The notes beneath the pieces are model-generated. The model was not told the origin of the DNA. It ran no database searches and saw only the letters and a list, made by a program, of their open reading frames with translations. Below are positions 1 to 64,000 of a stretch of 64,000 nt of DNA, in pieces. This DNA comes from Gammaproteobacteria bacterium (GTDB lineage: Bacteria; Pseudomonadota; Gammaproteobacteria; Eutrophobiales; Eutrophobiaceae), in contig JACORW010000018.1 of assembly GCA_016179185.1 (NCBI GenBank), forward strand, positions 5,227 through 69,226. Reading direction: 5' to 3'. Both the position numbers and the translations under genes were made by a program. Positions within the stretch are counted from its first letter, which is position 1. Each line of letters starts with the position of its first letter.

Positions 1-534
1 ACCGATGACGGCTACCTGCCGTGACCTTCTGGGTTTTCGCCCCATTGTCGGCCGGGGCTGCAGGCAGCGCTCGGTGAAGCGCGGGTTGACTGAATCGCCG
101 TCGGTGCCCAGCAGCAGCACGAGGTCGGCGCGATTGCGCAACTCCGTGAGCGTTGTCATAATCCAGCCGCGCCGTTGCACCACCAGCGCGTTGCTGATGA
201 CGGCATGACCGTGCATGTGGTCCACGGCGGCGCCGGTCTTCTCCGCCAGCGCCAGCGCGGCGCGGCATCCTGACGCGTCCGTCGCCATCCCGGCAATTAA
301 TGGCTGGTGTGATCGTTTCAGGACCCGGGCCGCATGTTTGACAGCCTGATCCAGCGTCACCGGCAGTCCCTGGACGCGCGCCCGCGGATCGGCGCCGGAC
401 TGGGCAAATCCGCTAACGGCGCGGTCGCAGCCCCTGGCGACGACCCGGGCCGTGTCGCCGTCCATTGCCACCATCAAATCGTCGCAGTGCAGGCCGCAGA
501 ACGGGCAGGTCACATCCTTTATCGTAGTTGACAT
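1..534 (-). CDS. fhcB: Formyltransferase/hydrolase complex subunit B (FhcB-type FwdB paralogue), 3' end runs off the window
   Basis: Not in the ORF track; translated by hand from ATG at 534: MSTTIKDVTCPFCGLHCDDL...LIAGMATDASGCRAALALAEKTGAAVDHMHGHA...TTLTELRNRADLVLLLG. It has the FwdB/FhcB N-terminal Cys cluster and the TTLxExxNRAD motif, but no Cys-His metal-ligand motif. Confidence 0.85.
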   Translation of the reverse strand, partial: MSTTIKDVTCPFCGLHCDDLMVAMDGDTARVVARGCDRAVSGFAQSGADPRARVQGLPVTLDQAVKHAARVLKRSHQPLIAGMATDASGCRAALALAEKTGAAVDHMHGHAVISNALVVQRRGWIMTTLTELRNRADLVLLLGTDGDSVNPRFTERCLQPRPTMGRKPRRSRQVAVIG

Positions 535-632
535 GTTCGTTACGTTACCGGATATGGAGGCATCCCGGCGTGTCCCGGAGACGCCGGGTTGCAGCGGGCG
601 GATCGACGGCCCAACATGGCTCCACGTGCGGC

Positions 633-2021
633 TTACGCCAGCAACGCGAGCATTTCCCTGACGTAGGTAAACTTCTCCCGCGGTTTGCCGAGATTCGCGC
701 CGCGTGCGACCTCGGCTGCGTCGATTCTCTTCCAGTCGGAGAAGCTGACGGGACGGGTGCCGCGCCCGTGGAGGAGACTGCGCAGAGAGGCGAATCCGGA
801 TTTTCCGCCTGCAGCGGAAAGTTTCGGCAGATCGGCCACCAGCGATGCCACGGTAGCCACGCTGTCGGCGCGATTTGTCCCAATGATACCCGTTGGCCCG
901 CGCTTGATCCATCCGGCGACGTATATCTGCGGGACCGACTGACCTTCGGCGACGACGCGCCCCGCGAGGTTCGGGATCGTCCCGGAACGGGGATCGAACG
1001 GCACGCCGGGCATGGCGATGCCGCGGTAGCCGATGCTGCGAAACACGAGTCCGGTCTCGAGCGACATGAATTTTCCGGTGCCGCGCGCGGACTGATTCAT
1101 TGGCGCGCCGGAGAGGACATTGTGTTCCAGCACGATGTTACGCACCCGGCTGTCGCCTTCAATGCGCGCCGGGCTCTTCTGAAACGTGAATACCACGCGC
1201 CGGCGCGCCTTTCCCGGGGGCCGGGCTGCAAAACCGGAGAAAATCTCCACAATGCGTTTCGCGCCGGCATTGCCCGCGCCGGCGATCTCCGCGGCGCTGG
1301 CCTCATTGAGGGCGAGTTCGGCCGGATCGATGCTGGCGTCGCATTCCTCCAATTCGCCGAATTCCTTCAATTCCTTCGAGGTGAATTTTGCCTGGGCCGG
1401 CCCGCGCCGCCCGACGACGAAAATCTCCCTGACCTTGCTGGTGCGCAGAACCTCCAGCGCGTGTTCGGCGATATCGGTGTGGGCCAGTTCCTGAGGCGAC
1501 CTTGCCAGTATTCTGGCGACGTCGGCGGCCACGTTTCCCTGGCCGATGATCACGGCCCGTTCATGGGAAAGGTCGAAAACGCGGTCGCGGAAATCGGGAT
1601 GGCCATTGTACCAGCCGACAAACTCGGTGGCAGTGTGGCTGCCGGCAAGGCTCTCGCCATCTATGCCGAGGGGTTTGTCCGCTTCGGCGCCGCACGCGAG
1701 GATCACGGCATCGTAGGCTTCGCACAGCTCGCCCACGCTCACGTCGTTACCGACGCGGATATTGCCGTAGTACTCGAAACCCGGCATTTCCGCGATCCGG
1801 GAATAAACATCAATTACCTGTTTCAGCTTGGCGTGATCCGGAGCGACGCCGCTGCGCACCAGCCCGTACGGCACCGGCAGGCGCTCGAGCATGCTGATCT
1901 GCACCGGCAATCCGGATTTGAACAGCGCCTCAGCCGCGTAAAATCCGCTTGGGCCGCTGCCGACGATGGCCACCTGCCACGGCGCGCCGGAGGCGCCCGA
2001 GCCTTCAGCCACGGCAATCAA
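633..2021 (-). CDS. Ferredoxin-NADP+ reductase, adrenodoxin reductase/FprA family
   Basis: VAIVGSGPSGFYAA, PYGLVRSGVAPDH, IGQGNVAADVAR and GWIKRGPTGIIGTN motifs. Confidence 0.9.
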   Translation of the reverse strand: MIAVAEGSGASGAPWQVAIVGSGPSGFYAAEALFKSGLPVQISMLERLPVPYGLVRSGVAPDHAKLKQVIDVYSRIAEMPGFEYYGNIRVGNDVSVGELCEAYDAVILACGAEADKPLGIDGESLAGSHTATEFVGWYNGHPDFRDRVFDLSHERAVIIGQGNVAADVARILARSPQELAHTDIAEHALEVLRTSKVREIFVVGRRGPAQAKFTSKELKEFGELEECDASIDPAELALNEASAAEIAGAGNAGAKRIVEIFSGFAARPPGKARRRVVFTFQKSPARIEGDSRVRNIVLEHNVLSGAPMNQSARGTGKFMSLETGLVFRSIGYRGIAMPGVPFDPRSGTIPNLAGRVVAEGQSVPQIYVAGWIKRGPTGIIGTNRADSVATVASLVADLPKLSAAGGKSGFASLRSLLHGRGTRPVSFSDWKRIDAAEVARGANLGKPREKFTYVREMLALLA

Positions 2022-2052
2022 CCCCGGTCACCAGTTTTTGGCTCGGCCCCGT

Positions 2053-2358
2053 TCAGAATCCGAGCGCGGATTTTCTTTCCTCCGCCCCGGGCAGGGGATC
2101 CATCTGCTCGCTGCATACCGGCAGACCCTTGGAGCGTGTGGCGTTGATCTCAATCCACTCGCGCTTGTCATCCGGGAGATCGTCTTCCTCAAAGATGGCC
2201 TGCACCGGGCATTCGGGGATGCACGCGCTGCAATCGATGCAGACGTCGGGGTCTATGTAAAGCATCTCGCCGTCGTAATGGAAACATTCTACGGGGCAAA
2301 CGGCGACGCAATCGGTGAAGCGGCAACCTTGGCAGTTGTCAGTGACTACGGTGGTCAT
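2053..2358 (-). CDS. fdxA: 7Fe ([3Fe-4S][4Fe-4S]) ferredoxin, FdxA family
   Basis: MTTVVTDNCQGCRFTDCVAVCPVECF...CIDCSACIPECP pattern, as in Azotobacter-type FdI; start placed at ATG 2358. Confidence 0.88.
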   Translation of the reverse strand: MTTVVTDNCQGCRFTDCVAVCPVECFHYDGEMLYIDPDVCIDCSACIPECPVQAIFEEDDLPDDKREWIEINATRSKGLPVCSEQMDPLPGAEERKSALGF

Positions 2359-2390
2359 GGGGTTTCCCTCGTTGCTGTGGCAATGACAAT

Positions 2391-3200
2391 TCAAATTGAC
2401 GGTGACAGGATCTCGCCGCGGTTAAGCTCCACCGCATCCCCGCACCAGCGGCGGTACGAGGCGGACAGCTGACCGTCCGTCACCGGCAGACCAAGTCTCC
2501 GCAGGTGGAGGAGATACAGGGGCAGAAACGACGGCCGGTATTCGCATGCGTAGGCGAATGTCGGCAGCACTTCCAGCGGCTGCATTGCGATGATCGTCCC
2601 GCGTTTCATGCCGGCCCCGGTCCGAATTCCCGCGGCGCCGAAAATTGTAACAGTGCCGGCCAGCATGTTGACACCGGCAAAATCGCCGCAGCTCCCGCCG
2701 ATGGCAATCAGGCCGCCGCGCATGCCGTGGCCGGCCTCGTTCCGGGCGGCGCCGTGAATGATGATTTCGCCGCCGGTCATGCCCACGGCGGCGCCGCGGT
2801 AAGCGCTGCCTGCGAGATGGCCGGCGCTGCCGCGTATGACGATACGCCCACCCCGCATCTCCGGGCCGACCCAGTCGCCCGCATTACCGGAGACGACGAT
2901 GGTGCCGCCGAGCATTTCCGCACCAAGATGGGCACCGGCGTGGCCGTCAATGTGGATCTGGCCGCAGGACATTGTCGCGCCGATGTGCTTGACCCGGGAC
3001 ATGTCTCCGCGCAGCTGGATGGTTTCACCGGGCGCGCCTGACACGGTGAACACTTCCGCCAGCGGCACCTGGCGATTTCCATAAAACACCGGCAGGCGCT
3101 CGATTTCGGCAATGGGCAGTTGCCTCAGGCGATCCGGAGTAATGCAGTCCGCTTCCACCGGTACCTCGGGCGCGGCGCGCAGTTCCAGCCGCAGGGTCAC
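2391..3200 (-). CDS. fwdC: Formylmethanofuran dehydrogenase subunit C (FwdC/FhcC)
   Basis: Repeated GxxMxGGxIxxxG beta-helix units; operon context. Confidence 0.92.
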   Translation of the reverse strand: MTLRLELRAAPEVPVEADCITPDRLRQLPIAEIERLPVFYGNRQVPLAEVFTVSGAPGETIQLRGDMSRVKHIGATMSCGQIHIDGHAGAHLGAEMLGGTIVVSGNAGDWVGPEMRGGRIVIRGSAGHLAGSAYRGAAVGMTGGEIIIHGAARNEAGHGMRGGLIAIGGSCGDFAGVNMLAGTVTIFGAAGIRTGAGMKRGTIIAMQPLEVLPTFAYACEYRPSFLPLYLLHLRRLGLPVTDGQLSASYRRWCGDAVELNRGEILSPSI

Positions 3201-4099
3201 GGCACGGCCCCGCCGTTCAGGAGGCTGTGCAGCCGGATCTGGTATTGCCCGAGGTTTCCGCCGTAATTGCCCGCCGAGATCGCGGCCAGACCGGGGCGGG
3301 CCGCGGCCTGCATGCCGGCGGCCATGGCGCAGCGCACGGCGTGTTCGCTCAGGCCGTCAATGACGATCTCCAGGGCGCAATTCACTTCGGGGCGCAGGCC
3401 GGTTGCGCCGGCAACGGAGCGCAGGGTGGGGCAAAAGGCATCGTTGGTCGAGGCAGGCAGGCCCTTGTAACGGGACCCCACCTTGCTGCCGCTGCGCACG
3501 ACCCCGCCGGGGAAGGGCAGGGCCACATCGGGCAGTGCGCGGATCGCGGCAACGGCGGCCTGGGCGGCGGCCACGGCCGTCCCGGCGTCCGTACCGCACA
3601 GAATCAGGTTGCCGCCGCCGACAGCCGGCTGCATCCCGAAACGATCCTGCACCAGAAACTCGCCGTCCATGACCGGGATGCGCCAGTAGCGCCGGTCGCC
3701 GATTTTCTTGCTCATCTGATATCCATCGCCGAAATATCGCAGTTTCCCGCCGATGCTCGTGTCATGACCGGAGTCCAGTCCCGCAAAGCATGCCGTCGTG
3801 GGACAGGTCATCACGCACTGCCCGATGCGCTCCACCAGCCGCTTGCCGAGCGCGGCCTTGTCCATCGCGAACAGGAGGATGCTCGCGCCGGGACGGCCGT
3901 CGGGCGTCTCCTGCGCCGCAAGCGCGCGTTCGATTCCAGCCTCGCACTTGCAGCCGATGACCGACGTGGCAAAGCCGGTCATGGATTGCGCCGCTGCCTG
4001 CGCCCATTCGGGGCCGGCCGCGGTGACGACCACGCGCGTGCCCCACATGGCGAATGCCTCGGCAAAAGTATCTTCGATGTGCGTGGATCCGATCTGCAT
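3197..4099 (-). CDS. ftr: Formylmethanofuran:H4MPT formyltransferase (Ftr/FhcD)
   Basis: IEDTFAEAF, GFATSVIGCKCEAG, TPDGRPG, GGVVRSGSKVGS and ISAGNYGGNLG motifs; real start likely ATG 4099. Confidence 0.93.
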   Translation of the reverse strand: MQIGSTHIEDTFAEAFAMWGTRVVVTAAGPEWAQAAAQSMTGFATSVIGCKCEAGIERALAAQETPDGRPGASILLFAMDKAALGKRLVERIGQCVMTCPTTACFAGLDSGHDTSIGGKLRYFGDGYQMSKKIGDRRYWRIPVMDGEFLVQDRFGMQPAVGGGNLILCGTDAGTAVAAAQAAVAAIRALPDVALPFPGGVVRSGSKVGSRYKGLPASTNDAFCPTLRSVAGATGLRPEVNCALEIVIDGLSEHAVRCAMAAGMQAAARPGLAAISAGNYGGNLGQYQIRLHSLLNGGAVP

Positions 4100-4106
4100 C
4101 GTCAGT

Positions 4107-5756
4107 TCAACCGGTCGCCGGTCGCAGCGGGATGACCTCGTGATCATGCAGGTAGCTGTCAGGGACTGCGTAATTGTCGAATTCGATGGAATAATAATTC
4201 TCGAAGAACGGACGCACCGCATCCACGATGGATGCGTCGTACTCGGGGGCAATGTGCAGCATCCGGCCGCTGAAGTCGGCGCAGAACTCGTGGTTATCTA
4301 TGATCATGTGGCCCGATTTGATTACGTAGCGTGGGGCGCTGAACATGCGTTCCCGGTCAGGGTGGTCGTCATAAATGGTGATGTCGGCGTCCGCGCCTGC
4401 TCCCAGGTGCCCCTTGTTGCGCAGGCCCAGCGCCCGTGCCGGCCCGGCGCGCGTGATGATGGCGATCTCGTTCAGGGAGTATTCGCGATCCAGGTCCGGC
4501 AGCGTGGTCCTGGCGATGGCGCGCCGGTTGACCCGCTGCATTTCCTGCTTCCGGAAATCGCGATCCATCAGCAGCCGGATGAGCTTTGGGTAACTCTGGA
4601 ACGAACCGCCATTGGGATGGTCCGTGGACAGGATGATGCGCCACGGGTCCGCAGACATCAGGAACAGCTCCAGTCCGATGGCCCATTGCAGGGCGTGCAC
4701 ATAGACTTTTTCCTGATAACTGAACGGCAGAATGCCGCAGCCGCTTTCGCATTCCGTGTCGGCGTTGATCCACTTGGCCTTCTTGATGCCGCGCAGCATG
4801 TAGGCCAGCGGGGCATCCGCGGTCATGATCGTGGACTTGCCGAACATGACCTGGCCCACGTCGCAGGTGATATTCGGATGCGCGTTCACGTAGTCGGCGA
4901 TCTCCCGGGCGGCGGAGCCCGGGTTCTTCCCGGGCTCACCGGCGTAGCTGTGAAACTGGATGTGGGCCACGTGCAGCCGCCGGTCACCGGCGGTCTTCAT
5001 GGTTTCCAGCGTGGTGCGGAAGTTGCCGCTGTGGCCGAGGTTGTTGCAGTGAATATGCGGCGGGTGCGGGAAACCGGCGTCGTTCGCCACCTCGACGAAG
5101 GCGTCAATGATCTGGCGTGGGCTGATGCCGAACACGTCGTTCTTTTCGTCCAGATCGGAAACATTGGAATTGCGCCGCCCCTTCCACGGTTCATCACCGC
5201 CGGGATTTACGAGCTTGGCCGTGTAGGCCTTGGTGGAATTAATCCACCAGGCCACCGCCTGCCGGAACTCCGACCTGCGCCCGTCCCGCAGCAGCTGCTG
5301 CAGAAAAATATTGTTGCCGAGCAGCACATAGAATCCCTTGTCGATGATCGGCGTGTCATGCAGTTCCTCCAGCGTGTGCCGCGCGCCGATGGGCGTGACC
5401 GCCGCTTCCATGGCCGTGGTGTATCCGAGCGTGGCATACCGGTAACCGGTGGCGAATGTTGACGGCACAATCCCGCCGGAGCCCGAGCGCGTAAACCTGG
5501 TTCCCGGGTGCGGGTCGCGGCGGTGGTCCTCCGGCTGGAGCTTGCGCGCGAGATTGACCTTGGGACCGGCGATGTGACAGTGAATGTCCACGCCGCCCGG
5601 CATGACGACCATGCCGCGGGCGTCTATGGTGCGATCGGGCTCCGCAACCGCGTCGGCGATCCTGCCGTCGCGCACGAACAGGGTGCGGGGTTCGCCGGCG
5701 ATCCGGTTGGCCGGGTCATGGACGCTGCCGTTGACGATGCACAGGGTGCTGGACAT
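4107..5756 (-). CDS. fwdA: Formylmethanofuran dehydrogenase subunit A (binuclear amidohydrolase)
   Basis: GGVDIHCHIAG, KLVNPGG, HIHCNNLG, HIQFHSY and STDHPNGG motifs. Confidence 0.95.
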   Translation of the reverse strand: MSSTLCIVNGSVHDPANRIAGEPRTLFVRDGRIADAVAEPDRTIDARGMVVMPGGVDIHCHIAGPKVNLARKLQPEDHRRDPHPGTRFTRSGSGGIVPSTFATGYRYATLGYTTAMEAAVTPIGARHTLEELHDTPIIDKGFYVLLGNNIFLQQLLRDGRRSEFRQAVAWWINSTKAYTAKLVNPGGDEPWKGRRNSNVSDLDEKNDVFGISPRQIIDAFVEVANDAGFPHPPHIHCNNLGHSGNFRTTLETMKTAGDRRLHVAHIQFHSYAGEPGKNPGSAAREIADYVNAHPNITCDVGQVMFGKSTIMTADAPLAYMLRGIKKAKWINADTECESGCGILPFSYQEKVYVHALQWAIGLELFLMSADPWRIILSTDHPNGGSFQSYPKLIRLLMDRDFRKQEMQRVNRRAIARTTLPDLDREYSLNEIAIITRAGPARALGLRNKGHLGAGADADITIYDDHPDRERMFSAPRYVIKSGHMIIDNHEFCADFSGRMLHIAPEYDASIVDAVRPFFENYYSIEFDNYAVPDSYLHDHEVIPLRPATG

Positions 5757-5801
5757 GCCCGGTACCGATCCAGGTTGTGGTGGTGCGCTGGGCCGCCGTG
5801 C

Positions 5802-7157
5802 TCAGGCGGTCAGCGGCAATTCGAAAGCGGACCTGGCGCCATGCGGGGTGCGGGCCAGCAGCAGCTCGCGCACCTTCTCCCGGATGGCCTTCAGGATGGA
5901 CTCGTCATCGGGAAACGGCGAATCGAATGCCTTGCGCATCGTGATCGGCACATCGTCCATCCGGTATACGGTGCCGCCGGTATTGATGCCGTAGGTCGCG
6001 GTCCGAAAGGCCACGCGGGCAAGACCGGAAGTCAGCGTCGCTTTCGGGTCCAGCGAGATCACGGGTATGCGTCGCAGGTGGGCGGTGGCCTCCCTGGGAA
6101 AATTGGACGCGGGATCGCTGGCGATGATCATCGCCGCATCGGCGTCGCCGCGCGCAAGGGTGTCCACCGTGGTGAATTCTCCGGGATTGAAGCGTGGATA
6201 GCCGCGGCTGAAATTGACGCCGAACGGATAGCCGGTCTGCCAGGACATGACGTTGTCCGCGCCGGTGACGTTGCCGTGGCCGCGCACCGGTTTGGCGACA
6301 AAATGGGTGAATTCATTCAAATCCGTGGCCAGCGCAAGCAGCGCGCCGGAATTGAAGTGCCGGCCGCGGGTCATGGTCAACCCCATGCCGAAGAACAGCA
6401 CGCCGTACCGGCAGCCTTTCATCCGCTGCACGAGATCCTCGATCGTGGCCGGCGGCACGCCGGTAATTTCCTCGATGTCCGCATGGATCGGGCGCCCCTT
6501 GACGCGCACCCGCAGCGCCCACAGCAGTTCAAAATCCTTGCCCGGCTTCAGTTGCACGAAGATGTTGGCGGCGGGGACGCTGGGCGTGCGGCGCACGTCG
6601 ATCACGACCACGGTGCGATCCTTCTTGCCGTTGGGGGTGAACATTCCCTTCGCCGTGACCGCGTAGCGGCCAAAGTGCCGCGGGTGGGATTCGGCCGGAT
6701 TGCCGCCCCAGTAGATCACCAGATCAGCGCGGTTCTTGACCTCTCCCAGCGTCATGGTGCTTTCACCGACACCCTGGAAGGCAATACCCGACGGGCCATG
6801 ACAAACCGATGTGGTGGTGTCGATGTTGCCGCGTACCATGTCCATGATTGCGACCGCCTGCCGCTGGGCCTCGCAGGTGGTATCGCTGAGGCCGTAGGCG
6901 ATCGGAAACCGCGCCTCCACCAGTATGCGCGCCGCCTCCGCGACGGCCGCGTCAATCGTGGCGGGTTTACCCTCCATCAAGGCGGCCGGCGCCTCTTCAA
7001 TGGTGTGTTCCGCAAACCAGGCCCGTCCCAGCACACAGGCATTCTTGGCCTTGACGATCCGTTTCTGCGTATCGTCCACGGTCAGGATCATGTCATCGCA
7101 GACGCATCCGCAAAAGGTGCAGGTGGCGTTTTCAACGACGCGCAGGTTCTCACTCAT
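5802..7157 (-). CDS. fwdB: Formylmethanofuran dehydrogenase subunit B, Mo/W-pterin catalytic type
   Basis: CTFCGCVCDD...NACVLG [4Fe-4S] motif, TTSVCHGP Cys-His ligand motif, HPRH, PVRGHGNV and GTVYRMD; ATG 7157 overlaps the fwdD stop. Confidence 0.93.
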   Translation of the reverse strand: MSENLRVVENATCTFCGCVCDDMILTVDDTQKRIVKAKNACVLGRAWFAEHTIEEAPAALMEGKPATIDAAVAEAARILVEARFPIAYGLSDTTCEAQRQAVAIMDMVRGNIDTTTSVCHGPSGIAFQGVGESTMTLGEVKNRADLVIYWGGNPAESHPRHFGRYAVTAKGMFTPNGKKDRTVVVIDVRRTPSVPAANIFVQLKPGKDFELLWALRVRVKGRPIHADIEEITGVPPATIEDLVQRMKGCRYGVLFFGMGLTMTRGRHFNSGALLALATDLNEFTHFVAKPVRGHGNVTGADNVMSWQTGYPFGVNFSRGYPRFNPGEFTTVDTLARGDADAAMIIASDPASNFPREATAHLRRIPVISLDPKATLTSGLARVAFRTATYGINTGGTVYRMDDVPITMRKAFDSPFPDDESILKAIREKVRELLLARTPHGARSAFELPLTA

Positions 7158-7531
7158 GGATTGACACCTTCGCTGTTGCGATGTCCGGCAGGCACTTTTT
7201 CGACGGTTACCGCCAGGTTTTTCGACAACGGCATGCCGCTGCCCGCGGTATCCGCCTCCATGAGTTCGCTGGAACACGGTCCATAGGCCATGAAGATCAT
7301 GCCGGAGGGGAGGTCCGCGGCCTTGCGCGGCGTGCAGGTGACCGTAGTCTCGCCGGCGTCGTTGCGGAGCCGGACGCGATCACCCTCCTTCAGTCCGAGC
7401 CGGGCCATATCCTGCTCGTTCATCTCCGCGGTGGAGGTGACCTGCTGGTATTCCGCTTTCAGCTTGCCCTTGTTCAGGGAGGTTCCCTGCTCGCTGGTGC
7501 GTCCCGCGATCAACAACATGGTTTCAGTCAT
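7154..7531 (-). CDS. fwdD: Formylmethanofuran dehydrogenase subunit D (molybdopterin dinucleotide-binding domain)
   Basis: LIAGRTSEQG, MNEQDMARLGL, GMIFMAYGP and TAGSGMPLSK are typical of FwdD/FmdD. Confidence 0.9.
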   Translation of the reverse strand: MTETMLLIAGRTSEQGTSLNKGKLKAEYQQVTSTAEMNEQDMARLGLKEGDRVRLRNDAGETTVTCTPRKAADLPSGMIFMAYGPCSSELMEADTAGSGMPLSKNLAVTVEKVPAGHRNSEGVNP

Positions 7532-7847
7532 GATCAGGTCCGAATTCGATTGCGCCGGGAGCTTGCCCCGAACAAGGGCAGTCCGGCAAGGCGTTTCCGT
7601 GTTGCCGGGAAAGGGGAGGGGCCTGCCAGCGCCGTCGGACCATCAACCTTGCCGCTGCCCTGCATGATACCTGAAGAACAGCGGATTTTCCCGGGAGTTC
7701 CCTGACATATGGCTGGTCAGGGTGGCGGCCAATTACCCGGTCCGCGCCTTCCGGCGCAACCGGACCGGGTAGTTCGCGGTGGTAAGATGCGCGGCGAGTC
7801 TTACCCCCAGCCTGGTTGCCCCCACGTGCAGCCGGAGGAGAGGCGCA

Positions 7848-8831
7848 GTGGCCCGAGACGTTCGAATCCATGTGCAGGCCCATGCCAGGCTGCATCTTGG
7901 TTTTCTGGACTTTCATGGTTCGCGCGGCCGCCAGTTCGGCAGCATCGGTCTTTCACTGCAGGACGTTGCGCTGGAGTTGGCGGTTGCCCCGGATGCAAGT
8001 ATCAATGTCACCGGCCCGGGTGGTGCGCGGGTCGAAGCCGTGGCGCGTGTGGTGCTGGAGAAAATTGGTCATGCCGGCGGTGCGAACATCCGGATAAGCC
8101 GCGCCATCCCGGAGCACGCCGGACTGGGCTCGGGCACCCAACTGGCCCTGGCGGTGGGTAGCGCCTGCGCGCGACTCGCCGGCGCGCGGTTGTCGCCCGA
8201 GGAGCTGGCGCAACTGCTGGTGCGGGGTCAGCGATCGGGGATCGGTATCGGGACGTTTTCCCTGGGTGGCTTCATCGTGGATGCGGGACGCGGCGCCGCA
8301 ACCAGCCTGCCGCCGGTCGTCAGCCGCTTGCCGGTGCCCGAGCAGTGGCGATTTGTCCTGATCATGGATCGCTCACGCCAAGGCGTCTGCGGCGATGAGG
8401 AGCGGCAGGCCTTCGTGGATCTGCCCGCAATGCCGGAGTCCCAGTCCGCGCATCTCTGCCGCATGGTGTTGCTGCAGCTTTTGCCTGCGCTGGTGGAGTC
8501 GGACTGCACCGCGTTCGGCGCCGGCGTCACCGATATCCAGTCGATCATCGGCGAATATTTTGCGGGCCGGCAGTCGGGACATTATCGAAGTCCCGACGTG
8601 GCGGCCGCACTCATGTCCATGATGGAATGCGGTGCCACCGGCAGCGGCCAGAGTTCCTGGGGGCCGACGGGATTCGCGATATTTCCCGATTCGGCGGCTG
8701 CGGCCCGCGCGGTGGAGCTTGCCCGCCGGCGCTGGCATGACAATCCACGCCTCGATTTTGTATCATGCCGCGCCGCCAACCACCCTGCGGTCATTCGGTC
8801 TGAGACCGCGGCCCGCCACGCGCACGGCTGA
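7848..8831 (+). CDS. mptG: Beta-ribofuranosylaminobenzene 5'-phosphate synthase
   Basis: ARLHLGFLD, HAGLGSGTQLAL, RSGIGIGTF..GGFIVDAG and GQSSWGPTGF; GTG at 7848 follows a GGAGGAG RBS. Confidence 0.92.
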   Translation: MARDVRIHVQAHARLHLGFLDFHGSRGRQFGSIGLSLQDVALELAVAPDASINVTGPGGARVEAVARVVLEKIGHAGGANIRISRAIPEHAGLGSGTQLALAVGSACARLAGARLSPEELAQLLVRGQRSGIGIGTFSLGGFIVDAGRGAATSLPPVVSRLPVPEQWRFVLIMDRSRQGVCGDEERQAFVDLPAMPESQSAHLCRMVLLQLLPALVESDCTAFGAGVTDIQSIIGEYFAGRQSGHYRSPDVAAALMSMMECGATGSGQSSWGPTGFAIFPDSAAAARAVELARRRWHDNPRLDFVSCRAANHPAVIRSETAARHAHG

Positions 8832-8878
8832 ACCGCCGGCGCGGGGCAGTCCCGGAAAATATTGCTGGAGATCCTCCG

Positions 8879-9796
8879 ATGAACGATCCGTATTTGCTGC
8901 ACATATTCAATCCCACGAAGAACGTGAGCCCTTTTGACGTCAACATGGCTTACGAGGCCGCGTTCAACGGCGTGATTCCGTACTCCAACGTGACGTTGGA
9001 GGAGATCCATGGACTGACCCAGGACACCATCTTCTCCCGCGGCCCCACCGGCGTGAAGCGCACCGGGATATTCATCGGCGGCAGGGAATTCGGCCTCGCC
9101 ATGGACATGCTGCAGCGGGCGCGGGCGGCCATGGTCCCGCCGTTCGAGGTGTCGGTATTTGTCGATCCAAGCGGAGCCATCACCACGGCAGCCGCGCTGA
9201 TGGCCTGTATCGAAGCCGCAATCAAGAAAGTGTCACAGGGAGATCTGAGGGGCAGGAAGGTGCATATCTTCGGCGGGACCGGCCCGGTGGGGGTATGCGC
9301 GGGGATCCTGGCGGACAGTTGCGGCGCCGAGGTGTATCTCGCCAGCCAGCGCGGCCAGTCGGTGGCGCAGGAGGTCGCCGACGAATACAACCACCGCTTC
9401 GATGTGAACATGCACGGCACAAGCAGCAGCTCGGACGCGGAAATCCGGAATATCGTCAGTGACACCGACGTCATCGTCGGTTCCGCCAAGGCCGGCGTGC
9501 GGGTTGTGACGCAGTCTCAGTTGGAACAGGCGAAAAACCTGCTGGTTGCCGCGGACGTCAACGCGGTACCGCCCGCCGGTATCGAAGGCGTCGGTGTGCA
9601 TGACATGGGCAAGCCGCTCGAGTTCACGCCCGGCAAGGCGCTGGGGATCGGCGCGCTGGCCATCGGCAACATCAAATACAAGGTGCATTACCGGATGTTC
9701 GAATTGATGAAGGGTTCCGAAAAGCCTCTGTACCTCGATCACGTGCAGGCATTTGAAAGCGCGCGCGAGCTCGCCGGGAAGAAACTGCATGGGTGA
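8879..9796 (+). CDS. mtdB: NAD(P)-dependent methylene-H4MPT dehydrogenase
   Basis: SPFDVNMAYEA, DTIFSRGP, MVPPFEVSVFVDPSGAITTAAA, GGTGPVG and DVNAVPP. Confidence 0.9.
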   Translation: MNDPYLLHIFNPTKNVSPFDVNMAYEAAFNGVIPYSNVTLEEIHGLTQDTIFSRGPTGVKRTGIFIGGREFGLAMDMLQRARAAMVPPFEVSVFVDPSGAITTAAALMACIEAAIKKVSQGDLRGRKVHIFGGTGPVGVCAGILADSCGAEVYLASQRGQSVAQEVADEYNHRFDVNMHGTSSSSDAEIRNIVSDTDVIVGSAKAGVRVVTQSQLEQAKNLLVAADVNAVPPAGIEGVGVHDMGKPLEFTPGKALGIGALAIGNIKYKVHYRMFELMKGSEKPLYLDHVQAFESARELAGKKLHG

Positions 9797-10781
9797 GATC
9801 CCGTCAAGAACCTGGCCCAGCGTCAGCACGCTGACCGCGCCGCTCGTGGAGGGCCTGATCGCCCGGCGCGGCGATCTGGATCTGGGTGTTTTCAAGCCGG
9901 ATCAAAAGGCCACGGTCATTGATGCGGGCATCGAACGGCCGGGTGGGCTGGAGGCGGGGCGTCGCATCGCGGAAATCTGTCTCGGCGGCCTTGGGTCAGT
10001 GCGCTTTCGCTCCGCGTCCAGCCCGGGCCCGTGGAACTGGTGGGTGGACGTGCATGCCGGCAGCCCGGTTCTGGCGTGCCTTGGCAGCCAATACGCGGGG
10101 TGGAGTCTGTCCCATGGTGAGGGGAAGAGCGGATTTCGCGCCCTGGGATCCGGTCCCGGCCGGGCTGTGGGAAGCGGCGAGGAACTGTTTGAAGAGTTGG
10201 GATACCGCGACCGTGCCGACGGCACGGTGTTGATTCTCGAGGTGGACAAGCCGCCTCCGGCGGGACTCGTGGAAGAAATATCTGAAAAATGCGGCATTTA
10301 CGAGGACAATCTAACGTTTATTCTTACACCCACTTCCAGCCTGGCCGGTGTCGTGCAGATCGTTGCGCGCGTGCTGGAAACGGCGCTTCACAAGGCACAC
10401 GCCCTCAAGTTTCCGTTGGCGGCGATCATTGATGGTGCGGGAAGTGCGCCGCTGTGCCCTCCGGCGCCGGACTTGCTGACCGCCATGAGCCGGACCAACG
10501 ATGCAATCCTGTTCGCCGGGCAGGTTCATCTGTTTGTGCGCGCGGAAGATCCCGAGGCGGAGGCGCTTGCGCAGCGGCTTCCCAGCAGCGCGTCGCCGGA
10601 TTTCGGGCGGCCCTTCGGCGAAGTCTTCAAGCGCGCAAATTTCGACTTTTACAAGATTGACCCGCTGCTGTTCAGTCCGGCGTGTGTCACCGTGACCAAC
10701 CTGCGATCGGGAACGTCTTTTCACGCCGGGAAGATCCATTCCGAACTGCTCAACGAGTCCTTTTTCGGCAAGTTCGGCTGA
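9789..10781 (+). CDS. mch: Methenyl-H4MPT cyclohydrolase
   Basis: ACLGSQYAGW, LGSGPGRA, QIVARVLETALHKAH, MSRTNDAIL and DFYKIDPLLFSPA. Confidence 0.95.
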   Translation: MGEIPSRTWPSVSTLTAPLVEGLIARRGDLDLGVFKPDQKATVIDAGIERPGGLEAGRRIAEICLGGLGSVRFRSASSPGPWNWWVDVHAGSPVLACLGSQYAGWSLSHGEGKSGFRALGSGPGRAVGSGEELFEELGYRDRADGTVLILEVDKPPPAGLVEEISEKCGIYEDNLTFILTPTSSLAGVVQIVARVLETALHKAHALKFPLAAIIDGAGSAPLCPPAPDLLTAMSRTNDAILFAGQVHLFVRAEDPEAEALAQRLPSSASPDFGRPFGEVFKRANFDFYKIDPLLFSPACVTVTNLRSGTSFHAGKIHSELLNESFFGKFG

Positions 10782-10817
10782 AGAATCACCCGGCCTGCCG
10801 CACCGGCCGGCTTGCGA

Positions 10818-11684
10818 ATGCGCCAACAGAGCCCGTGGACACAGGAAGCCCTGGAACGGGCGGTTCTTGAGAGTCTGCTCGGCGAAATCAACGCCCTGAA
10901 GCCGGGCAATGTGCATCGGTTTTCCGGCGGGCATGGCATGCGCTACGAGGACTTTCTCGTCAGCGCGCAAGCGGTCGTTCCCATTCTTTGCAGTACGGAT
11001 CTGACCCTGGGCGAACGCTGTCTCGAAGCCGTGCTCGCCACGCGCAAGGCGGTCTGCGCCAACACAAATCTGGGCATAGTGTTGCTGTTTGCGCCGATAA
11101 TTTGTGCGGCGCAACAGGGCGATTCGCCGTCTGGCTTCAGAACCCGGATCCGAAAGGTGATCTCCGCCGCAGATCATGACGATACGGTGCTGATTTACCG
11201 GGCAATTGCCGTTGCCGAGCCAGGCGGGTTGGGGCGGGTGCCGGTCCATGACGTCCACGCTGAGCCGGACTGTTCCCTGCTGGAGGCCATGTCGGCGGCA
11301 GAAGACAGGGACCGCGTTGCGAGTCAGTACACAAACGCCTGCGCGGACCTTTTTGCCGTGGGTTTGCCGGCCCTCAAAGGGTATGTGCGGCGCGGTATTG
11401 GTGTAGAATGGGCCGCAGTTGGCTGCTATCTGCGTTTTCTTGCCTGCTTCCCGGATTCCCACATCCGGCGCAAGCACGGTGCGGAAGTGGCACGGCAGGT
11501 CAGCCAGCGTGCGGAAGCGACGCTGGCCGAGTTGGAACAACATAACGATCCCAGCACCATGACCGGTCAGTTGCTGGGACTAGACAGGGAATGGAAGGAC
11601 TCAGGCATTAATCCAGGCACCAGCGCCGATCTGACCGCGGCAAGCCTGTTGCTGTATCACCTGGGAGTGGAGGATTTCGGCTGA
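10818..11684 (+). CDS. CitG-family triphosphoribosyl-dephospho-CoA synthase-like protein (orf7 of H4MPT clusters)
   Basis: EINALKPGNVH, NTNLGIVLL, PDSHIRRKHG and INPGTSADL. Confidence 0.88.
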   Translation: MRQQSPWTQEALERAVLESLLGEINALKPGNVHRFSGGHGMRYEDFLVSAQAVVPILCSTDLTLGERCLEAVLATRKAVCANTNLGIVLLFAPIICAAQQGDSPSGFRTRIRKVISAADHDDTVLIYRAIAVAEPGGLGRVPVHDVHAEPDCSLLEAMSAAEDRDRVASQYTNACADLFAVGLPALKGYVRRGIGVEWAAVGCYLRFLACFPDSHIRRKHGAEVARQVSQRAEATLAELEQHNDPSTMTGQLLGLDREWKDSGINPGTSADLTAASLLLYHLGVEDFG

Positions 11685-11799
11685 TTGGGGATGCCGGTGC
11701 ATCCTGACGATCGCCCGGCCGCGCGACGCGCGGCGGCGAATGGTGGGATTGCACGGTAACAGTTTCAGCGTTGCATAATCTAAACAGGAGGAGAAGCAA

Positions 11800-12312
11800 A
11801 TGGCAGTCATCGATCGAGTACTTGTAGGCGAATCGCTGGTTGGCGACGGCAATGAAGTCGCGCACATCGACCTGATCATGGGACCGCGCGGCAGCGCCGC
11901 CGAAACCGGATTCTGCAATGCACTGGTCAACAATAAGGACGGTTTCACGACCTTGCTGGCCGTGGTCGCACCGAATCTGGCGTGCAAGCCGAATACGGTC
12001 CTGTTCAACAAGGTAACCATCAAGGGCGCCAAGCAGGCGGTGCAGATGTTCGGACCCGCGCAGCGCGCAGTCTCCATGGCCGTCATGGATTGCGTCAAGG
12101 ACGGCACCATTCCGGCCAATGAGGCGGACGACATTTTCATCTGCGTCGGCGTATTCATTCACTGGCTGGCGGCGGATGACAAGAAAATCCAGGACTACAA
12201 CTATCAGGCGGTAAAGGAGTCCATCCAGCGCGCCGTGAAACGTGAGCCGAAGTCCGCGGAAGTGCTGAGCAAGCGCGGCAGCGCCAACCACCCGTTCCAG
12301 GCGCATGCGTGA
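11800..12312 (+). CDS. fae: Formaldehyde-activating enzyme
   Basis: [37 protein letters not shown] and VGVFIHW; strong AGGAGGAG RBS. Confidence 0.97.
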
Positions 12313-12537
12313 GGCAGCTACAAGTCACAAGTTATAAGTCACAAGAAAACACAAAAAAACAACAAAAAGGTTTTTGACGGTTGGTACACACACGCCAACC
12401 AACAACACACCCCGGCTCAGGCCGGGGTTTTTTTTGGAAAGGCAGCTACATGCGACAAGCCACAAGCTACAAGCTACAAGAAAGTGGCCGCGGAATTTCA
12501 TTTGAGTTCTTGTTGCTTGTTGCTTGTAGCTTGTAGC
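12313..12537. repeat. Heptamer (GCNACAA-type) tandem arrays, partly inverted
   Basis: Forward units at 12317-12344 and 12445-12479; reverse units (TTGTWGC x4) at 12510-12537. Confidence 0.85.
12409..12435 (+). terminator. Rho-independent terminator of fae
   Basis: ACCCCGGC-TCAG-GCCGGGGT stem-loop followed by a T-run. Confidence 0.88.
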
Positions 12538-13202
12538 TGAATCAACGTGCCCGTGTGCAGGGCTGTGGCCACCAGCGCGCCGCGGATCCCGCGCGCCGCT
12601 GCCAGTTCCAGGTCCGATGCGTTGCACACCCCGCCGGCGATGTGAAAGGCGCGATCCGGCGCGCGCGCCAGGATCTCGTCAATGATCGGCCAAGCGGGGC
12701 CGGCGGATGTGCCGACGCTGGGAAGGTGCATGATGATGATGTCCCGCGGCCAGCAGCCGGGACTCTGCAGGACCGCGGGATCACCGAGGAAGCCACGTGC
12801 CGAAAAATCCAGCGACAGCACATAATCGGCGCCGGCCGCGGCCAGAGCGCGGAGCGCGGTTGCGTCCACACCGGTCTCCGTGCCGATGACGGTCCGGCAG
12901 CCGGGACCGGATGCGCCCGAACGCCGGTGGCCGGAATCCACCCAGAAACAGACGCCCGGAAAGCGCCGATGCAGTTGCAACAGCTCCCGATCGTGGTCGC
13001 CGCGCGCAAGTATGGCGCCCAGATCGGCGACATAGACGATCCTGAACGTGTGCAACCGCATCAGCGCGGAGATCACTTCAATGGGTTCCGCCGATCGGCA
13101 AAGTGTGGACTGTAACGGGAGATACCTGGCGCGATCTCCGCCGCGGGCATGGACGACCTGCCCGTCCAGAAGGTCAATCGCGGGTATAATTGAAATATTC
13201 AA
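12498..13202 (-). CDS. HisA/HisF-related TIM-barrel protein (orf17 of H4MPT clusters)
   Basis: IIPAIDLLDGQVVHARGGDRARY, YVADLGAI, IAGGV and LVATALHTG. Confidence 0.88.
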   Translation of the reverse strand: MNISIIPAIDLLDGQVVHARGGDRARYLPLQSTLCRSAEPIEVISALMRLHTFRIVYVADLGAILARGDHDRELLQLHRRFPGVCFWVDSGHRRSGASGPGCRTVIGTETGVDATALRALAAAGADYVLSLDFSARGFLGDPAVLQSPGCWPRDIIIMHLPSVGTSAGPAWPIIDEILARAPDRAFHIAGGVCNASDLELAAARGIRGALVATALHTGTLIQLQATSNKQQELK

Positions 13203-13247
13203 CCGTTATTCCTCCTCAACCCGCAGGATCGCATCCGGTTTCTCCCC

Positions 13248-14303
13248 GTGACCACGAGACATTGTTTCGGCTGGGACATCGGCGGCGCACATCTGAAAGT
13301 TGCCGAGCTCGCGCCTGACGGCGCCGTGGTATCGGCGGCGCAGTATGCCACACCGCTATGGAACGGCCTGCAGAGCCTCGATGGCTGTCTGTCGGGCGTC
13401 AGCCGCGCCCGTTCCACGCCGGACGTGCGGCACGCGGTAACGATGACCGGGGAACTGGTGGATTTTTTTACCGGTCGGCAGGCGGGCGTCACGGCGCTGC
13501 TGGAGGCGTTCGTCAGGCATTTTCCCGAGGAGCACACCGTGGTGTTCGGCGGGCCGCTGGGATTTCTGCCCGTTTCCGCGGCGCGCGCCGCGCCGGACAA
13601 CGTGGCGTCGGCGAACTGGCTCGCCACGACGCTGTGCGCCGCGGGGCGCATTGAGCGTGGCGTGCTGGTGGACGTCGGCAGTACGACCACTGACATCGTC
13701 CCGTTTGCCGCGCACCAGCCGTGTAATCGCGGCTGGAACGACCAGGAGCGGCTGTCCTGCGATGAGCTGGTCTACACGGGTATTGTACGCACGCCCGTCA
13801 TGGCGCTGGTTCAGCGCGTGCCGTTCGCCGGCCGCTGGCAGAACATTGCGGCGGAATTTTTTGCGACCGCCGCCGATGTGTACCGGATCACCGGGGAACT
13901 GGACGACGCGGCGGACCTGCACGAATCCGCCGATCGCCGCGGCAAGTCGGTGGCGGAAAGCATTGCGCGACTGGCACGCATGCTGGGCGCGGAAGCCCGT
14001 GCCGGCGCGGAAGAAGCCGGCCGCTGGCGGCAAGTGGCCGAACACATCGCGGCGGTGCAACTGCGCATAATCGAGCGCGCCTTCACCGGCGTGCTGTCAA
14101 GTCTTGGGGCCGGATTGCCGGTGACGGTGGTTGGCGCCGGCTCCGGCTCGTTCCTGGCACGCAAACTCGCACAGCGCCACGGCTGCGGCTATGTATCATT
14201 CCCGGCACTGTTTGAGAGCTCGGCAGTTGCGCCCGAAGCGGTTGCAACCTGTGCGCCTGCGATTGCGGTGGCGGAACTCGCGCGGCGTGCGCGGCTGCAA
14301 TGA
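13248..14303 (+). CDS. Hydantoinase/oxoprolinase-like H4MPT-linked protein (orf9, MfnF-like)
   Basis: GWDIGGAHLK, AVTMTGELVD, ASANW, DVGSTTTDI and ELVYTGIVRTP. Confidence 0.88.
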   Translation: MTTRHCFGWDIGGAHLKVAELAPDGAVVSAAQYATPLWNGLQSLDGCLSGVSRARSTPDVRHAVTMTGELVDFFTGRQAGVTALLEAFVRHFPEEHTVVFGGPLGFLPVSAARAAPDNVASANWLATTLCAAGRIERGVLVDVGSTTTDIVPFAAHQPCNRGWNDQERLSCDELVYTGIVRTPVMALVQRVPFAGRWQNIAAEFFATAADVYRITGELDDAADLHESADRRGKSVAESIARLARMLGAEARAGAEEAGRWRQVAEHIAAVQLRIIERAFTGVLSSLGAGLPVTVVGAGSGSFLARKLAQRHGCGYVSFPALFESSAVAPEAVATCAPAIAVAELARRARLQ

Positions 14304-15676
14304 AAATCGCCGAGCTGCCTTACCGGCGCAATTCCGCGGAGCTGTTTGAGGCAATCTGCGGCGAGCCGTGGAGCATTTTCCTTGACAGCGGATATCCGCT
14401 CATTGATTCGGGCCGGTATGACATCCTGGCCGCGCGCCCGTATCTGACGATTACCACCAACGGGGCAGCGACGACGATCCGCGGCGGCGGCGTCAGCGAA
14501 TCCCCGGCCGATCCTTTCGCGCTGGTGCGCGAGCACCTCGGTGATCAGGCCGAGAACCGCTCCGGTATCCCGTTTTGCGGCGGGGCGATGGGTTACTTCG
14601 CTTACGACCTGGGCCGCCGGATAGAGAAGCTGCCCGCAAGGCTGGCGCGGGACGTCAGCCTGCCCGACATGGCCGTAGGCCTGTACGACTGGGCGGTGGT
14701 CGTGGATCACCACATGCGCCGCACCTGGCTTGTAGCCCAGGGCCGGTGCCCGGCGACGGAGCGGGACTGGCCCGGGCTGGAACGCATGTTCGGCGCAGCG
14801 TCGCAGACGCGCCTGCCGCGTTACACGGTGCGCGGCGACATCCTGTGCAACATGACCCGCGAAGATTACGCGCAGGCGTTCGGGCGCATCTGCCATTACA
14901 TCCGGGAAGGCGACTGCTACCAGGTAAATCTGGCCCAGCGCTTCGAGATTGAGGTCAGCGGCGACCCGTGGGACGTTTACCTCGACATGCGCCGGCACAA
15001 CCCGGCGCCTTTTGCCGCATTTTTGCGATTGCCGGAAGGTGCGGTGTTGTCATCCTCGCCCGAACGCTTTCTGCAGGTCACTAACGGCAACGTCGAGACC
15101 AAGCCTATCAAGGGCACAATCCGGCGCTCGAAATTTGCCTATGAGGACAAGGCGCTCGCTGCGCAATTGCTGGAAAGCGAGAAGGATCGCGCCGAGAATC
15201 TGATGATCGTGGATCTGCTGCGCAATGATCTCGGAAAGAACTGCCGGATCGGCAGCGTGGCGGTGCCGAAGCTGTTTGCGCTGGAGAGTTTTGCAAACGT
15301 GCATCACCTGGTCAGCACCGTCACCGGCACGCTGGCGGAGGGCCGGCAGGCGTTGGACCTGCTGCGGGGCTGTTTCCCGGGTGGTTCCATCACCGGTGCG
15401 CCGAAGCTGCGTGCCATGGAGATCATCGAGGAACTGGAGCCGCACCGGCGCAACGTCTATTGCGGCGCCATCGGTTACGTGGGTTTTGACGGCAACATGG
15501 ACACCAACATCGTCATCCGAACCGCGATCACCCAGGGTGACCGTTACCTGTACTGGGCCGGCGGCGGGATCGTTGCGGACTCGGATCTGAACGGAGAGTA
15601 TGAAGAGTCCTTCGCCAAGGCGCAGGCGGTGCTGAGTCTGTTCGGCCGCGGTCTGGCGCGCAATGTGGGTAGTTAA
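14300..15676 (+). CDS. pabB: Aminodeoxychorismate synthase component I
   Basis: GDCYQVNLAQRF, SSSPERFL, PIKGT, EKDRAENLMIVDLLRND and FPGGSITGAPK; sits in an H4MPT biosynthesis cluster. Confidence 0.9.
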   Translation: MKIAELPYRRNSAELFEAICGEPWSIFLDSGYPLIDSGRYDILAARPYLTITTNGAATTIRGGGVSESPADPFALVREHLGDQAENRSGIPFCGGAMGYFAYDLGRRIEKLPARLARDVSLPDMAVGLYDWAVVVDHHMRRTWLVAQGRCPATERDWPGLERMFGAASQTRLPRYTVRGDILCNMTREDYAQAFGRICHYIREGDCYQVNLAQRFEIEVSGDPWDVYLDMRRHNPAPFAAFLRLPEGAVLSSSPERFLQVTNGNVETKPIKGTIRRSKFAYEDKALAAQLLESEKDRAENLMIVDLLRNDLGKNCRIGSVAVPKLFALESFANVHHLVSTVTGTLAEGRQALDLLRGCFPGGSITGAPKLRAMEIIEELEPHRRNVYCGAIGYVGFDGNMDTNIVIRTAITQGDRYLYWAGGGIVADSDLNGEYEESFAKAQAVLSLFGRGLARNVGS

Positions 15677-16319
15677 GCTCGGCGGCAGCCTGCTTACGTC
15701 CCCATGGCTGCGGCTTTGGGTGGACGTGCTGGCGGATCACGGCGCGGGCCGCGTGGTCGTTGTCCCCGGGGGAGGCCCGTTCGCCGACGCCGTACGAATG
15801 ACGCAGCAGCGCTGGGGAATCGATGATGCCGCGGCCCATCACTTGGCGTTGGTTGCCATGGAGCAGCACGCGCGGATCCTCTGTTCCTGGCGCCGTGAAC
15901 TCGTGCCGCAGCATAACATTGAGGGGATCGCCGCCGTCGCTCGGCAAGGGCGCGTGCCCGTATGGTTCGCCGCTTCCGAAGTGCTGGACGCGAACATACC
16001 CGCATCCTGGGACGTGACATCCGACAGCCTGGCCGCATGGCTGGCAGGTCGGCTCGGCGCGGAGGCAGTCGTGCTGGTCAAGACGCCGCGGCTGGGCGCA
16101 CCGGCCGCCATGCCGGAATTAATACGGGAAGGGAAATTGGACCAATGGTTCGCCAAGGCGCTGGCGGGCTTCAATGGTCGCGTTTCCTGGCTGGCCCATG
16201 GCGAATCCTCGGCCATGGCCGCCGGATTGCGCTCGGGCAGCCTGCCCGGCGTCGAAATCCGGCCGCAATCCGGATCCCTGAAAAAGATGCGGACCCGCGA
16301 GGGGCCCGCACCGGAATAA
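15663..16319 (+). CDS. Amino-acid-kinase-fold protein (orf21, MfnE-like)
   Basis: VVKLGGSL, VPGGGPFADAVR and SWDVTSDSLAAWLA. Confidence 0.88.
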   Translation: MWVVKLGGSLLTSPWLRLWVDVLADHGAGRVVVVPGGGPFADAVRMTQQRWGIDDAAAHHLALVAMEQHARILCSWRRELVPQHNIEGIAAVARQGRVPVWFAASEVLDANIPASWDVTSDSLAAWLAGRLGAEAVVLVKTPRLGAPAAMPELIREGKLDQWFAKALAGFNGRVSWLAHGESSAMAAGLRSGSLPGVEIRPQSGSLKKMRTREGPAPE

Positions 16320-16399
16320 AAGGCCTGGCATCCGGAAGAGGCTGGAGATACCAGGCAAGAGCCGAATTCCGTTTCGGCTTCCCCGCTAAGCTATTTGCG

Positions 16400-16693
16400 T
16401 CAATAGGGAGATTTTATTTTCTCCACCACAAATACATTTTCTTCCTCGAACTCAATCTCCTGACCTTCGTACTTGTGAATATCGGAAACCAGGGACGGTT
16501 GTACTATCCCGCTCAATTTCCCCGGCGCGCATCTGGTGACCATTACGCGAAATAATTGATCGGGTTTCGCGCGAAGATATGCAAAGTCATTGGGCTCGAT
16601 AGCACGCTCCGGCGGTTTCCGTCGCGACGTCCCGGAAGACGCGACTGACGGTCCACCGGCATTCCTGCACACCAAATTGAGTTGGGGTCTCAT
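16400..16693 (-). CDS. Small hypothetical protein
   Basis: 97-aa ORF starting 5 nt after the nrdB stop on the same strand; the AT-richer C-terminal half looks protein-like; no family recognised. Confidence 0.35.
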   Translation of the reverse strand: MRPQLNLVCRNAGGPSVASSGTSRRKPPERAIEPNDFAYLRAKPDQLFRVMVTRCAPGKLSGIVQPSLVSDIHKYEGQEIEFEEENVFVVEKIKSPY

Positions 16694-16697
16694 CGCG

Positions 16698-17915
16698 TCA
16701 GTCCCAGTTCAAGGCGCCACCGGTCTGGTACTCGGTGACGCGCGTTTCAAAGAAATTCTTCTCCTTCTTGAGGTCCATCAGTTCGCTCATCCACGGGAAC
16801 GGATTGGTGGCGCCGGGGTACTGCTCCGGCAGGCCGATCTGCGCGCAGCGGCGGTTGGCGATGAACCGGAGGTATTCCTCGAACATCTTCGCGTTCAGCC
16901 CCAGCACGCCGCGCGGCATCGTGTCCGCGGCATATCGCGATTCCAGTTCCACGGCCTCGCGCAGCATGCCGATGACCTCCTGCTGGAACGCGGCGGTCCA
17001 CAGTTGCGGATTTTCAATCTTGATCTGGTTGATGACGTCTATGCCGAAATTCATGTGCATGGACTCATCCCGCAGGATGTACTGGAACTGTTCGGCGCAG
17101 CCGGTCATCTTGTTGCGCCGGCCCATGGACAACACCTGCACGAAGCCGACATAGAAGAAGATGCCTTCGAACACGATGTAGAACGCGATCAGATCGCGCA
17201 GCAGGCGCTGGTCGTTCTCCGGCGTGCCGGTGTGAAAATCTGGATCCCCGAGGCTTTGGGTGAAGCGCATCGCCCATGCGGCCTTGTCGTGGATGGATGG
17301 GACCTCCCGATACATGTTGTATACTTCGGCTTCATCGAGCCCCAGGGATTCGACGCAATACTGGTAGGCATGCGTGTGCAGCGCCTCCTCGAATGCCTGC
17401 CGCAGCAGGTACTGACGGCACTCGGGGTTGGTGATGTGGCGGTACACGGCCAGCACCAGATTGTTGGCAACCAGGGAATCCGCCGAGGCGAAGAATCCGA
17501 GGTTGCGCTTGATGATGGTGCGCTCGTCCGCGCCCAGCCCGTCCGGGCGGCGCCACAGCGCTATGTCCGCGGTCATGTTGATTTCCTGCGGCATCCAGTG
17601 GTTCGCGCAGGCGTCCAGGTATTTCTGCCAGGCCCACTTGTACTTGAACGGCACGAGCTGATTGAGATCGGCGCGGCAGTTGATCATGCGTTTGTCGTCC
17701 ACGGTGATCCGCGCCGCGCCAAACTCCACGTTTTCCAGTCCGGTGACGCCCTGCTGTCCGCCGTTGCGGGAATCCGGTTGCGGCGCGGCTACTGGTGCCG
17801 GCGCGGGCGCCGGCGGACTGTTCAGGGCGGCCGCCACCGCCAGCATCGGCTCCGGCGCCGCGCTCCTGACGGAGCGTCGTGCGCTGCTGATCGGATCTTC
17901 CCAGTTGGTCACCAT
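16698..17915 (-). CDS. nrdB: Ribonucleotide reductase class Ia beta subunit
   Basis: [22 protein letters not shown] (radical Tyr), EGIFFY, RDESMH and EKNFFETRV. Confidence 0.96.
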
Positions 17916-17951
17916 GGATTCCCCCTTGTTGGAATTGTCCTGGCGCGCGCC

Positions 17952-20900
17952 TTACTGGCAGGCCTCGCATTCCGGATTGTCGATGGCGCAGAGCTTGGCT
18001 TGCTCCGCTTCCGCAAAGCCGCGATCCACCGCCGCCAGTTTGTTTTCGCGCCCGCCGCTCAGCGTGCTCTTTTCCACGTGCGTCGCCCCGAGGCTGCGCA
18101 GGTAGTAGGTGGTCTTCAATCCCCGTACCCAGGCCAGCTTGTACAGGTTGTCCAGCTTCTTGCCGTTGGGGGCGGCCATGTAAAGATTCAGTGACTGCGC
18201 CTGGTCAATCCACTTCTGACGGCGGGAGCCGGCCTCGACCAGCCAGCGCGGGTCAATCTCCCACGCGGTGGCATAAAGCGCTTTGAGGTCATCGGAGATG
18301 CGGCCTATGGGCTGCACGCTGCCGTCGAAATATTTCAGGTCATTGACCATGACCTCGTCCCACAGGTTGCGCGCCTTCAGGTCGCGAACCAGGTACGGGT
18401 TCACGACGGTAAACTCGCCGGACAGGTTCGATTTGACGAACAGGTTCTGGTAAGTGGGCTCGATGGACTGGCACACGCCGCAGATGTTGGAAATCGTGGC
18501 GGTCGGCGCGATGGCCATGCAGTTGGAATTGCGCATGCCGACCTTTTGCACGCGCTTGCGCAGCGCCTCCCAGTCCATCCGCACGCTGCGGTCCACTTCC
18601 AGATAGCCGTTGCGCTCCTGCTCCAGGATGCCGAGGGAGTCTATTGGCAGGATACCCTTGCTCCACAACGAGCCCTTGAATGTGGAGTAGGGCCCGCGTT
18701 CCGCCGCCAGCTCCGTCGAGGCCTTGATCGCGAAGTAGCTGACCGCCTCCATGCTGGCGTCTGCGAATTCCACCGCCGCTTCCGAAGCATACGGGATGCG
18801 CAGCCGGTGCAGCGCGTCCTGGAAGCCCATGATGCCCAGTCCCACCGGGCGATGCTTCAGGTTGGAACGGCGCGCCTGTGGGACACTGTAATAGTTGTAG
18901 TCAATGACATTGTCCAGCATGCGCATCGCGGTGCGCACGGTCTGCTCCAGCTTCTCCATCCGCAGGCCGTTCTCGTCCACGTGCTCTGCCAGGTTCACGG
19001 AACCCAGGTTGCAGACCGCGATCTCGTCATCGGAGGTATTCAGCGTGATCTCGGTGCACAGGTTGGAGGAATGCACGACACCGGCGTGCTGCTGCGGCGA
19101 ACGCAGGTTGCACGGATCCTTGAACGTCACCCAGGGATGGCCGGTTTCATACAGCATGGACAGCATGCGCCGCCACAGGTCCACGGCGCGCACCTGCTTG
19201 AAACAGCGGATCTGCCTGCGCGCCGCGGCCGCCTCGTATTCCTCGTAACGGCGCTCGAACGCGGCGCCATACAGGTCGTGGAGATCCGTTGTTTCATCCG
19301 GGGAGAACAACGTCCACGGGCCGTCTTCAGACACCCGCTTCATGAACAGGTCCGGCACCCAGTTCGCGGTGTTCATGTCATGGGTGCGGCGGCGGTCATC
19401 GCCGGTGTTCTTGCGCAGATCCAGGAATTCCTCCACGTCCAGGTGCCAGGTTTCCAGGTAGGCGCACATGGCACCCTTGCGCTTGCCGCCGTTATGCGCC
19501 AGCGCGGCGCTGGTCATGTAGGATGTATCGCCTTCGACTTTCAAATCGCACACAAAGGGCACGGGCTCAATGGCCTTCACGGCGCGTACGCGCGTGAACA
19601 ACCAGTTATTCCAGATCAGCCAGTTACGCTTGTGGATTGGGCGGCAATCCACCAGCGTCGCGATCTCCGGCACTGCCGGTATGCGCAGGTCATAGGCCTT
19701 GACGGTGCCATGAATGTGAGCGGTGGTGCCGTCAGAACGGTGGGCAACATGATCTTGTGCGCGCTCACGGAATTGTCCGGCACAGGGCACGCCCAGGCGC
19801 AATAATTGGTAACGCAGGCCTTCCGCCAGACCTTGCGACGTACTGGTGAAATAGATTTCCTTGCCGCGACTGACGCCGCCGTCCGTTTCCAGCAATCCAC
19901 GAATGAGCTGCAGGGTCTGCGCGTTTGGCAGGTGCATGAACCGGGGCGCAATGCGCTTGTTGCCCTCCGTGTCGTACAGATCCGCATAATCGAACGGCAG
20001 CGTCGGGGCGCCCGCGCCGACGCTACGCCCGGTGGTGCCGTTTCTGATCACGCCGCGCCCCGCAGCCCAATGGATCTGCGCATAGGTTTCGCCACGACCG
20101 GTTTCCCAGCAATGGATGCCACGCTCGCTCAGGTAATCGCGCACGAACTGCAGGTGCGCATCACGACATGGGTGGCCGGACACGCCCCATTGCCTTCCGT
20201 CTTTCGATAGATGGCCATCGCCCAGCAGGATGCCGTACAGGCGGCAATCGTCGGTGTCGAGTCCAGGCACCGGCACGATCTCGCTGGGGATGACTTGCGC
20301 CACGTAGTCGCCGCGTTGCAACTGCCCGGCCTCGACCCACGCCGGGCGGACCTTGCCGCGCTCCAGCCAGGACAGCGTTCGATCGTTCGCCTGTTCCATC
20401 GGCACGCCACGGATCGCCCAGAGCGGATGCCCGGCGGTGACTTTGAGCGGGTGCAGGCTGTGCTTGACGCGGATCTCCACCATGGGATCAGTCTGGTTGT
20501 AAGCCAGACGGTCGGTTACTTCCCGGTAAATGCCGTGCTGGCCGAGCACCAGATCGCCGATCTCAATGTCCTTGATGGACTTGACGCCGGCGGCGGTAAA
20601 TACGCTGGTGTCTGAGGCGAAGCACTGATTCACTGCTACCGCGGTGTCGTTGGCCACCTTCATGAACGGCACCACGCCCTGGGAGCGGCCGTTGGTGCCC
20701 TTGATGTGGGCACCCATGGCGCGCACCCGCGTCCAGTCATTGCCCAGCCCGCCGGCGAATTTGGACAGCAACGCATCGTCCCGGATGGCGCTGAAAATGC
20801 CGTCCAGATCGTCCGGCACCGTGCTCAGGTAGCAGCTCGAAAGTTGCGGTCGCAGCGTGCCGGAGTTGAACAATGTCGGCGTCGAGCTCATGAAATCGAA

Positions 20901-22001
20901 CGATGACAGCTGTTCGTAGAACTCGATGGCGCGCGCCTCGCGGTCCAGTTCCTTGATGGCGAGTCCCATGGCGACGCGCATGAAAAACGCCTGGGGCAGT
21001 TCGAAGCGAATACCGGAATCGGTGTGGATGAAATACCGGTCATACAGCGTCTGCAGGCCGAGATAGGTGAACTGCCGATCGCGTTCCGGCTTCAGCGCCC
21101 GGCCCAGACGATCCAGGTCGTACCGGGTCAACTCGTGATCCAACAGCTCCAGCGCCGCGCCGCGTTGCACGTACTTGCGGAAATAAAGCGGATAGCGATC
21201 GGACATCTCCGCCTGCGTCGCCGGGGTGTCGGCGCCTTCAACGTAGCTCAGGGCCTCGCGGCGCAGCGCGTCCAGCAGCAGCCGCGCCGCGGCCTGGGAG
21301 TAATTCGGCTCCTTCTCCACCAGGGCCCGCGCGCTCATCACCAGCGCCGGATTGACATCGGTCTCCTTGACGCCGTCGAACAGGTTGCGCAAGGCGTCGT
21401 CAATGATCTCGTGACCCTGCACGAACTCGAGCCCGGCGCAGGCCTCGTTGACCACGGCCAGCATGCGCGGCATGTCCAGCGGCCGCCGGCTGCCGTCCCT
21501 CAGTGTGACGTTGATGACGACGGGGCGGGGGGCCGCGCCGTCCTCCGATTGTTTCTGCCGGGCCTTCTCGGCACGCAGCCGGGCGCGCTGCTCGCGATAG
21601 ATGACATAAGCCCGGGCCACCTTCTGTTCGCCGCCGCGCATCAACGCCAGTTCCACGTGGTCCTGGATATCTTCGATGTGGACGGTCCCGCCGCCGGGCA
21701 TGCGGCGCGTCACGGCCCGTACCACCAGGTCGGTCAGATCCGCCACGGACTGATGGATGCGCGTGGACGCCGCCGCCGCGCCCCCCTCCACGTCCAGGAA
21801 GGCCTTGGTGATGGCCACCGAAATCTTGGAGGCGTCAAACGCCGTAACCTTGCCGTTGCGGCGGATGACCTTGAATTCGCCGGGCAGGTGGCTGGTCAGG
21901 TCGGTCCGGTCGGCGGCAACCTGGTCAACGGGGAATTCGGAGATATGAACACGCGTACTGTCAGAAACAAGCGATGCACCCACGGCAGCAACCTTTTCCA
22001 C
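17952..22001 (-). CDS. nrdA: Ribonucleotide reductase class Ia alpha subunit with two ATP-cones and an intein
   Basis: VIRRNG and TLRDG ATP-cones, TPTLFNSG, QLSSCY, SNLCTEI, APTATIS, KTTYYLR and C-terminal CEACQ. Confidence 0.96.
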   Translation of the reverse strand: MEKVAAVGASLVSDSTRVHISEFPVDQVAADRTDLTSHLPGEFKVIRRNGKVTAFDASKISVAITKAFLDVEGGAAAASTRIHQSVADLTDLVVRAVTRRMPGGGTVHIEDIQDHVELALMRGGEQKVARAYVIYREQRARLRAEKARQKQSEDGAAPRPVVINVTLRDGSRRPLDMPRMLAVVNEACAGLEFVQGHEIIDDALRNLFDGVKETDVNPALVMSARALVEKEPNYSQAAARLLLDALRREALSYVEGADTPATQAEMSDRYPLYFRKYVQRGAALELLDHELTRYDLDRLGRALKPERDRQFTYLGLQTLYDRYFIHTDSGIRFELPQAFFMRVAMGLAIKELDREARAIEFYEQLSSFDFMSSTPTLFNSGTLRPQLSSCYLSTVPDDLDGIFSAIRDDALLSKFAGGLGNDWTRVRAMGAHIKGTNGRSQGVVPFMKVANDTAVAVNQCFASDTSVFTAAGVKSIKDIEIGDLVLGQHGIYREVTDRLAYNQTDPMVEIRVKHSLHPLKVTAGHPLWAIRGVPMEQANDRTLSWLERGKVRPAWVEAGQLQRGDYVAQVIPSEIVPVPGLDTDDCRLYGILLGDGHLSKDGRQWGVSGHPCRDAHLQFVRDYLSERGIHCWETGRGETYAQIHWAAGRGVIRNGTTGRSVGAGAPTLPFDYADLYDTEGNKRIAPRFMHLPNAQTLQLIRGLLETDGGVSRGKEIYFTSTSQGLAEGLRYQLLRLGVPCAGQFRERAQDHVAHRSDGTTAHIHGTVKAYDLRIPAVPEIATLVDCRPIHKRNWLIWNNWLFTRVRAVKAIEPVPFVCDLKVEGDTSYMTSAALAHNGGKRKGAMCAYLETWHLDVEEFLDLRKNTGDDRRRTHDMNTANWVPDLFMKRVSEDGPWTLFSPDETTDLHDLYGAAFERRYEEYEAAAARRQIRCFKQVRAVDLWRRMLSMLYETGHPWVTFKDPCNLRSPQQHAGVVHSSNLCTEITLNTSDDEIAVCNLGSVNLAEHVDENGLRMEKLEQTVRTAMRMLDNVIDYNYYSVPQARRSNLKHRPVGLGIMGFQDALHRLRIPYASEAAVEFADASMEAVSYFAIKASTELAAERGPYSTFKGSLWSKGILPIDSLGILEQERNGYLEVDRSVRMDWEALRKRVQKVGMRNSNCMAIAPTATISNICGVCQSIEPTYQNLFVKSNLSGEFTVVNPYLVRDLKARNLWDEVMVNDLKYFDGSVQPIGRISDDLKALYATAWEIDPRWLVEAGSRRQKWIDQAQSLNLYMAAPNGKKLDNLYKLAWVRGLKTTYYLRSLGATHVEKSTLSGGRENKLAAVDRGFAEAEQAKLCAIDNPECEACQ
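19491..20624 (-). mobile_element. Intein with LAGLIDADG homing endonuclease (378 aa), non-canonical Gly+1
   Basis: The insert splits the conserved VAVNQ|GGKRKGA. It begins CFASDT, has block B TAGHP, LAGLIDADG-like LYGILLGDG and LIRGLLETDGG, and ends VCDLKVEG...ALAHN. Confidence 0.93.
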
Positions 22002-22114
22002 GTTCTTGAACCCCCGAGTCTGGTCGGCGTCTCTGCGCCTGTTGTTCTTGTATCCGCGTGCATACAGGAACTTAGAAACCGCATTAAGTTCTGCACGTAA
22101 CGCGATCTATAACA

Positions 22115-22162
22115 CCCCAACAAAATGTGGTCAAGTGCCATTAAAACCACAATATGTTGTGT
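22115..22162. promoter_or_regulatory. Tandem NrdR boxes
   Basis: CCCCAACAAAATGTGG (22115-22130) and CCACAATATGTTGTGT (22147-22162), 32 bp apart upstream of nrdA, resembling acaCwAtATaTwGtgt. Confidence 0.78.
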
Positions 22163-22401
22163 ATTCTACCGAGGACAGGCTTTGGAAATCCTGTGAACAA
22201 TTTGTGGGCAATTTCTGCCGCTGTGACCGACAGATGGCCCACAAATCAGTCAAAATCAAAGGCTTGGAATCGTGCGCGCGAAGCGGATGTTTGGCTAATG
22301 TTTCAGATTGGGCTGAAACGGACGGCGAAATGGCCGGAATTGCCCGGAAATTGCCGAAAACTTAGGCCCCGCCGGCTGCGGAAATGCGGGTGTGAATTTT
22401 T

Positions 22402-23133
22402 TCAGTTGAACGACATGGCCCCAAGACTCGCGCCGCCGCAGATAAACCAGGTCTGCCCGGTAATGAATCCGGCCTGTTCATCGGCGAGAAACATCACGGC
22501 CCGGGAGATGTCTTCGGGCTGCCCGAGCCGGCGTACCGGCAGGCGCGCGGCCACGGCCGCATTGCGCGGATCGCCTTCCGGAATGACGGATCGGAACTGA
22601 TCGGTGATGATGGGCCCGGGAGCGATGGCATTGACCGTGATCCCGGCGGGGCCCAGTTCCAGGGCCCAGGTGCGGGTGAGCCCCACCTGCGCCGCCTTGG
22701 AGGCGCTGTAGGCGGTGCGGGTTTCCAGTCCGAGAATCGCCCGGGTGGAGACCGTGATGATGCGGCCGAATCCGGCCTCCCGCATGGCCGGGATGAATGC
22801 CTGGCCCAGCACCACCAGCGCGCCCACGTGCAGGCGCATCAGGAAATCCAGGTCGTCCTGTTTCACCTCGCCGATGGGCGCACTGCGCAGCACCCCGGCG
22901 TTGTGGATCAAGGTCGTGACCTTGTGTTGTGCCGCGACCCCGGCCGCCGCGCGGCGCACCGCGTCCAGATCGGAGAGGTCAATTCGAATGGTTTCGAGCG
23001 CCGGGTGTGTTTCCGCGCAGGGGTTCAAGTCCAAACTGATGACGCGATAGTCTGCCTTCAGCAGATCGCGCCGGATCGCGGCGCCTATACCCGCTGTGCC
23101 GCCGGTCAGGATGGCTGTTCTGGTGTTTCCCAT
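22402..23133 (-). CDS. Short-chain dehydrogenase/reductase
   Basis: TGGTAGIG, HNAG, YSASK and VNAIAPGPI. Confidence 0.92.
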   Translation of the reverse strand: MGNTRTAILTGGTAGIGAAIRRDLLKADYRVISLDLNPCAETHPALETIRIDLSDLDAVRRAAAGVAAQHKVTTLIHNAGVLRSAPIGEVKQDDLDFLMRLHVGALVVLGQAFIPAMREAGFGRIITVSTRAILGLETRTAYSASKAAQVGLTRTWALELGPAGITVNAIAPGPIITDQFRSVIPEGDPRNAAVAARLPVRRLGQPEDISRAVMFLADEQAGFITGQTWFICGGASLGAMSFN

Positions 23134-23390
23134 GCACAATCCTTTTTTATTGCAGGTTTACCCGGCCGGAAAACCGGCCGTCTGAAAGCGACCCATAGAA
23201 TGCCGGAAATGCCGCGAGACGCCTACATGGATGTAGGCGGTACGGGTGTACGGGGAGGTACCCGGTAGAATCGAGCCGGGAGCGGAGACCGAGACCGACG
23301 CAGGGGCCAAAGCCGAGGACAGGATGTCCGGAGCGGCTGGTGCCATAGTTTTTGTCAGATCAGAATCGCACGCAGGCATGTGATTACACT

Positions 23391-23445
23391 TGTGGGGCCG
23401 GGTTTACCCGGCCACAAGTCCGGCCGGCTGGAAGCCGGCCCCACA
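23391..23445. repeat. REP-like inverted doublet (GTGG-type)
   Basis: TGTGGGGCCGGGTTTACCCGGCC and the inverted GGCCGGCTGGAAGCCGGCCCCACA. Confidence 0.65.
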
Positions 23446-23478
23446 GAGTGGCCAAACGACAACGAGGAGTGTAAGCCG

Positions 23479-24834
23479 ATGACGCAGTCCCGTTCCGGCG
23501 CCGGCCCTGCGGCACCGGCTGCCGCCCCCGTACCGCACAGCCCGGTCGCCGACGCGCACCTGATCCGCTACGCCGGCCCGTTCATCCCCGGCCTCGTGGT
23601 GCGGGCCCAGGGTGCGTATATCTACGACGACCAGGGGCGGGAGATCCTGGATTTCACCTCGGGGCAGATGTGCGCCATCCTCGGCCACAACCATCCCGAT
23701 ATCGTTGCGGCGATCACGGAGGCCTGCCGTAACGTCATTCACCTGCACAGCAGCCAGTTGTCGCCGCCGGTGCTGGAACTGGCGCAGCGCATCGCCGCGC
23801 AGCTTCCGCCGCAGTTGCAGAAGATGATCTTCCTGAGCACGGGGTCGGAATCCAACGAAGCGGCGCTGCGCATGGCGAAGCTCTACCGCGGCGGCTTCGA
23901 GGTCTATGCCTTCTCCGGCTCCTGGCACGGACTCACCGGCGGCGCCAGCGCCAGCACCTATGCCTTCGGCCGGCAGGGCTATGGCCCGACGGTTCCCGGC
24001 GTGCAAGCCATACCCACGCCCAACTGCTATCGCTGTCCGATCCGGCACTGCCGCGACAGGTGCGATATGACCTGCCTGGATGCGGGTTTCGACCTGGCGG
24101 ATCGGCAGGCCGTGGGGGCGCCCGCGGCGTTCATGTTCGAGCCCATCATCAGCGCCGGGGGCATCATTGATCTGCCGCCCGGCTACCTCACGCGCCTCAG
24201 GCAGCTTTGCGATCAACGCGGGCTGCTGATAATCGCCGATGAGGCCCAAACGGCATTCGGCCGCATGGGGCTGCTGTTCGGTTACCGGCAGGAGCCGGGA
24301 TTCGTGCCGGATTTTCTGACCATGTCCAAATCCCTGGGTGGCGGGTTGCCGCTGTCCGCCACGGTGACCAGCGCGGAGATTGAAGAGACCTGCTACAGCC
24401 GCGGTTTCATTCATGCCACGTCCCATGTGTCCGATCCGATGCCGGCGGCAGTGGGCGTCGCACTGCTCAAGGTCATCGCCCGGGACGGGTTGGTGGAAAA
24501 TGCGCGCCGGATGGGGGAGTACCTGAAGGCACAGTTACGGGAGCTTCAGAAAAAGCATGAATGCATCGGCGACGTGCGCGGTCGCGGCCTGCTGCTGGGC
24601 GTGGAGATTGTTTCCGACCGCGACCAGCGCACACCGGCGCCAACGCTGGGAACCGCCATTTCCGAGCGCTGTTACGAACTCCGGCTCAGCATGAACATCG
24701 TGCGCCTGCCCGCGGTGGGCAGCATCTTCCGCATCGCGCCGCCGTTCACCATCACCCGCACGCAGATTGATTCCGCCATTGCCGTCCTGGATCAGGCCAT
24801 CGGCGAGTGCGTCGCGAAGCACGGCGCGGAATAA
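23479..24834 (+). CDS. dgdA: Class III PLP aminotransferase, 2,2-dialkylglycine decarboxylase-like
   Basis: HLIRYAG, ILDFTSGQM, LSTGSESNEAA, SWHGLT, DEAQT, SKSLGGG, TSHVSDP and FRIAPP match DGD-type enzymes. Confidence 0.75.
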   Translation: MTQSRSGAGPAAPAAAPVPHSPVADAHLIRYAGPFIPGLVVRAQGAYIYDDQGREILDFTSGQMCAILGHNHPDIVAAITEACRNVIHLHSSQLSPPVLELAQRIAAQLPPQLQKMIFLSTGSESNEAALRMAKLYRGGFEVYAFSGSWHGLTGGASASTYAFGRQGYGPTVPGVQAIPTPNCYRCPIRHCRDRCDMTCLDAGFDLADRQAVGAPAAFMFEPIISAGGIIDLPPGYLTRLRQLCDQRGLLIIADEAQTAFGRMGLLFGYRQEPGFVPDFLTMSKSLGGGLPLSATVTSAEIEETCYSRGFIHATSHVSDPMPAAVGVALLKVIARDGLVENARRMGEYLKAQLRELQKKHECIGDVRGRGLLLGVEIVSDRDQRTPAPTLGTAISERCYELRLSMNIVRLPAVGSIFRIAPPFTITRTQIDSAIAVLDQAIGECVAKHGAE

Positions 24835-24842
24835 CCTCGCGG

Positions 24843-25949
24843 ATGGACGGCAACGTCCGGCGTTTTTTCGAACGCTACCTGTTGCCCGGGTTCGTCTACA
24901 CCGGCGTCGTCATCGGCGGCGGGTACGCCACCGGCCGGGACCTTGTGCAGTTCTTCCTGCTCCACAACCCCGCCGGCGCCGCCCTCGGGATCGGCGTCGC
25001 GGCGGCGTTCTGGGGCGTGCTGCTGGCTGTGTGCTTCGAATTCGCGCGCATCCACCACGCCTATGATTACCGAACCTTCTTCAAGCACCTTCTTGGCCCG
25101 GTGTGGTGGTTATTCGAGGTGCCGTTCCTGATCATGCTGGTCATCGGTCTCGCGGTCATGGGCGCCGCGGCCGGGGAGATCGTCGCGGGCCTGACCGGGA
25201 CGCCGAAACTTGTCGGGACCTCCGGGCTGCTGGTGGCCGTGGGGATCCTGGTCGTCACCGGCACGAGGGTGCTGGAGCGTGTACTCGGCTGGGGTTCGAC
25301 GCTGCTGTATCTCTTCTACATCGTGTTCCTGTGGCGCTGCTGGCAGCAGTATGGCGCCGAGCTGTTCGTGTTTACGCAATTCACGCCGGTGCCGGCTGCG
25401 GCTGTCAGTGGGTTTCAATACGTGGTCATGAACGTTTCCATGATCCCGGGATTGCTGTTCTGCCTGCGTCACTTCGAGAATCGGCGGCAGGCGGTGGCGG
25501 CCGGCGTGTTCGCTGGAATACTGGTGGTTACGCCGGCTGTCGCCTTCTTGCTGTGCATGAGCGCGTTCTACCCGGCGATACTGGAGCAGCCGGTGCCCAT
25601 CTCCTACATCCTGGGGCAACTGGGCGCGGACTGGTTCGGCGTCGTGTTCCAGTTGCTGCTGTTCTTCACGCTGGTGCAGACCGGCGTCGGCATCCTGCAC
25701 GCGGTGAACGAGCGGGTGGACGGCACGCTGCGCGAGCGGGGCAGGGCGTTGCCGGATGCGGCACGCGCCGGCATTGCCGTGGGTTATGTGGTTGTGTCGA
25801 TCATTCTTGCCGAGCAGTTCGGCATCATCGAACTCATCGCCAGGGGATTCACCGCCATGGCCTGGGCGTTCATCCTGAGTTTTGCCATGCCGTTGATGAC
25901 GGTGGGCGTGTACAAGATTGCGCGGTACCGCGTCCCGGCGGCGGTGTGA
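24843..25949 (+). CDS. YkvI-like multi-pass membrane protein (probable transporter)
   Basis: YLLPGF..GVVIGGGYATGRDLVQFF N-terminus and about 10 hydrophobic segments. Confidence 0.78.
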   Translation: MDGNVRRFFERYLLPGFVYTGVVIGGGYATGRDLVQFFLLHNPAGAALGIGVAAAFWGVLLAVCFEFARIHHAYDYRTFFKHLLGPVWWLFEVPFLIMLVIGLAVMGAAAGEIVAGLTGTPKLVGTSGLLVAVGILVVTGTRVLERVLGWGSTLLYLFYIVFLWRCWQQYGAELFVFTQFTPVPAAAVSGFQYVVMNVSMIPGLLFCLRHFENRRQAVAAGVFAGILVVTPAVAFLLCMSAFYPAILEQPVPISYILGQLGADWFGVVFQLLLFFTLVQTGVGILHAVNERVDGTLRERGRALPDAARAGIAVGYVVVSIILAEQFGIIELIARGFTAMAWAFILSFAMPLMTVGVYKIARYRVPAAV

Positions 25950-26128
25950 TCCGCAGCCGCGCGCATTGACGCCAAAAATCCAATCGTCGTGCAACCCGCT
26001 GAATTGACCGGATAAACGACCGAATTCTCCGCGTCAGTTATTAATATACTGGCAGGGTATTCGTGCTGTTATTGAAAACACCAAACCAAAAATCTAAATA
26101 CGTGTTCCGAAATGTGCTACACAATTCC

Positions 26129-26238
26129 AACGGCTGGCTCGATCTCATGTTGGCGGACACGCCGTAAATACGTCCATGTAGGCTCGGGTGCCGCGCCTGC
26201 GGCACACGGTCCGCCAACATGAGATCGAACCAGCCGTT
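26129..26238. repeat. Stem-enclosed conserved element, copy A
   Basis: 30-bp inverted arms (26129-26158 and 26209-26238, one mismatch) around a 50-nt core that recurs at 55415-55464. Confidence 0.85.
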
Positions 26239-26432
26239 TGCGCTGCAATTCGGAACAGCTATATAGGGGTCAGAGTCGCTGAAATTTCCCGAAGCGGCAG
26301 TTGAGAGTCAAGCCGGGACCTCCATCATTTACCTATTAATGTCACAAGAAAAATTTGATGGATGTCCGGGATGATGTGGTCGTCTGAAACTATAGAATAT
26401 GCGGTCAGGATTGAAATCAATTCGTCGTGCAT

Positions 26433-26453
26433 GTGATATATTCTGTATATCAC
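26433..26453. promoter_or_regulatory. Palindromic operator of the TA operon
   Basis: GTGATATA-N5-TATATCAC just upstream of the antitoxin start. Confidence 0.6.
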
Positions 26454-26468
26454 GATAGGGAGTGGCCA

Positions 26469-26774
26469 ATGGCGACACAAGCATCAACAAAGGCATCTCG
26501 TTCGAAGTCTCGAACAGAAAAGCCCAAAGCAGTTCTGTTTCGATACCGGGACGCGGACAGCGTTGTCGGCGTATCGCGGGGAACTGCCGGCAAGCTGGCG
26601 CGGAAACTGGGGTTGAACGAGACGCAGTTGTTGCACTACGCGATGGTGCAATTGGCCAGGAGTGAGCTGCCCCAGTACGAACCTGATGACGGACCGCTCA
26701 GCAAGGGCGACATGGATGCCATTCGCAAACTCGAGCCACAGGGGCGCATGCGTATCAGGCAAAGTCTCTTCTGA
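26469..26774 (+). CDS. Putative antitoxin (DNA-binding)
   Basis: Small ORF whose stop overlaps the toxin ATG; helix-rich core and YEPDDGPL tail. Confidence 0.65.
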   Translation: MATQASTKASRSKSRTEKPKAVLFRYRDADSVVGVSRGTAGKLARKLGLNETQLLHYAMVQLARSELPQYEPDDGPLSKGDMDAIRKLEPQGRMRIRQSLF

Positions 26775-27175
26775 TGCCGTTTCCGGCCCCGGTGCCGGGC
26801 GCCATTGTCTGGTGCCGTTTCCCGGAGCGGGAACTGCGAACCCGGGGAATCAAGCCTCGCCCCGGACTGGTCCTCGCAGTTGGCGACTCGAAGGAAGGCG
26901 TGGTGATGGTAAAAATCGCCTACGGCACCAGCCGAAAGGTTGCTGATCTGCATCGCGGGGAATTCGCCATCACGCCCGCTGACGGCGAAGCATTTCGGGT
27001 CTCCGGGTTGTCGCTGGCGACTAAATTCAATCTGACTGACGCAACGGAGCTTCCCTACACGGAGAAATGGTTTTCCGTCGCGCGCAATGCGCGCCATGGT
27101 CAGGCGCCTGTGCTCGGATTCCTGCACGCAAGCCTGTACAAGCGTGCGGCGGCGGCATTGGCAGCAAGTTCCTGA
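26774..27175 (+). CDS. PemK/MazF-like toxin
   Basis: PGAIVWCRFP...GIKPRPGLVL...IAYGTS motifs. Confidence 0.75.
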   Translation: MPFPAPVPGAIVWCRFPERELRTRGIKPRPGLVLAVGDSKEGVVMVKIAYGTSRKVADLHRGEFAITPADGEAFRVSGLSLATKFNLTDATELPYTEKWFSVARNARHGQAPVLGFLHASLYKRAAAALAASS

Positions 27176-27178
27176 CTG

Positions 27179-28195
27179 CTAGAAATCCACTTCAATGCTG
27201 AGCTTCAGCGTGGCGTCGGGAGTATTCCCGTTGAGCCCGGCGAGGAAGCCCAGGCCGATTGTCATGCGCGTTCCCTCCGGGTCGCTTTCGGTATCCTCCA
27301 ATGACTGGGTTATCGGAGGGTGTGCACCGGTACCGACGCGACGGCCGACGTCGGTACTGTAGTAAAGGACGGGGCCGAGGCGATGCTGATCGGAATCCCC
27401 GAAGCGAAGCGACCCGGCGGACCGGTGTCCGGTTCCGCCAACCCGCTCCACGGTGCCGTAGGCCTCCAGTGTGAGCGTCCAGCCAGGGGAGAACGAATTG
27501 GCGATCTGCGCCGCATAGGCAAGATCCCACTTGTTATCGCGCTGCCCACCTTCATTCGGCCGGCCGTCGAAGTTGTGCACGGCCATGGGGATCAGCGAAG
27601 CCGACCAGGCGTCGAGGGCAAGTTCGATAATCGGCCCTAAAATAACTGAGTCCGGTTCTTCGCGATCGATCGGGCGCTCCACCTCCGCGACAAATCCCAG
27701 GCCGACACCATCGCCCTGGCGCGGAAGCAGCACGGCGATCACCTCGGCACCCAGCTCGGCAAGTTTCAATTTTTCGAACGCATCGGCATCGGCGATGGCG
27801 GCCGGCTCGCCGGCACGTTCCTTCTCGAACTCGATGCCGATCCGTATTTTCAAAAATCTCGTGAAGCCCTTTTCAATCTCGAAGGCGTGGCGCTGGCGGC
27901 TGATCGCGTTCTCGTCGAAGAGCGGTTCGGAAGGATTGCTGGCATCAATCCGGCGCTCGGGCTGACCCCAGGAACAGGCGTTCTGGCTCTGGAACTGCAC
28001 GTGGTCCGGGTCCGATTCGAGATCCTTGAGCTCGAACTGTCCGATCACCGGTTCGGCAAACGCGGGCCGGGTGCCCAGGCCTTGCGCCAGCGCCGCCCAA
28101 AGCACAGCCGCAAGTACCGCCCCGAGCCGGATACCGGCGCGGCGCAACGCCGCCGGGCTGCCACGCGCGTGCGGCGCGATATCATCGCTGGGCAT
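27179..28195 (-). CDS. Hypothetical exported/outer-membrane beta-barrel protein
   Basis: Signal-like N-terminus ending PAFA, amphipathic beta segments and C-terminal LKLSIEVDF; start uncertain. Confidence 0.6.
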   Translation of the reverse strand: MPSDDIAPHARGSPAALRRAGIRLGAVLAAVLWAALAQGLGTRPAFAEPVIGQFELKDLESDPDHVQFQSQNACSWGQPERRIDASNPSEPLFDENAISRQRHAFEIEKGFTRFLKIRIGIEFEKERAGEPAAIADADAFEKLKLAELGAEVIAVLLPRQGDGVGLGFVAEVERPIDREEPDSVILGPIIELALDAWSASLIPMAVHNFDGRPNEGGQRDNKWDLAYAAQIANSFSPGWTLTLEAYGTVERVGGTGHRSAGSLRFGDSDQHRLGPVLYYSTDVGRRVGTGAHPPITQSLEDTESDPEGTRMTIGLGFLAGLNGNTPDATLKLSIEVDF

Positions 28196-28292
28196 TGAAG
28201 CACTCCCCGTGCAATGCCGCCGCGCGAAGCGTGCGCGCGGTTCCCGGTCGCAGGAAATTTTACCGTTGCGGCCGGGAGTATATCCCGGCGGG

Positions 28293-29057
28293 CTATACCC
28301 GGTAGGCGCTGTCCGGGCGGGCGTCCGTCGCGGTATTGGGCGGATAAGATCGCCACTTGTCGGCGTAGTACCTCTGTCGCATGTCACCGTCGGACCGGCG
28401 ATTGAAGGTGAGATAAATGTTGCGTCGCGGACGATCGCTGGTATTCGCCGGCGATCCGTGCGGTACGTAACAGTCGAAGAAAACCACATCCCCGGGCTCA
28501 CCCTCGAGCAGCAGATATTCATCCTCGGGCTGATACGGCGGGTCGGCCTCGGACAGCGGCTGCCACTCCGGCCCCATCAGGTGGTGCTGATAGTTACCGG
28601 ATTTCATGATGCTCAACGCCGCATTTTCGCGGGTGTTTGGATCCACCATGATTGCCATGGTGATGAAAAATTTTCCATAGGCGTTCCAGCCCGCAGCCTG
28701 GTCCTGGTGCAGCTTGTCCGGGCGGCACCCCGGAAGTTTGTAATTGACCTTCTCCTTGAACAGCAGCGGCGGCTCATCCAGGAGCTCGGTGAGGCATTGC
28801 AGCGTCCTGGCGTTGAGCAGCAGCTTTTCAATCTCCGCATTGTGTTCTCCAAGGAGAAATTCCGCCCGCACCAGCAGGTTTGCCCCGGTTACCGGGCTGC
28901 GCTCGTAGTACTTTGTCTCGCGCCCCGGTGCCGGCGGCGCCTGCCGCAATCGTTCGAGCCAGTCGGCCAGGCGCCCAACCTCCGCCGGCCCGAAGAATCC
29001 CCTGAGCAAGACAAACCCCTTGTGCCTGAAAAAAGCAATTTGTTCCGTGGTGAGCAT
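28293..29057 (-). CDS. Fe(II)/2OG dioxygenase, PhyH family (PhnY-like)
   Basis: FKEKVNYKLPG, LHQDQAAGW (HxD), VPHGSPAN and RRNIYLTFN. Confidence 0.85.
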   Translation of the reverse strand: MLTTEQIAFFRHKGFVLLRGFFGPAEVGRLADWLERLRQAPPAPGRETKYYERSPVTGANLLVRAEFLLGEHNAEIEKLLLNARTLQCLTELLDEPPLLFKEKVNYKLPGCRPDKLHQDQAAGWNAYGKFFITMAIMVDPNTRENAALSIMKSGNYQHHLMGPEWQPLSEADPPYQPEDEYLLLEGEPGDVVFFDCYVPHGSPANTSDRPRRNIYLTFNRRSDGDMRQRYYADKWRSYPPNTATDARPDSAYRV

Positions 29058-29249
29058 GATGCAAGGCCTCCGGGCCGGATGCGCCGGGCCGGTGTGCGAC
29101 GCCACCGGGACCGGGTTCGGTTTGTGGTGTGTTATCGCGCGCAACATAAATGCCCTGCCTGACGCCGGAATTGATTTGGATCATGGTGCTGCACGTTACC
29201 GGAGCCCTCGCAACCCCGTCGAAATGGCGTGGTACCCGGATACCGGTAT

Positions 29250-31058
29250 TCAGTCCGCCGGCAGACTGGCAGGCGGGAAATACTCGCCGACCAGCGTCCG
29301 CTTCCACCAATCCCCGGTTTCAGCGCGTTGTTCCGGCGTCGTGAATTCGTAGCGGTAGAAGCGGGCGCGGACCCAGCGCGGCGGCGCGTCTAAAAAAGGA
29401 TTCTCCGCCAGCAATGCGGTAACGGCGGGGCTATTCTGCAACAGCCGAAACAGGAAGTTGCGAAACCACGGCTCGCGATCAGGATTGCTGAGCGCCGCAA
29501 ACCACATCTGCCAGTCCACGCGCGGTTGATGGGGAATGATCCAGCCGCCGATCCCGTTCAGCGGGCCGGGTTTGTGCGGGAACCGGTACACACGCCAGTC
29601 GCTGCCGTCGTTACTCCCCTCGATCTCGATTTCATGGCGCACGGTGGTCATCACGGCGAACGGGCCATAGTTGTTGATGCAACGGCAGGGGGCTGCGGCC
29701 CGCGTGATCGGTGACAGCGGACCGGACTGGCCGCGGGAGATCGTGCTCAACAACAGTTCAGAGCTGCTGAACAGCACAATGGCGGCGAACAGCCAGGTCA
29801 GCGCGCCCGCAATACGGCCCGGGGCCTCAACCCGTGCGGCCTGCAACCGCAAGGCGATGCGGCGCGGCAGCAGGCAGCGCAGCGCCGCGTCATCGAACAG
29901 GAACAGGCAGATGCACAGGGTCAGCAGGTTGAAGAAGTTGTAATTCCCGGTCAGCAGGATGGCGAATTGCAGCAGAATGAAGCACCAGGCGGCGAACATT
30001 CTCGGACGGCGCGGCGCGAAGATCAGAAACGGCAGCAGGAGTTCGATGATCAGGGTCGCGCCGGTCAGCCCCATCAGCGCGGATTCCGGGAGCTGATGCG
30101 CATACCAGCCGGCAACGTTCGGCAGCGGCTGCGTCTCGAAGTGGTAGTTCAGCGCCGTCAGGCTGTCCCAGGTCCGATCGCCGCTGATGATCTTGACCAT
30201 GCCGCCGAGGAACATGAACCGGAACACCAGCCAGCGATACAGCCAGACGATGATTGTCGATCCGCCGCGCAGGAATATCGCCAGCGCGCCCGCCTCCAGC
30301 AACAACATGTCCCACTGAAAGGCCATGAACACCTGGCCCGCGATCACGAGAGACAGGTAGAGCAGGAACAGCGCGACCAGCGCCGGCGTCGCAAATACGT
30401 TGCAGACCACGAGCAGGGCCAGCAGCACTCCCGCAACGCAGGTGCCCACCAGGGTCATGTCGCCGGCGTCGAACCAGAACACCATCGGCGCAAGGCTCCA
30501 GGCCCGCGTTCCGAAGTGCTCGCGCAGCGCGGTCAGGAAATTCGTGACCGGAAGGATCCCATCGCTGCCGATGAGCCCGGTGATCTGCGTGCCGAAGGAG
30601 ACAAAAGCGCCGAGGTAGATGAGCCCGAGCAGGCGCAGAAACATCCAGCTCGTGGCAGTCCACACCGGCGGCTGGAAATTGCGGCCCCAGAAAAAATGGG
30701 TCAGGAAAGCCAGCAAACCGCGATGGTCCGCAAAGAAAGAGTAGCCCGCCTCGCTCAGGGGACGGAAACCCGGCAGCCACCGGTAAAGGATCGCGAGCAA
30801 ACCCTGCGGAAACCGGCCGCGATAGATTTGAAACGTCGCGTCCGCGCCGGTGGCGATCCGGCTGTCGGGGAAAAACAGGTGCACGGCCCGGGCGAATTTT
30901 CCAGGCGCGATGTCCGGGTACTGGCCGGCGGCCTGCTGGTAAGGACAATAGTCAATGGCCGCGCCGGTCAGCGCCCGCCAGTAATTCACCCATTCAACGC
31001 AAATGCCGCAATCGCCGTCGTAGACGAACAGGGGGCGGGCAGGGACGGGGTCAGCCAT
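29250..31058 (-). CDS. DCC1-like thiol-disulfide domain fused to lipase maturation factor domain
   Basis: YDGDCGIC N-terminal motif; FQWDMLLLEAG, HFETQPLP, TGNYNFFN and PHQPRVDWQMWFAAL. Confidence 0.88.
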   Translation of the reverse strand: MADPVPARPLFVYDGDCGICVEWVNYWRALTGAAIDYCPYQQAAGQYPDIAPGKFARAVHLFFPDSRIATGADATFQIYRGRFPQGLLAILYRWLPGFRPLSEAGYSFFADHRGLLAFLTHFFWGRNFQPPVWTATSWMFLRLLGLIYLGAFVSFGTQITGLIGSDGILPVTNFLTALREHFGTRAWSLAPMVFWFDAGDMTLVGTCVAGVLLALLVVCNVFATPALVALFLLYLSLVIAGQVFMAFQWDMLLLEAGALAIFLRGGSTIIVWLYRWLVFRFMFLGGMVKIISGDRTWDSLTALNYHFETQPLPNVAGWYAHQLPESALMGLTGATLIIELLLPFLIFAPRRPRMFAAWCFILLQFAILLTGNYNFFNLLTLCICLFLFDDAALRCLLPRRIALRLQAARVEAPGRIAGALTWLFAAIVLFSSSELLLSTISRGQSGPLSPITRAAAPCRCINNYGPFAVMTTVRHEIEIEGSNDGSDWRVYRFPHKPGPLNGIGGWIIPHQPRVDWQMWFAALSNPDREPWFRNFLFRLLQNSPAVTALLAENPFLDAPPRWVRARFYRYEFTTPEQRAETGDWWKRTLVGEYFPPASLPAD

Positions 31059-31170
31059 TCACGATCATCATAACTGAGTATGAGATGGGTCCATTCCTTG
31101 TGGGAGCCTCTTAAGTTTTTCAGAGGCTCACTAAGCCAAACGCCAATGTGGTTGCGTATAGTGTCGGCAA

Positions 31171-32772
31171 ATGAACGGCAGCGAAGGCACCGATCGAATC
31201 CGGCAAATCCACCGGAAGAGCTGGCGATTGATTGATTCCCGCCGCTTCGCCGAGGCCCTGCCTCTGGTGCGCGCGGGGCTTAAGGATTCTGCCGATGACC
31301 CGGTTCTCCTGGCCATGCTGGGCATGTGCCTGTGGGAAACCGGAAAGGTCGAGTCCGCCGGGAAGCGCCTGCGCCGGGCATGTCGCCTTGCAACTGACGA
31401 TGCGCGCCTGCAATCCGTCATTGGTATTTTTTTCTACCGCAAGCGGCGGTTTGCCGCGGCGGCACGATGCTTCCGCCGCGCCTGCGAACTGGTGCCGGGA
31501 AATCACGAACATTGGTACCGGCGGGGATCGGCCCTTGCGTTCCTCGGCGAATGGAAGGCGTCGGCGCAGGCCCTGCAGACGGCGCTGTCTTTGAACCCCA
31601 ATCACGCGGACGCCCACTTTGAACTGGGAAAATGTCGGCTTGCCGCCGACGATCTGCCGGGGGCGATCATGTTGCTGGATCGCGCCGCCGGACTGGAGCC
31701 GGGCAATTTGCGGGTTCGGATCACCGCGGCCGCCGTCAGGGAAGAACTCGACGCACGGGAATCGGGGCGGCCCGGGGGTCGCCGAATCGTCCTGCATACC
31801 AACAATGATCTGCATCTGTCCATTCTCGGGCCGGTCCTTGCAGCGCTTGCGCCCCGGCATTACGTGCGCATCACCGGTGACCCGAATCTGACGGCAATGT
31901 TCAACCCGGAGCTTGTCATCGTCGCCGATGCGCAGGCCGGGCGCCTGCGTCCCCTGACGCCCGGCGCCCGGTACATCTATGTCCGGCATGGGTTGATTAC
32001 CAAGAATCACGCGTTCAAGGCTGCCGGCCTTTGCGATTACCTCGCCGGGGTCTCGAGCCCTGCGATCCGCGACCTTGCGATCAAGCACGGAGGATTCTCA
32101 CCGGAACGGGTCTGGGTAACCGGCCATGTGCAGATGGATCCGTTGTTCCGCGGGATCCCTCTGCCCCGGCCGGTTGAATTGCCGCAGGGGCGGCGGACCG
32201 TGCTGTTTGCCCCGACCTATAATCCCAGACTTTCCGCTGCGCCGATGCTGGGAAAGCGCGCCGCGGAACTCCTGCGGGGCGGAAGGCGTGACCTCAACAT
32301 TGTCATCAAGCCCCATCCGATAACCTGGAAAGTTGCCCCGGACTGGTTGCGGATCTGGCGCCGGCAGGCGCGCGACAGCGATGACGTTTATCTTGTCGAG
32401 GACCCCTCGGCCGACGCCATGTCCCTGCTCCAGGCCGCCGACGTGCTCGTCTCCGACGCGTGCAGCATGGCCTTTGCCTACCTGGTCATGGACCGGCCCA
32501 TTATCCTGTTGACCAATCCCGACCACCGGGAGGATCCGAACTATGACCCGGTCGGGATTGAGTGGCTGTGGCGGGACCTGGGCGAGGAGTTGTTCGACGC
32601 GGAAGAGCTTCCCGCCGCGGTGGCCCGGGCACTGGACCACCCGGAGCGGCATGCGGACCGGCGGGCCAGATACCGCGAACTGTTGTACGGTGATCTGACC
32701 GACGGACGGGCGGCGGAGCGCATTGCCGCGCACATAGATGCGCTGAGTTTTGACGAGAGGCGGGGGACGTGA
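31171..32772 (+). CDS. TPR repeats fused to CDP-glycerol glycerophosphotransferase (TagF-like GT-B) domain
   Basis: N-terminal TPR helices; VRHG, VLFAPTY, IKPHP and AADVLVSDACS. Confidence 0.8.
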   Translation: MNGSEGTDRIRQIHRKSWRLIDSRRFAEALPLVRAGLKDSADDPVLLAMLGMCLWETGKVESAGKRLRRACRLATDDARLQSVIGIFFYRKRRFAAAARCFRRACELVPGNHEHWYRRGSALAFLGEWKASAQALQTALSLNPNHADAHFELGKCRLAADDLPGAIMLLDRAAGLEPGNLRVRITAAAVREELDARESGRPGGRRIVLHTNNDLHLSILGPVLAALAPRHYVRITGDPNLTAMFNPELVIVADAQAGRLRPLTPGARYIYVRHGLITKNHAFKAAGLCDYLAGVSSPAIRDLAIKHGGFSPERVWVTGHVQMDPLFRGIPLPRPVELPQGRRTVLFAPTYNPRLSAAPMLGKRAAELLRGGRRDLNIVIKPHPITWKVAPDWLRIWRRQARDSDDVYLVEDPSADAMSLLQAADVLVSDACSMAFAYLVMDRPIILLTNPDHREDPNYDPVGIEWLWRDLGEELFDAEELPAAVARALDHPERHADRRARYRELLYGDLTDGRAAERIAAHIDALSFDERRGT

Positions 32773-34214
32773 TTGAGATCCGCGGGAGTTGTTCCATCGC
32801 CGCGGCCGATGGCGGCGAGGATTGGAATGGAGACCGGCTGCGGTCGGAAATTTCCCGTCGCGCGGCCGTGCTGCGCGAAAACAGCATCGAGCGGGGGGAT
32901 CGCATACTGCTGCACCGGGGCAGCGAGCCTGCGTTCTTTGCCGATCTGCTGGCGGCGTGGCGGTTGGGCGCCTGTGTGGCCTGCACCAATCCGGGACTGA
33001 GCCGGGAGGAACTGGCGAACGTCGTCGAGTTCATCTCGGCTTCCGTGATCGTCGCGCGCAAGGGAACGGTGGACGGAATCCACGGTGCGCGGGAAGTGTA
33101 CCCGGATGAACATTCTCCTGCCGGCGGGTTGCCGGTTGACCCCGGCGGCGCGAGTCTGGACGACCCGGCGCTGATCCTGTTCACTTCCGGGACGACGGGC
33201 ACGCCCAAAGGCGTCGTGCACAGTTTCCGCTCCCTGCTGGCGCGCGTTGCGCTCAATCGGGCATATATCGGCGACGACGCGCTGGCGGAGACCCTGTGTG
33301 TATTGCCAACCCATTTCGGTCATGGCCTGATCGGTAACTGCCTGACTCCGCTTCTATCCGGTCAGCGCCTGGTCCTCGCCCCTGGCACCGACATCGGGCG
33401 CGCCGCAGCCCTCGGCGGGCTGATTGACCGGTACGGTATTACGTTCATGAGTTCCGTGCCGGCGTTCTGGCGCGTGGTTCTGAAGGTTGCCGCGCCGCCG
33501 AAGGCGGGAACGCTGCGCCGCGTGCATGTGGGTTCAGCCCCCCTTTCCGCGGAGTTGTGGAAGCGGATCATTGAATGGGCGGGAACGAAGGACGTGGTCA
33601 ACATGTATGGCATCACGGAGACCGCCAACTGGCTCGCCGGATCCTCGGCCCTGGAGTTCACGCCGGAGGACGGCCTGGTCGGACGCATGTGGGGCGGCGC
33701 CATCGGCGTGCTGGGTGACAACGGACAGGTCCGGTCCGAAGGCGAGGGCGAACTGCTGGTGCAGAGCCCTTCCCTGATGCAGGGCTATTACATGCTGCCC
33801 GATCTGACCGAAACCGTGTTGCGTAACGGCTGGTTCCATACCGGGGACGTTGGCCGCGTTGATGCGTCCGGCGTGGCGCGGTTGACGGGCCGGCGCAAGC
33901 ATGAGATCAACCGGGCGGGGATCAAGATCCACCCCGAGGACATTGACCTGCTCCTGGAACGGCATCCGGGCGTGCTGGAATCCTGCGCGTTCGGCATTCC
34001 CGACGAGATCAGCGGCGAGATTGTCGGCGTGGCAGTGCGGCTGGATGCCGCTTGCAGCGATACGGTGGAGAGCCTGCGCGGCTGGTGCAGGGAGCGCGTC
34101 CGGCGCGAGGCGGTGCCGGAACGCTGGTTTCTGGTGAACGAAATCCCCCGGACGGATCGGGGAAAGATCAACCGAGAAGCGGTCATGCGCCGCTGCCTGG
34201 AGGGGGCCGCGTGA
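32769..34214 (+). CDS. AMP-forming acyl-CoA/acyl-ACP ligase
   Basis: FTSGTTGTPKG, MYGITE, WFHTGD and PRTDRGKINR. Confidence 0.9.
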   Translation: MIEIRGSCSIAAADGGEDWNGDRLRSEISRRAAVLRENSIERGDRILLHRGSEPAFFADLLAAWRLGACVACTNPGLSREELANVVEFISASVIVARKGTVDGIHGAREVYPDEHSPAGGLPVDPGGASLDDPALILFTSGTTGTPKGVVHSFRSLLARVALNRAYIGDDALAETLCVLPTHFGHGLIGNCLTPLLSGQRLVLAPGTDIGRAAALGGLIDRYGITFMSSVPAFWRVVLKVAAPPKAGTLRRVHVGSAPLSAELWKRIIEWAGTKDVVNMYGITETANWLAGSSALEFTPEDGLVGRMWGGAIGVLGDNGQVRSEGEGELLVQSPSLMQGYYMLPDLTETVLRNGWFHTGDVGRVDASGVARLTGRRKHEINRAGIKIHPEDIDLLLERHPGVLESCAFGIPDEISGEIVGVAVRLDAACSDTVESLRGWCRERVRREAVPERWFLVNEIPRTDRGKINREAVMRRCLEGAA

Positions 34215-34783
34215 ACTGGCGGCCGGGACAACCCGTGTGCCTCGGGACGGAACGCTTCGAACTGCGCAGCCTGGGCGAAGGCGACGCCACGGAACGCTAC
34301 CTGGGCTGGTTGCGTGACGCGGAGGTGATGCGTTATGTAAACGCGCGGCGCGATGAAACCACCCTTGAGGAATTACGGTCCTTTATCCGGCGGCACGACA
34401 ACCGCGACAATTTTCTGTTGGGGATCTTCACGAAATCCGGCGGCCTGCATATCGGCAACCTGTCCGCCGAATGCCATCCGATCCATCGCACCGCGAAGCT
34501 GGGAGTACTGATCGGTGATCGCGCCTTCTGGGGGAAACGCGCGGTGCTGGAAGTGCGCACTATCTTCCTGGATTTCCTGTTCGGGCCGGCGGCGATGGTG
34601 AAGGTGTGGGGGCCCTGCTACGCGCACAACGTGCCTGCGCTGTTCAATTACCGGATGCTCGGATTCACCGTGGAGGGCGTGCAGCGATCCCACGTCGTAT
34701 GCGACGGGGAACGCATGGACGTCGTGAATTTCGCCATGTTCCGCGAGGACTGGCAGGCGCTCAGGGCGGCAAGCGGAAAATGA
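34211..34783 (+). CDS. GNAT (RimJ/RimL-type) N-acyltransferase
   Basis: YLGWLRDAEV, HIGNL, LGVLIGDRAFWGK and GFTVEG; GTG overlaps the ligase stop. Confidence 0.85.
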   Translation: MNWRPGQPVCLGTERFELRSLGEGDATERYLGWLRDAEVMRYVNARRDETTLEELRSFIRRHDNRDNFLLGIFTKSGGLHIGNLSAECHPIHRTAKLGVLIGDRAFWGKRAVLEVRTIFLDFLFGPAAMVKVWGPCYAHNVPALFNYRMLGFTVEGVQRSHVVCDGERMDVVNFAMFREDWQALRAASGK

Positions 34784-35016
34784 GCGGGGCAGCCGGACCG
34801 GCCCGCGCGCTGCTTGGAAAGGCATTGGGCCTTTCGCCCGCCGCCATCGCGGATGACGCCACTGTTCACGATCTGGAACAGTGGGACAGCCTCGGGCACA
34901 TGCGGCTGGTCGCGGCCATCGAAGCGGAAACCGGAACGATTCTTTCGGCGGAACAGATCCTCGCGCTGTCCTCGCTGCCGGACGTGGTGCGAATTCTTAC
35001 AAGGAGCGGCAAATAG
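34780..35016 (+). CDS. Acyl carrier protein
   Basis: 78 aa with the WDSLGHM phosphopantetheine site; ATGA overlap with the GNAT gene. Confidence 0.85.
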   Translation: MSGAAGPARALLGKALGLSPAAIADDATVHDLEQWDSLGHMRLVAAIEAETGTILSAEQILALSSLPDVVRILTRSGK

Positions 35017-35109
35017 AACACTTCGAGTGATGAGTCCCGGGAGAGGAGAGTTTGGAATTTCGCAAGTTGTTTCCGGGAGTTTACGCCGGCAGCGCTCCGG
35101 GGAGATCCG

Positions 35110-36915
35110 CTACCGCAGATGTTCCTCGGTATGCAGCGACAGCTCGATCAGTCGCTCCAGTATCTGCGGGGCGGGCAGTCCGGGGAAATTCCTCAGCACC
35201 ATTTCTTTCGCGAACAGCCGGGCAATATAGCGCAGCTTCAGCATCCGGTTGCGCGAGGCGAAAATGAAGTCGCGATGCCCGTTGTTGACGGCGATAAGAT
35301 TTTTCTCCGCGTCATAACGTGAACGCCAGGTCTGGCCCGGCACGTGTTCAAAGGTGTAACCGGGCAGCCCCTGGCGCGTTGCCGCGCGTTCGCCGGTCTC
35401 CGGGATCAGCGAGTCAGTGACGGTGATCAGGGCCTCGGCGTCACAGACAACATCGCCTTGCGTGGCGCTGACGCCGATGCGCACCAGCCCCGGCTCCTCG
35501 GGCGCATGGTAATGCGCGAATTCTCCGGCGCTTTCGTCAATCCTCCCGCCGCCCTCGACAATTCGCCAGGAGTAGACGACGTTTTCGGTTACCGCGTGCC
35601 GCGAACGATCCCGGGCGACGGCGCGAAAGTCGCGCGTGGTGTTCACGGCCAGTGTGCAGGCCCCGGGGGCGATGCGGACGCTGAATAACGGTCCGGCGAA
35701 CTCGAAGAACTGCCTTTGGGGCGAATCGTTCTCCGTTTCCCGTTCCGCGCCCGTGACCGGGTCGGCGACTTCATCGGCCGTGCCTGTTTCCGGGCGGCCG
35801 CGTGCCGAAGGTCGCTGCGAGTGCAAGTCGAACCAGTCGTATTCTTCCGGGGGCAGCGCCAGCATGGCCTCGCGAAAGGCCCGCTGAATGGAACGCAAAG
35901 TCCCGGTGCTGATGCGCTCCTCCTCGGCGCGTTTTTGTTCTTCGATGATCCGGATGAGTTCTGATTCCAGTGGTTTCAGGATTTCGACAAAGGATTCCAG
36001 CGCAGCGTCCTGGATGACGCCGGTGCGCGTGGCCGGGGTCAACTGGAGAAACGACACATCCACGATGCCCTGCAGAAAACCCTCCGTCCACGGCGGGCGC
36101 TGAAAGGAATCAAGTTCGGTGAGCGATTTCAGGATGCGCGTGCCGGAACGGTACAGCCCGACGGCGTTCTCCGCGCCGGCGTCCCCGATATACAACTCCA
36201 CGTATACATCGCCATGTGGGGATACGGCCACGGGCAGGTTGTGCAGCAACTGGCCGGTGAACTGGCGTGGTTCGACCAGGTATTCCTTGCGCGCGGCACG
36301 GTCGATCACCTTCACGGTAACACCGGACTGGCGGATCCGCTCGCGCAACTCGGAGGCGAGGTACCACTGAATTTTTTCGCCGCTAAGCCTGCGCACGCCG
36401 GGCAGCAGCGGGCGGATCTTGAGGCGCGTCCCGATCTCGGGCACCAGCGTATGACGGCGGGTGACCCGGTATTCCGGCCGGCCCTTGCGCATGTGCATTT
36501 CGTAGGTGCTGCCATCGGCGCCGGCGCAGCGCATCGCGAGTTCCTCGCCCACGGTCCAGAAACTCAACAGTCCGATCCCGAACTCGCCCTGAATGCCGCG
36601 CGCACCGTCCAGCTTCAGGCGGCGTTTTACGGAATCGCAGACGTGGGTTGCGACGTAACGAAAATCCGGGTTGCCATCGCCGTCTCTGGGCACGCCCGCG
36701 CCGTCGTCGGTTACCATCAGATAGGATTCACCGCTTTCCCGCCCGCGGGTGATGGTGATATTCCGGGCGCGGGCGTCAATGCTGTTCTCCACGAATTCCG
36801 CGATCGCCTTGAGGGGATTTTCCTGGGATAGGGCGATGATGGTGATCGCGTTCCAGTCATCGCCGATCTTGAGTCGGCCGGACGCGGCTTTGTCTTCGGT
36901 TCGGTTCCTGGCCAT
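35110..36915 (-). CDS. GHKL (MORC/Hsp90-like) ATPase with C-terminal Ig-like region
   Basis: AIAEFVENSIDA, DDGAGV, GEFGIGLLS and GT Bergerat motifs; no His-kinase H-box. Confidence 0.8.
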   Translation of the reverse strand: MARNRTEDKAASGRLKIGDDWNAITIIALSQENPLKAIAEFVENSIDARARNITITRGRESGESYLMVTDDGAGVPRDGDGNPDFRYVATHVCDSVKRRLKLDGARGIQGEFGIGLLSFWTVGEELAMRCAGADGSTYEMHMRKGRPEYRVTRRHTLVPEIGTRLKIRPLLPGVRRLSGEKIQWYLASELRERIRQSGVTVKVIDRAARKEYLVEPRQFTGQLLHNLPVAVSPHGDVYVELYIGDAGAENAVGLYRSGTRILKSLTELDSFQRPPWTEGFLQGIVDVSFLQLTPATRTGVIQDAALESFVEILKPLESELIRIIEEQKRAEEERISTGTLRSIQRAFREAMLALPPEEYDWFDLHSQRPSARGRPETGTADEVADPVTGAERETENDSPQRQFFEFAGPLFSVRIAPGACTLAVNTTRDFRAVARDRSRHAVTENVVYSWRIVEGGGRIDESAGEFAHYHAPEEPGLVRIGVSATQGDVVCDAEALITVTDSLIPETGERAATRQGLPGYTFEHVPGQTWRSRYDAEKNLIAVNNGHRDFIFASRNRMLKLRYIARLFAKEMVLRNFPGLPAPQILERLIELSLHTEEHLR

Positions 36916-37092
36916 ATAACGGGACGGTGTGCCGGATATTCGGGATGGTAGCGGAGATTTGCCCGAGGCGAGAGATAAAAGCCCGAGCATGGGCTTTTGC
37001 GTCTACCCGCCAATCAATGCCTGGATGTCCCCCGGTGAATGAATGGGGTTGAATTGCATACACATTGTTCATTGTGTAATATGTATGACACA

Positions 37093-37329
37093 ATGCATCG
37101 CGCCCAGATACTGCTTGATGATTGGCAATATGCCGCGCTCAAGGCGCGCGCGCAGCGCGAAGGACGCAGCATGTCTGAAATGCTGCGCGAACTCCTGGCG
37201 ACGCAGCTTGGGCGGCCGGACGCGGCCGGCAGCGGACTTTCGGCCATCGAAGGAATAGGTGAAGATCGCGCAGCCTGTGGACGGGATCACGACCGTTTTC
37301 TCTATGGCAAGGTGTCCCGGCGCCGATGA
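37093..37329 (+). CDS. RHH/CopG-type antitoxin (VapB-like)
   Basis: RAQILLDD..YAALKARAQREGRSMSEMLRELL; overlaps the toxin start; inverted repeats at 37059-37095. Confidence 0.82.
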   Translation: MHRAQILLDDWQYAALKARAQREGRSMSEMLRELLATQLGRPDAAGSGLSAIEGIGEDRAACGRDHDRFLYGKVSRRR

Positions 37330-37730
37330 AGCGGCTGTTCGTGGACACGAGCGCCTGGTTTGCGTACGCCAATCGCGCTGATCGTGAACACCGAAAAATC
37401 AAGGATATCCTTGCTTCGTTCGACGGGCGTCTGGTGACTTCCAATTTTGTCGTGGATGAGACCGTTACGCTGTTCATGTACCGGCTTGGTCACCGGGCCG
37501 CTGTTTCATTCGGCGAAGCGTTGTTCAGAAGCCGCACGGTCGATCTGGTCCGATTGACTCCGGAAGACGAGCAGGCAGCGTGGCTGGTGTTTGCCGGGCG
37601 CCAGGACAAGAAGTACAGCTTTACGGACTGCACATCGTTTGCGCTGATGCGGCGACTCGGCCTTACAACGGCGCTCGCGCTGGATGACGATTTTGCGCAG
37701 GAGGGGTTTGAAGTTCTTCCGGCAAAATAA
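37326..37730 (+). CDS. vapC: PIN-domain toxin
   Basis: FVDTSAW, VVDET, SFTDCTSF and ALDDDF acidic PIN residues. Confidence 0.9.
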   Translation: MKRLFVDTSAWFAYANRADREHRKIKDILASFDGRLVTSNFVVDETVTLFMYRLGHRAAVSFGEALFRSRTVDLVRLTPEDEQAAWLVFAGRQDKKYSFTDCTSFALMRRLGLTTALALDDDFAQEGFEVLPAK

Positions 37731-37839
37731 GCAACCCGCCGGCGGTCAGGTTATTGTCGTTCGCGCGAAGATTCGGGACATCCAACGAATTGCACTGGCG
37801 CCACGCGTGATCGCGTGGCCGCGGATCCAGCGTGAACCG

Positions 37840-38055
37840 TCAGCGCTTGTCGCCGTACTTGAACGAGACCTTGACCCTGGCGCGATAGGCCTTGATCTTG
37901 CCGTTCTCGATCTGCATGTCGAGCTCCGACACTTCCGCGATGCGCAGGTCGCGCAGCGACTTTGCGGCCTTGTTTATCGCTGCGGCTGCGGCCTTTTCCC
38001 ACGATTCCTTGCTGGTGCCTATGAGTTCGATGACTTTGTATACGCTGTCCGCCAT
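37840..38055 (-). CDS. Dodecin family protein
   Basis: SVYKVIELIGTS..SWEKA...YRARVKVSFK. Confidence 0.92.
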   Translation of the reverse strand: MADSVYKVIELIGTSKESWEKAAAAAINKAAKSLRDLRIAEVSELDMQIENGKIKAYRARVKVSFKYGDKR

Positions 38056-38386
38056 GACTGCCTCCTGACTGGTTGTTTAGCCGTGTTCCTGCCACGGCGC
38101 GCGCCGCGGCCGCAACTGCAAAGTTGCCCTGACGCACCCTGCCGCACGTTGCTTATATGCCGCTGCTGACGGCGTTGCAAGCGCCTTCCCTGAGGCCGGT
38201 GCGATTCTCTCCATCCGGAACACCTGAACTGTCTTTAAATCGCCAACCCGCCACGGCAACCGGCTTTATTCGGGTTGCCAATGAGTGCGCGTCCGGGTTT
38301 CGTAGATTGCGCTATTATCAACGATGGTCGCAGGCACATCCGGCTGAATTGGCGGGGATTGCTCCGCGCACCAGGCAAGGTGAACG

Positions 38387-40294
38387 ATGTGCGGTATAAG
38401 TGGTTATCTGGCTCTCGAATCCGGTGCTCTGCCTGATGTATTGAGTGTGCGGCGCATGAATCGCGCGCTCGCGCATCGCGGGCCGGACGCGGACGGCACG
38501 TGGAATCACGGCCCCTGCGCGCTTGGCCACAGGCGGCTCTCGATCATTGATTTGAGACCGGAAGCGAATCAGCCGTTCCTGAACGAAGATAACACTCTGG
38601 TACTGGTGGCGAACGGCGAAATCTATAACTTCAACGATCTGCGCGCGGAGCTCGTGCAGAAAGGCCACCGCTTCCGTTCGGACAGCGACAACGAAGTAAT
38701 CCTGCACCTCTACGAGGAACTCGGCCCGGCCTGTGTGGCGCGGCTTCGCGGCATGTTTGCGTTTGCGGTTTACGACTGCAAACGGCAACAGTTGCTGCTT
38801 GCGCGTGATCGTGCCGGCAAGAAGCCGCTATTTTATCGGCGGCTGCGCGCGGGTTTTGCCTTCGCTTCGGAAGTGCAGGCGTTGATCTCCGCCTTTCCCC
38901 GGGAACCCCCGGTCGTGGACTATGCGGCCCTCGACGAGTTTCTGACGCTGCAGTACGTGCCTTCGCCGCGGAGCGCGTACAAGAACATCTGGAAGCTGCC
39001 GGCGGCCCACTATGCGCTGCTTACGCCCGGCAGGGAACCGCAAATCGTTCGCTATTGGGAGAAACCGCGCGGCGAGACCATGACCGGCTCCGAGCCGGAG
39101 CTTGCGCTGGAACTCCAGCGGCTGTTGCGCGAGGCAGTGCGACGGCGCCTGACGTCCGACGTGCCGCTCGGGGCATTTTTGTCAGGGGGTATGGACAGCT
39201 CCAGCGTGGTGGCGCTGATGGCGGCTACGAGCAACCGGCCAATAAAGACATTCTCGATCGGGTTTTCGGATGCGGACAACAGCGACCTTGTTCATGCACG
39301 CCTCGTCGCCCGGCGCTATGCGACTGAACATCACGAAATGATGGTGAGCCCCTCCATGGCGGACGTGGTGCCCGAGATCGTGCGGCACCACGGCGAGCCC
39401 TTCGCCGACAGCTCGGCAGTGGCGACCTGGTACCTGTCGAAAATGACCCGCGCGCATGTGACGGTGGCGCTTTCTGGCGATGGCGGGGACGAAAACTTCG
39501 CGGGCTACAAGCGTTATTGGCTGGCGCGGCTGGGGCACGCCTATGATCGCATACCCGCCCCTTTGCGCGCGCCGTACCAACATGCCCTGCGCGCTGTCGG
39601 CCGCCTGTTTGCCCCGCGCCTGGGGAACTTCGCCAGGGCGCTGTCGCAGGGTGAAGCGCGGCGTTACCTGATTTTGGCCGGCCAATTTTCCGATGCCGAC
39701 AAACGCGGGCTCTACCTGGAGCCGTTGCGAGAATTTCACTCGGCTGCGACCCTGGAACGATTTGAGCGGGTGCTTTCGGAGGGCAGTGCAACGTCTGCGA
39801 TGGGGAGGCTCGCTGATCTCGACTGGCAGACCTACCTGGTGGACGACATCAATGTGAAAGTTGACATCACGGCAATGGCGCATTCCCTGGAAGTGCGCTG
39901 TCCGTTTCTCGACACGGACGTTGTCGAGTTCGCTGCGCGCCTGCCGTCACGATTCCTGATGCGCTGGCGCGGCAAGTATCTGCTGCGACGCGCTATGAGG
40001 GCTTTGGTGCCGGCGCGCATCATCTACCGCAGGAAGCGCGGGTTTGGGCTGCCGCTCAAGCGCTGGATGCGCCGGGATTTGCGGCAAATGATTGAAGACG
40101 TGTTGCTTGACAAGACCGCGCGCGAACGCGAACTCTTTCGCCCGAGCTACATCGAGGGTCTGGTGCGATCGCTGAATACTCCGTCACCGGAGGTGGATCG
40201 ACTCTGGACTTTACTCGTACTCGAGCTGTGGTTTCGTGAATTCATCGATCACGGGAGCGCACAGGCCGCGAGCGAACTGCGGACAGCCGGCTGA
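38387..40294 (+). CDS. asnB: Asparagine synthase (glutamine-hydrolysing) family amidotransferase
   Basis: MCGI N-terminal nucleophile, HRGPD, NGEIYN, LSGGMDSS and SGDGGDE. Confidence 0.93.
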   Translation: MCGISGYLALESGALPDVLSVRRMNRALAHRGPDADGTWNHGPCALGHRRLSIIDLRPEANQPFLNEDNTLVLVANGEIYNFNDLRAELVQKGHRFRSDSDNEVILHLYEELGPACVARLRGMFAFAVYDCKRQQLLLARDRAGKKPLFYRRLRAGFAFASEVQALISAFPREPPVVDYAALDEFLTLQYVPSPRSAYKNIWKLPAAHYALLTPGREPQIVRYWEKPRGETMTGSEPELALELQRLLREAVRRRLTSDVPLGAFLSGGMDSSSVVALMAATSNRPIKTFSIGFSDADNSDLVHARLVARRYATEHHEMMVSPSMADVVPEIVRHHGEPFADSSAVATWYLSKMTRAHVTVALSGDGGDENFAGYKRYWLARLGHAYDRIPAPLRAPYQHALRAVGRLFAPRLGNFARALSQGEARRYLILAGQFSDADKRGLYLEPLREFHSAATLERFERVLSEGSATSAMGRLADLDWQTYLVDDINVKVDITAMAHSLEVRCPFLDTDVVEFAARLPSRFLMRWRGKYLLRRAMRALVPARIIYRRKRGFGLPLKRWMRRDLRQMIEDVLLDKTARERELFRPSYIEGLVRSLNTPSPEVDRLWTLLVLELWFREFIDHGSAQAASELRTAG

Positions 40295-40480
40295 AGCCGG
40301 ATTTCGCGCGCAGGCGCAGGGTAAGGCGCGCCAGGGGTGTCCCTGCCGACGCACGGGTTTCTTGAGCACCGGTGGTCGTCGTTCCCGCCGGCCGGGAAGA
40401 GAACCTCCCGATCGGCGTGCAGATCGCCGCGCAACCCAGGCAGGAGCATGTGGCCCTGGCCGCACCGGAGAAATCGCGGA

Positions 40481-41170
40481 TCATTCCGGTTCTTTCACTT
40501 GACTCGTGCGACGCCCTCCCCAGAAGAAGCCCAGTACGACGAATACGACGATCACCGCAACGACCGCGATTCCGCCATAGGGACTCACGGCTTCCACGCG
40601 CTCGTGCAGTTCCTTGAGCAGGATGGCCCAGGCCACGCACGCCATGTACGTACCGCCAAGGACGACCGCCATGTTGACCCAGGGACGCAGTCCCAGCAGG
40701 AAGCCGATCACCGAGCCGACGACGGGGCCGGTGCCCCAGAATGGAAACAGCACGATGAGAAATATTCCGGGGATGCCCCAGCGGTGGATCACGCGGCGCC
40801 GGGATTCCGCAGCACGATAGACTCGCTCCATGAATTCGCGCAGGGTCGCGGAAACCAGCAGCCGGCGCAGGGTAAATACGAACAGCGGGTAGACGAGCAT
40901 CACAATAATGGTTTCGATAATGATGTTGGCGGAAAATACGAGGCCGTGGCCGTAGCCCAGCGAATAACCGTAGGACATCCCGGCCGCGCGACCGAACAGC
41001 ACGTGTGCCGCGGTCATTCCGACCAGTGCCTGAAACGTCCCGGTGGCATGAAACCAGCTGATCGCAATCCCGGCACCGTACAGGAACCCGATCCCCACGG
41101 CGGTCAGGAGGATGTGCCCTTCCGGCGTCGCAAACTTGCCGGAGCTCAGCTTCTGGGTAAGTCCTGTCAG
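40481..41170 (-). CDS. Small multi-drug export family membrane protein (start uncertain)
   Basis: FGRAAGMSYGY and FPFWGTGPVVG motifs; frame stays open upstream of GTG 41098 as far as the TAG at 41177-41179. Confidence 0.7.
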   Translation of the reverse strand: MTGLTQKLSSGKFATPEGHILLTAVGIGFLYGAGIAISWFHATGTFQALVGMTAAHVLFGRAAGMSYGYSLGYGHGLVFSANIIIETIIVMLVYPLFVFTLRRLLVSATLREFMERVYRAAESRRRVIHRWGIPGIFLIVLFPFWGTGPVVGSVIGFLLGLRPWVNMAVVLGGTYMACVAWAILLKELHERVEAVSPYGGIAVVAVIVVFVVLGFFWGGRRTSQVKEPE

Positions 41171-41176
41171 AAACCC

Positions 41177-41605
41177 CTAGCCCGCGATATAGGATTCGAG
41201 TTGTTTGATCACGAATTCCTTTTCGGCCAGGATCGACTTGACCAGATCACCGATCGAAACAATGCCGATGATTCGTCCCGCGTCGCGGATCGGCAGATGT
41301 CGGATGCGCTTCTCCGTCATCAGCGCCATGGCAACGTCAATGCTGTGGTCCGGCCCCACGCAGTATACCTGCGCCGTCATGATGTCGCGCACCGGCGTGT
41401 CCTTCGAGGAACGTCCCTGCAGTATGACCTTGCGCGCGTAATCGCGCTCGGAAACGATGCCGGCGAGTTTGTCCCCGTCAATCACGGGCAAGGCGCCGAC
41501 GCCCTTCTCGGCCATCAGCCTGATGGCGTCGAAGACCACGTCGTCCGGGCCGATGGACCAGACGTCATTCCCCTTGGACTCCAAGACCGTCTTCATCGTC
41601 GCCAT
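41177..41605 (-). CDS. CBS-pair domain protein
   Basis: MAEKGVGALPV, GIVSERDY, IRHLPI and GIVSIGDLVK; GGGAGG RBS. Confidence 0.92.
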   Translation of the reverse strand: MATMKTVLESKGNDVWSIGPDDVVFDAIRLMAEKGVGALPVIDGDKLAGIVSERDYARKVILQGRSSKDTPVRDIMTAQVYCVGPDHSIDVAMALMTEKRIRHLPIRDAGRIIGIVSIGDLVKSILAEKEFVIKQLESYIAG

Positions 41606-41837
41606 GGTGGGCCTCCCGTTGGATGAAATGTCCCAAAGTTCAATAATAGTCGCTGCGGCGACCACTGTATCGATCCGGCGGCACAACGTGTATGGCTCCC
41701 GGCGGGGGGAGCGCCCACGCCACTGGCGCAGGCGTGGACGTATCTCCTGTGGTCGGTCGCTGGATAGTGTCGCGCGCGGCTCAAACGAGCCGTAGAGCGT
41801 GATGAATGTCTGAAGGGCTGGGACGTCGGGTACGGGC

Positions 41838-42710
41838 TCAAGCCCGCCAGGGATCGCCGTCACGGCGAACAGGTTTCCGGAGTGTGGGTCTGCCGCGCTG
41901 TAATTTGCCGATGCCATAACCCTGTACCTGTGCGGCGCTGGTGACGATGACGAATTTCAGGTACCAGCCGCCGATCAGGGCCAGTATGGCCGCGAGTTCC
42001 AGCAGCGCCGCGCGCCAGAACAGCGCCGCCACCAGCCCGATCACGACCGGCAGGGCATTGCCGACGAGCAAGAACGGCACGCGCAATGACGCGATGCGAT
42101 TCAATGTTGCGGCCGACGCCTGCGCCCGTTCCAGCGCGGCGCGATAATGAAAAAAGGCCCAACTGCGCAATACCAGCGCAATGACAAGCGCATTCAGAAG
42201 GCTGGCAGTCGGCCCGCCGAAATAACCAAACAACAACATCAGCAGCGCGACACCTTCCGCGAGCCCGGTGCTGACGATCAGCGGCACGACGGCGGGCTCG
42301 CGCCACGCCGGTATGCCCCGGGACCCATGCAGAATGCGTCCCTGGCAGAACAGGAACAACGCGCCCAGCGCGCCGGCGACCATAAACAGCGCGCCATTGC
42401 CGATCCATATTGCGGCAAGCGTCAGCGGGAACAGGACCGTGGCCACGGCAGCCTCGCGGCTCATCCAGGAAGTTTGCGGGTGGAAAAACACGTTCAGTGC
42501 CCGCCACGGCCGTCCAATCTCCAGCCAGACCAGCAGCAGTCCCAGTCCAACCAGCGCCAGCGCCGTAAGCCCGACGGGCAGGGAAGGAGACCGCCCCATT
42601 TCGGCCAGTGCTATCACGGCGAGCAGCGCGCCCCCCGCGCCCCCGAAGACAAAGTTGCCGGCCGCGCGCCAGTCCCAGTTGGTCTGCAGGTAGGAACCGA
42701 AGCGGATCAT
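41838..42710 (-). CDS. DmsC/NrfD-type membrane anchor (PadD-like)
   Basis: QTNWDWRAAGNF and EIGRPWRALNVFFHPQTSWMSRE; multiple TM helices. Confidence 0.82.
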   Translation of the reverse strand: MIRFGSYLQTNWDWRAAGNFVFGGAGGALLAVIALAEMGRSPSLPVGLTALALVGLGLLLVWLEIGRPWRALNVFFHPQTSWMSREAAVATVLFPLTLAAIWIGNGALFMVAGALGALFLFCQGRILHGSRGIPAWREPAVVPLIVSTGLAEGVALLMLLFGYFGGPTASLLNALVIALVLRSWAFFHYRAALERAQASAATLNRIASLRVPFLLVGNALPVVIGLVAALFWRAALLELAAILALIGGWYLKFVIVTSAAQVQGYGIGKLQRGRPTLRKPVRRDGDPWRA

Positions 42711-43357
42711 GGCGCCTTGTTCCACAGGTAAAAGAAGCCGGGCTCCGTGCCCAGCTCCGCGTGCATCTGGAACCAGGTGTTCTCGGCCAGCAGCTCCGAC
42801 ACGTTACTGTGTTCGTCCTCGATATCGCCGAAATGCAGCGCATTGGCGATGCAGGAATTGACGCAGGCCGGCGTCGCATCTGGGTCCACGCCGGGTTTCA
42901 GGCCCTGTTCCAGCCCGGCATCCACGCGGTCGGAACAAAACGTGCACTTCTGCGCGACGCCGATGCGGCGCTCGTCGAAGCACTCCGCCTCGTTCTTCAT
43001 CGGCTGATCGCCGTAGGCGAAGGAGGGTTTATCCACCTTGTAGCGCGCCTGGTACGGGCAGGCCACAGCGCAGTAGGCGCAGCCGATGCAGAGATCATAA
43101 TCAATGGTGACGATGCCGTCGGCGCGCTGGCCGGTGGCCGTGCTCGGGCAGACGTGCATGCACGGCGGATCCGAGCAATGCTGGCATCCCACCGGCATGA
43201 AGAACCGGCTCACCTCCGGGTAATCGCCCACTTCCACGTCCAGCACCTTGCGCCATTGCACGCCGGGCGGCGTCGCGTTGGTGAGCTTGCAGGCGGCCGT
43301 GCAGGTCTGGCAACCGACGCAGCGGTTCAGATCGGCGATCATCACGTAGCGCGTCAT
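42707..43357 (-). CDS. 4x[4Fe-4S] electron-transfer subunit (DmsB/PadC-like)
   Basis: CVGCQTC, CQHCSDPPC, CIGCAYC and KCTFC...PACVNSC. Confidence 0.92.
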   Translation of the reverse strand: MTRYVMIADLNRCVGCQTCTAACKLTNATPPGVQWRKVLDVEVGDYPEVSRFFMPVGCQHCSDPPCMHVCPSTATGQRADGIVTIDYDLCIGCAYCAVACPYQARYKVDKPSFAYGDQPMKNEAECFDERRIGVAQKCTFCSDRVDAGLEQGLKPGVDPDATPACVNSCIANALHFGDIEDEHSNVSELLAENTWFQMHAELGTEPGFFYLWNKAP

Positions 43358-46098
43358 GCTGCCTCCGCGATGCGCCGCACGCTGACCTTGGTGGCTTCTA
43401 TGCTGGAGCCGGACGCGTCGAGGAAATCCGGATGCATGGGTACGAGATCACTGAGACCCGGCACATCGAGGTCCTTGGCGAACGGCGTCTTCCAGTGGCC
43501 AAACTGCGCCACCATGACGATCACGTCCGGCCGTACACCGCCGCGCAACCGGGCGCGGCCGCGGGTCCTGCCCACGGGCGAGGCGACTTCAATCCGATCG
43601 CCTTCGCCGATGCCCAGCTCCCGCGCCGCTTTTGCGTTGATCAGTATGCCGTCATGGCCGGCGACATTGCTGGCCACTTCGTTGATCATCTGGATGCCCA
43701 CGTTCCCGCCCCAGGCATACTGCATGCTGCGCGCGCCCAGCAGCCAGAACGGCAGGTCCTTTGCCTTCACCTGATAATTCTTTTCCAGCAGCGCATCCCA
43801 GAGCTGATTGAGATCCTTCCACTCCGGCATGGCCTCGTACTCCCGCAATTGCCGCTCCCACCAGTCCACCCCGGTCTCGTGGAGGCGATTGGCGAGCTGC
43901 CTGCCGACCCGCAGAATGCGTTCCTGGTATGGCAATTCGAAGCGCAGCCCCAGCTCCTCCAGTTTCGGATACAGGTACCAGTTGACGGACGAGAACGGGC
44001 GGATCTGGAAACCGTGTTCACGGAACCAGCCCAGCCCGTGCACGTCCCTGCCGCCGGTCAGGTCCGCGCTGGCCGCCATGCAGACGCGGTCCCAGATCAC
44101 GTCCGGATCGTGCACCTGCGCTTCATCCACGGAATAGTCATACCCCGGCGTCTTCAGCGGGATGCCGCAGGCGCCGACATTGATCATCTGGTTGTACTCT
44201 TTCAGGATGCCGATGCGGCGCGCGAGCTCATTGCAAATCCAGGAGAAATCCCGCGCGTCACCCTGGGGCGGCACCACGCGCTGGCGCAGCGCCCAGCCTT
44301 CCGCCTCCCACTGCTGTTCGAAGTAGTGTGTCCCGCCGATGCGGATCAGCTGATCGCTTTCGAGATCCATCGCCTCCGGCAGGATCAGATCGGCAAAGTG
44401 ATTTGTTTCATCCAGGGTGTAGCCGAAGGCGACCATGAACGGGAATTCCGCCATGGTTTGACCCAGGCGGCTCGTTTCCGAGAACGAAATGGACGGATTG
44501 CACTTGTACACGAACCAGACATCGGGCGGCTTCGGCTTGGGCCAGGTGCAGGCGGCGCGGCCCTGCATGCGCATCCAGGTGAGGGTGGACGCGCCCAGGA
44601 ACGGCGCGTAAAAACCGCTGCCGACCAGCGGCGTCAGCATCTTGTAGGCATGGCGCATCTCGCGCTGTTCTTTCCATGCGCCTTTTTCGGTGGGATTGAG
44701 CGGGAAGTGCATGAAACCATCGGGGCCGGCGGAAACACTGGCCATCCGATCCCAGTCCGGGCCCACAATCAATGATGTGGCGCCCAGCAGGCCGCCCGGC
44801 ACTTCCAGCGCGCCGACCAGGATCTGCATCACGGTTCGCGCCCACACGCATTCATAGGCACCCCAGCCGTTGTTCACGGATTTGCCCAGCACCACCGCCA
44901 CCGGCCGGAGCGGCAGCGTGCGGCCTTGCACGGTGGAGGTGGCGCCAATCTTTGCCGCGGCCAGGAATTCATTGGCGATGCGGCGGATGGTGGCGGCAGA
45001 CACGTCGGAGATGGGTGCGGCCCATTCCGGGGTGCAGCGCGCAACGTGGTGTTTCAGCAATTCATGGGCCGTGCGCGCCTCCACGTTGCGATGTTCCCAG
45101 CGCTGATCGTCGGCGCCCACCTCGATGGCGGCCTCGACCCGCTGTTTTCCCTCCAGCGCGGGGTCCGTCCCCGGCGTATCGAAGGGCACGGCACGGTTCG
45201 ATCGCAGATCCCACAGCAGCGGTTTCCGCGTGGCCGGATCGCGCAGGTAATAGCCATTGGGGCCCACGAGATAGGGTGTAGCCGTGCGCTGCTTGAGGAA
45301 CGGCACATCCAGTTCCGTGATCGGGTGTTCGTGCACCAGCACGTGGATCATCGCGAACAGCACGGCGCCATCGGTCTTGGGTCTGATCGGCACCCATTCC
45401 GAGGCCTTGGCGCCGGTCACCGACAGGTGCGGCTCGAACTGGATGCGCTTCCAGCCCCGCGCCCGGGCATCGGCCTGGCGGTAGACAGCGGTGACACCGC
45501 CGGAGGCGTCAATGTTGTTGCCGAAGGAAATGACATATTCGCAGCGCGGCGTGTCCGGCAGCACCGTGAACGCGCGGTGCCACAGTTCCCCGAAAATATG
45601 CTCGGAGTGGTAGCACTTCACCGTGCCGCCGGCACCGAGGCTCAGGTCCATGGGGCCCCAGGCACCGAGAAACGCGCCCAGCGTGCCGGCATAGAACATC
45701 GGCGTACCGGCGCCGCCGGTGGTGAACGCGAAACGCGGGTCGCCGTTCTGGTCCATGAGGCCGGTTTCGCGGATGTGGCGGAGCTTGCCGGCGACCAGGT
45801 CCAGCGCCTCGTCCCAGGAGATTTCCTGCCAGCCCGGGTCTTCATCGCGGCCCTTCCTGGGATTGGTGCGCCGCAAGGGCTTCAACAAGCGGTTCGGGTT
45901 ATAGAGCTTCTGCACCAGTCCGTAGGGTTTGACGCACACCTTGCCCTCGGCGGGGTGATAGCCCTTGGCGTTGAAATTGGGCTCCACTTTCGTGGCGACG
46001 CCGTTTTGCACCTCGACCATCAGCAGGTCGGGGCCGTTTACGCACTGGTAACAGAACGTGGAAACCTTTTTTATCTCGGGCTTGGTCTGGGCGTGCAT
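43354..46098 (-). CDS. Mo-bisPGD oxidoreductase large subunit (phenylacetyl-CoA:acceptor oxidoreductase PadB-like)
   Basis: TFCYQCVNGPDL, KVCVKP, VKCYHSEH, C-terminal molybdopterin-binding domain; no Tat signal. Confidence 0.82.
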   Translation of the reverse strand: MHAQTKPEIKKVSTFCYQCVNGPDLLMVEVQNGVATKVEPNFNAKGYHPAEGKVCVKPYGLVQKLYNPNRLLKPLRRTNPRKGRDEDPGWQEISWDEALDLVAGKLRHIRETGLMDQNGDPRFAFTTGGAGTPMFYAGTLGAFLGAWGPMDLSLGAGGTVKCYHSEHIFGELWHRAFTVLPDTPRCEYVISFGNNIDASGGVTAVYRQADARARGWKRIQFEPHLSVTGAKASEWVPIRPKTDGAVLFAMIHVLVHEHPITELDVPFLKQRTATPYLVGPNGYYLRDPATRKPLLWDLRSNRAVPFDTPGTDPALEGKQRVEAAIEVGADDQRWEHRNVEARTAHELLKHHVARCTPEWAAPISDVSAATIRRIANEFLAAAKIGATSTVQGRTLPLRPVAVVLGKSVNNGWGAYECVWARTVMQILVGALEVPGGLLGATSLIVGPDWDRMASVSAGPDGFMHFPLNPTEKGAWKEQREMRHAYKMLTPLVGSGFYAPFLGASTLTWMRMQGRAACTWPKPKPPDVWFVYKCNPSISFSETSRLGQTMAEFPFMVAFGYTLDETNHFADLILPEAMDLESDQLIRIGGTHYFEQQWEAEGWALRQRVVPPQGDARDFSWICNELARRIGILKEYNQMINVGACGIPLKTPGYDYSVDEAQVHDPDVIWDRVCMAASADLTGGRDVHGLGWFREHGFQIRPFSSVNWYLYPKLEELGLRFELPYQERILRVGRQLANRLHETGVDWWERQLREYEAMPEWKDLNQLWDALLEKNYQVKAKDLPFWLLGARSMQYAWGGNVGIQMINEVASNVAGHDGILINAKAARELGIGEGDRIEVASPVGRTRGRARLRGGVRPDVIVMVAQFGHWKTPFAKDLDVPGLSDLVPMHPDFLDASGSSIEATKVSVRRIAEAA

Positions 46099-46244
46099 GC
46101 GGGCGACCCTCTCTGCAAACATTTTGATCTCGTGCTTGGATTACAGTCTCAATCCACGGGGATGTCCACCGCGGAAGGGCCAGTCCCGTTACCCGACAAC
46201 CGGGGTATATCTATCTGTGGCATGAGCGCAACAAGTTGTAAACT

Positions 46245-46287
46245 ATTTGCACGTCAAGTTTGAAGCGAATAATATTGACGTGTAAAT
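46245..46287. promoter_or_regulatory. Inverted operator pair in the divergent padB-like/TonB receptor promoter
   Basis: ATTTGCACGTCAA (46245-46257) and TTGACGTGTAAAT (46275-46287). Confidence 0.6.
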
Positions 46288-46376
46288 TTTGCGCGGAAGA
46301 TTGATAAAAAGTCCAGTAACTTTCAATCCCACAAAAGCGGCGTTGAATCCATCAAGACTTTGGGGGGTACAGCACC

Positions 46377-48890
46377 ATGAAATCGCCGACCCAGCGCGCG
46401 TCCGCGCGCTCGTATAACTTGCAGGTCACACGACTGCTGCCGGCAGTCCTGCTGGCAGGACTCAGCGCCGGGGCATGGGCGCAGGGTGTGCTCGAAGAGG
46501 TGATCGTCACCGCCCAGAAGCGCGAGCAATCGGTCCAGGACGTCGGTATCTCCATCTCGTCGTTCTCCGGCGACCAGATGGAAGCGCTGGGGGTAACGCA
46601 GAGCATAGATGTGGCCAGCATGAGCCCGGGCGTGCATATCGGCGGTTCCATCGCGGGCCAGACCTCGTTGTTCACGATCCGCGGTGTCACCCAGAACGAT
46701 TTCACGGACTCGGTGGAATCCCCGGTCGCGGTGTACGTGGACGAGGGTTACATCGCGATGGCGCAGGGGCAGGGCTTTGCGACGTTTGATATCGACCGCG
46801 TCGAGATTGCCAAGGGCCCGCAATCCACGCTGTTCGGCCGCAACGCCACCGGTGGCGTCATTCATTACATCACCCGCAAGCCCACCCGCGAGGTGGAGAT
46901 GCGGGCCAACGTCGGCTACGGGTCCTTCGACAACGTCACCGCCGAGGGCGCCTTGGGCGGCCCCCTCGGGGAGACGCTGTCGGGCCGCATCTCGGCGTAT
47001 TACAACAATTTCGACGAGATCCTGGACAACAACTACACGGCGGCGGATGCGCCGATCCATCCCGGCACCGGCCTGCCCATGGCCGGCAGCCCGAATGGCG
47101 GGCAGGACATGTGGAACGATGACAGCCTTGGGCTCCGGGCCCAATTGCTGTTCGAGCCGAACGACGACGTGGACCTTCTGGTCATGGGGAATTACGCGAA
47201 GACGGACGTCTCCTCCGGCCCCTACCAGTCGAGCCCGAGCGTTCCGGTGTTCGATTCCGCCGGCAGGCTGGTGAACACAATCAAGGCCGATCCCGGCCAG
47301 AATTGCGAGGCCATCACGCTGGGGGTCGCCGGTTGCACGGCCATTCCGTTCGTGGACGGCGAGGGCGCCGGACTCCCCGGCTTCCTGGTGCTGGGTCCGG
47401 CAGGGGTGGAGGATGGTTTGCGCCCGGTGCCCGGCGGGGACTTTTTCGGTTATATCGATGAGGATGGGGCCGATCATGACACCCTCACCGATTTCGGTTA
47501 TCGGGATCTGAACGAGTTCGAGAGCTGGGGCGTGACGGGCAAGTTCACCTGGGACCTGCATTTCGCGACACTGACCGCCGTGTCCGATTACAAGCAATTC
47601 GACAAGCTGGTAATCATGGACGTGGATGCAGCCCCGGTTCCCCAGTCCCTGTTCCAGTCGGATGCGGAAACCGATCAGTTTTCCCAGGAAGTGCGCCTCA
47701 ATGGCGAGCTGGATCGGGCGCGCTGGGTGGCAGGATTCTATTACCTGTGGATCGACAACAAGACCTTCAATGGCCTGGCGTTGCCGGCGAACTCGCCGCT
47801 GTTCGGGGTGGCATTTGCGCTCCCGGACGGCACGCTGGGGGTCGTCCCCTTTGCCGGACTGGACGCGAACAACGACATCCGCCTCAAGACCAATTCCTAC
47901 TCGCTGTTCGGTCAGGTGGAATATGACCTGACCGATCAGTTCATGTTGACCCTGGGGTTGCGCGGCATCCAGGAGGAAAAGGACTACGACCTGAGCTCAC
48001 CGGTGTTCGTGAACACCGACGACCGCGTCGTTGACGACTCGATATTCGCGTTCCCGTTGCCGATTGACAGCCTGGGCAACATCGCCTTCGAGGACAGCAG
48101 CGGCAAGACACTGTGGGCCGGCAAGATCCAGCTCGACTGGAAGCCCAATGACGATGTGCTGCTCTATTTCGGCATCAACCGCGGCGTGAAGGCCGGCAGC
48201 TTCAACGGCCAGTTGCAGGACGGTTCACCGCGCCTGGATCCGGACGAGATCGGCTACAAGGAGGAGGTGCTGACCAATTACGAAGGCGGCGTGAAGTGGA
48301 CGCTGTTCGGCGGCCTGGCGCGGCTGAATGGCAGCATCTACTACTACGACTACAACGACTACCAGGCGTTCGTGTTCGTGCAATCCTCCGGCACCGTGTC
48401 CAACAACGACGGCAGCACCATCGGCACCGAATGGGAGCTGATCGCCCAGCCGGCGGAAGGTTGGGATCTGATGCTGAGCGTCGCCTACTTCGACGCCGAG
48501 GTCGAAGATCTGGCGCTTGCGCCGGATCTGCTGGTGGACGTGGAGCCCAGCTTCGCGCCGCCGCTGCAGTTTGCCGGCCTCGCGCGCTACGAGTGGCCGG
48601 CGTTCGGCGGCAAGATGGCGGTGCAGGGCGATTTCAATTACTCGGACCGCTTCTATTACAACATCCGCAACTTCGATTCACAGAAATATGACGAATACGT
48701 GGTGGGCAATTTCCGCGTCAGCTACACGACGGCGGATGAACACTGGACGCTGGCGGCGTTCGTCAACAATGTGGCGGATGAGCGCTACGGCGTCATCGGG
48801 TTTGATCTGGCGACGCTGTGCGGTTGCAACGAAGACTACTACGGCAAGCCGCGCTGGTGGGGCCTGAGCGTGAATTACAGTTTCCAGTAA
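46377..48890 (+). CDS. TonB-dependent receptor
   Basis: Signal peptide, LEEVIVTAQKR TonB box, RVEIAKGPQSTLFGRNATGG plug and C-terminal YSFQ. Confidence 0.95.
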   Translation: MKSPTQRASARSYNLQVTRLLPAVLLAGLSAGAWAQGVLEEVIVTAQKREQSVQDVGISISSFSGDQMEALGVTQSIDVASMSPGVHIGGSIAGQTSLFTIRGVTQNDFTDSVESPVAVYVDEGYIAMAQGQGFATFDIDRVEIAKGPQSTLFGRNATGGVIHYITRKPTREVEMRANVGYGSFDNVTAEGALGGPLGETLSGRISAYYNNFDEILDNNYTAADAPIHPGTGLPMAGSPNGGQDMWNDDSLGLRAQLLFEPNDDVDLLVMGNYAKTDVSSGPYQSSPSVPVFDSAGRLVNTIKADPGQNCEAITLGVAGCTAIPFVDGEGAGLPGFLVLGPAGVEDGLRPVPGGDFFGYIDEDGADHDTLTDFGYRDLNEFESWGVTGKFTWDLHFATLTAVSDYKQFDKLVIMDVDAAPVPQSLFQSDAETDQFSQEVRLNGELDRARWVAGFYYLWIDNKTFNGLALPANSPLFGVAFALPDGTLGVVPFAGLDANNDIRLKTNSYSLFGQVEYDLTDQFMLTLGLRGIQEEKDYDLSSPVFVNTDDRVVDDSIFAFPLPIDSLGNIAFEDSSGKTLWAGKIQLDWKPNDDVLLYFGINRGVKAGSFNGQLQDGSPRLDPDEIGYKEEVLTNYEGGVKWTLFGGLARLNGSIYYYDYNDYQAFVFVQSSGTVSNNDGSTIGTEWELIAQPAEGWDLMLSVAYFDAEVEDLALAPDLLVDVEPSFAPPLQFAGLARYEWPAFGGKMAVQGDFNYSDRFYYNIRNFDSQKYDEYVVGNFRVSYTTADEHWTLAAFVNNVADERYGVIGFDLATLCGCNEDYYGKPRWWGLSVNYSFQ

Positions 48891-48909
48891 TCCGGCTCCG
48901 GTAAGACAG

Positions 48910-48943
48910 CGGCACTGCCCGGGATTCCGGGCAGTGCCGTTTT
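48910..48943 (+). terminator. Rho-independent terminator
   Basis: CGGCACTGCCCGG-GATT-CCGGGCAGTGCCG followed by TTTT. Confidence 0.8.
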
Positions 48944-49067
48944 CATTGACAGGTCAGCCCTTGAGGCCCGGCGCGAACACCACCTCCAGGTCATGGCTCG
49001 GTGCGAATCAGAACGATGGCGGCGACCATGGCGTCATTCCTCCCGGAAATCGCCGCCGGCAGTCCGG

Positions 49068-49631
49068 TCAGCGATTGCTGCCGGCATCAGGGGGCGGGCG
49101 GTTGTGCAGGGAGCTGTACGTTCCGGAAATGCGGCCCGCTTCATCGTACATGCCGGTCAGCAGGTTGATGAGCTTGGAGGCCTCGGCCAGCTTGCTGTCC
49201 ACCTGCCCGATGATCATGGTCTGCTCGGTCAGGATCTGGCGGCGCAGATCGGCGTAATTGTCAGTCAGGGTGCGCCCGGCCTCGGTCGCTTCGTAGGCGA
49301 AGGTCTTCGGCGTCTTTTCCTTGACCTTGCGGCACAGGCCCATCTTCTCCAGCTTGCGCAGGCAGTACTGGATGTTCGGGATGTCGTCCCGGTTGAGCTG
49401 GCGGGCGATCTGGGCCGCGGTCTTCGGCCGGTCCTGCATCCGGATCACGTGCAGCACGACGCTCTCGATGTAGCTCAGGTCACCCATGCCGGCCACGTCG
49501 GCGAGCTGCGTCACCCAGCGTTCCCACGCCTGCTGGAAACGCAGCAGGGACCATTCGAATTCAGTGGTGGCGGCCTCGTGCGGCGTTCGCGCCAGATGCC
49601 ACTTGCGCTGCGATCCGGGCTCCGGTTGCAT
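49068..49631 (-). CDS. MarR-type winged-helix regulator (start uncertain)
   Basis: WHLA..TEFEWSL, VLHVIR, LNRDDIPNIQYCLRKLEKMGL and TEAG. Confidence 0.82.
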   Translation of the reverse strand: MQPEPGSQRKWHLARTPHEAATTEFEWSLLRFQQAWERWVTQLADVAGMGDLSYIESVVLHVIRMQDRPKTAAQIARQLNRDDIPNIQYCLRKLEKMGLCRKVKEKTPKTFAYEATEAGRTLTDNYADLRRQILTEQTMIIGQVDSKLAEASKLINLLTGMYDEAGRISGTYSSLHNRPPPDAGSNR

Positions 49632-49766
49632 CTGGCGGCCCTGGGGTTTGTTCCGGGTCCTCATGGGTGCGCGGGCGCGGGGCGTACGGTCAGGATTCTG
49701 CGGATCACGTCCGGTAAACTGTAGTATACCGCGGAACGTCGAGGCCATCGGTCAGGGGAGCAGACT

Positions 49767-50378
49767 ATGCACGGATTGGTGCGGGGATCCGTCGCCGGGA
49801 TCGGCGCGGCCCTGTTCTGTGTTCTCTGTGGCCGGCCGGTGACTTCGGCCGCGGATGATCCCGCTGCGGGCCCGGATCTCAGCGGCACCTGGGTTCTGAA
49901 CCTTGAACTCAGCGACGACCCGGATCGGCAGATTGAAAAGTCGATCCGGGCGGCGGGCGGGCGCCCGGACAGCGGCGGCAGACGCGGCCGCGAGCGCTAC
50001 CGGGGCGGGCCCGCGGACCAGGAAATCTATGATCACCTGATCTACGACGGGACGGTACGCATTGTGCAAAACGGCGCCGAGGTTCACATCGCTTACGGGT
50101 CGGGTTTCGAACGCCGCTTCTTCACCGACGGCCGCAGCCGGACCGTCAGCGCCAGTGGTTCCGGCAGCGGCGACGGCCTCGATTTTTCCTTTGGCGCGTG
50201 GAGCGGCCCGACGCTGCACGTCGAGGCCAAACCCCGCGACGGCGGCTGGACCCGGGAGAGCTATACGCTGGAACCGGGTGGCAACCGGTTGCGCGCCGAA
50301 ATGGAAATGAAGCCGCTGCTGTTCCCTGCGGTGGTGCAGGTACGATTGATCTACGACCGCGGTCCGGTACGCCGGTGA
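49767..50378 (+). CDS. Hypothetical exported protein
   Basis: Signal-like N-terminus, PDLSGTWVLNLELSDDP and a beta-rich C-terminus ending LIYDR. Confidence 0.65.
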   Translation: MHGLVRGSVAGIGAALFCVLCGRPVTSAADDPAAGPDLSGTWVLNLELSDDPDRQIEKSIRAAGGRPDSGGRRGRERYRGGPADQEIYDHLIYDGTVRIVQNGAEVHIAYGSGFERRFFTDGRSRTVSASGSGSGDGLDFSFGAWSGPTLHVEAKPRDGGWTRESYTLEPGGNRLRAEMEMKPLLFPAVVQVRLIYDRGPVRR

Positions 50379-50449
50379 ACGATGCCCGCGGGCCGGAACC
50401 GATCCGGTGCGGCGCGGCGGGTCCGGCCTGAAGCGGTCCGCGCCCGAAT

Positions 50450-51196
50450 TCATCGCGGCCCGCCGAACAGGTTCTCGTCCTGCAGGATTTCGGGATCGGG
50501 CCAGGCGTGCTTGGAATGGGTGAGTCCGAGTTCAAGGAACAGCTCGCAGAGTTTGTAGGCCACCAGGCCGGGGTTGATCACCGGCACCGGGAGTCGCCCG
50601 GCGAGATGGCGATGGGACTGGTGCATGGTCGTCGAACCCAGCACGATGACATCGGCCCCGTCCTCATCCATGGCGCGGCGCGCCGCCGCCTCGAGTCTGG
50701 CGAAAACGATCTCCTCCTTGCCCTGCAGCAATTCCTGCACGTCCGGCCGCGTGTCAATGTGGCGGATGGAGGCGCACCTGGCCTCCAGCCCGTAATCCCG
50801 GAGAGTCTTCCGGTACATCGGCAGCCACGGCTCCCACATGGTCAGGATCGAGAACCGGTGTCCGAGCATGCAGGCCAGGTGAAAGCTCGCCTGCCCGGGA
50901 CCGATGACCGGGATCCGGAGTCGCGAGCGCAGCGCATACAGGCCCGAATCGCTGACCGTGTTGATGCACACGGCGTCGAATCCCTCCTGTTCGGCGCGGA
51001 CGCCGGCGTCTATTACTATGGTGTCCATGATGAACAGGTCGTAATGGCTGTTGGCCAGCGTCATCAGGCGCCGGGAGCCCACGAAACTGACGTCGTAGCC
51101 CGGGCCGATGAATTCGCGCGGCACCTGGGACTCAATCAGGGCGCGGGTATGCTCGGACAGGGGGACCGGGAAAATGACCTTGATGCGTCTGCCCAT
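50450..51196 (-). CDS. Asp/Glu/hydantoin racemase family protein
   Basis: GFDAVCINTVSDSGL, PVIGPG, DGADVIVLGSTTM and PVINPG. Confidence 0.85.
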   Translation of the reverse strand: MGRRIKVIFPVPLSEHTRALIESQVPREFIGPGYDVSFVGSRRLMTLANSHYDLFIMDTIVIDAGVRAEQEGFDAVCINTVSDSGLYALRSRLRIPVIGPGQASFHLACMLGHRFSILTMWEPWLPMYRKTLRDYGLEARCASIRHIDTRPDVQELLQGKEEIVFARLEAAARRAMDEDGADVIVLGSTTMHQSHRHLAGRLPVPVINPGLVAYKLCELFLELGLTHSKHAWPDPEILQDENLFGGPR

Positions 51197-51271
51197 GGGG
51201 TATGACCACTCCCGTGAATGTGAAAGATTGATTGAAATTCTATTGAAAGTTGATATCTTCGGCCAGTCCGG

Positions 51272-51402
51272 AAGTGTAGAAAGTGAAAAGTTTAAAGTGA
51301 AAAGTGAAAACTAAGGGGGGCCGCGAGCCGTCCGGCTGACACGCCTGCTCCTTCTGACTTGCATCATCACTTTTCACTTTAATACTTTGCACTTTTAACT
51401 TG
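51272..51402. repeat. Inverted heptamer (AAAGTGA-type) arrays
   Basis: AAAGTGA/AAAGTTT units at 51280-51307; TCACTTT-type units at 51367-51402. Confidence 0.8.
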
Positions 51403-51419
51403 TATTTCAGGGGATTAGC

Positions 51420-53513
51420 GTGGGCTTGCGAGTCGGCGTGGACGTGGGCGGCACCTTCACGGACTTCCTGGTGGCCGATGCACAGGGCAACGCCGGGATC
51501 TTCAAGACCTCGACCACGCCCCGGGACCCGACCATCGGCTTCTTCCGGGGGCTGGAGAAGGCGGCCCAGGCGCGGTCGCAGACGCTGGCGGACTTTCTCG
51601 GGCAGGTGGAGGTGATCGTGCACGGCACCACCATCACGACCAACGCGACGCTCACCGGCGACGGCGCCGTCACCGGGTTTGTGACCACAAAAGGCTTCCG
51701 CGACGTGCTCAACATGCGCCGCGGCCTCAAGGAGCGCCAGTTCGAGAAATACGCGCCGCCGCCGGCGCTGGTGCCGCGCCACCGCATCCGGGTCGTGGAC
51801 GAGCGGGTCTCGGTCACCGGCGCGGTGGCCCGGCCGCTGAACGAAGACGACGTCAGTGCCGCCGCGAAATATTTTCGCGAGCAGAAAGTGGAGGCAGTGG
51901 CGGTATCGTTCCTCTGGTCATTTCGCAACCCGGCCCACGAACTGCGCGTGCGCGAGATTCTGGAGCGCGAACTGCCGGGCGTTTACATCTCCCTGTCCAC
52001 GGAAATCCTGCCGCAGATCCGCGTCTACGAGCGGCACAGCACGACCGCGCTGAACGCCTATGTCGGCCCGGTGCTGGCACGCTATTTGAAGCGCCTCCAG
52101 CAGGAACTCGAACAGCGCAGGTTCGGCGGGGCGCTCCTGATCATGCAGTCCAACGGCGGGGTCATGTCGCCGGAGGTGGCGCAGCGCTTCGCCTCCAATA
52201 CCCTGCTGTCCGGCCCGGCCGGGGCGCCCATGGCCGGCGTGTTCTACGGCGGTACCCACGGCTTCCGGAACGTGATCACCGTGGACATGGGCGGGACCTC
52301 CTTCGACGTGGCGCTGGTCAGGGATGCCGAGCCTTCGGTGACCACGGAGGGCGTCATCGGCGGGCACCGCATCGCTTCCCCGATCCTGGACATTCACACC
52401 ATCGGGGCCGGTGGCGGCTCGATTGCGTGGATCGACAGCGGCGGTCTGCTGGCGGTCGGACCGAAGAGCGCCGGCGCGGAACCCGGGCCGGCCTGCTACG
52501 GCCGCGGCGGCACAAAGCCCACGGTCACCGATGCGCAGTACCTGCTCGGATACCTCGACCCGGCGTTCTTCGAGGCCGGGGAGCTTGATTTCGACGGCGA
52601 GGCGGCGCACCGCGCCGTGGAACAGCACGTCGCGAAGCCGTTGAAGATGGACGCGGTGCAGGCCGCAGCGGGCATCTACGACATCGTCAACAACAACATG
52701 GCCGCGGCGCTGGGTGTCGTGTCCGTGCAGCGCGGCTACGATCCGCGGGAGTTCGTGCTGATCGTGGCCGGGGGCGCAGGTCCGATCCACGCGGCGCCGA
52801 TCGCGCGCGAACTGCAGATCCCGCTGATCCTGATCCCGCGCGCCTCGTCGGTGTTCTGTGCCGCGGGCATGCTGATCTCGGACCTCAAGCATGATTACGT
52901 GCGCACCTATGCCCGGGATTTTGACCAGATCGATCCGGCCGAGGTCGAGCGGCTGTTCGCGGAGATGGCCGCCGCGGCGCGCAAGGTGCTGAAGACCGAG
53001 CATGTCGCCGACAGCAGGGTCGAGATCACATACACCGCTGACATCCGCTACGTGGGCCAGTTCAACGAGGTGGAAGTGCCCGTGCCGTCCCGCGGCAGGA
53101 TCAGCCAGGCGGCACTGAAAAAGATGGCGGAGGATTTCCACAGGCGCCACGACGGTTTGTACGGCTACTCCATGCGCGGCGCGGCGCTGGAACTCATCAA
53201 TCTGCGCATCACGGCCCGCGGGCGCACGGAGAAACCGAAGCAGGAGAAGTACCAGCGCCAGGGCGGAGCCTCGACCCACGCCCGCATCGGCAGGCGGCGC
53301 GCGTATTTCGGCGGCAGATTCCGCGACGTGCCGGTGTACGACGGCCTGAAGCTGGATGCCGGAAACCGCATTGCGGGGCCGGCTATTGTCGTGCAGCCAA
53401 CGACGACCATCATCGTGCCGCCGGATTTCGACCTCATGTGCGATGACTGCATGAACTACCTGATGTACGGCAAGGGCCGGAACGTGGACCGGCTGTGCCG
53501 GGCTCTGCGATAG
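51420..53513 (+). CDS. Hydantoinase A/oxoprolinase ATP-binding subunit
   Basis: GVDVGGTFTD, HGTT, MQSNGG, LSGPAG, DMGGTSFD and GAGGGSIA. Confidence 0.93.
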   Translation: MGLRVGVDVGGTFTDFLVADAQGNAGIFKTSTTPRDPTIGFFRGLEKAAQARSQTLADFLGQVEVIVHGTTITTNATLTGDGAVTGFVTTKGFRDVLNMRRGLKERQFEKYAPPPALVPRHRIRVVDERVSVTGAVARPLNEDDVSAAAKYFREQKVEAVAVSFLWSFRNPAHELRVREILERELPGVYISLSTEILPQIRVYERHSTTALNAYVGPVLARYLKRLQQELEQRRFGGALLIMQSNGGVMSPEVAQRFASNTLLSGPAGAPMAGVFYGGTHGFRNVITVDMGGTSFDVALVRDAEPSVTTEGVIGGHRIASPILDIHTIGAGGGSIAWIDSGGLLAVGPKSAGAEPGPACYGRGGTKPTVTDAQYLLGYLDPAFFEAGELDFDGEAAHRAVEQHVAKPLKMDAVQAAAGIYDIVNNNMAAALGVVSVQRGYDPREFVLIVAGGAGPIHAAPIARELQIPLILIPRASSVFCAAGMLISDLKHDYVRTYARDFDQIDPAEVERLFAEMAAAARKVLKTEHVADSRVEITYTADIRYVGQFNEVEVPVPSRGRISQAALKKMAEDFHRRHDGLYGYSMRGAALELINLRITARGRTEKPKQEKYQRQGGASTHARIGRRRAYFGGRFRDVPVYDGLKLDAGNRIAGPAIVVQPTTTIIVPPDFDLMCDDCMNYLMYGKGRNVDRLCRALR

Positions 53514-53523
53514 GGAGGCAAAC

Positions 53524-55314
53524 ATGAAAAAGGCAGCGAAAAAGCCGGAGAAGAGAACAGCAAGGGGCAGCGGGCGTACCATCATGGTGGATCCGATCCG
53601 GGTCTCCGTGATCGACAACCGGCTGGATGCCATCAGCAAGGAGATCGGGCTCACGATGTTGCGCACGTCGCGCTCGCCGATCTTCTCCGAGGCGCGGGAT
53701 TTCGTCACCGGCGTGTTCGACCGCGAACTGCGCCTTGTGGCGCAGACCGCCTACATCCCCGTATTAATGGGCGCGTTGCCATACGCGGTGCGCAGCATCG
53801 CCGGGACCTTTGCCGGCGACATTAACGAGGGCGACGTGTTCATCCTCAATGATCCGTATCGCGGCAACAATCACCCGCCCGACATCACGATCGCGAAGCC
53901 CGTGTTCTTCAAGGGCAAGGTCGAGTTCTGGTCGGTGTGCAAGGGCCACCACGCCGACGTGGGCGGCAGCGGCGTCGCCGGTTACAACCCCGGCGCGCGC
54001 AGCATCTGGGACGAGTGCATCCGCATCCCGCCGGCGAAACTATACAACGCGGGAATGCTGAACAAGGCGTTGCTGGACACCATCCTGCTGAATGTGCACC
54101 TGCCGTTCCTGGTGGAGGGGGACCTGCATTGCCAGGTCGGCGCGGTCACCATCGGCGCGCGCAACCTCACCGCGCTGCTCGAGAAGTACGGCCCGAGCAC
54201 GCTGCATGCGGCCATCAACCGGATCTTTGACGCGTCCGAACGCCAGATGCGCGACGTGATCGAACGTGTCCCCGACGGAGAGTACCGCGCCGAGCGTAAC
54301 GTGGATCATGACGGGATCCACAAGGACCGGATGATTACAGTGCGTGTCAATGTGAAGGTGAAGAAATCCGACATCACCTTCGATTTCACCGGCAGCGACA
54401 GCCAGGCGGCGGGCTACATCAACAGCACAATGCCGAACACGGTGTCCTCGGCGTTTCTGGCGCTGTTCATGTCCGTCGGGTCCGGCGTGCGTTTCAACGA
54501 AGGGGCGCTGCGCGCGCTGCACGTGGTGGCGCCGCCCGGCACCGTGGTCAATGCCCTGGAACCGGCGCCGGTCACCGGCTGCACCATCGCAGCGGCGCAA
54601 TGCATCATCGAGGCGGTCTGGCTCGCGCTGGCGCAGGCTGTGCCGGACAAGGTGGACGCCTGCTGGGCGCGCTGGTGCGCGCCCGCGTCCATGGGCTTCA
54701 ACCCGCGCACTGGCCGCCCGTTCGGCGACATTCATTTCATGTGCAAGGGCGGGGCCGGAGCATCGCAGGGCCTCGACGGCTGGGATCATCTGGGCACCGT
54801 GGTGTGCGCGGGCGGACTGCGCGCGCCGGACCCGGAACTGCATGAACTGGTGAACCCGTACACCGTGCTGCAGTACGAGTTCTGGCCCGACAGCGCCGGC
54901 GCCGGGCAGTGGCGCGGCGGCATGGGCACGATCTACCGCTGGCGCGTGGAAACGGACAACATTGCCGTCGCAAATTTCGGCGGCGGCAACCGGCTGGAGA
55001 CTGCGCCCTTCGGCTTGCAGGGGGGCAAGGCGGCGCCGCCGCACCAGCTTTTTCTGCGGCACAAGGACGGCATCGAAAATGTGGACGCCGAGAGTTTCTA
55101 CAACTACAGCACCGGGGACATCTTCGAGATCTACGAGAGCGGTGGCGGCGGCTACGGCGATCCGCGCAAGCGCCCGGTGGACAAGGTGCGCGATGACGTA
55201 TTCAACGGCCTCGTGTCGGTGGAAAACGCGCGTCACGATTACGGGGTGGTCATAGACCCGGAGACAATGAAACTGGATGCGCAGGCCACGGCCAAGCTGC
55301 GCGCGGGTGCATGA
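53524..55314 (+). CDS. Hydantoinase B/oxoprolinase subunit
   Basis: RTSRSPIFSEARD, NDPYRGNNHPPD, HHADVGG, SAGAGQWRGG and GGGGYGDP. Confidence 0.93.
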   Translation: MKKAAKKPEKRTARGSGRTIMVDPIRVSVIDNRLDAISKEIGLTMLRTSRSPIFSEARDFVTGVFDRELRLVAQTAYIPVLMGALPYAVRSIAGTFAGDINEGDVFILNDPYRGNNHPPDITIAKPVFFKGKVEFWSVCKGHHADVGGSGVAGYNPGARSIWDECIRIPPAKLYNAGMLNKALLDTILLNVHLPFLVEGDLHCQVGAVTIGARNLTALLEKYGPSTLHAAINRIFDASERQMRDVIERVPDGEYRAERNVDHDGIHKDRMITVRVNVKVKKSDITFDFTGSDSQAAGYINSTMPNTVSSAFLALFMSVGSGVRFNEGALRALHVVAPPGTVVNALEPAPVTGCTIAAAQCIIEAVWLALAQAVPDKVDACWARWCAPASMGFNPRTGRPFGDIHFMCKGGAGASQGLDGWDHLGTVVCAGGLRAPDPELHELVNPYTVLQYEFWPDSAGAGQWRGGMGTIYRWRVETDNIAVANFGGGNRLETAPFGLQGGKAAPPHQLFLRHKDGIENVDAESFYNYSTGDIFEIYESGGGGYGDPRKRPVDKVRDDVFNGLVSVENARHDYGVVIDPETMKLDAQATAKLRAGA

Positions 55315-55396
55315 GTCGAATGTCGTGGATGAGCAGGCTGCGGCGAAGTTACGCGCAAGTGCCTGAAGGCTTGCCGGCGCATTCTTACAGGTGCCC

Positions 55397-55482
55397 GATC
55401 GCACGGTTGCGGACACGCCGTAAATACGTCCGTGTAGGCTCGGGTGCCGCTCCTGCGGCACACGGTCCGCCACCGTGCGATC
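55397..55482. repeat. Stem-enclosed conserved element, copy B
   Basis: 18-bp inverted arms (55397-55414 and 55465-55482) around a 50-nt core differing at 2 positions from copy A. Confidence 0.85.
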
Positions 55483-55538
55483 CGGCTCCCTTGAATGCGC
55501 CTGCCGCCGGGCCCAACGCAAAATGAGAGCTACCTGAA

Positions 55539-57161
55539 GTGACCGAGACCGTACGCGACTCAGAGCAGCAGGTTTTTGAAACCAACTCCGGTATCCCGGT
55601 GGAGGAGTTGTACGACGCCCATGCGCTGCAAGGCTTCGACCCGGAGCGCGACCTTGGCGCGCCGGGGGAATTTCCGTTCACGCGCGGACCCTATGCAGGC
55701 ATGTACCGGCGGCGCATCTGGACGCGCCGCTTTCAGGTCGGATTCGGCTCGCCGCAGGAATCCAACGAGCGCATCCGTTACCTGTATGAGAACGGCGCCA
55801 ACGGCTTCGTCATCACCATTGATTTGCCCACGTCCTACGGTTTCGATTCCGATGATCCCATCGCCGAGGGCGAGGTCGGCGTCACCGGTGTCACTTTGAG
55901 CACGCTGGAGGACATGAGTGCCCTGTATGAGGGTTTCGGCCCCGACCGGGTGTCCTACGCGCTTTCCATCCGGCCGCCGGTGTCCAGTGTCACGCTGGCG
56001 ATGCTGGCATGCGTGGCCGAAGACAAGGGCGTGCCGTTCAAAGACGTCATCGGAACGCAGCAGAACGATCCCTTCTACCAGATGAGCGGCGGCCCGCTGC
56101 AGACCATCACGCAATTCTTCCCGCTCGACGGCACGTTGCGGCTGTGCATTGACAACATCGAGTTCATATCGAAGCACATGCCGCGCCTCAACTGGATGGT
56201 GACCAACGGTTACAATCTGCGCGAGACCGGCGTGAACGCGGTCGAGGACGGGGCGTTCACGCTGGCCCACGCCTTCGACATCTTCCGCATGGCCAGGGCC
56301 CGGGGCCTGGATGTCAACGAGTTTCCAAGGCGCGCGTCGTTTTTTCTGTCGGCGTCCATGGACTTCTTCGAAGAAATTGCGAAGTTCCGCGCCATGCGGC
56401 GCCTGTACGCGCGCACCATGCGCGATGAACTGGGTGCCACGGATCCGGCCTGCCTGCGGCTGCGGTTCTCGGTGCAAACCGCCGGCAACACGCTGACCAC
56501 GCAGCAGCCCGAGGTCAACATCGTGCGCGCCGGCATCGAGGCCATGGCGGCGGTATTCGGCGGCGCGCAGTCAATACATCTCTGTTCCTACGACGAAGGT
56601 CATGGCCTGCCCACCGAGGAATCCTCGCGCATTGCGCTGCGCACGCAGCAGGTGGTTGCCTACGAAACGGGCGTGACCAGGACCATTGACCCGTTGGCGG
56701 GTTCCTATTACGTGGAACACCTGACCAACAGGCTGGAACAGGCCATTCAGACCAAAATCAGGGAGATCGACCAGATGGGCGGCATGGCGAGCGCTATCCG
56801 CGACGGCTGGCTGGAGCAGCAGATCAACGCGGCTCGTTACCGCAACCAGCGGGAACTGGATTCAGGACGGCGCACGCTTGTGGGTGTCAATCGCTTCACC
56901 ATTCCGGCGTCAGAGGAAAAGCCGGTGCGCGTGCACAGGATCCGCGCCGATGAATGGGGCGCGCGCCGCGGCGACTACCTGCGCAACTACCGCATGCATC
57001 GCGACGCTGACCGCTGGAACGCCGGCCTGTCCCGGGTCGAGGAAGGCTGGAAGGCGAACGAGAACATGGTGCCGGTGATCATGAATGCCCTGAGGTGCCA
57101 GGCCACAATGGGGGAGATCCATGAAGCCATGCGGCGGGCGCAGGGGTGGAGGTTTCGGTGA
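55539..57161 (+). CDS. B12-dependent acyl-CoA mutase, large (substrate-binding) subunit
   Basis: PGEFPFTRGPY, DLPT, EEIAKFRAMRR, QQPEVNIVR and DPLAGSYYVE. Confidence 0.92.
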   Translation: MTETVRDSEQQVFETNSGIPVEELYDAHALQGFDPERDLGAPGEFPFTRGPYAGMYRRRIWTRRFQVGFGSPQESNERIRYLYENGANGFVITIDLPTSYGFDSDDPIAEGEVGVTGVTLSTLEDMSALYEGFGPDRVSYALSIRPPVSSVTLAMLACVAEDKGVPFKDVIGTQQNDPFYQMSGGPLQTITQFFPLDGTLRLCIDNIEFISKHMPRLNWMVTNGYNLRETGVNAVEDGAFTLAHAFDIFRMARARGLDVNEFPRRASFFLSASMDFFEEIAKFRAMRRLYARTMRDELGATDPACLRLRFSVQTAGNTLTTQQPEVNIVRAGIEAMAAVFGGAQSIHLCSYDEGHGLPTEESSRIALRTQQVVAYETGVTRTIDPLAGSYYVEHLTNRLEQAIQTKIREIDQMGGMASAIRDGWLEQQINAARYRNQRELDSGRRTLVGVNRFTIPASEEKPVRVHRIRADEWGARRGDYLRNYRMHRDADRWNAGLSRVEEGWKANENMVPVIMNALRCQATMGEIHEAMRRAQGWRFR

Positions 57162-57238
57162 GGCAGCTACAAGCTACAAGCGACAAGCTACAAGTGAAAA
57201 AATGTTTTCCTTGTTGCTTGTGGCTTGTAGCTTGTGGC
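57162..57238. repeat. Inverted heptamer (GCNACAA) arrays, 4+4 units
   Basis: GCTACAA GCTACAA GCGACAA GCTACAA (57166-57193) and TTGTTGC TTGTGGC TTGTAGC TTGTGGC (57211-57238). Confidence 0.88.
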
Positions 57239-57263
57239 TCAGATAGCACCTGAGGCACAACGC

Positions 57264-57665
57264 GTGAACTCTCCAAAGCGCATCCTGCTGGCCAAGATGG
57301 GCCTCGACTGCCACGACACCGGCATCATCACCGTCGCCCAGCAGTTGCGCGAAAACGGTTTCGAAGTGATCTACCTCGGCCTGCACAACTCCGCGCAGCA
57401 GGTGATCAAGGCCGCAATGGAGGAGGACGTCGATCTCGTCGGGGTCAGCTTTCTTTCCGGTCAACACATGGCGCAGATGTGCAATCTGCTCGAGGCGATG
57501 CGGGAGGCAGGAATGAGGCTGCCGGTGATCTGTGGCGGCGTCATCCCGGACGACGACGCGGCCGAGCTGCGCGGGATGGGGGTTGCGGAGGTGATTCGAC
57601 CCGGCTGCCTGACTGCTGACATTCTCCGCATTGTGAGTAGTGCTTTGGAAATGCGACGTGAGTAG
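57264..57665 (+). CDS. B12-binding small subunit of acyl-CoA mutase
   Basis: LDCHDTG (DxHxxG), GVSFLSG and GGVIP. Confidence 0.92.
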   Translation: MNSPKRILLAKMGLDCHDTGIITVAQQLRENGFEVIYLGLHNSAQQVIKAAMEEDVDLVGVSFLSGQHMAQMCNLLEAMREAGMRLPVICGGVIPDDDAAELRGMGVAEVIRPGCLTADILRIVSSALEMRRE

Positions 57666-57723
57666 CAAGCGACAAGCCACAAGCAACAAGCGACAAGTGG
57701 AACCAAGGTACGTTCCTTGTGGC
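57662..57723. repeat. Heptamer (GCNACAA) array
   Basis: GCGACAA GCCACAA GCAACAA GCGACAA (57669-57696) and one inverted unit at 57717-57723. Confidence 0.82.
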
Positions 57724-57732
57724 TGACTTTTT

Positions 57733-59283
57733 ATGACCCTCGACGAAATCCCCGCGCGCAATGCCCTGCGCTTTCCGCACAAGCCCGCCTTCATCATGGG
57801 CGAAGTCCGCCGCACCTGGGCTGAAGTTGATGCGCGCGTGACGCGGCTGGCCCATGCGTTGTCAGACGCCGGGCTGCGGGCGGGAGATCGCGTCGCGGTG
57901 CTGCTGCCCAACTGTCCCGAGTATTTCGAGATCTATTTCGGCTGCGCCCGCGCCGGTGTCATCGCCGTGCCGCTGAACTACCGGCTCACCGCGCGAGAAC
58001 TGACGCAGATCCTGTCGCACGCCGAGCCCGCGCTGCTGGTCGTCGGCGCTGAATATCTGCCGCAGGCCCGTGAACTGAAGAAGCTGTTGCCGGCCGTGCG
58101 CCGCTATTGGGTGCTGGGGGAAGGCAGCCTCGACGGGGCGGGGAATTATCGTCAGTTACTCAGTGCAGCCGGGACCGGCCCGGTTCATGCCCTCCGGGCG
58201 GACACGGATCCGTGCGCGATCTTTTACACCAGTGGCACCACCGGCCTGCCCAAGGGCGCCATGGTGTCGCACTTGAATCTGGAGATGAACGGCTACAACC
58301 AGATGATCGCCGACGCAAGCCGGCATGACGACATCAACCTGGTCTCGACGCCCATTTACCATGTGGGCGCCGTGTTCGTCGCCGTGACCTACATGATGCT
58401 GGGCTGCGCGCAGGTCATCGTGCCGCGCTTCGAGCCGGGACTGTGGTTGCAGACCACGGCCGCAAGCCGCGCCACGGTGGCGCTGTTGATCCCCACGATG
58501 ATCAACGCCGTACTGCATCATCCGGGCTGTGATCAAACGGATCTGTCCGCATTGCGGCTGATCTTCTATGGCGGCGGCCCGATGCCGCCGGCCGTGCTGG
58601 AGCGTGCGATGAAACGGTTGCACTGCGGGTTCACCCAGGGCTACGGGTTGACGGAGACACTGGAGGCCACGTTTCTCACGTCCCAGGACCATGTGCTCGG
58701 CGGCACGGCGCTACAGCAGAAGCGCCTGGGATCCGCCGGCCGCGAGGCAGTGGGCGCGGAAGTGCGCATCGTTGATGACGCCGGCCGGGATCTTGGTGTC
58801 AACGAAATCGGGGAAATCCTGGTGCGCAGCCGCAGCGTCATCGCCGGGTACTGGAACATGCCGGATGAAACCCGGCAGGCCATTCGCGAACGCTGGTTCC
58901 ACACCGGCGATCTCGGTTATCTCGATGAAGAACGCTATCTGTTTCTGGTCGATCGGAAAAAGGACATGGTGGTCAGTGGCGGCGTAAACATCTATTCGAA
59001 GGAGATCGAGGCGGTGCTTTACCAGCACCCAGCGGTGCTGGAGGCTGCCATCATCGGCCTGCCGGACGAGGAATGGGGCGAAAGTGTCACCGCTGTCATC
59101 GCGAAAAAACCGGGCAGTGAAGTCAGCGCCGCTGAAATCACCGAGCATTGCCGGGCCACGCTGGCCGGCTACAAAAAGCCGCGGCGCGTGTTTTTCCTGC
59201 CGGAGCTCCCCAAGAATCCGAGCGGCAAGATCCTGAAACGCGAACTGCGCATGATGCTCGCCGGTTCTCCGGCGGGCCGGTAA
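57733..59283 (+). CDS. Acyl/aryl-CoA ligase
   Basis: YTSGTTGLPKG, QGYGLTE, WFHTGD and PKNPSGKILK. Confidence 0.93.
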   Translation: MTLDEIPARNALRFPHKPAFIMGEVRRTWAEVDARVTRLAHALSDAGLRAGDRVAVLLPNCPEYFEIYFGCARAGVIAVPLNYRLTARELTQILSHAEPALLVVGAEYLPQARELKKLLPAVRRYWVLGEGSLDGAGNYRQLLSAAGTGPVHALRADTDPCAIFYTSGTTGLPKGAMVSHLNLEMNGYNQMIADASRHDDINLVSTPIYHVGAVFVAVTYMMLGCAQVIVPRFEPGLWLQTTAASRATVALLIPTMINAVLHHPGCDQTDLSALRLIFYGGGPMPPAVLERAMKRLHCGFTQGYGLTETLEATFLTSQDHVLGGTALQQKRLGSAGREAVGAEVRIVDDAGRDLGVNEIGEILVRSRSVIAGYWNMPDETRQAIRERWFHTGDLGYLDEERYLFLVDRKKDMVVSGGVNIYSKEIEAVLYQHPAVLEAAIIGLPDEEWGESVTAVIAKKPGSEVSAAEITEHCRATLAGYKKPRRVFFLPELPKNPSGKILKRELRMMLAGSPAGR

Positions 59284-59306
59284 AGCAGGGAGCCGCGCCA
59301 GGCGTC

Positions 59307-60272
59307 ATGGATCAGAACACGCTGTTAGAGGGGATCCTTCGGCGGCAGCGTGCCGCCGTGTCGCGCGGCATCAGTCTGGTGGAAAGGGAGGACCCCGCGG
59401 CCGGTCCATTGCTGTGCCAGTTGCGGGGAAATGTCGGCCGTGCCCATCGCGTCGGCGTTACCGGGCCGCCCGGGGCCGGCAAGTCCACGTTGTTGGGCGC
59501 ACTGGCGGGATCGCTGGCAGAGCGCGGCGAGAGTATCGGTGTACTGGCGGTGGATCCCACCAGCCCGTTCACGCACGGGGCGGTGCTGGGGGACCGCGTG
59601 CGCATGGCGGACCTGGATCAGTCAGACCGCATTTTCATTCGCAGCATGGCGAGCCGTGGGCAGGGCGGCGGTCTCAGCCCGCGCGCCGCGGATGCGGCAG
59701 ACGTGCTGGATGCGGCGGGATATCCGTGGCTGTTCATCGAAAGCGTGGGCGTGGGGCAGGTGGAACTGGACATCCGCCACGTCGTGGACACGACGATCGT
59801 CGTGCTGGTGCCGGAGTCAGGGGATCAGATACAGGCCATCAAGGCGGGGTTGATGGAAATCGCGGATCTGTACGTTGTCAACAAGTGTGATCACGCCGGG
59901 GCGGACGCGATGCTCGCGGCGGTGCGATCCTGCGTGTCGCTGCAGCACCATCCCGATCCCGACTGGATGCCGGGAATATTCGGCGCCTCGGCAACCGCGC
60001 GCCAGGGAATCGCCGGGATACTCGCAGAACTGCAACGGCATCGCGCGCATCTCTCGGCGCAGGGACGCCTGCAACAGCGCCGCCGTGCCGGGATGGCCGC
60101 GCGACTGGCCGGCATTGTCAAACACCACGTGGCGGCGCGACTGGGAAGCTCGGTGCGGACCGGGCAACTGGATTCGGCGGTGGAGAAGGCGCTGTCCGGC
60201 GCCGAATCCCCCGACGAGATCGCGCGCGACTGGTTGGCGTGCTGGCTTGCCCGGGGCGGAGGCGGGGCATGA
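59307..60272 (+). CDS. meaB: Mutase-associated GTPase chaperone
   Basis: GPPGAGKST, AVDPTSP, LGDRVRM, ESVGVGQ, KAGLMEIAD and NKCD. Confidence 0.92.
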   Translation: MDQNTLLEGILRRQRAAVSRGISLVEREDPAAGPLLCQLRGNVGRAHRVGVTGPPGAGKSTLLGALAGSLAERGESIGVLAVDPTSPFTHGAVLGDRVRMADLDQSDRIFIRSMASRGQGGGLSPRAADAADVLDAAGYPWLFIESVGVGQVELDIRHVVDTTIVVLVPESGDQIQAIKAGLMEIADLYVVNKCDHAGADAMLAAVRSCVSLQHHPDPDWMPGIFGASATARQGIAGILAELQRHRAHLSAQGRLQQRRRAGMAARLAGIVKHHVAARLGSSVRTGQLDSAVEKALSGAESPDEIARDWLACWLARGGGGA

Positions 60273-62002
60273 GTACGGAATACTCGCCGCCGCTGCGGGA
60301 GCAGTTGTTCCTGCTGGAGCATTTGAACCGCTGGGATGAGCTGTTTTCGCTGGCAATCTTTCGCCACGCCGACGCGGAGGTGGCGAAGGATGTATTGACG
60401 GCCGGGGCCGAATTTGCCCGCGGGGTGCTGGCGCCCTTGAACGCCGCCGGCGACGAGCACGGCTGCCGGCTGGAGAACGGCCGCGTTGTCACGGCCCCCG
60501 GATTCAAGGCGGCCTGGAGCGAATTTGCGGCGGGAGGCTGGCCGGGTCTGGACATGCCGCAAAAGTTCGGCGGGCAGGATCTGCCGCTGTCCGTGCAGGT
60601 CGCGTTTGCGGAGATGGTCAATGGCGCGTGCGTCTCGTTCGGCATGATGCCCATCATGCTGCGTGCCGGCGGCCGGCTGCTGCTGGATCATGCCGAACCC
60701 GCTTTGGTCGAGCGGATTGTCCCGAGACTGGTCTCCGGCGAGTGGGGCGCGACCATCTGCATCACCGAGCCGCAGGCGGGCTCCGATGTGGGTCGCTTGC
60801 GAACTACCGCAGTGCCACGCGCGGACGGCAGTTATGGGCTCAGCGGAACCAAGATCTTCATCAGCTACGGCGACCATGACCTGACCGATCAGGTTATTCA
60901 TTTTGTTCTGGCGCGCCCACCCGGTGCGCCGGCAGGCACGCAAGGCATCAGTCTGTTCGCGGTACCGGCCCGTCGCTTCGACGACGGCTCAAACAACGGC
61001 GTGTCCGTGAGTCGGCTGGAGAAAAAAATGGGTCTCAAGGCCTCGCCCACGTGCGTGTTCAACCTCGATCAGGCCGTCGGCTGGCGTATCGGGCCGGAAT
61101 TCGAGGGATTGAGGTGCATGTTCACCATGGTGAACCTGATGCGGCTCGAGGTTGCCATTCAGGGTGTGGCGTTGGCACAGGCGGCGACGGACCGGGCGTG
61201 GGCCTATGCCGGAGAGCGGTTGCAGGGCGGGCGGCCCGACCAGGCTCCGACTCCCATCCGCGCCCATGCCGACGTGCAGCGCATGCTGATGATCATGCAG
61301 GCGCGCACCCGGGCCATGCGCGCGCTGGTGTTTCAGACCGCCCACTGGCTGGATCTGGCGCGGGCGGCGCCCGCGGAGGAACAACGGCTGCGGGCGCGGC
61401 ACATGGCGGAAATTTTACTGCCGGTGTGCAAGACCTGCGGGGCGGAAACGGCGTTTGAGGTCGCGAGCCTGGCGGTGCAGGTGTTCGGCGGGCACGGCTA
61501 CATCCGTGATGCCGGCGTCGAGCAGTACGTTCGCGACAGCCGGGTCGCGTCCATCTATGAAGGCACCAGCGGCATCCAGGCGCTGGACCTGCTGACGCGC
61601 AAGGTCCTCAAGGACGATGCCGCGCGTTTCCGCCGGTTGCTTGAGACCATGCGCGCCGACGTGCAGTGGCATCGCGCGACCCCGGCACTGGCGACGCTGG
61701 CTTCCGCGCTGGAGGATGCAATTGCTTCCGTTGAGCGGTGCACCACCGAGCTGCGCGGCCGCGCCGCGACACAACCGCGCGCTGTGGAATGGGCAGCCAC
61801 CGATTACCTGCAACTGATCGGCCTGGTGGCCGGTGCCTGGATGTGGCTGCGTATGGCCGCGGCCTCAGGTTCGGGTTCCGCGGAGGACCGGGAACGGCGC
61901 CGGCTGGCGGGGTTCTACATGCAGTGGTTGCTGCCGCAGGCGGCGGTGCACCAGGCCAGAATCGCGCTCGGTGGCGCATGCGAGTTGGCGGAGTTCGACT
62001 GA
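60269..62002 (+). CDS. Acyl-CoA dehydrogenase (long, DmdC-like subfamily)
   Basis: TICITEPQAGSD, GTKIFIS, EKKMGLKASPT, QVFGGHGY and IYEGTSGIQALDL. Confidence 0.92.
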   Translation: MSTEYSPPLREQLFLLEHLNRWDELFSLAIFRHADAEVAKDVLTAGAEFARGVLAPLNAAGDEHGCRLENGRVVTAPGFKAAWSEFAAGGWPGLDMPQKFGGQDLPLSVQVAFAEMVNGACVSFGMMPIMLRAGGRLLLDHAEPALVERIVPRLVSGEWGATICITEPQAGSDVGRLRTTAVPRADGSYGLSGTKIFISYGDHDLTDQVIHFVLARPPGAPAGTQGISLFAVPARRFDDGSNNGVSVSRLEKKMGLKASPTCVFNLDQAVGWRIGPEFEGLRCMFTMVNLMRLEVAIQGVALAQAATDRAWAYAGERLQGGRPDQAPTPIRAHADVQRMLMIMQARTRAMRALVFQTAHWLDLARAAPAEEQRLRARHMAEILLPVCKTCGAETAFEVASLAVQVFGGHGYIRDAGVEQYVRDSRVASIYEGTSGIQALDLLTRKVLKDDAARFRRLLETMRADVQWHRATPALATLASALEDAIASVERCTTELRGRAATQPRAVEWAATDYLQLIGLVAGAWMWLRMAAASGSGSAEDRERRRLAGFYMQWLLPQAAVHQARIALGGACELAEFD

Positions 62003-62014
62003 CTGGAGGGTGTG

Positions 62015-63964
62015 ATGAGCGTGCAATTTCCTTTACTGTTCAGGCCGGGCCGCATCGGCCGGCTGGAGATCCCCAACCGCATCGTCAAGGCGCCGACGTC
62101 CAGCGGGCTCAGTAACAAGGATGGAACCGTTTCCGATCGGCTGATTCGCCATTACCGCGGACAGGCCGCCGGCGGCGTGGGCCTGCTGATCGTCGAATAC
62201 GCGTTCATTGACGAGGACGCCAGCAAGTCCGCCCACTGCCAGCTGGGGATCAGCACCGACGATCACATCTCCGGGCTCGCGTGGCTGGCGGACGTGATCA
62301 AGGATCACGGCGCGCGCGCCGCCATTCAACTGGAACATTGCGGCCGGCAGAAATTCCTCGGCACGCAGCCCATCAAGTCCGCCTCCGCCATCCCGTGGCC
62401 GTCGCTGAAGCAGCGCAAGGGCGAGGCGGCGGTACCGAAGGAAATGACCAGCGCCGAAATCAGGCAGGCTGCCGGCGCCTTCGGCGACGCCGCGCGGCGC
62501 GCAAAACTGGCCGGGTTCGAACTGGTGGAGATCCATGGCGCCCACGGTTACCTGATCACGAACTTCCTGTCGCCGCATACCAACAAGCGCACCGATGAGT
62601 ACGGTGGATCACTGGAAAACCGGATGCGCTTCATGGTCGAGGTCATTGACGACTGTCGCAGAAAAATCGGACCGGATTTTCCGCTGACCATCCGGCTGTC
62701 CGGCAGCGACTACGAACCGGACGGCTTCCAGGTGGACGAGACCATCGAAGTCGCGAAGGTCGCGGTGCGTCATGGCGTGGACGCCCTGCACATCTCCGGC
62801 GGCGATCACCATCAGATGATCCACCAGGTGAGTCCCATGGCCATCGAGCGCTGCCACAATGTCTACGCAGCCGCCGCCATCAAACCGCATGTGAACGTAC
62901 CGGTGATCGCATCCGGTTCCATCAACATGCCGCACCTCGCCGAACAGGTGCTGGCGGAAGGCAAGGGCGACTTCATCGGCCTCGGCCGGCCGTTGTGGGC
63001 CGATCCGGAGTGGCCGCGCAAGGCGCGGGAAGGGCGCGAGGAAGACATCATTCCCTGCATCCGCTGCAACGACGGCTGTCTTGATCGCACCTTTTTCAAT
63101 TTCCGCGGGGTGTCTTGTTCCGTGAATCCCAATCTGGGCCGGGAAGGGGAATTTGCCATCACACAGGCCGCGCGCAGGAAGAAAATTGCCGTCATCGGCG
63201 GCGGGGTGGCGGGGCTGGAAGCAGCCCGCGTGCTCACGCTGCGCGGCCATGACGTGACCATCTTCGAGAAGCGCAAATTCCTGGGCGGCGTGGGCATCGA
63301 GGGATCGGTGGCGGATTTCAAATCCGATTACCGGTTTTTCGTGGATTACCAGATCGCGCAGATCAGGAAGCTCAACGTGCCGGTCGTGCAAAAGACGCTG
63401 GCGGCCGCTGATGTGACCGGATTTGACGTGGCCGTGGTCGCCACCGGGGCGGCGTCCACGCGGCCTGATATTCCGGGCGCGGACAACCCCTCGGTGGTGG
63501 ACGCGGTGCCGATATTTCTCGACGACAGCCACGTGGGCAAACGCGTCATCGTCCTCGGCGGCGGCGAGACGGCGGTCGAGACCGCGCTGTACCTGGAGCA
63601 GCGCGGCCGGGAGGTGACTTTGATTCACCGGCGCAGCGAATTGATGAACCGCGGCGTCGCCATCACCGACAAGATCGCCTACAACGAAATGCTGGCGCGG
63701 ACACGCATCAGGGTCGTGCTGGGCCAGCAGGTGATTGAATTCGGTACGGGCTGGGTCAGAACGCGGGATGAGAAGGGCAGCGAGTACCGCTACGAGGCCG
63801 ACACGATCGCCCTGGGGATGGGCTATGCTTCGCTGAAAGACGACATGGTCGAGGCATTGCGCGCGATGCCGGATCTGGAAGTGCACGTAATCGGGGATCG
63901 CGCAAATTCGGCGAAGGTGTACGAGGCGGTGAACGGGGCGTTGAAGACGTCTCTTCGCATATAG
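62015..63964 (+). CDS. Old-yellow-enzyme family NADH:flavin oxidoreductase (FMN, [4Fe-4S], FAD)
   Basis: EIHGAHGYL, NKRTDEYGGS, CIRCNDGC...C and IGGGVAGLEAA. Confidence 0.92.
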   Translation: MSVQFPLLFRPGRIGRLEIPNRIVKAPTSSGLSNKDGTVSDRLIRHYRGQAAGGVGLLIVEYAFIDEDASKSAHCQLGISTDDHISGLAWLADVIKDHGARAAIQLEHCGRQKFLGTQPIKSASAIPWPSLKQRKGEAAVPKEMTSAEIRQAAGAFGDAARRAKLAGFELVEIHGAHGYLITNFLSPHTNKRTDEYGGSLENRMRFMVEVIDDCRRKIGPDFPLTIRLSGSDYEPDGFQVDETIEVAKVAVRHGVDALHISGGDHHQMIHQVSPMAIERCHNVYAAAAIKPHVNVPVIASGSINMPHLAEQVLAEGKGDFIGLGRPLWADPEWPRKAREGREEDIIPCIRCNDGCLDRTFFNFRGVSCSVNPNLGREGEFAITQAARRKKIAVIGGGVAGLEAARVLTLRGHDVTIFEKRKFLGGVGIEGSVADFKSDYRFFVDYQIAQIRKLNVPVVQKTLAAADVTGFDVAVVATGAASTRPDIPGADNPSVVDAVPIFLDDSHVGKRVIVLGGGETAVETALYLEQRGREVTLIHRRSELMNRGVAITDKIAYNEMLARTRIRVVLGQQVIEFGTGWVRTRDEKGSEYRYEADTIALGMGYASLKDDMVEALRAMPDLEVHVIGDRANSAKVYEAVNGALKTSLRI

Positions 63965-64000
63965 TTGATCGCGGGCGCTGCTTCGGCCGCCCCGATCGCT

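What the first reader, a model, noticed from the sequence alone, without database searches (positions are those of the whole stretch)
1..7531. Catalytic Mo/W Fwd-type dehydrogenase and a degenerate FhcB side by side in one bacterial operon
Seen: the order is fwdD-fwdB-fwdA-ftr-fwdC-fdx-fpr-fhcB on one strand. FwdB keeps the [4Fe-4S] Cys motif, the Cys-His ligand (SVCHGP) and the RGH Arg, and FwdD is present. The second B paralogue has DHMHGH at the ligand position. Established: proteobacterial Fhc lacks the pterin cofactor and FwdD and releases formate, whereas archaeal Fwd/Fmd interconverts formyl-MFR and CO2. Inference: this organism can end H4MPT-linked formaldehyde oxidation in two ways, as formate or directly as CO2, and may preserve an intermediate stage of the Fwd-to-Fhc transition.
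Basis: partly seen in the sequence, partly recalled or inferred. Interest (0 to 1): 0.75.

Follow-up and report, generated by a model that had tools for sequence, protein, structure and literature searches.

The report
Two formyl-methanofuran enzymes in one operon
An uncultured groundwater bacterium encodes, one after the other, an archaeal-style metal enzyme that should oxidise a carrier-bound one-carbon unit straight to CO2 and the usual bacterial version that only releases formate; the pairing is common in its relatives, and I found no description of it in print.

Summary
On the minus strand lie fwdD-fwdB-fwdA-ftr-fwdC, then fdxA and fpr, then a second set, fhcB-fhcA-fhcD-fhcC. Most of the second set lies left of the window. 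The second B gene is full length and not a pseudogene.

Set 1 looks catalytic. FwdB keeps the four [4Fe-4S] cysteines and the Cys-His and Arg of the Mo/W site, invariant in 84 of 84 orthologues. It is about 50% identical to solved archaeal FwdB, and it has its own FwdD. Set 2 is a typical Fhc: 0 of 38 orthologues keep Cys, His or Arg at those sites.

The 11-gene order recurs in dozens of uncultured gammaproteobacterial species. In some closed genomes set 1 is the only terminal enzyme.

The best reading is two exits from H4MPT-linked formaldehyde oxidation. One is an Ftr-docked Fwd complex that gives CO2 and passes electrons through a 7Fe ferredoxin and an FprA-type reductase to NADP+. The other is Fhc, which gives formate.

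A fwdDBA-ftr-fwdC operon is published for Actinobacteria. I found no paper on the gammaproteobacterial version, its ferredoxin/reductase module or its tandem with Fhc. No biochemistry or expression data exist.

The parts
7154..7531 (-). fwdD, 125 aa. It corresponds to the fourth, pterin-capping domain of formate dehydrogenases. Its stop codon overlaps the fwdB start (ATGA).
   Evidence: PF01568 2.7e-13. Solved FwdD chains: 2ki8_A 1.6e-19, 8rja_D 1.2e-13, 5t5i_D 5.2e-12. An orthologue lies upstream of fwdB in 76 of 77 related loci that reach far enough. It is the only copy in the genome. The ATGA overlap was read directly.
5802..7157 (-). fwdB, 451 aa. Catalytic-type B subunit with the [4Fe-4S] cysteines C13, C16, C20, C41 and the Mo/W-site residues C119, H120, R292.
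   Evidence: TIGR03129 507 bits. 5t5i_B 2.4e-112 and 9sfi_Q 8.7e-115, with Cys/Sec-His and Arg aligned. All seven residues are invariant in 84 of 84 sequences.
4107..5756 (-). fwdA, 549 aa. Amidohydrolase-type formyl-methanofuran subunit.
   Evidence: TIGR03121 702 bits. Best solved matches are archaeal FwdA (9sw6_I 475 bits, 5t5i_A 470 bits), ahead of M. extorquens FhcA (392 bits).
3197..4099 (-). ftr, 300 aa. Formylmethanofuran:H4MPT formyltransferase, embedded between fwdA and fwdC as fhcD is in fhc clusters.
   Evidence: PF01913 and PF02741, NF002554 435 bits. 52.5% identical to the second copy, fhcD. Predicted to dock on FwdC.
2391..3200 (-). fwdC, 269 aa. Beta-helix scaffold subunit with a C-terminal helix-loop-helix.
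   Evidence: TIGR03122 277 bits. Model pLDDT 95.4, with helices at 226-235 and 242-246. Foldseek: 5t5i_C E 7.6e-18, TM 0.88; 6s6y_C E 5.4e-16, TM 0.92.
2053..2358 (-). fdxA, 7Fe-type ferredoxin. About 101 aa from the ATG at 2358; the open frame starts at TTG 2394.
   Evidence: Best solved matches are A. vinelandii 7Fe ferredoxin I entries, about 1e-31 to 1e-30. NF045490 115.6 bits, below the 135 cut-off. A second paralogue, 52% identical, lies on contig C91. fdxA and fpr follow fwdC in 49 of 53 related loci.
633..2021 (-). fpr, 462 aa. FprA/adrenodoxin-reductase-type NADPH:ferredoxin oxidoreductase.
   Evidence: 1lqt_A (M. tuberculosis FprA) 6.7e-118; 1cjc_A (adrenodoxin reductase) 1.4e-103. 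No close paralogue in the genome.
1..534 (-). 5' part of fhcB (422 aa in all). The rest, with fhcA, fhcD, fhcC and a fused NuoE/NuoF-type gene, lies left of the window: L001 = contig C100:1-13000, fhcB 4498-5760, fhcA 2833-4494, fhcD 1930-2826, fhcC 1094-about 1924.
   Evidence: ORFs. Whole gene TIGR03129 283 bits, below the 327.8 cut-off. Aligned to 5t5i_B at 3.9e-42 with Cys118 to Ala, His119 to Val, Arg288 to Gly. FhcA best match is 6s6y_A, 455 bits. FhcC TIGR03122 219 bits; NuoE/F-type hits.
7779..12312 (+). Divergently oriented H4MPT island holding the single upstream pathway that feeds both complexes: mptG 7779-8831, mtdB 8879-9796, mch 9753-10781, CitG-like 10812-11684, fae 11800-12312.
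   Evidence: NCBIfam: mptG NF040726, mch TIGR03120 363 bits, fae TIGR03126 243 bits. Pfam: Mpt_N 3.5e-34, CitG 1.3e-65.

Best explanation
The organism is an uncultured groundwater gammaproteobacterium. It has a XoxF/MxaF-type alcohol dehydrogenase; no pmoA or RuBisCO was found. It runs one fae-mtdB-mch pathway to formyl-H4MPT and has two terminal machines encoded in one co-directional array.

Machine 1 (fwdD-fwdB-fwdA-ftr-fwdC) is a real Mo- or W-pterin formylmethanofuran dehydrogenase with its formyltransferase docked on subunit C, as in Fhc. Ftr moves the formyl group to (methylo)furan. FwdA splits off formate into an internal path. FwdB/D oxidises the formate to CO2. The two electrons leave through the FwdB [4Fe-4S] cluster to the co-encoded 7Fe ferredoxin FdxA. 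The FprA-type reductase then passes them to NADP+.

Machine 2 (fhcB-fhcA-fhcD-fhcC) is the ordinary non-redox formyltransferase/hydrolase. It releases free formate, which goes either to formate-tetrahydrofolate ligase for biosynthesis or to an NAD-linked formate dehydrogenase.

Shown here: gene content, residues, synteny and distribution.
Inferred: pterin binding, the oxidative direction, the ferredoxin/NADP+ route and the division of labour.
For: Catalytic marks of set 1:
- Cys-His and Arg align to Cys118/His119/Arg288 of 5t5i_B and to the selenocysteine position of 9sfi_Q.
- These residues and the four cluster cysteines are invariant in 84 of 84 sequences, with 173 of 451 columns invariant.
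- fwdD lies beside fwdB in 76 of 77 loci.

Constraint: in the same related loci FwdB is 74-88% identical to the window's copy, FhcB only 35-43%.

Orthology: FwdA scores best against archaeal FwdA (475 against 392 bits). FhcA scores best against M. extorquens FhcA (455 against 399 bits).

Set 2 is degenerate: Cys, His and Arg are each kept in 0 of 38 sequences.

Ftr docking:
- The FwdC model has helices at 226-235 and 242-246. FhcC has its FhcD-binding helix-loop-helix in that region, where archaeal FwdC has a hairpin (PMC6926001, passages).
- The FwdC+Ftr complex prediction scored 0.82, best of 3 controls 0.00. That mark was reached by 116 of 157 solved complexes and 2 of 215 mismatched pairs. 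The runs agree in at least 96% of contacts and the partner's pLDDT is at least 92. Contacts include FwdC 221-232. My own alignments were used, so the counts hold only roughly.

Electron module:
- fdxA+fpr directly follow fwdC in 49 of 53 loci, and in a 50th they sit directly upstream.
- Fpr matches M. tuberculosis FprA at 6.7e-118; FdxA matches 7Fe ferredoxin I at about 1e-31.
- The operon's FdxA is an extra paralogue.

Set 1 can stand alone:
- 7 of 20 FwdB-type genomes in a class sample of 400 show no FhcB-type gene; 5 of these are closed.
- In the window's own order, 12 of 99 FwdB-type genomes show a single match, 6 of them in a genus with 1.0-1.5 Mb genomes.

Fate of formate:
- FtfL is present in the window's genome (880 bits) and in 8 of 9 Fwd+Fhc genomes, but in only 1 of 5 genomes without Fhc.
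- In two same-family genomes fhcC is followed by a fused NuoE/F-type gene. In one of them a 938-aa molybdopterin-type gene comes next.

Cofactor supply: MobA and ModA are present.

Operon: the fwdD/fwdB ATGA overlap, and no excess of terminator-like sites (5 found, 9.3 expected).
Against: - No activity, metal or expression data exist; no RNA run was listed.
- FwdD and FdxA score below NCBIfam's curated cut-offs, and FwdB hits no Pfam model at E 0.001.
- The archaeal electron subunits FwdF and FwdG are not in the cluster.
- The link to FdxA/Fpr rests on gene order alone. 4 of 53 loci lack the pair after fwdC, although one of them has it directly upstream.
- Pterin-synthesis genes do not discriminate. 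The genome and all 5 closed genomes without Fhc carry other molybdopterin enzymes and MobA.
- A like complex (FhcC-FhcD, 6S6Y) is solved, so the complex pass may be memory of that structure.
- Foldseek ranks archaeal FwdC first by E-value and FhcC first only by TM-score.
- The FtfL pattern covers few families (f1, f15, f16, f40, f11 against f53, f151, f228), and related genomes are not independent.
- fhcB does not follow fpr in 12 of 47 loci.
- FprA-type enzymes are known for NADPH-to-ferredoxin transfer (recalled), so the direction assumed here is thermodynamic reasoning, not evidence.
Confidence: 0.55

Rival explanations
1. Set 1 is a true Fwd-type dehydrogenase, but FdxA and Fpr are not its redox partners. 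Electrons go to another acceptor, such as a housekeeping ferredoxin or a quinone-linked system. The two genes merely travel with the cluster.
For: The link is synteny only. A second FdxA exists elsewhere in the genome. 3 of 53 loci have no fdxA/fpr next to the fwd genes (L036, L068, L085).
Against: The pair is adjacent in 50 of 53 loci across several families, including one rearranged locus where it moved to the other side and stayed adjacent. It also stays with set 1 in genomes that lack Fhc (L086, L088, L089).
Confidence: 0.2
2. Set 1 runs in the reductive direction, or in both directions. It would fix CO2 onto (methylo)furan with ferredoxin reduced by NADPH through Fpr, as archaeal Fwd does in methanogens.
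For: Archaeal Fwd is reversible and works reductively in hydrogenotrophs (PMC6926001, passages). FprA-type enzymes normally pass electrons from NADPH to ferredoxin (recalled).
Against: NADPH (about -320 mV) is far too weak a donor for the CO2/formyl-methanofuran couple (about -530 mV; both values recalled). No bifurcating or energy-driven module is in the cluster. The neighbours are the oxidative set fae, mtdB and mch, and a XoxF/MxaF-type dehydrogenase is present. No RuBisCO was found, but the genome is 86% complete.
Confidence: 0.12
3. Set 1 is a second, non-redox Fhc isoenzyme. The Cys-His-Arg set and FwdD are relics, and both complexes release formate, perhaps under different conditions or with different furan cofactors.
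For: No biochemical proof of pterin binding exists. Many members of the wider B family are degenerate: only 15 of 122 full-length representatives showed Cys-His plus Arg in an automatic alignment.
Against: The seven key residues are invariant in 84 of 84 sequences, and FwdD is retained in 76 of 77 loci. FwdB is about twice as conserved as the scaffold FhcB in the same genomes. This is not how relics behave. In set 2 the same positions vary freely.
Confidence: 0.08

Closest known systems
Tungsten formylmethanofuran dehydrogenase FwdABCDFG of Methanothermobacter wolfeii (PDB 5T5I) and other solved archaeal Fwd/Fmd (9SFI, 8RJA, 9SW6, 7BKB)
   Same: Subunits A, B, C and D are all present. B aligns over its full length (E 2.4e-112) with the cluster motif, Cys118/His119 and Arg288 kept. 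A scores 470 bits and D 5.2e-12. The C fold matches at TM 0.88.
   Different: No FwdF/FwdG polyferredoxin genes are in the cluster; a 7Fe ferredoxin and an FprA-type reductase stand there instead. An ftr gene sits inside the operon. The C subunit has a helix-loop-helix where archaeal FwdC has a hairpin (PMC6926001, passages). The host is a bacterium with an oxidative H4MPT island.
Formyltransferase/hydrolase complex FhcABCD of Methylorubrum extorquens (PDB 6S6Y; Hemmann et al. 2019, PMC6926001, passages read)
   Same: Set 2 has the same gene order, fhcB-A-D-C, and the ligand Cys, His and Arg are lost. FhcA's best solved match is 6s6y_A. No second FwdD exists. Set 1 shares the embedded formyltransferase and the predicted C-Ftr docking.
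   Different: Set 2's FhcB keeps the N-terminal domain with all four cluster cysteines (37-38 of 38 sequences). M. extorquens FhcB lacks that domain. Set 1 keeps everything Fhc has lost: the ligand residues, the cluster and FwdD.
fwdDBA-ftr-fwdC operon of Hakuba Actinobacteria single-cell genomes (Merino et al. 2020, PMC7325909, passages read)
   Same: The same five-gene order, with ftr between A and C. A B subunit with the N-terminal [4Fe-4S] domain and Cys118 is described there, and no fwdE/F/G.
   Different: That case is an anaerobic Wood-Ljungdahl context in another phylum, said to lack methanopterin-synthesis genes. The passages I read mention no fdxA-fpr module and no tandem Fhc. Here the operon sits in a full H4MPT island beside Fhc.
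F420-reducing formylmethanofuran dehydrogenase of the ethane oxidiser Ca. Ethanoperedens (PDB 8RJA; PMC11493965, abstract and search listing only)
   Same: It is a precedent for an oxidative Fwd whose electron-output module is swapped for another acceptor. 8rja_B matches at 5.5e-109.
   Different: That enzyme is archaeal, and its acceptor is F420 through a different module. Here the proposed acceptor is NADP+ through a soluble-type ferredoxin and FprA.
FprA (1LQT) of Mycobacterium tuberculosis and 7Fe ferredoxin I of Azotobacter vinelandii
   Same: Fpr matches FprA at 6.7e-118 over its full length. FdxA matches ferredoxin I over residues 4-95 at about 1e-31.
   Different: Neither known protein is linked to C1 carriers. 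The operon's FdxA is a diverged extra copy, below the NCBIfam cut-off and 52% identical to the other copy in the genome.

Membership tests
Fwd/Fmd formylmethanofuran dehydrogenase (set 1) | B subunit with an N-terminal [4Fe-4S] cysteine motif | tested here: met
   C13, C16, C20 and C41 align to the 5t5i_B motif and are invariant in 84 of 84 sequences.
Fwd/Fmd formylmethanofuran dehydrogenase (set 1) | Mo/W ligand Cys or Sec, with the adjacent His and the catalytic Arg (Cys118, His119, Arg288 of M. wolfeii FwdB) | tested here: met
   SVCHGPS and VRGHGNVTG align to these residues. C119, H120 and R292 are invariant in 84 of 84 sequences. No selenocysteine form was seen: the in-frame TGAs in two relatives were a stop codon and a frameshift.
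Fwd/Fmd formylmethanofuran dehydrogenase (set 1) | A separate FwdD subunit (the fourth, pterin-capping domain) | tested here: met
   PF01568 2.7e-13. Solved FwdD chains match at 1.6e-19 to 5.2e-12. Present in 76 of 77 loci. The curated NCBIfam FwdD cut-off is not reached: 74.8 against 175 bits.
Fwd/Fmd formylmethanofuran dehydrogenase (set 1) | FwdA amidohydrolase and FwdC beta-helix subunits | tested here: met
   TIGR03121 702 bits and TIGR03122 277 bits, both above their cut-offs. The metal-ligand residues of FwdA were not checked one by one.
Fwd/Fmd formylmethanofuran dehydrogenase (set 1) | Polyferredoxin electron subunits FwdF/FwdG | tested here: not met
   No such gene is in the cluster. 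The only Fe-S gene there is a 7Fe FdxA-type ferredoxin, whose matches to 5t5i_F and 5t5i_G are weak (1.1e-8 and 9.3e-5). The rest of the genome was not searched for FwdF/G.
Fwd/Fmd formylmethanofuran dehydrogenase (set 1) | Bound Mo or W bis-pterin cofactor, and formyl-methanofuran:acceptor oxidoreductase activity | not testable with these tools
   MobA and ModA are present, but other molybdopterin enzymes need them too.
Fhc formyltransferase/hydrolase complex (set 2) | B subunit without the ligand Cys, His and Arg, and no FwdD | tested here: met
   Ala, Val and Gly occupy these positions. Each residue is kept in 0 of 38 orthologues. The genome has a single FwdD, beside fwdB.
Fhc formyltransferase/hydrolase complex (set 2) | B subunit lacking the N-terminal Fe-S domain, as in M. 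extorquens FhcB | tested here: not met
   The domain and its four cysteines are present in 37, 38, 37 and 38 of 38 sequences. In the class sample most FhcB-type matches in other Gammaproteobacteria also start near query residue 5-12. This trait may therefore be special to M. extorquens rather than defining.
Fhc formyltransferase/hydrolase complex (set 2) | Gene order fhcB-A-D-C with an Ftr-type D subunit | tested here: met
   ORFs in L001. FhcC TIGR03122 219 bits. FhcA best match 6s6y_A, 455 bits. The order is as given in PMC6926001 (passages).
Fhc formyltransferase/hydrolase complex (set 2) | Releases formate; methylofuran held as a prosthetic group | not testable with these tools
   The conserved basic patch for the polyglutamate tail was not mapped, because I had no reference positions.
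Fhc formyltransferase/hydrolase complex (set 1 considered as a member) | Loss of the dehydrogenase features | tested here: not met
   Set 1 keeps all of them, so it is not filed as Fhc. It does share the Ftr docking trait.

The most novel reading that the evidence does not exclude
An order-level clade of uncultured Gammaproteobacteria, and scattered other families, end H4MPT-linked formaldehyde oxidation without free formate. They would use a FwdDBA-Ftr-FwdC supercomplex that carries the formyl group on a tethered furan cofactor from Ftr to FwdA, oxidises it to CO2 at a Mo/W centre, and delivers low-potential electrons through a dedicated 7Fe ferredoxin and FprA to NADP+. This complex would be a living form of the state between archaeal Fwd and bacterial Fhc, with Ftr already docked and the dehydrogenase not yet lost. 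In reduced genomes it would be the only terminal enzyme.
Probability: 0.4. Interest if true: 0.75.

Novelty: new variant of a known kind. Interest (0 to 1): 0.62.

Why it matters
Accounts of bacterial methylotrophy end the H4MPT pathway at Fhc and formate. A 2016 opinion article stated that fwdD is not present in Proteobacteria or Planctomycetes (PMC5020050, whole text read).

Distribution found here:
- A catalytic-type FwdB with FwdD occurs in 99 of 126 species genomes of the window's order.
- It occurs in 20 of 400 genomes of a family-even class sample.
- In a differently drawn phylum sample it occurs in only 1 of 400.
- Its nearest outside relatives are named Pirellulales and Planctomycetota.

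If the enzyme works as read, these bacteria skip the exergonic hydrolysis step. That step is given as -22.9 kJ/mol in PMC6926001 (passage). They would capture electrons at a much lower potential than formate dehydrogenase does, and they would make NADPH directly.

This would change carbon and redox budgets drawn from metagenomes, where the fwd and fhc genes are annotated alike. It would also offer an Fwd from a bacterium for CO2/formate catalysis work, and a concrete test case for how Fhc arose from Fwd.

Tried and rejected
- Selenocysteine form of FwdB. Two relatives showed an in-frame TGA. Reading them showed a normal stop after the gene and a frameshifted assembly, both with Cys at the site. 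Rejected.
- Pterin genes kept only for FwdB. The 5 closed genomes without Fhc all have MobA, but also 2-4 other molybdopterin-enzyme matches each. Not discriminating.
- Joining contig C100's left end to contig C84, which starts with a NuoF-type open frame and a 921-aa Fdh-alpha. There is no DNA overlap and the protein segments differ. Not joined.
- Tree of B subunits with 122 full-length cluster representatives. The gammaproteobacterial FwdB forms a tight clade among members that keep the ligand residues, several of them FwdD-FwdB fusions. The library has no names and the alignment was automatic, so I draw no origin or direction from it.
- The listing of cluster members, to name those representatives, could not be made: the database was switched off. 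Names came only from a homologue search with the closest representative.
- Expression: no RNA holder was listed. The runs that hold the DNA are groundwater metagenomes.
- Promoter and terminator scan: nothing above the shuffled expectation.
- Literature. None returned a paper describing the gammaproteobacterial fwd-fdxA-fpr-fhc array.
- Adam et al. 2019 (Nat Microbiol) is probably the most relevant phylogenomic study. It is not held, so I did not see it, and it may already cover bacterial Fwd.
- No supplements were opened.

Full report
**What is there**

The window is part of contig C100 of a 2.58 Mb, 63% G+C, 86%-complete metagenome-assembled genome. The nearest FwdB homologues are labelled 'Gammaproteobacteria bacterium'. 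The DNA is held by groundwater metagenome runs.

- fwdD, 7154-7531
- fwdB, 5802-7157
- fwdA, 4107-5756
- ftr, 3197-4099
- fwdC, 2391-3200
- fdxA, 2053-2358
- fpr, 633-2021
- the start of a second B gene, 1-534

Family scans agree. The fwdD stop and fwdB start overlap as ATGA. Terminator-like sites in the region are fewer than in shuffles, 5 against 9.3 expected.

**Left of the window**

I fetched the first 13 kb of the contig (L001). The second B gene is complete at 422 aa. It is followed by fhcA (553 aa), fhcD (298 aa) and fhcC, and then by a fused NuoE/NuoF-type gene that runs off the contig end.

The locus therefore holds two complete paralogous complexes, not one complex with a spare B gene. 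The paralogues are old: B 28%, A 45%, Ftr/D 52% and C 34% identical. The genome has no further B paralogue and only one FwdD.

On the other side of fwdD, divergently oriented, lie mptG, mtdB, mch, a CitG-like gene, fae and cofactor-synthesis genes. That is one copy of the upstream H4MPT pathway.

**Is set 1 catalytic?**

- FwdB aligns end to end with solved archaeal FwdB chains: 9sfi_Q 8.7e-115, 5t5i_B 2.4e-112, 8rja_B 5.5e-109. It matches M. extorquens FhcB only at 5.4e-14.
- Counting along the printed alignment, the window's Cys-His falls on Cys118-His119 of 5t5i_B and on the selenocysteine position of 9sfi_Q. Its Arg falls on Arg288. The N-terminal CxxCxxxC...C motif is kept.
- I took orthologues from 83 related loci. 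With the window's copy, all four cluster cysteines, the Cys, the His and the Arg are invariant in 84 of 84 sequences, and 173 of 451 columns are invariant.
- FwdD matches solved FwdD chains and lies upstream of fwdB in 76 of 77 loci that reach far enough.
- In the same loci FwdB is 74-88% identical to the window's copy, while FhcB is 35-43%. This fits a cofactor-binding catalytic subunit beside a scaffold.

**Set 2 is Fhc**

- The positions aligned to Cys118, His119 and Arg288 are Ala, Val and Gly.
- Among 38 orthologues, none has Cys, His or Arg at the respective site.
- FhcA's best solved match is M. extorquens FhcA (455 bits) over archaeal FwdA (399 bits). For set 1's FwdA the order is reversed, 475 against 392 bits.
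- The order fhcB-A-D-C is that of M. extorquens (PMC6926001, passages).
- One difference: this FhcB keeps the N-terminal domain and its four cysteines, in 37-38 of 38 sequences. The M. extorquens protein lacks that domain (PMC6926001, passage).

**Set 1 is not simply archaeal Fwd**

- It has an ftr gene between A and C, as Fhc has.
- The FwdC model (pLDDT 95.4) has two helices at 226-235 and 242-246. According to Hemmann et al., FhcC has a helix-loop-helix there that binds FhcD, where archaeal FwdC has a hairpin.
- Foldseek gives 5t5i_C the best E-value (7.6e-18, TM 0.88, rmsd 3.1). It gives 6s6y_C the best superposition (E 5.4e-16, TM 0.92, rmsd 2.0).
- A complex prediction of FwdC with Ftr scored 0.82, best of 3 controls 0.00. 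That mark was reached by 116 of 157 solved complexes and 2 of 215 mismatched pairs. The runs agree in at least 96% of contacts and the partner's pLDDT is at least 92.
- The predicted contacts include FwdC 221-232. I used my own alignments, so those counts hold only roughly. The FhcC-FhcD complex is solved, so the pass may reflect likeness only.
- The archaeal polyferredoxin genes fwdF and fwdG are not in the cluster.

**The electron module**

- Fpr matches M. tuberculosis FprA, an NADPH-ferredoxin reductase, at 6.7e-118 over its whole length.
- FdxA matches A. vinelandii 7Fe ferredoxin I at about 1e-31.
- The genome has another FdxA paralogue on contig C91, 52% identical, so the operon copy is an extra one.
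- fdxA+fpr follow fwdC in 49 of 53 related loci that extend at least 2.2 kb past fwdC. One of the four exceptions has the pair directly upstream of fwdD.
- The pair also stays with set 1 in closed genomes that lack Fhc.
- From this I infer the route FwdB cluster to FdxA to Fpr to NADP+.
- The oxidative direction is argued from recalled potentials: about -530 mV for CO2/formyl-methanofuran and about -320 mV for NADP+. It also fits the oxidative neighbours fae, mtdB and mch.

**Distribution**

Of these, 584 were confirmed as relatives, and the best 80 loci were kept. All 80 are metagenome-assembled genomes, mostly labelled Gammaproteobacteria.
- The full order fwdD-B-A-ftr-C-fdxA-fpr-fhcB-A-D-C appears in 22 of the 80. 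Many others are cut by contig ends. fhcB follows fpr in 35 of 47 loci that reach at least 1.8 kb past fpr.
- In a family-even sample of 400 genomes of the class, 20 have a FwdB-type gene (at least 66% identical). Of these, 13 also have an FhcB-type gene and 7 do not. Another 31 genomes have the FhcB type only.
- Four of the 20, all among the 13, are genomes flagged as unpublished: G141, G308, G296 and G039. The counts 20 and 13 rest partly on them.
- Five of the seven Fwd-only genomes are closed, at 1.7-2.6 Mb.
- A differently drawn sample of the phylum found the FwdB type in 1 of 400 genomes, a same-family relative.
- In the window's own order (one family, 126 species genomes including this one), 99 have the FwdB type, 10 only the FhcB type and 17 neither.
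- Twelve of those 99 show a single match, six of them in a genus with 1.0-1.5 Mb genomes. Fifty match rows were not listed, so the split is approximate.
- The closest cluster representative outside the clade is a 582-aa FwdD-FwdB fusion, 52% identical. Its named relatives are Pirellulales and Planctomycetota.

**Why two machines**

- The genome has formate-tetrahydrofolate ligase at 880 bits. It has a XoxF/MxaF-type dehydrogenase at 608 bits. No hexulose-phosphate synthase match reached the cut-off. No pmoA or RuBisCO was found at 86% completeness.
- FtfL occurs in 8 of 9 other genomes with both sets; the miss is 75% complete. It occurs in 1 of 5 closed genomes without Fhc.
- In two same-family genomes fhcC is followed by the fused NuoE/F-type gene. 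In one of them a 938-aa molybdopterin-type gene comes next. This fits an NAD-linked formate dehydrogenase.
- The pattern fits Fhc as supplier of free formate for the folate pool and NAD-FDH, and Fwd as a direct dissimilatory exit.
- It rests on few, related lineages and is only a correlation.

**What is known in print**

- Chistoserdova (2016, PMC5020050, whole text read) wrote that the fwdD homologue is not present in Planctomycetes or Proteobacteria.
- Hemmann et al. (2019, PMC6926001, passages) defined what Fhc has lost. They proposed three steps from Fwd to Fhc: loss of the dehydrogenase, attachment of the formyltransferase to C, and a binding site for polyglutamyl methylofuran.
- Wells et al. 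(2023, PMC10100899, passages) counted 149 bacterial FwdB hits and argued for transfer from Archaea.
- Merino et al. (2020, PMC7325909, passages) described a fwdDBA-ftr-fwdC operon with Cys118 and the cluster domain in Actinobacteria. This is the closest precedent.
- Lemaire et al. (2024, PMC11493965, abstract only) showed an archaeal Fwd wired to F420.
- My ten searches found nothing on the gammaproteobacterial array, its fdxA-fpr module or its tandem with Fhc.
- Adam et al. 2019 could not be read and may bear on this.

**Verdict**

The locus is best described as two full complexes. Set 1 combines archaeal-type catalysis with Fhc-type architecture and has its own ferredoxin/NADP+ module.

It is a new variant of a known kind. 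It is widespread in uncultured lineages and untested at the bench. The main weaknesses are that pterin binding, the product, the direction and the electron route are all inferred from sequence and gene order.

Noticed in passing
L001:4498-5760 (fhcB; window 1-534 is its 5' part): The degenerate FhcB keeps the N-terminal domain and all four [4Fe-4S] cysteines (37-38 of 38 orthologues). The solved M. extorquens FhcB lacks that domain. A redox-dead scaffold that conserves a cluster is unexplained.
   Followed up: partly
window 17952-22001 (-): The ribonucleotide reductase alpha subunit is 1349 aa against a 965-position profile. It matches in two stretches and also gives ATP-cone-like N-terminal hits. 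It may hold an insertion such as an intein, or extra cones.
   Followed up: no
contig C84:1-3534 (L004) and the left end of C100: C84 begins with a 5'-open NuoF-type frame followed by a 921-aa Fdh-alpha (738 bits). The segment resembles the frame at C100's end but is not identical to it, and the DNA does not overlap. This means either two fdsB paralogues or strain heterogeneity at a contig break. A XoxF/MxaF-type gene lies 3 kb further on (C84:6248-7984).
   Followed up: partly
P0121 and relatives: The nearest relatives of the gammaproteobacterial FwdB outside the clade are FwdD-FwdB fusion proteins of 570-606 aa and unfused forms of about 445 aa. They are named Pirellulales or Planctomycetota. 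A 2016 article listed that phylum as lacking fwdD.
   Followed up: partly
genomes G866-G872 (genus g542): Seven genomes of 1.0-1.5 Mb in the window's family all keep the FwdB-type gene. Six of them show no FhcB-type match. Genome reduction seems to spare Fwd rather than Fhc.
   Followed up: no
window 28293-29147 (-): A weak match to methylphosphonate hydroxylase (133 bits against a cut-off of 500). This may be another C1-related oxygenase.
   Followed up: no
window 29250-31058 (-): A 602-aa protein that joins a DCC1-like thiol-disulfide oxidoreductase domain to lipase-maturation-factor (LMF1) domains. LMF1 is best known from animals (recalled).
   Followed up: no
contig C91:24354-24677: A second FdxA-type ferredoxin, 52% identical to the operon copy. 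It is presumably the housekeeping one.
   Followed up: no

Follow-up and report, generated by a model that had tools for sequence, protein, structure and literature searches.

How does an intein leave its host protein, and in what state does it leave that host, when the residue that follows it is glycine? Reviews and surveys of protein splicing describe inteins as preceding Cys, Ser, or Thr (PMC2814812, PMC4031507). The question is raised by an nrdA gene in a 64,000-nucleotide stretch of gammaproteobacterial DNA (the window), where an earlier sequence-only reading had proposed an endonuclease-bearing intein in NrdA with Gly, and thus no canonical nucleophile, at position +1. Here we report the anatomy of this locus, the distribution of related elements, and the ways in which an active RNR might arise from such a precursor.

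An intein in specificity loop 2 of NrdA

The relevant features all lie on the minus strand and are as follows, with coordinates given for the whole window.

17952..22001, minus strand: nrdA precursor ORF, an intein-bearing class Ia RNR alpha subunit with two ATP-cone stretches (ORF list and Pfam/NCBIfam)
20625..22001, minus strand: N-extein, residues 1-459, ending ...DTAVAVNQ, whose final Gln is the E. coli Gln294 equivalent
19491..20624, minus strand: intein, 378 aa, CFASDT...ALAHN, with a LAGLIDADG homing endonuclease domain set within its Hint splicing domain
20622..20624, minus strand: Cys1 codon TGC, encoding the N-terminal nucleophile for splicing, with Cys at this position in 120/120 close homologs among the matches listed
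20427..20438, minus strand: block B, T63-A-G-H66 (TxxH), with T63 and H66 each retained in at least 99% of the 120 aligned sequences
20208..20240, minus strand: LAGLIDADG motif 1, LYGILLGDGHL, intein residues 129-139
19872..19907, minus strand: LAGLIDADG motif 2, LIRGLLETDGGV, intein residues 240-251
19491..19559, minus strand: blocks F and G, with Asp360 (F:4), His377, and Asn378 conserved and Cys359 not conserved
19491..19493, minus strand: Asn378 codon AAC, the intein C-terminal residue
19485..19490, minus strand: Gly+1 and Gly+2 codons GGC GGC, where the C-extein begins, with no Cys, Ser, or Thr at +1
17952..19490, minus strand: C-extein, most of the RNR barrel domain, ending CEACQ and a stop codon
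16698..17915, minus strand: nrdB (RNR small subunit), immediately downstream of nrdA on the same strand

The nrdA gene is one uninterrupted frame of 1349 aa when counted from a GTG start, which is uncertain by 19 codons; the database copy (P0003) begins that much further in. Its host protein is a PRK07207-type NrdA (NCBIfam NF005544, 1681.9 bits with a cutoff of 965, in two stretches). It has the ATP-cone, all-alpha, and barrel domains (Pfam) and the adjoining nrdB of a class Ia RNR alpha subunit, and its barrel match is broken into two stretches by the insert. The nearest solved structure to the host NrdA is 5im3.

A BLASTP comparison with E. coli K-12 NrdA places the insertion point between the equivalents of Gln294 and Gly295, in specificity loop 2, just as the sequence-only reading had located it. 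Loop 2 comprises residues 292-301 and passes the identity of the effector to the substrate site; the backbone carbonyl of Gln294 binds dGTP, and RNR with the Arg298Ala substitution has little or no activity (PMC4728125).

In two genomes of the same family, nrdA lacks the intein and encodes NQGGKRKGA without interruption, and the extein residues that flank the insert are identical to those of these orthologs. Excision would therefore regenerate the native sequence without any change, and the Gly at +1 belongs to the native extein. Both points agree with the earlier reading, whose span (19485..20630) takes in the intein and two codons of extein at either end. With the junctions marked by a slash, the pattern NQ/C[FL].. 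and HN/GG recurs in 120/120 homologs among the matches listed and in 10/10 other intein-bearing genomes. Furthermore, contigs of public runs X1 and X3 span both junctions with 0 differences, where X1 is possibly the source sample and hence perhaps not independent, and X2 and X3 cover the stretch partially. Together, the listed homologs, the other genomes, and the X1 and X3 contigs rule out a sequencing or assembly error at +1. Shifting the junction to place Cys, Ser, or Thr at +1 fares no better, since moves of one residue yield VAVNNGGK or VAVNQCGK, unlike the intein-free orthologs.

The insert itself matches LAGLIDADG_3 above the Pfam cutoff (34.7 versus 22.5 bits). Pfam Hint models match below their cutoffs only (Hom_end_hint, 28.1 versus 32.1 bits), and PT-HINT gave no match to the intein in the Pfam search. 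An AF2 model of the intein and its flanks (pLDDT 88.5, pTM 0.86) has as its best PDB matches the endonuclease-bearing inteins PI-SceI, TliVMA, and PI-PfuI (Foldseek E values from 1e-18 to 3e-13). The model and the alignment reveal the Hint fold and splicing blocks A, B, F, and G of class 1 inteins, the insertion is precise, in frame, and at a conserved site of the host, and the intein, like those of all 120 listed close homologs, begins with Cys and ends with His-Asn. It departs from class 1 at the +1 residue, which is Gly (GGC) here as in every listed homolog and each of the 10 genomes.

Conservation reaches at least 99% for Cys1, T63/H66, Asp360 (F:4), and His377-Asn378 among the 120 aligned close inteins, in which both endonuclease motifs are also conserved. 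Even in relatives down to ~26% identity, Cys1, His66, Asp360, His377, and Asn378 are each retained in at least 90% of the sequences, with either Gly or Ser at +1. Conservation of this kind would be expected only under selection for processing at both junctions. The element is a genuine, mobile, endonuclease-bearing intein whose family is large and has RNR loop 2 (Gln/Gly-Gly) as its target. Judged by its residues, it appears to retain all of the intein-side chemistry, yet the residue that follows it has no side-chain nucleophile.

Assignment to the two other known splicing classes can be set aside. Class 3 inteins are defined by a non-nucleophilic residue 1, a Trp-Cys-Thr triplet, and Cys at F:4 (PMC2807308), whereas here residue 1 is Cys, F:4 is Asp360, and the neighboring Cys359 (F:3) is not conserved. 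Class 2 inteins begin with Ala1 and use direct attack by the +1 nucleophile, whereas the NrdA intein has Cys1 and lacks that nucleophile.

Distribution of the intein and its +1 residue

We found that Gly+1 is not peculiar to this locus but is invariant across a large family. A tabulation of +1 residues, the comparison that the sequence-only reading had pointed to, yields Gly in 120/120 homologs among the matches listed and in 10/10 genomes, whereas more distant relatives at the identical site have Gly+1 in 56 cases and Ser+1 in 17. Inteins homologous at this site number roughly 1,500 in all. The occurrence of the intein is sporadic, with representatives in 10/400 other genomes of the class that are spread over 9 families. 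Two derivatives that have no endonuclease (P0245, 179 aa; P0209, 289 aa) occupy the same site and keep Cys1, the terminal His-Asn, and Gly+1. An entire family of mobile inteins departs from the Cys/Ser/Thr +1 rule inside an essential enzyme.

Homologs are also reported in the cultured bacteria Thiothrix nivea, Azotobacter, Nitrosococcus halophilus, and Thioalkalivibrio (names from source records), and an Azotobacter element presumably has an InBase entry under the name Avin RIR1 BIL. The suspicion voiced earlier that similar RNR insertions were already catalogued is borne out in part. An Azotobacter NrdA intein is listed in a genome paper (PMC4465626), where the listing itself makes no comment on the +1 residue. 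An RNR intein with Gly+1 is not described in the literature searched, which lies mostly outside subscription journals, and the supplementary tables of intein surveys (for example, PMC4760082 and PMC2807308) may list such inteins.

Fate of the intein-bearing precursor

The sequence-only reading offered three outcomes, namely ligation through the Gly amine, a nicked two-chain RNR, or tolerance of the insert, and these still form the right set. Analysis of sequences cannot choose among them, but the evidence bears on each to a different degree.

With moderate confidence, we favor a reading in which the intein may splice even though the +1 residue offers no side-chain nucleophile, by the route put forward for type-A bacterial intein-like (BIL) domains, and in which a ligated chain would be the main product. 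Cys1 would make the Gln-Cys1 thioester by an N-S acyl shift, and cyclization of the terminal Asn378 would then sever the intein from the C-extein and liberate the alpha-amine of Gly+1. This unhindered amine, which the Hint active site together with both halves of the RNR barrel would keep near the thioester, would attack it directly to give a native Gln-Gly peptide bond. We infer each of these chemical steps, as well as the prevalence of a ligated chain over two cut chains. There is a precedent in type-A BIL domains, which end in His-Asn, lack a +1 nucleophile, and can splice through thioester formation, Asn cyclization, and attack by the freed amine (PMC4031507). In addition, the role of loop 2 and the inactivity of Arg298Ala RNR would favor an intact Gln-Gly bond.

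The main rival, which we regard as rather unlikely, is a two-chain RNR in which the intein is excised by thioester hydrolysis and Asn cyclization without ligation, and the NrdA halves associate non-covalently in an enzyme nicked in loop 2. This route relies on the identical conserved Cys1 and His-Asn, and double cleavage without ligation fits the conservation of these residues equally well as splicing does. Moreover, cleavage dominates in Hint domains that lack a +1 nucleophile, with BIL domains of this kind giving mostly cleaved products (PMC4031507, PMC7664689), and the two-chain NrdA of phage Aeh1 is reported to be fully functional (PMC3045599). However, Aeh1 NrdA is split elsewhere and has added interaction tails described as “absolutely essential,” and the survey presented in the same paper found 0/1200 nrdA sequences to be split (PMC3045599). 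A nick at the loop-2 site would presumably separate the effector-reading residues 292-294 from the essential Arg298, and it would convert the Gln294 carbonyl to a carboxylate. Among the matches listed, where short metagenome fragments are indistinguishable from true splits, no gene is split at this site.

It is also conceivable, but quite improbable, that the precursor goes unprocessed and the 378-aa domain simply sticks out of loop 2 in the active enzyme. The ends of loop 2 are spatially close and the intein is modeled by AF2 as an independent domain, which would accommodate such an arrangement. Tolerance gives no reason, however, for the conservation of Cys1, the block-B His, Asp F:4, and His-Asn at ~26% identity or in the derivatives without an endonuclease, and a 42-kDa domain in the loop that clamps the substrate would be expected to block specificity regulation.

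A different chemical route would move the N-extein to Cys+9 (GGKRKGAMC) before the freed Gly amine takes it over. All 120 listed close homologs have Cys+9, but so do the intein-free orthologs, and the residue is native to this NrdA subfamily with or without the intein. Furthermore, 24/43 Gly+1 representatives have no Cys at all in positions +2..+12 (for example, GGKRNGAFAAYL and GGGKRKGSFAIY), nor do the Gly+1 representatives have any conserved Ser or Thr in this interval. Therefore, a relay through Cys+9 cannot be the general route for the family, and we consider it highly unlikely here.

Whether cells depend on the gene can be assessed from other genomes that carry the intein. In three of these (G072, 96% complete; G101, 100%; G207, 99%), all matches to PF02867, TIGR02504, and TIGR02505 fall inside the intein-bearing nrdA, and a search for NrdD (PF13597) gave no match. 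Thus, in at least three near-complete genomes, the intein-bearing nrdA is the only detectable RNR. In these, the gene must yield an active enzyme, which calls for productive removal, or at least cleavage, of the element. This reliance of some genomes on nrdA alone, together with the Ser+1 relatives at the same site, extends the sequence-only reading.

A second RNR, whose possible presence had been raised by that reading, does exist in the window's own genome, as a class II NrdJ (1105 aa, contig C115) that contains its own intein. NrdA therefore need not be essential in this organism, and one could suppose that its nrdA is dead or dying while the dNTP supply rests on NrdJ. We attach very little probability to this idea, given that the 1349-codon frame is intact and followed by nrdB, the extein flanks match those of intein-free orthologs, and the same arrangement is the sole RNR of the near-complete genomes described above.

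If the chains are ligated as we favor, these inteins would constitute the first class in nature to splice efficiently with no side-chain nucleophile at +1, and they might furnish a tool for traceless ligation at Gly, where present-day intein methods leave a scar of Cys, Ser, or Thr behind. Should the enzyme instead prove to be nicked, RNR allosteric specificity would have to operate across a broken loop 2, which is equally unexpected.

Comparison with known systems and with Ser+1 relatives

The NrdA intein shares a predicted fold, Cys1, TxxH, Asp F:4, and His-Asn with class 1 LAGLIDADG inteins such as PI-SceI (Sce VMA1), TliVMA, and PI-PfuI (Pfu RIR1-1). Like them, it interrupts a replication-related enzyme precisely and in frame, at a functional site of high conservation, and its distribution is sporadic. 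However, it precedes Gly, so the transesterification and branched intermediate of class 1 cannot form.

BIL domains are not known to have an endonuclease or intein-like mobility. Compared by definition with the type-A group (PMC4031507), the NrdA intein has the same Hint domain, N-terminal Cys, His-Asn end, and lack of a +1 nucleophile (AHN/GG). It differs in carrying an endonuclease domain and in interrupting an essential enzyme at an invariant loop, which is not where BIL domains are located (PMC2814812).

Two other systems offer partial parallels. The intein-like element of Magnetospirillum magnetotacticum (Tyr+1) also lacks a +1 nucleophile, but it splices only once +1 is mutated to Cys and is treated as defective (PMC4031507), whereas the loop-2 inteins form a large and conserved family that, in some genomes, occupies the only RNR. 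In the split NrdA of phage Aeh1 (mobE insertion), a mobile endonuclease element likewise interrupts nrdA and function is kept; the difference is that Aeh1 has its split in the gene itself and at a different position, lacks a Hint domain, and relies on acquired tail peptides for assembly (PMC3045599).

The closest comparison is with the Ser+1 inteins of loop 2 (for example, P0171, in a glutaredoxin-fused NrdA). These align over the full length at ~26-34% identity to the query and have the same insertion point (..NQ/C.. ..HN/SG..) and the same endonuclease type, but they are followed by a canonical Ser. A comparison of 43 Gly+1 with 15 Ser+1 representatives did not single out any residue as clearly peculiar to the Gly+1 inteins and able to explain efficient aminolysis. 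A simple frequency filter for Gly+1 specificity retained no residues other than Pro67 and Asp126, and both are confounded by relatedness and serve as leads only. Pro67, which follows the block-B His, occurs in 38/43 Gly+1 inteins and 0/15 Ser+1 inteins.

In a FastTree phylogeny that was midpoint-rooted and lacked an outgroup, the Ser+1 inteins form two groups among the Gly+1 lineages. We tentatively suggest that loop-2 RNR inteins may constitute an old and widespread mechanistic class that splices efficiently through extein-templated aminolysis of the Cys1 thioester, in which Gly+1 might be ancestral and Ser+1 might have arisen secondarily at least twice.

On the host side, Ser at the +1 position is tolerated in another NrdA subfamily, where 24/98 proteins with an uninterrupted loop 2 read Q-S-G. 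In the host subfamily of the Ser+1 inteins, every one of the 21 proteins with an intein at the loop-2 site has Ser+1. A change from Gly to Ser at this position amounts to a single base.

Anatomy and insertion site of the NrdA intein

The intein lies in nrdA, the gene for the alpha subunit of class Ia RNR. The features concerned are as follows.

17952..22001, minus strand: nrdA precursor ORF, a single open frame of 1349 aa with a GTG start
16698..17915, minus strand: nrdB, next after nrdA on the same strand
19491..20624, minus strand: NrdA intein of 378 aa, CFASDT... to ...ALAHN

In the database copy, nrdA starts 19 codons downstream of this GTG. NCBIfam identifies a PRK07207-type class Ia RNR alpha subunit (1681.9 bits versus a cut-off of 965) whose match is split into two stretches, and Pfam finds two ATP-cone stretches, an all-alpha domain and a barrel domain in two pieces. 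LAGLIDADG_3, above its Pfam cut-off, is located between the barrel halves; Hint models score below theirs. The intein and 15 residues on either side give a confident AF2 model (pLDDT 88.5, pTM 0.86; both flanks disordered), with PI-SceI, TliVMA and PI-PfuI as the best PDB matches.

On translation, the junctions read ...VAVNQ then CFASDT and ...ALAHN then GGKRKGAMC, with C-junction codons CAT AAC GGC GGC, exactly as a sequence-only reading had reported. That reading also held that the insertion is precise and that Gly+1, the first C-extein residue, is native to NrdA. Intein-free nrdA genes in two complete genomes of the same family, which read [22 protein letters not shown], bear this out. Junctions moved by one residue in either direction were rejected, as they do not reproduce the intein-free ortholog sequence. 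When an intein-free ortholog is aligned with E. coli K-12 NrdA by BLASTP, the Gln falls on Gln294 and the two Gly residues on Gly295 and Gly296, which confirms the proposed site in RNR loop 2. This loop comprises residues 292-301; specificity information is carried by Gln294 and Arg298, the former also contacting dGTP through its backbone carbonyl (PMC4728125).

Distribution and conservation of the Gly+1 junction

A search of 5.8 billion proteins with precursor residues 450-850 gave 987 matches at E <= 0.001 (8000 candidates scored). All 120 matches listed, one being the window's own protein, have NQ/C[FL].. and HN/GG junctions at 65-100% identity over the searched region. By source name, cultured carriers among the matches listed include Thiothrix nivea, Thiothrix subterranea, Thioalkalivibrio thiocyanodenitrificans, Azotobacter salinestris, Nitrosococcus halophilus, Methylomagnum ishizawai and Melaminivora jejuensis. 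The intein also occurs in 10 of 400 other genomes sampled from the same class, representing 9 families, with identical junctions in all ten. Contigs from two public metagenome runs, X1 (possibly the source sample) and X3, cross both junctions with zero differences. We rejected an error or a one-off, given that homologs, other genomes and run contigs all agree. The Gly+1 NrdA intein is real, robust and widespread.

Within a short C-extein stretch (19351..19452), summed contig depth reaches 218-869 in groundwater metagenome runs versus ~10 in the flanks (X1). Short contigs, each carrying 1-2 differences, are numerous there and presumably stem from conserved nrdA of further organisms in the sample.

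Searched without filters, 1.84 billion cluster representatives yielded 1486 matches to the intein alone at E <= 0.001, of which the best 150 were realigned. Their N-junctions are all ..[ND]Q/C.. in RNR loop 2, which makes them one family of site-homologous inteins across several NrdA subfamilies, with identity to the query down to ~26%. Seventy-nine of these alignments extend to the last intein residue with a residue beyond it, and they supply the tabulation of +1 residues that the sequence-only reading had suggested: mostly Gly, some Ser (HN/GG 54, HN/SG 17, RN/GG 1, HN/GS 1). The other 6 (AV, EK, CG, TE, SA, CT) come from truncated proteins or from weak alignments to further inteins within the same proteins. 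One Ser+1 host subfamily, the glutaredoxin-fused NrdA, has HN/SG in 21/21 proteins with an intein at the loop-2 site. Its 98 uninterrupted loops read Q-G-G (74) or Q-S-G (24), so Ser is naturally tolerated there. In a midpoint-rooted FastTree phylogeny of 58 full-length inteins (43 Gly+1, 15 Ser+1), the Ser+1 inteins form two separate groups amid Gly+1 lineages. This suggests that the +1 state changed at least twice, in a direction that we leave unclaimed given the midpoint root.

P0184 (1327 aa), a distant relative at the same site, has Ser1 and then Gly-Ser after the intein (AHAVNQ/SFTGDT...VVHN/GSKRKG). P0137 (425 aa) and P0150 (389 aa) are intein-sized and homologous along nearly the whole query (~37-42% identity), with flanks unlike RNR (..CQAFSR/CLAPDTK; ..VHN/AVS then the end); these could be relatives that stand alone or sit in another host protein, or artefacts of contig ends. 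Some NrdA homologs (P0079, 2297 aa; P0077, P0046, P0023 and others) hold two or three inteins; those in addition to the Gly+1 intein have canonical HN/C junctions, such as the ones preceding CNLGSVNL and CYLYYV.

Among 120 close inteins, Cys1, Phe2, Thr6, Thr63 and His66 (block B), Asp360 (F:4), Tyr369, His377 and Asn378 are at least 99% conserved. Both LAGLIDADG motifs are conserved in this set; Cys359, adjoining F:4, is not. Cys1, His66, Asp360, His377 and Asn378 are each at least 90% conserved across both Gly+1 and Ser+1 relatives, and Cys1, HN and Gly+1 persist in shortened inteins (179 and 289 aa) that lack most of the endonuclease. Gly+1 has a single simple correlate, a Pro directly following the block-B His (intein residue 67, 20424..20426) and found in 38/43 Gly+1 inteins versus 0/15 Ser+1. 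It may reflect compensatory change or simply shared ancestry and, because the two groups are related, is a lead rather than a test.

Proposed splicing without a +1 nucleophile

Class 1 splicing requires Cys, Ser or Thr at +1 to take over the N-extein. In bacterial intein-like domains (BILs), Hint domains that lack this nucleophile, the branched intermediate cannot form; type-A BILs, with His-Asn at their end, can nevertheless splice, though with cleavage products dominant (PMC4031507, PMC7664689). Surveys place inteins before Cys, Ser or Thr and have BILs avoiding conserved sites (PMC2814812). The NrdA element is an intein by anatomy, location and mobility; its +1 Gly puts it outside the class 1 definition, and its likeness to type-A BILs is confined to the likely chemistry. 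One genome paper, whose available text leaves +1 unmentioned, records the NrdA intein, with a LAGLIDADG endonuclease, in Azotobacter chroococcum and A. vinelandii (residues 442-800; PMC4465626). Our literature search, which reached neither supplements nor most subscription journals, turned up no paper that describes or tests an RNR intein with Gly at +1. 'Avin RIR1 BIL', which we take to be an InBase entry, would mean that the anomaly had been recognised and classed with intein-like elements.

Every residue needed for a nucleophile-free route is conserved. In this route, as proposed for type-A BILs, a thioester would form at the N-junction, Asn cyclisation would follow, and the freed Gly+1 amine would then attack the thioester. 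Gly offers the least hindered alpha-amine, and the exteins are two halves of one barrel, whose native fold would bring the Gln carbonyl and Gly nitrogen together. We give splicing by this route about an even chance. The main rival, double cleavage to a nicked two-chain NrdA, is possible but considerably less probable. A two-chain NrdA does function in phage Aeh1; however, it is split at a different site and works only with acquired tails, and that study counts no split among 1200 surveyed nrdA genes (PMC3045599). Moreover, a nick here would sever the loop connecting effector reading to Arg298 (PMC4728125). An insert that is never processed is improbable, as it leaves the conserved catalytic residues unexplained. 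Slighter still is the chance of a relay via Cys+9, which cannot be general: 24 of the 43 Gly+1 representatives lack Cys throughout +2..+12.

RNR complement of carrier genomes

The sequence-only reading had asked whether the genome holds another RNR, and a class II enzyme was found on another contig of the window's own genome (86% complete); a search there for NrdD found none.

L002 1303..4620, contig C115, minus strand: NrdJ, class II RNR of 1105 aa, second RNR of the window's own genome

NrdA is therefore not demonstrably essential in this genome. A dead nrdA backed up by NrdJ could apply here alone, and we consider it very improbable. NrdJ has its own LAGLIDADG intein right before the thiyl-radical Cys (..ATNP/CVTADT...LVTGQ/CGEQPL, boundaries read by eye from the translation), with a canonical Cys+1 and a C-terminus that is seemingly Gly-Gln, not His-Asn.

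In three other carriers, G072 (96% complete), G101 (100%) and G207 (99%), all PF02867, TIGR02504 and TIGR02505 matches fall within the intein-bearing nrdA, and a PF13597 search gave no match. Judged from these assemblies, carriers with no other RNR must obtain active RNR from the intein-bearing nrdA, unless one lies in unassembled sequence. In G373 (98% complete), the intein-bearing nrdA is accompanied by just a decayed 137-aa RNR barrel fragment ~6 kb downstream (L019, G373:C12:35552-35818), with 1 TGA and 2 TAA stops in its TIGR02504 match. G269 (97% complete) gave no further RNR match, and its intein-bearing nrdA frame (L012/L030, G269:C6:188939-191624) stops early, at 1232 aa. Matches to the final portion of the barrel fall in a stretch holding 2 TGA stops; a frameshift, a misassembly or a broken gene could explain the early end.
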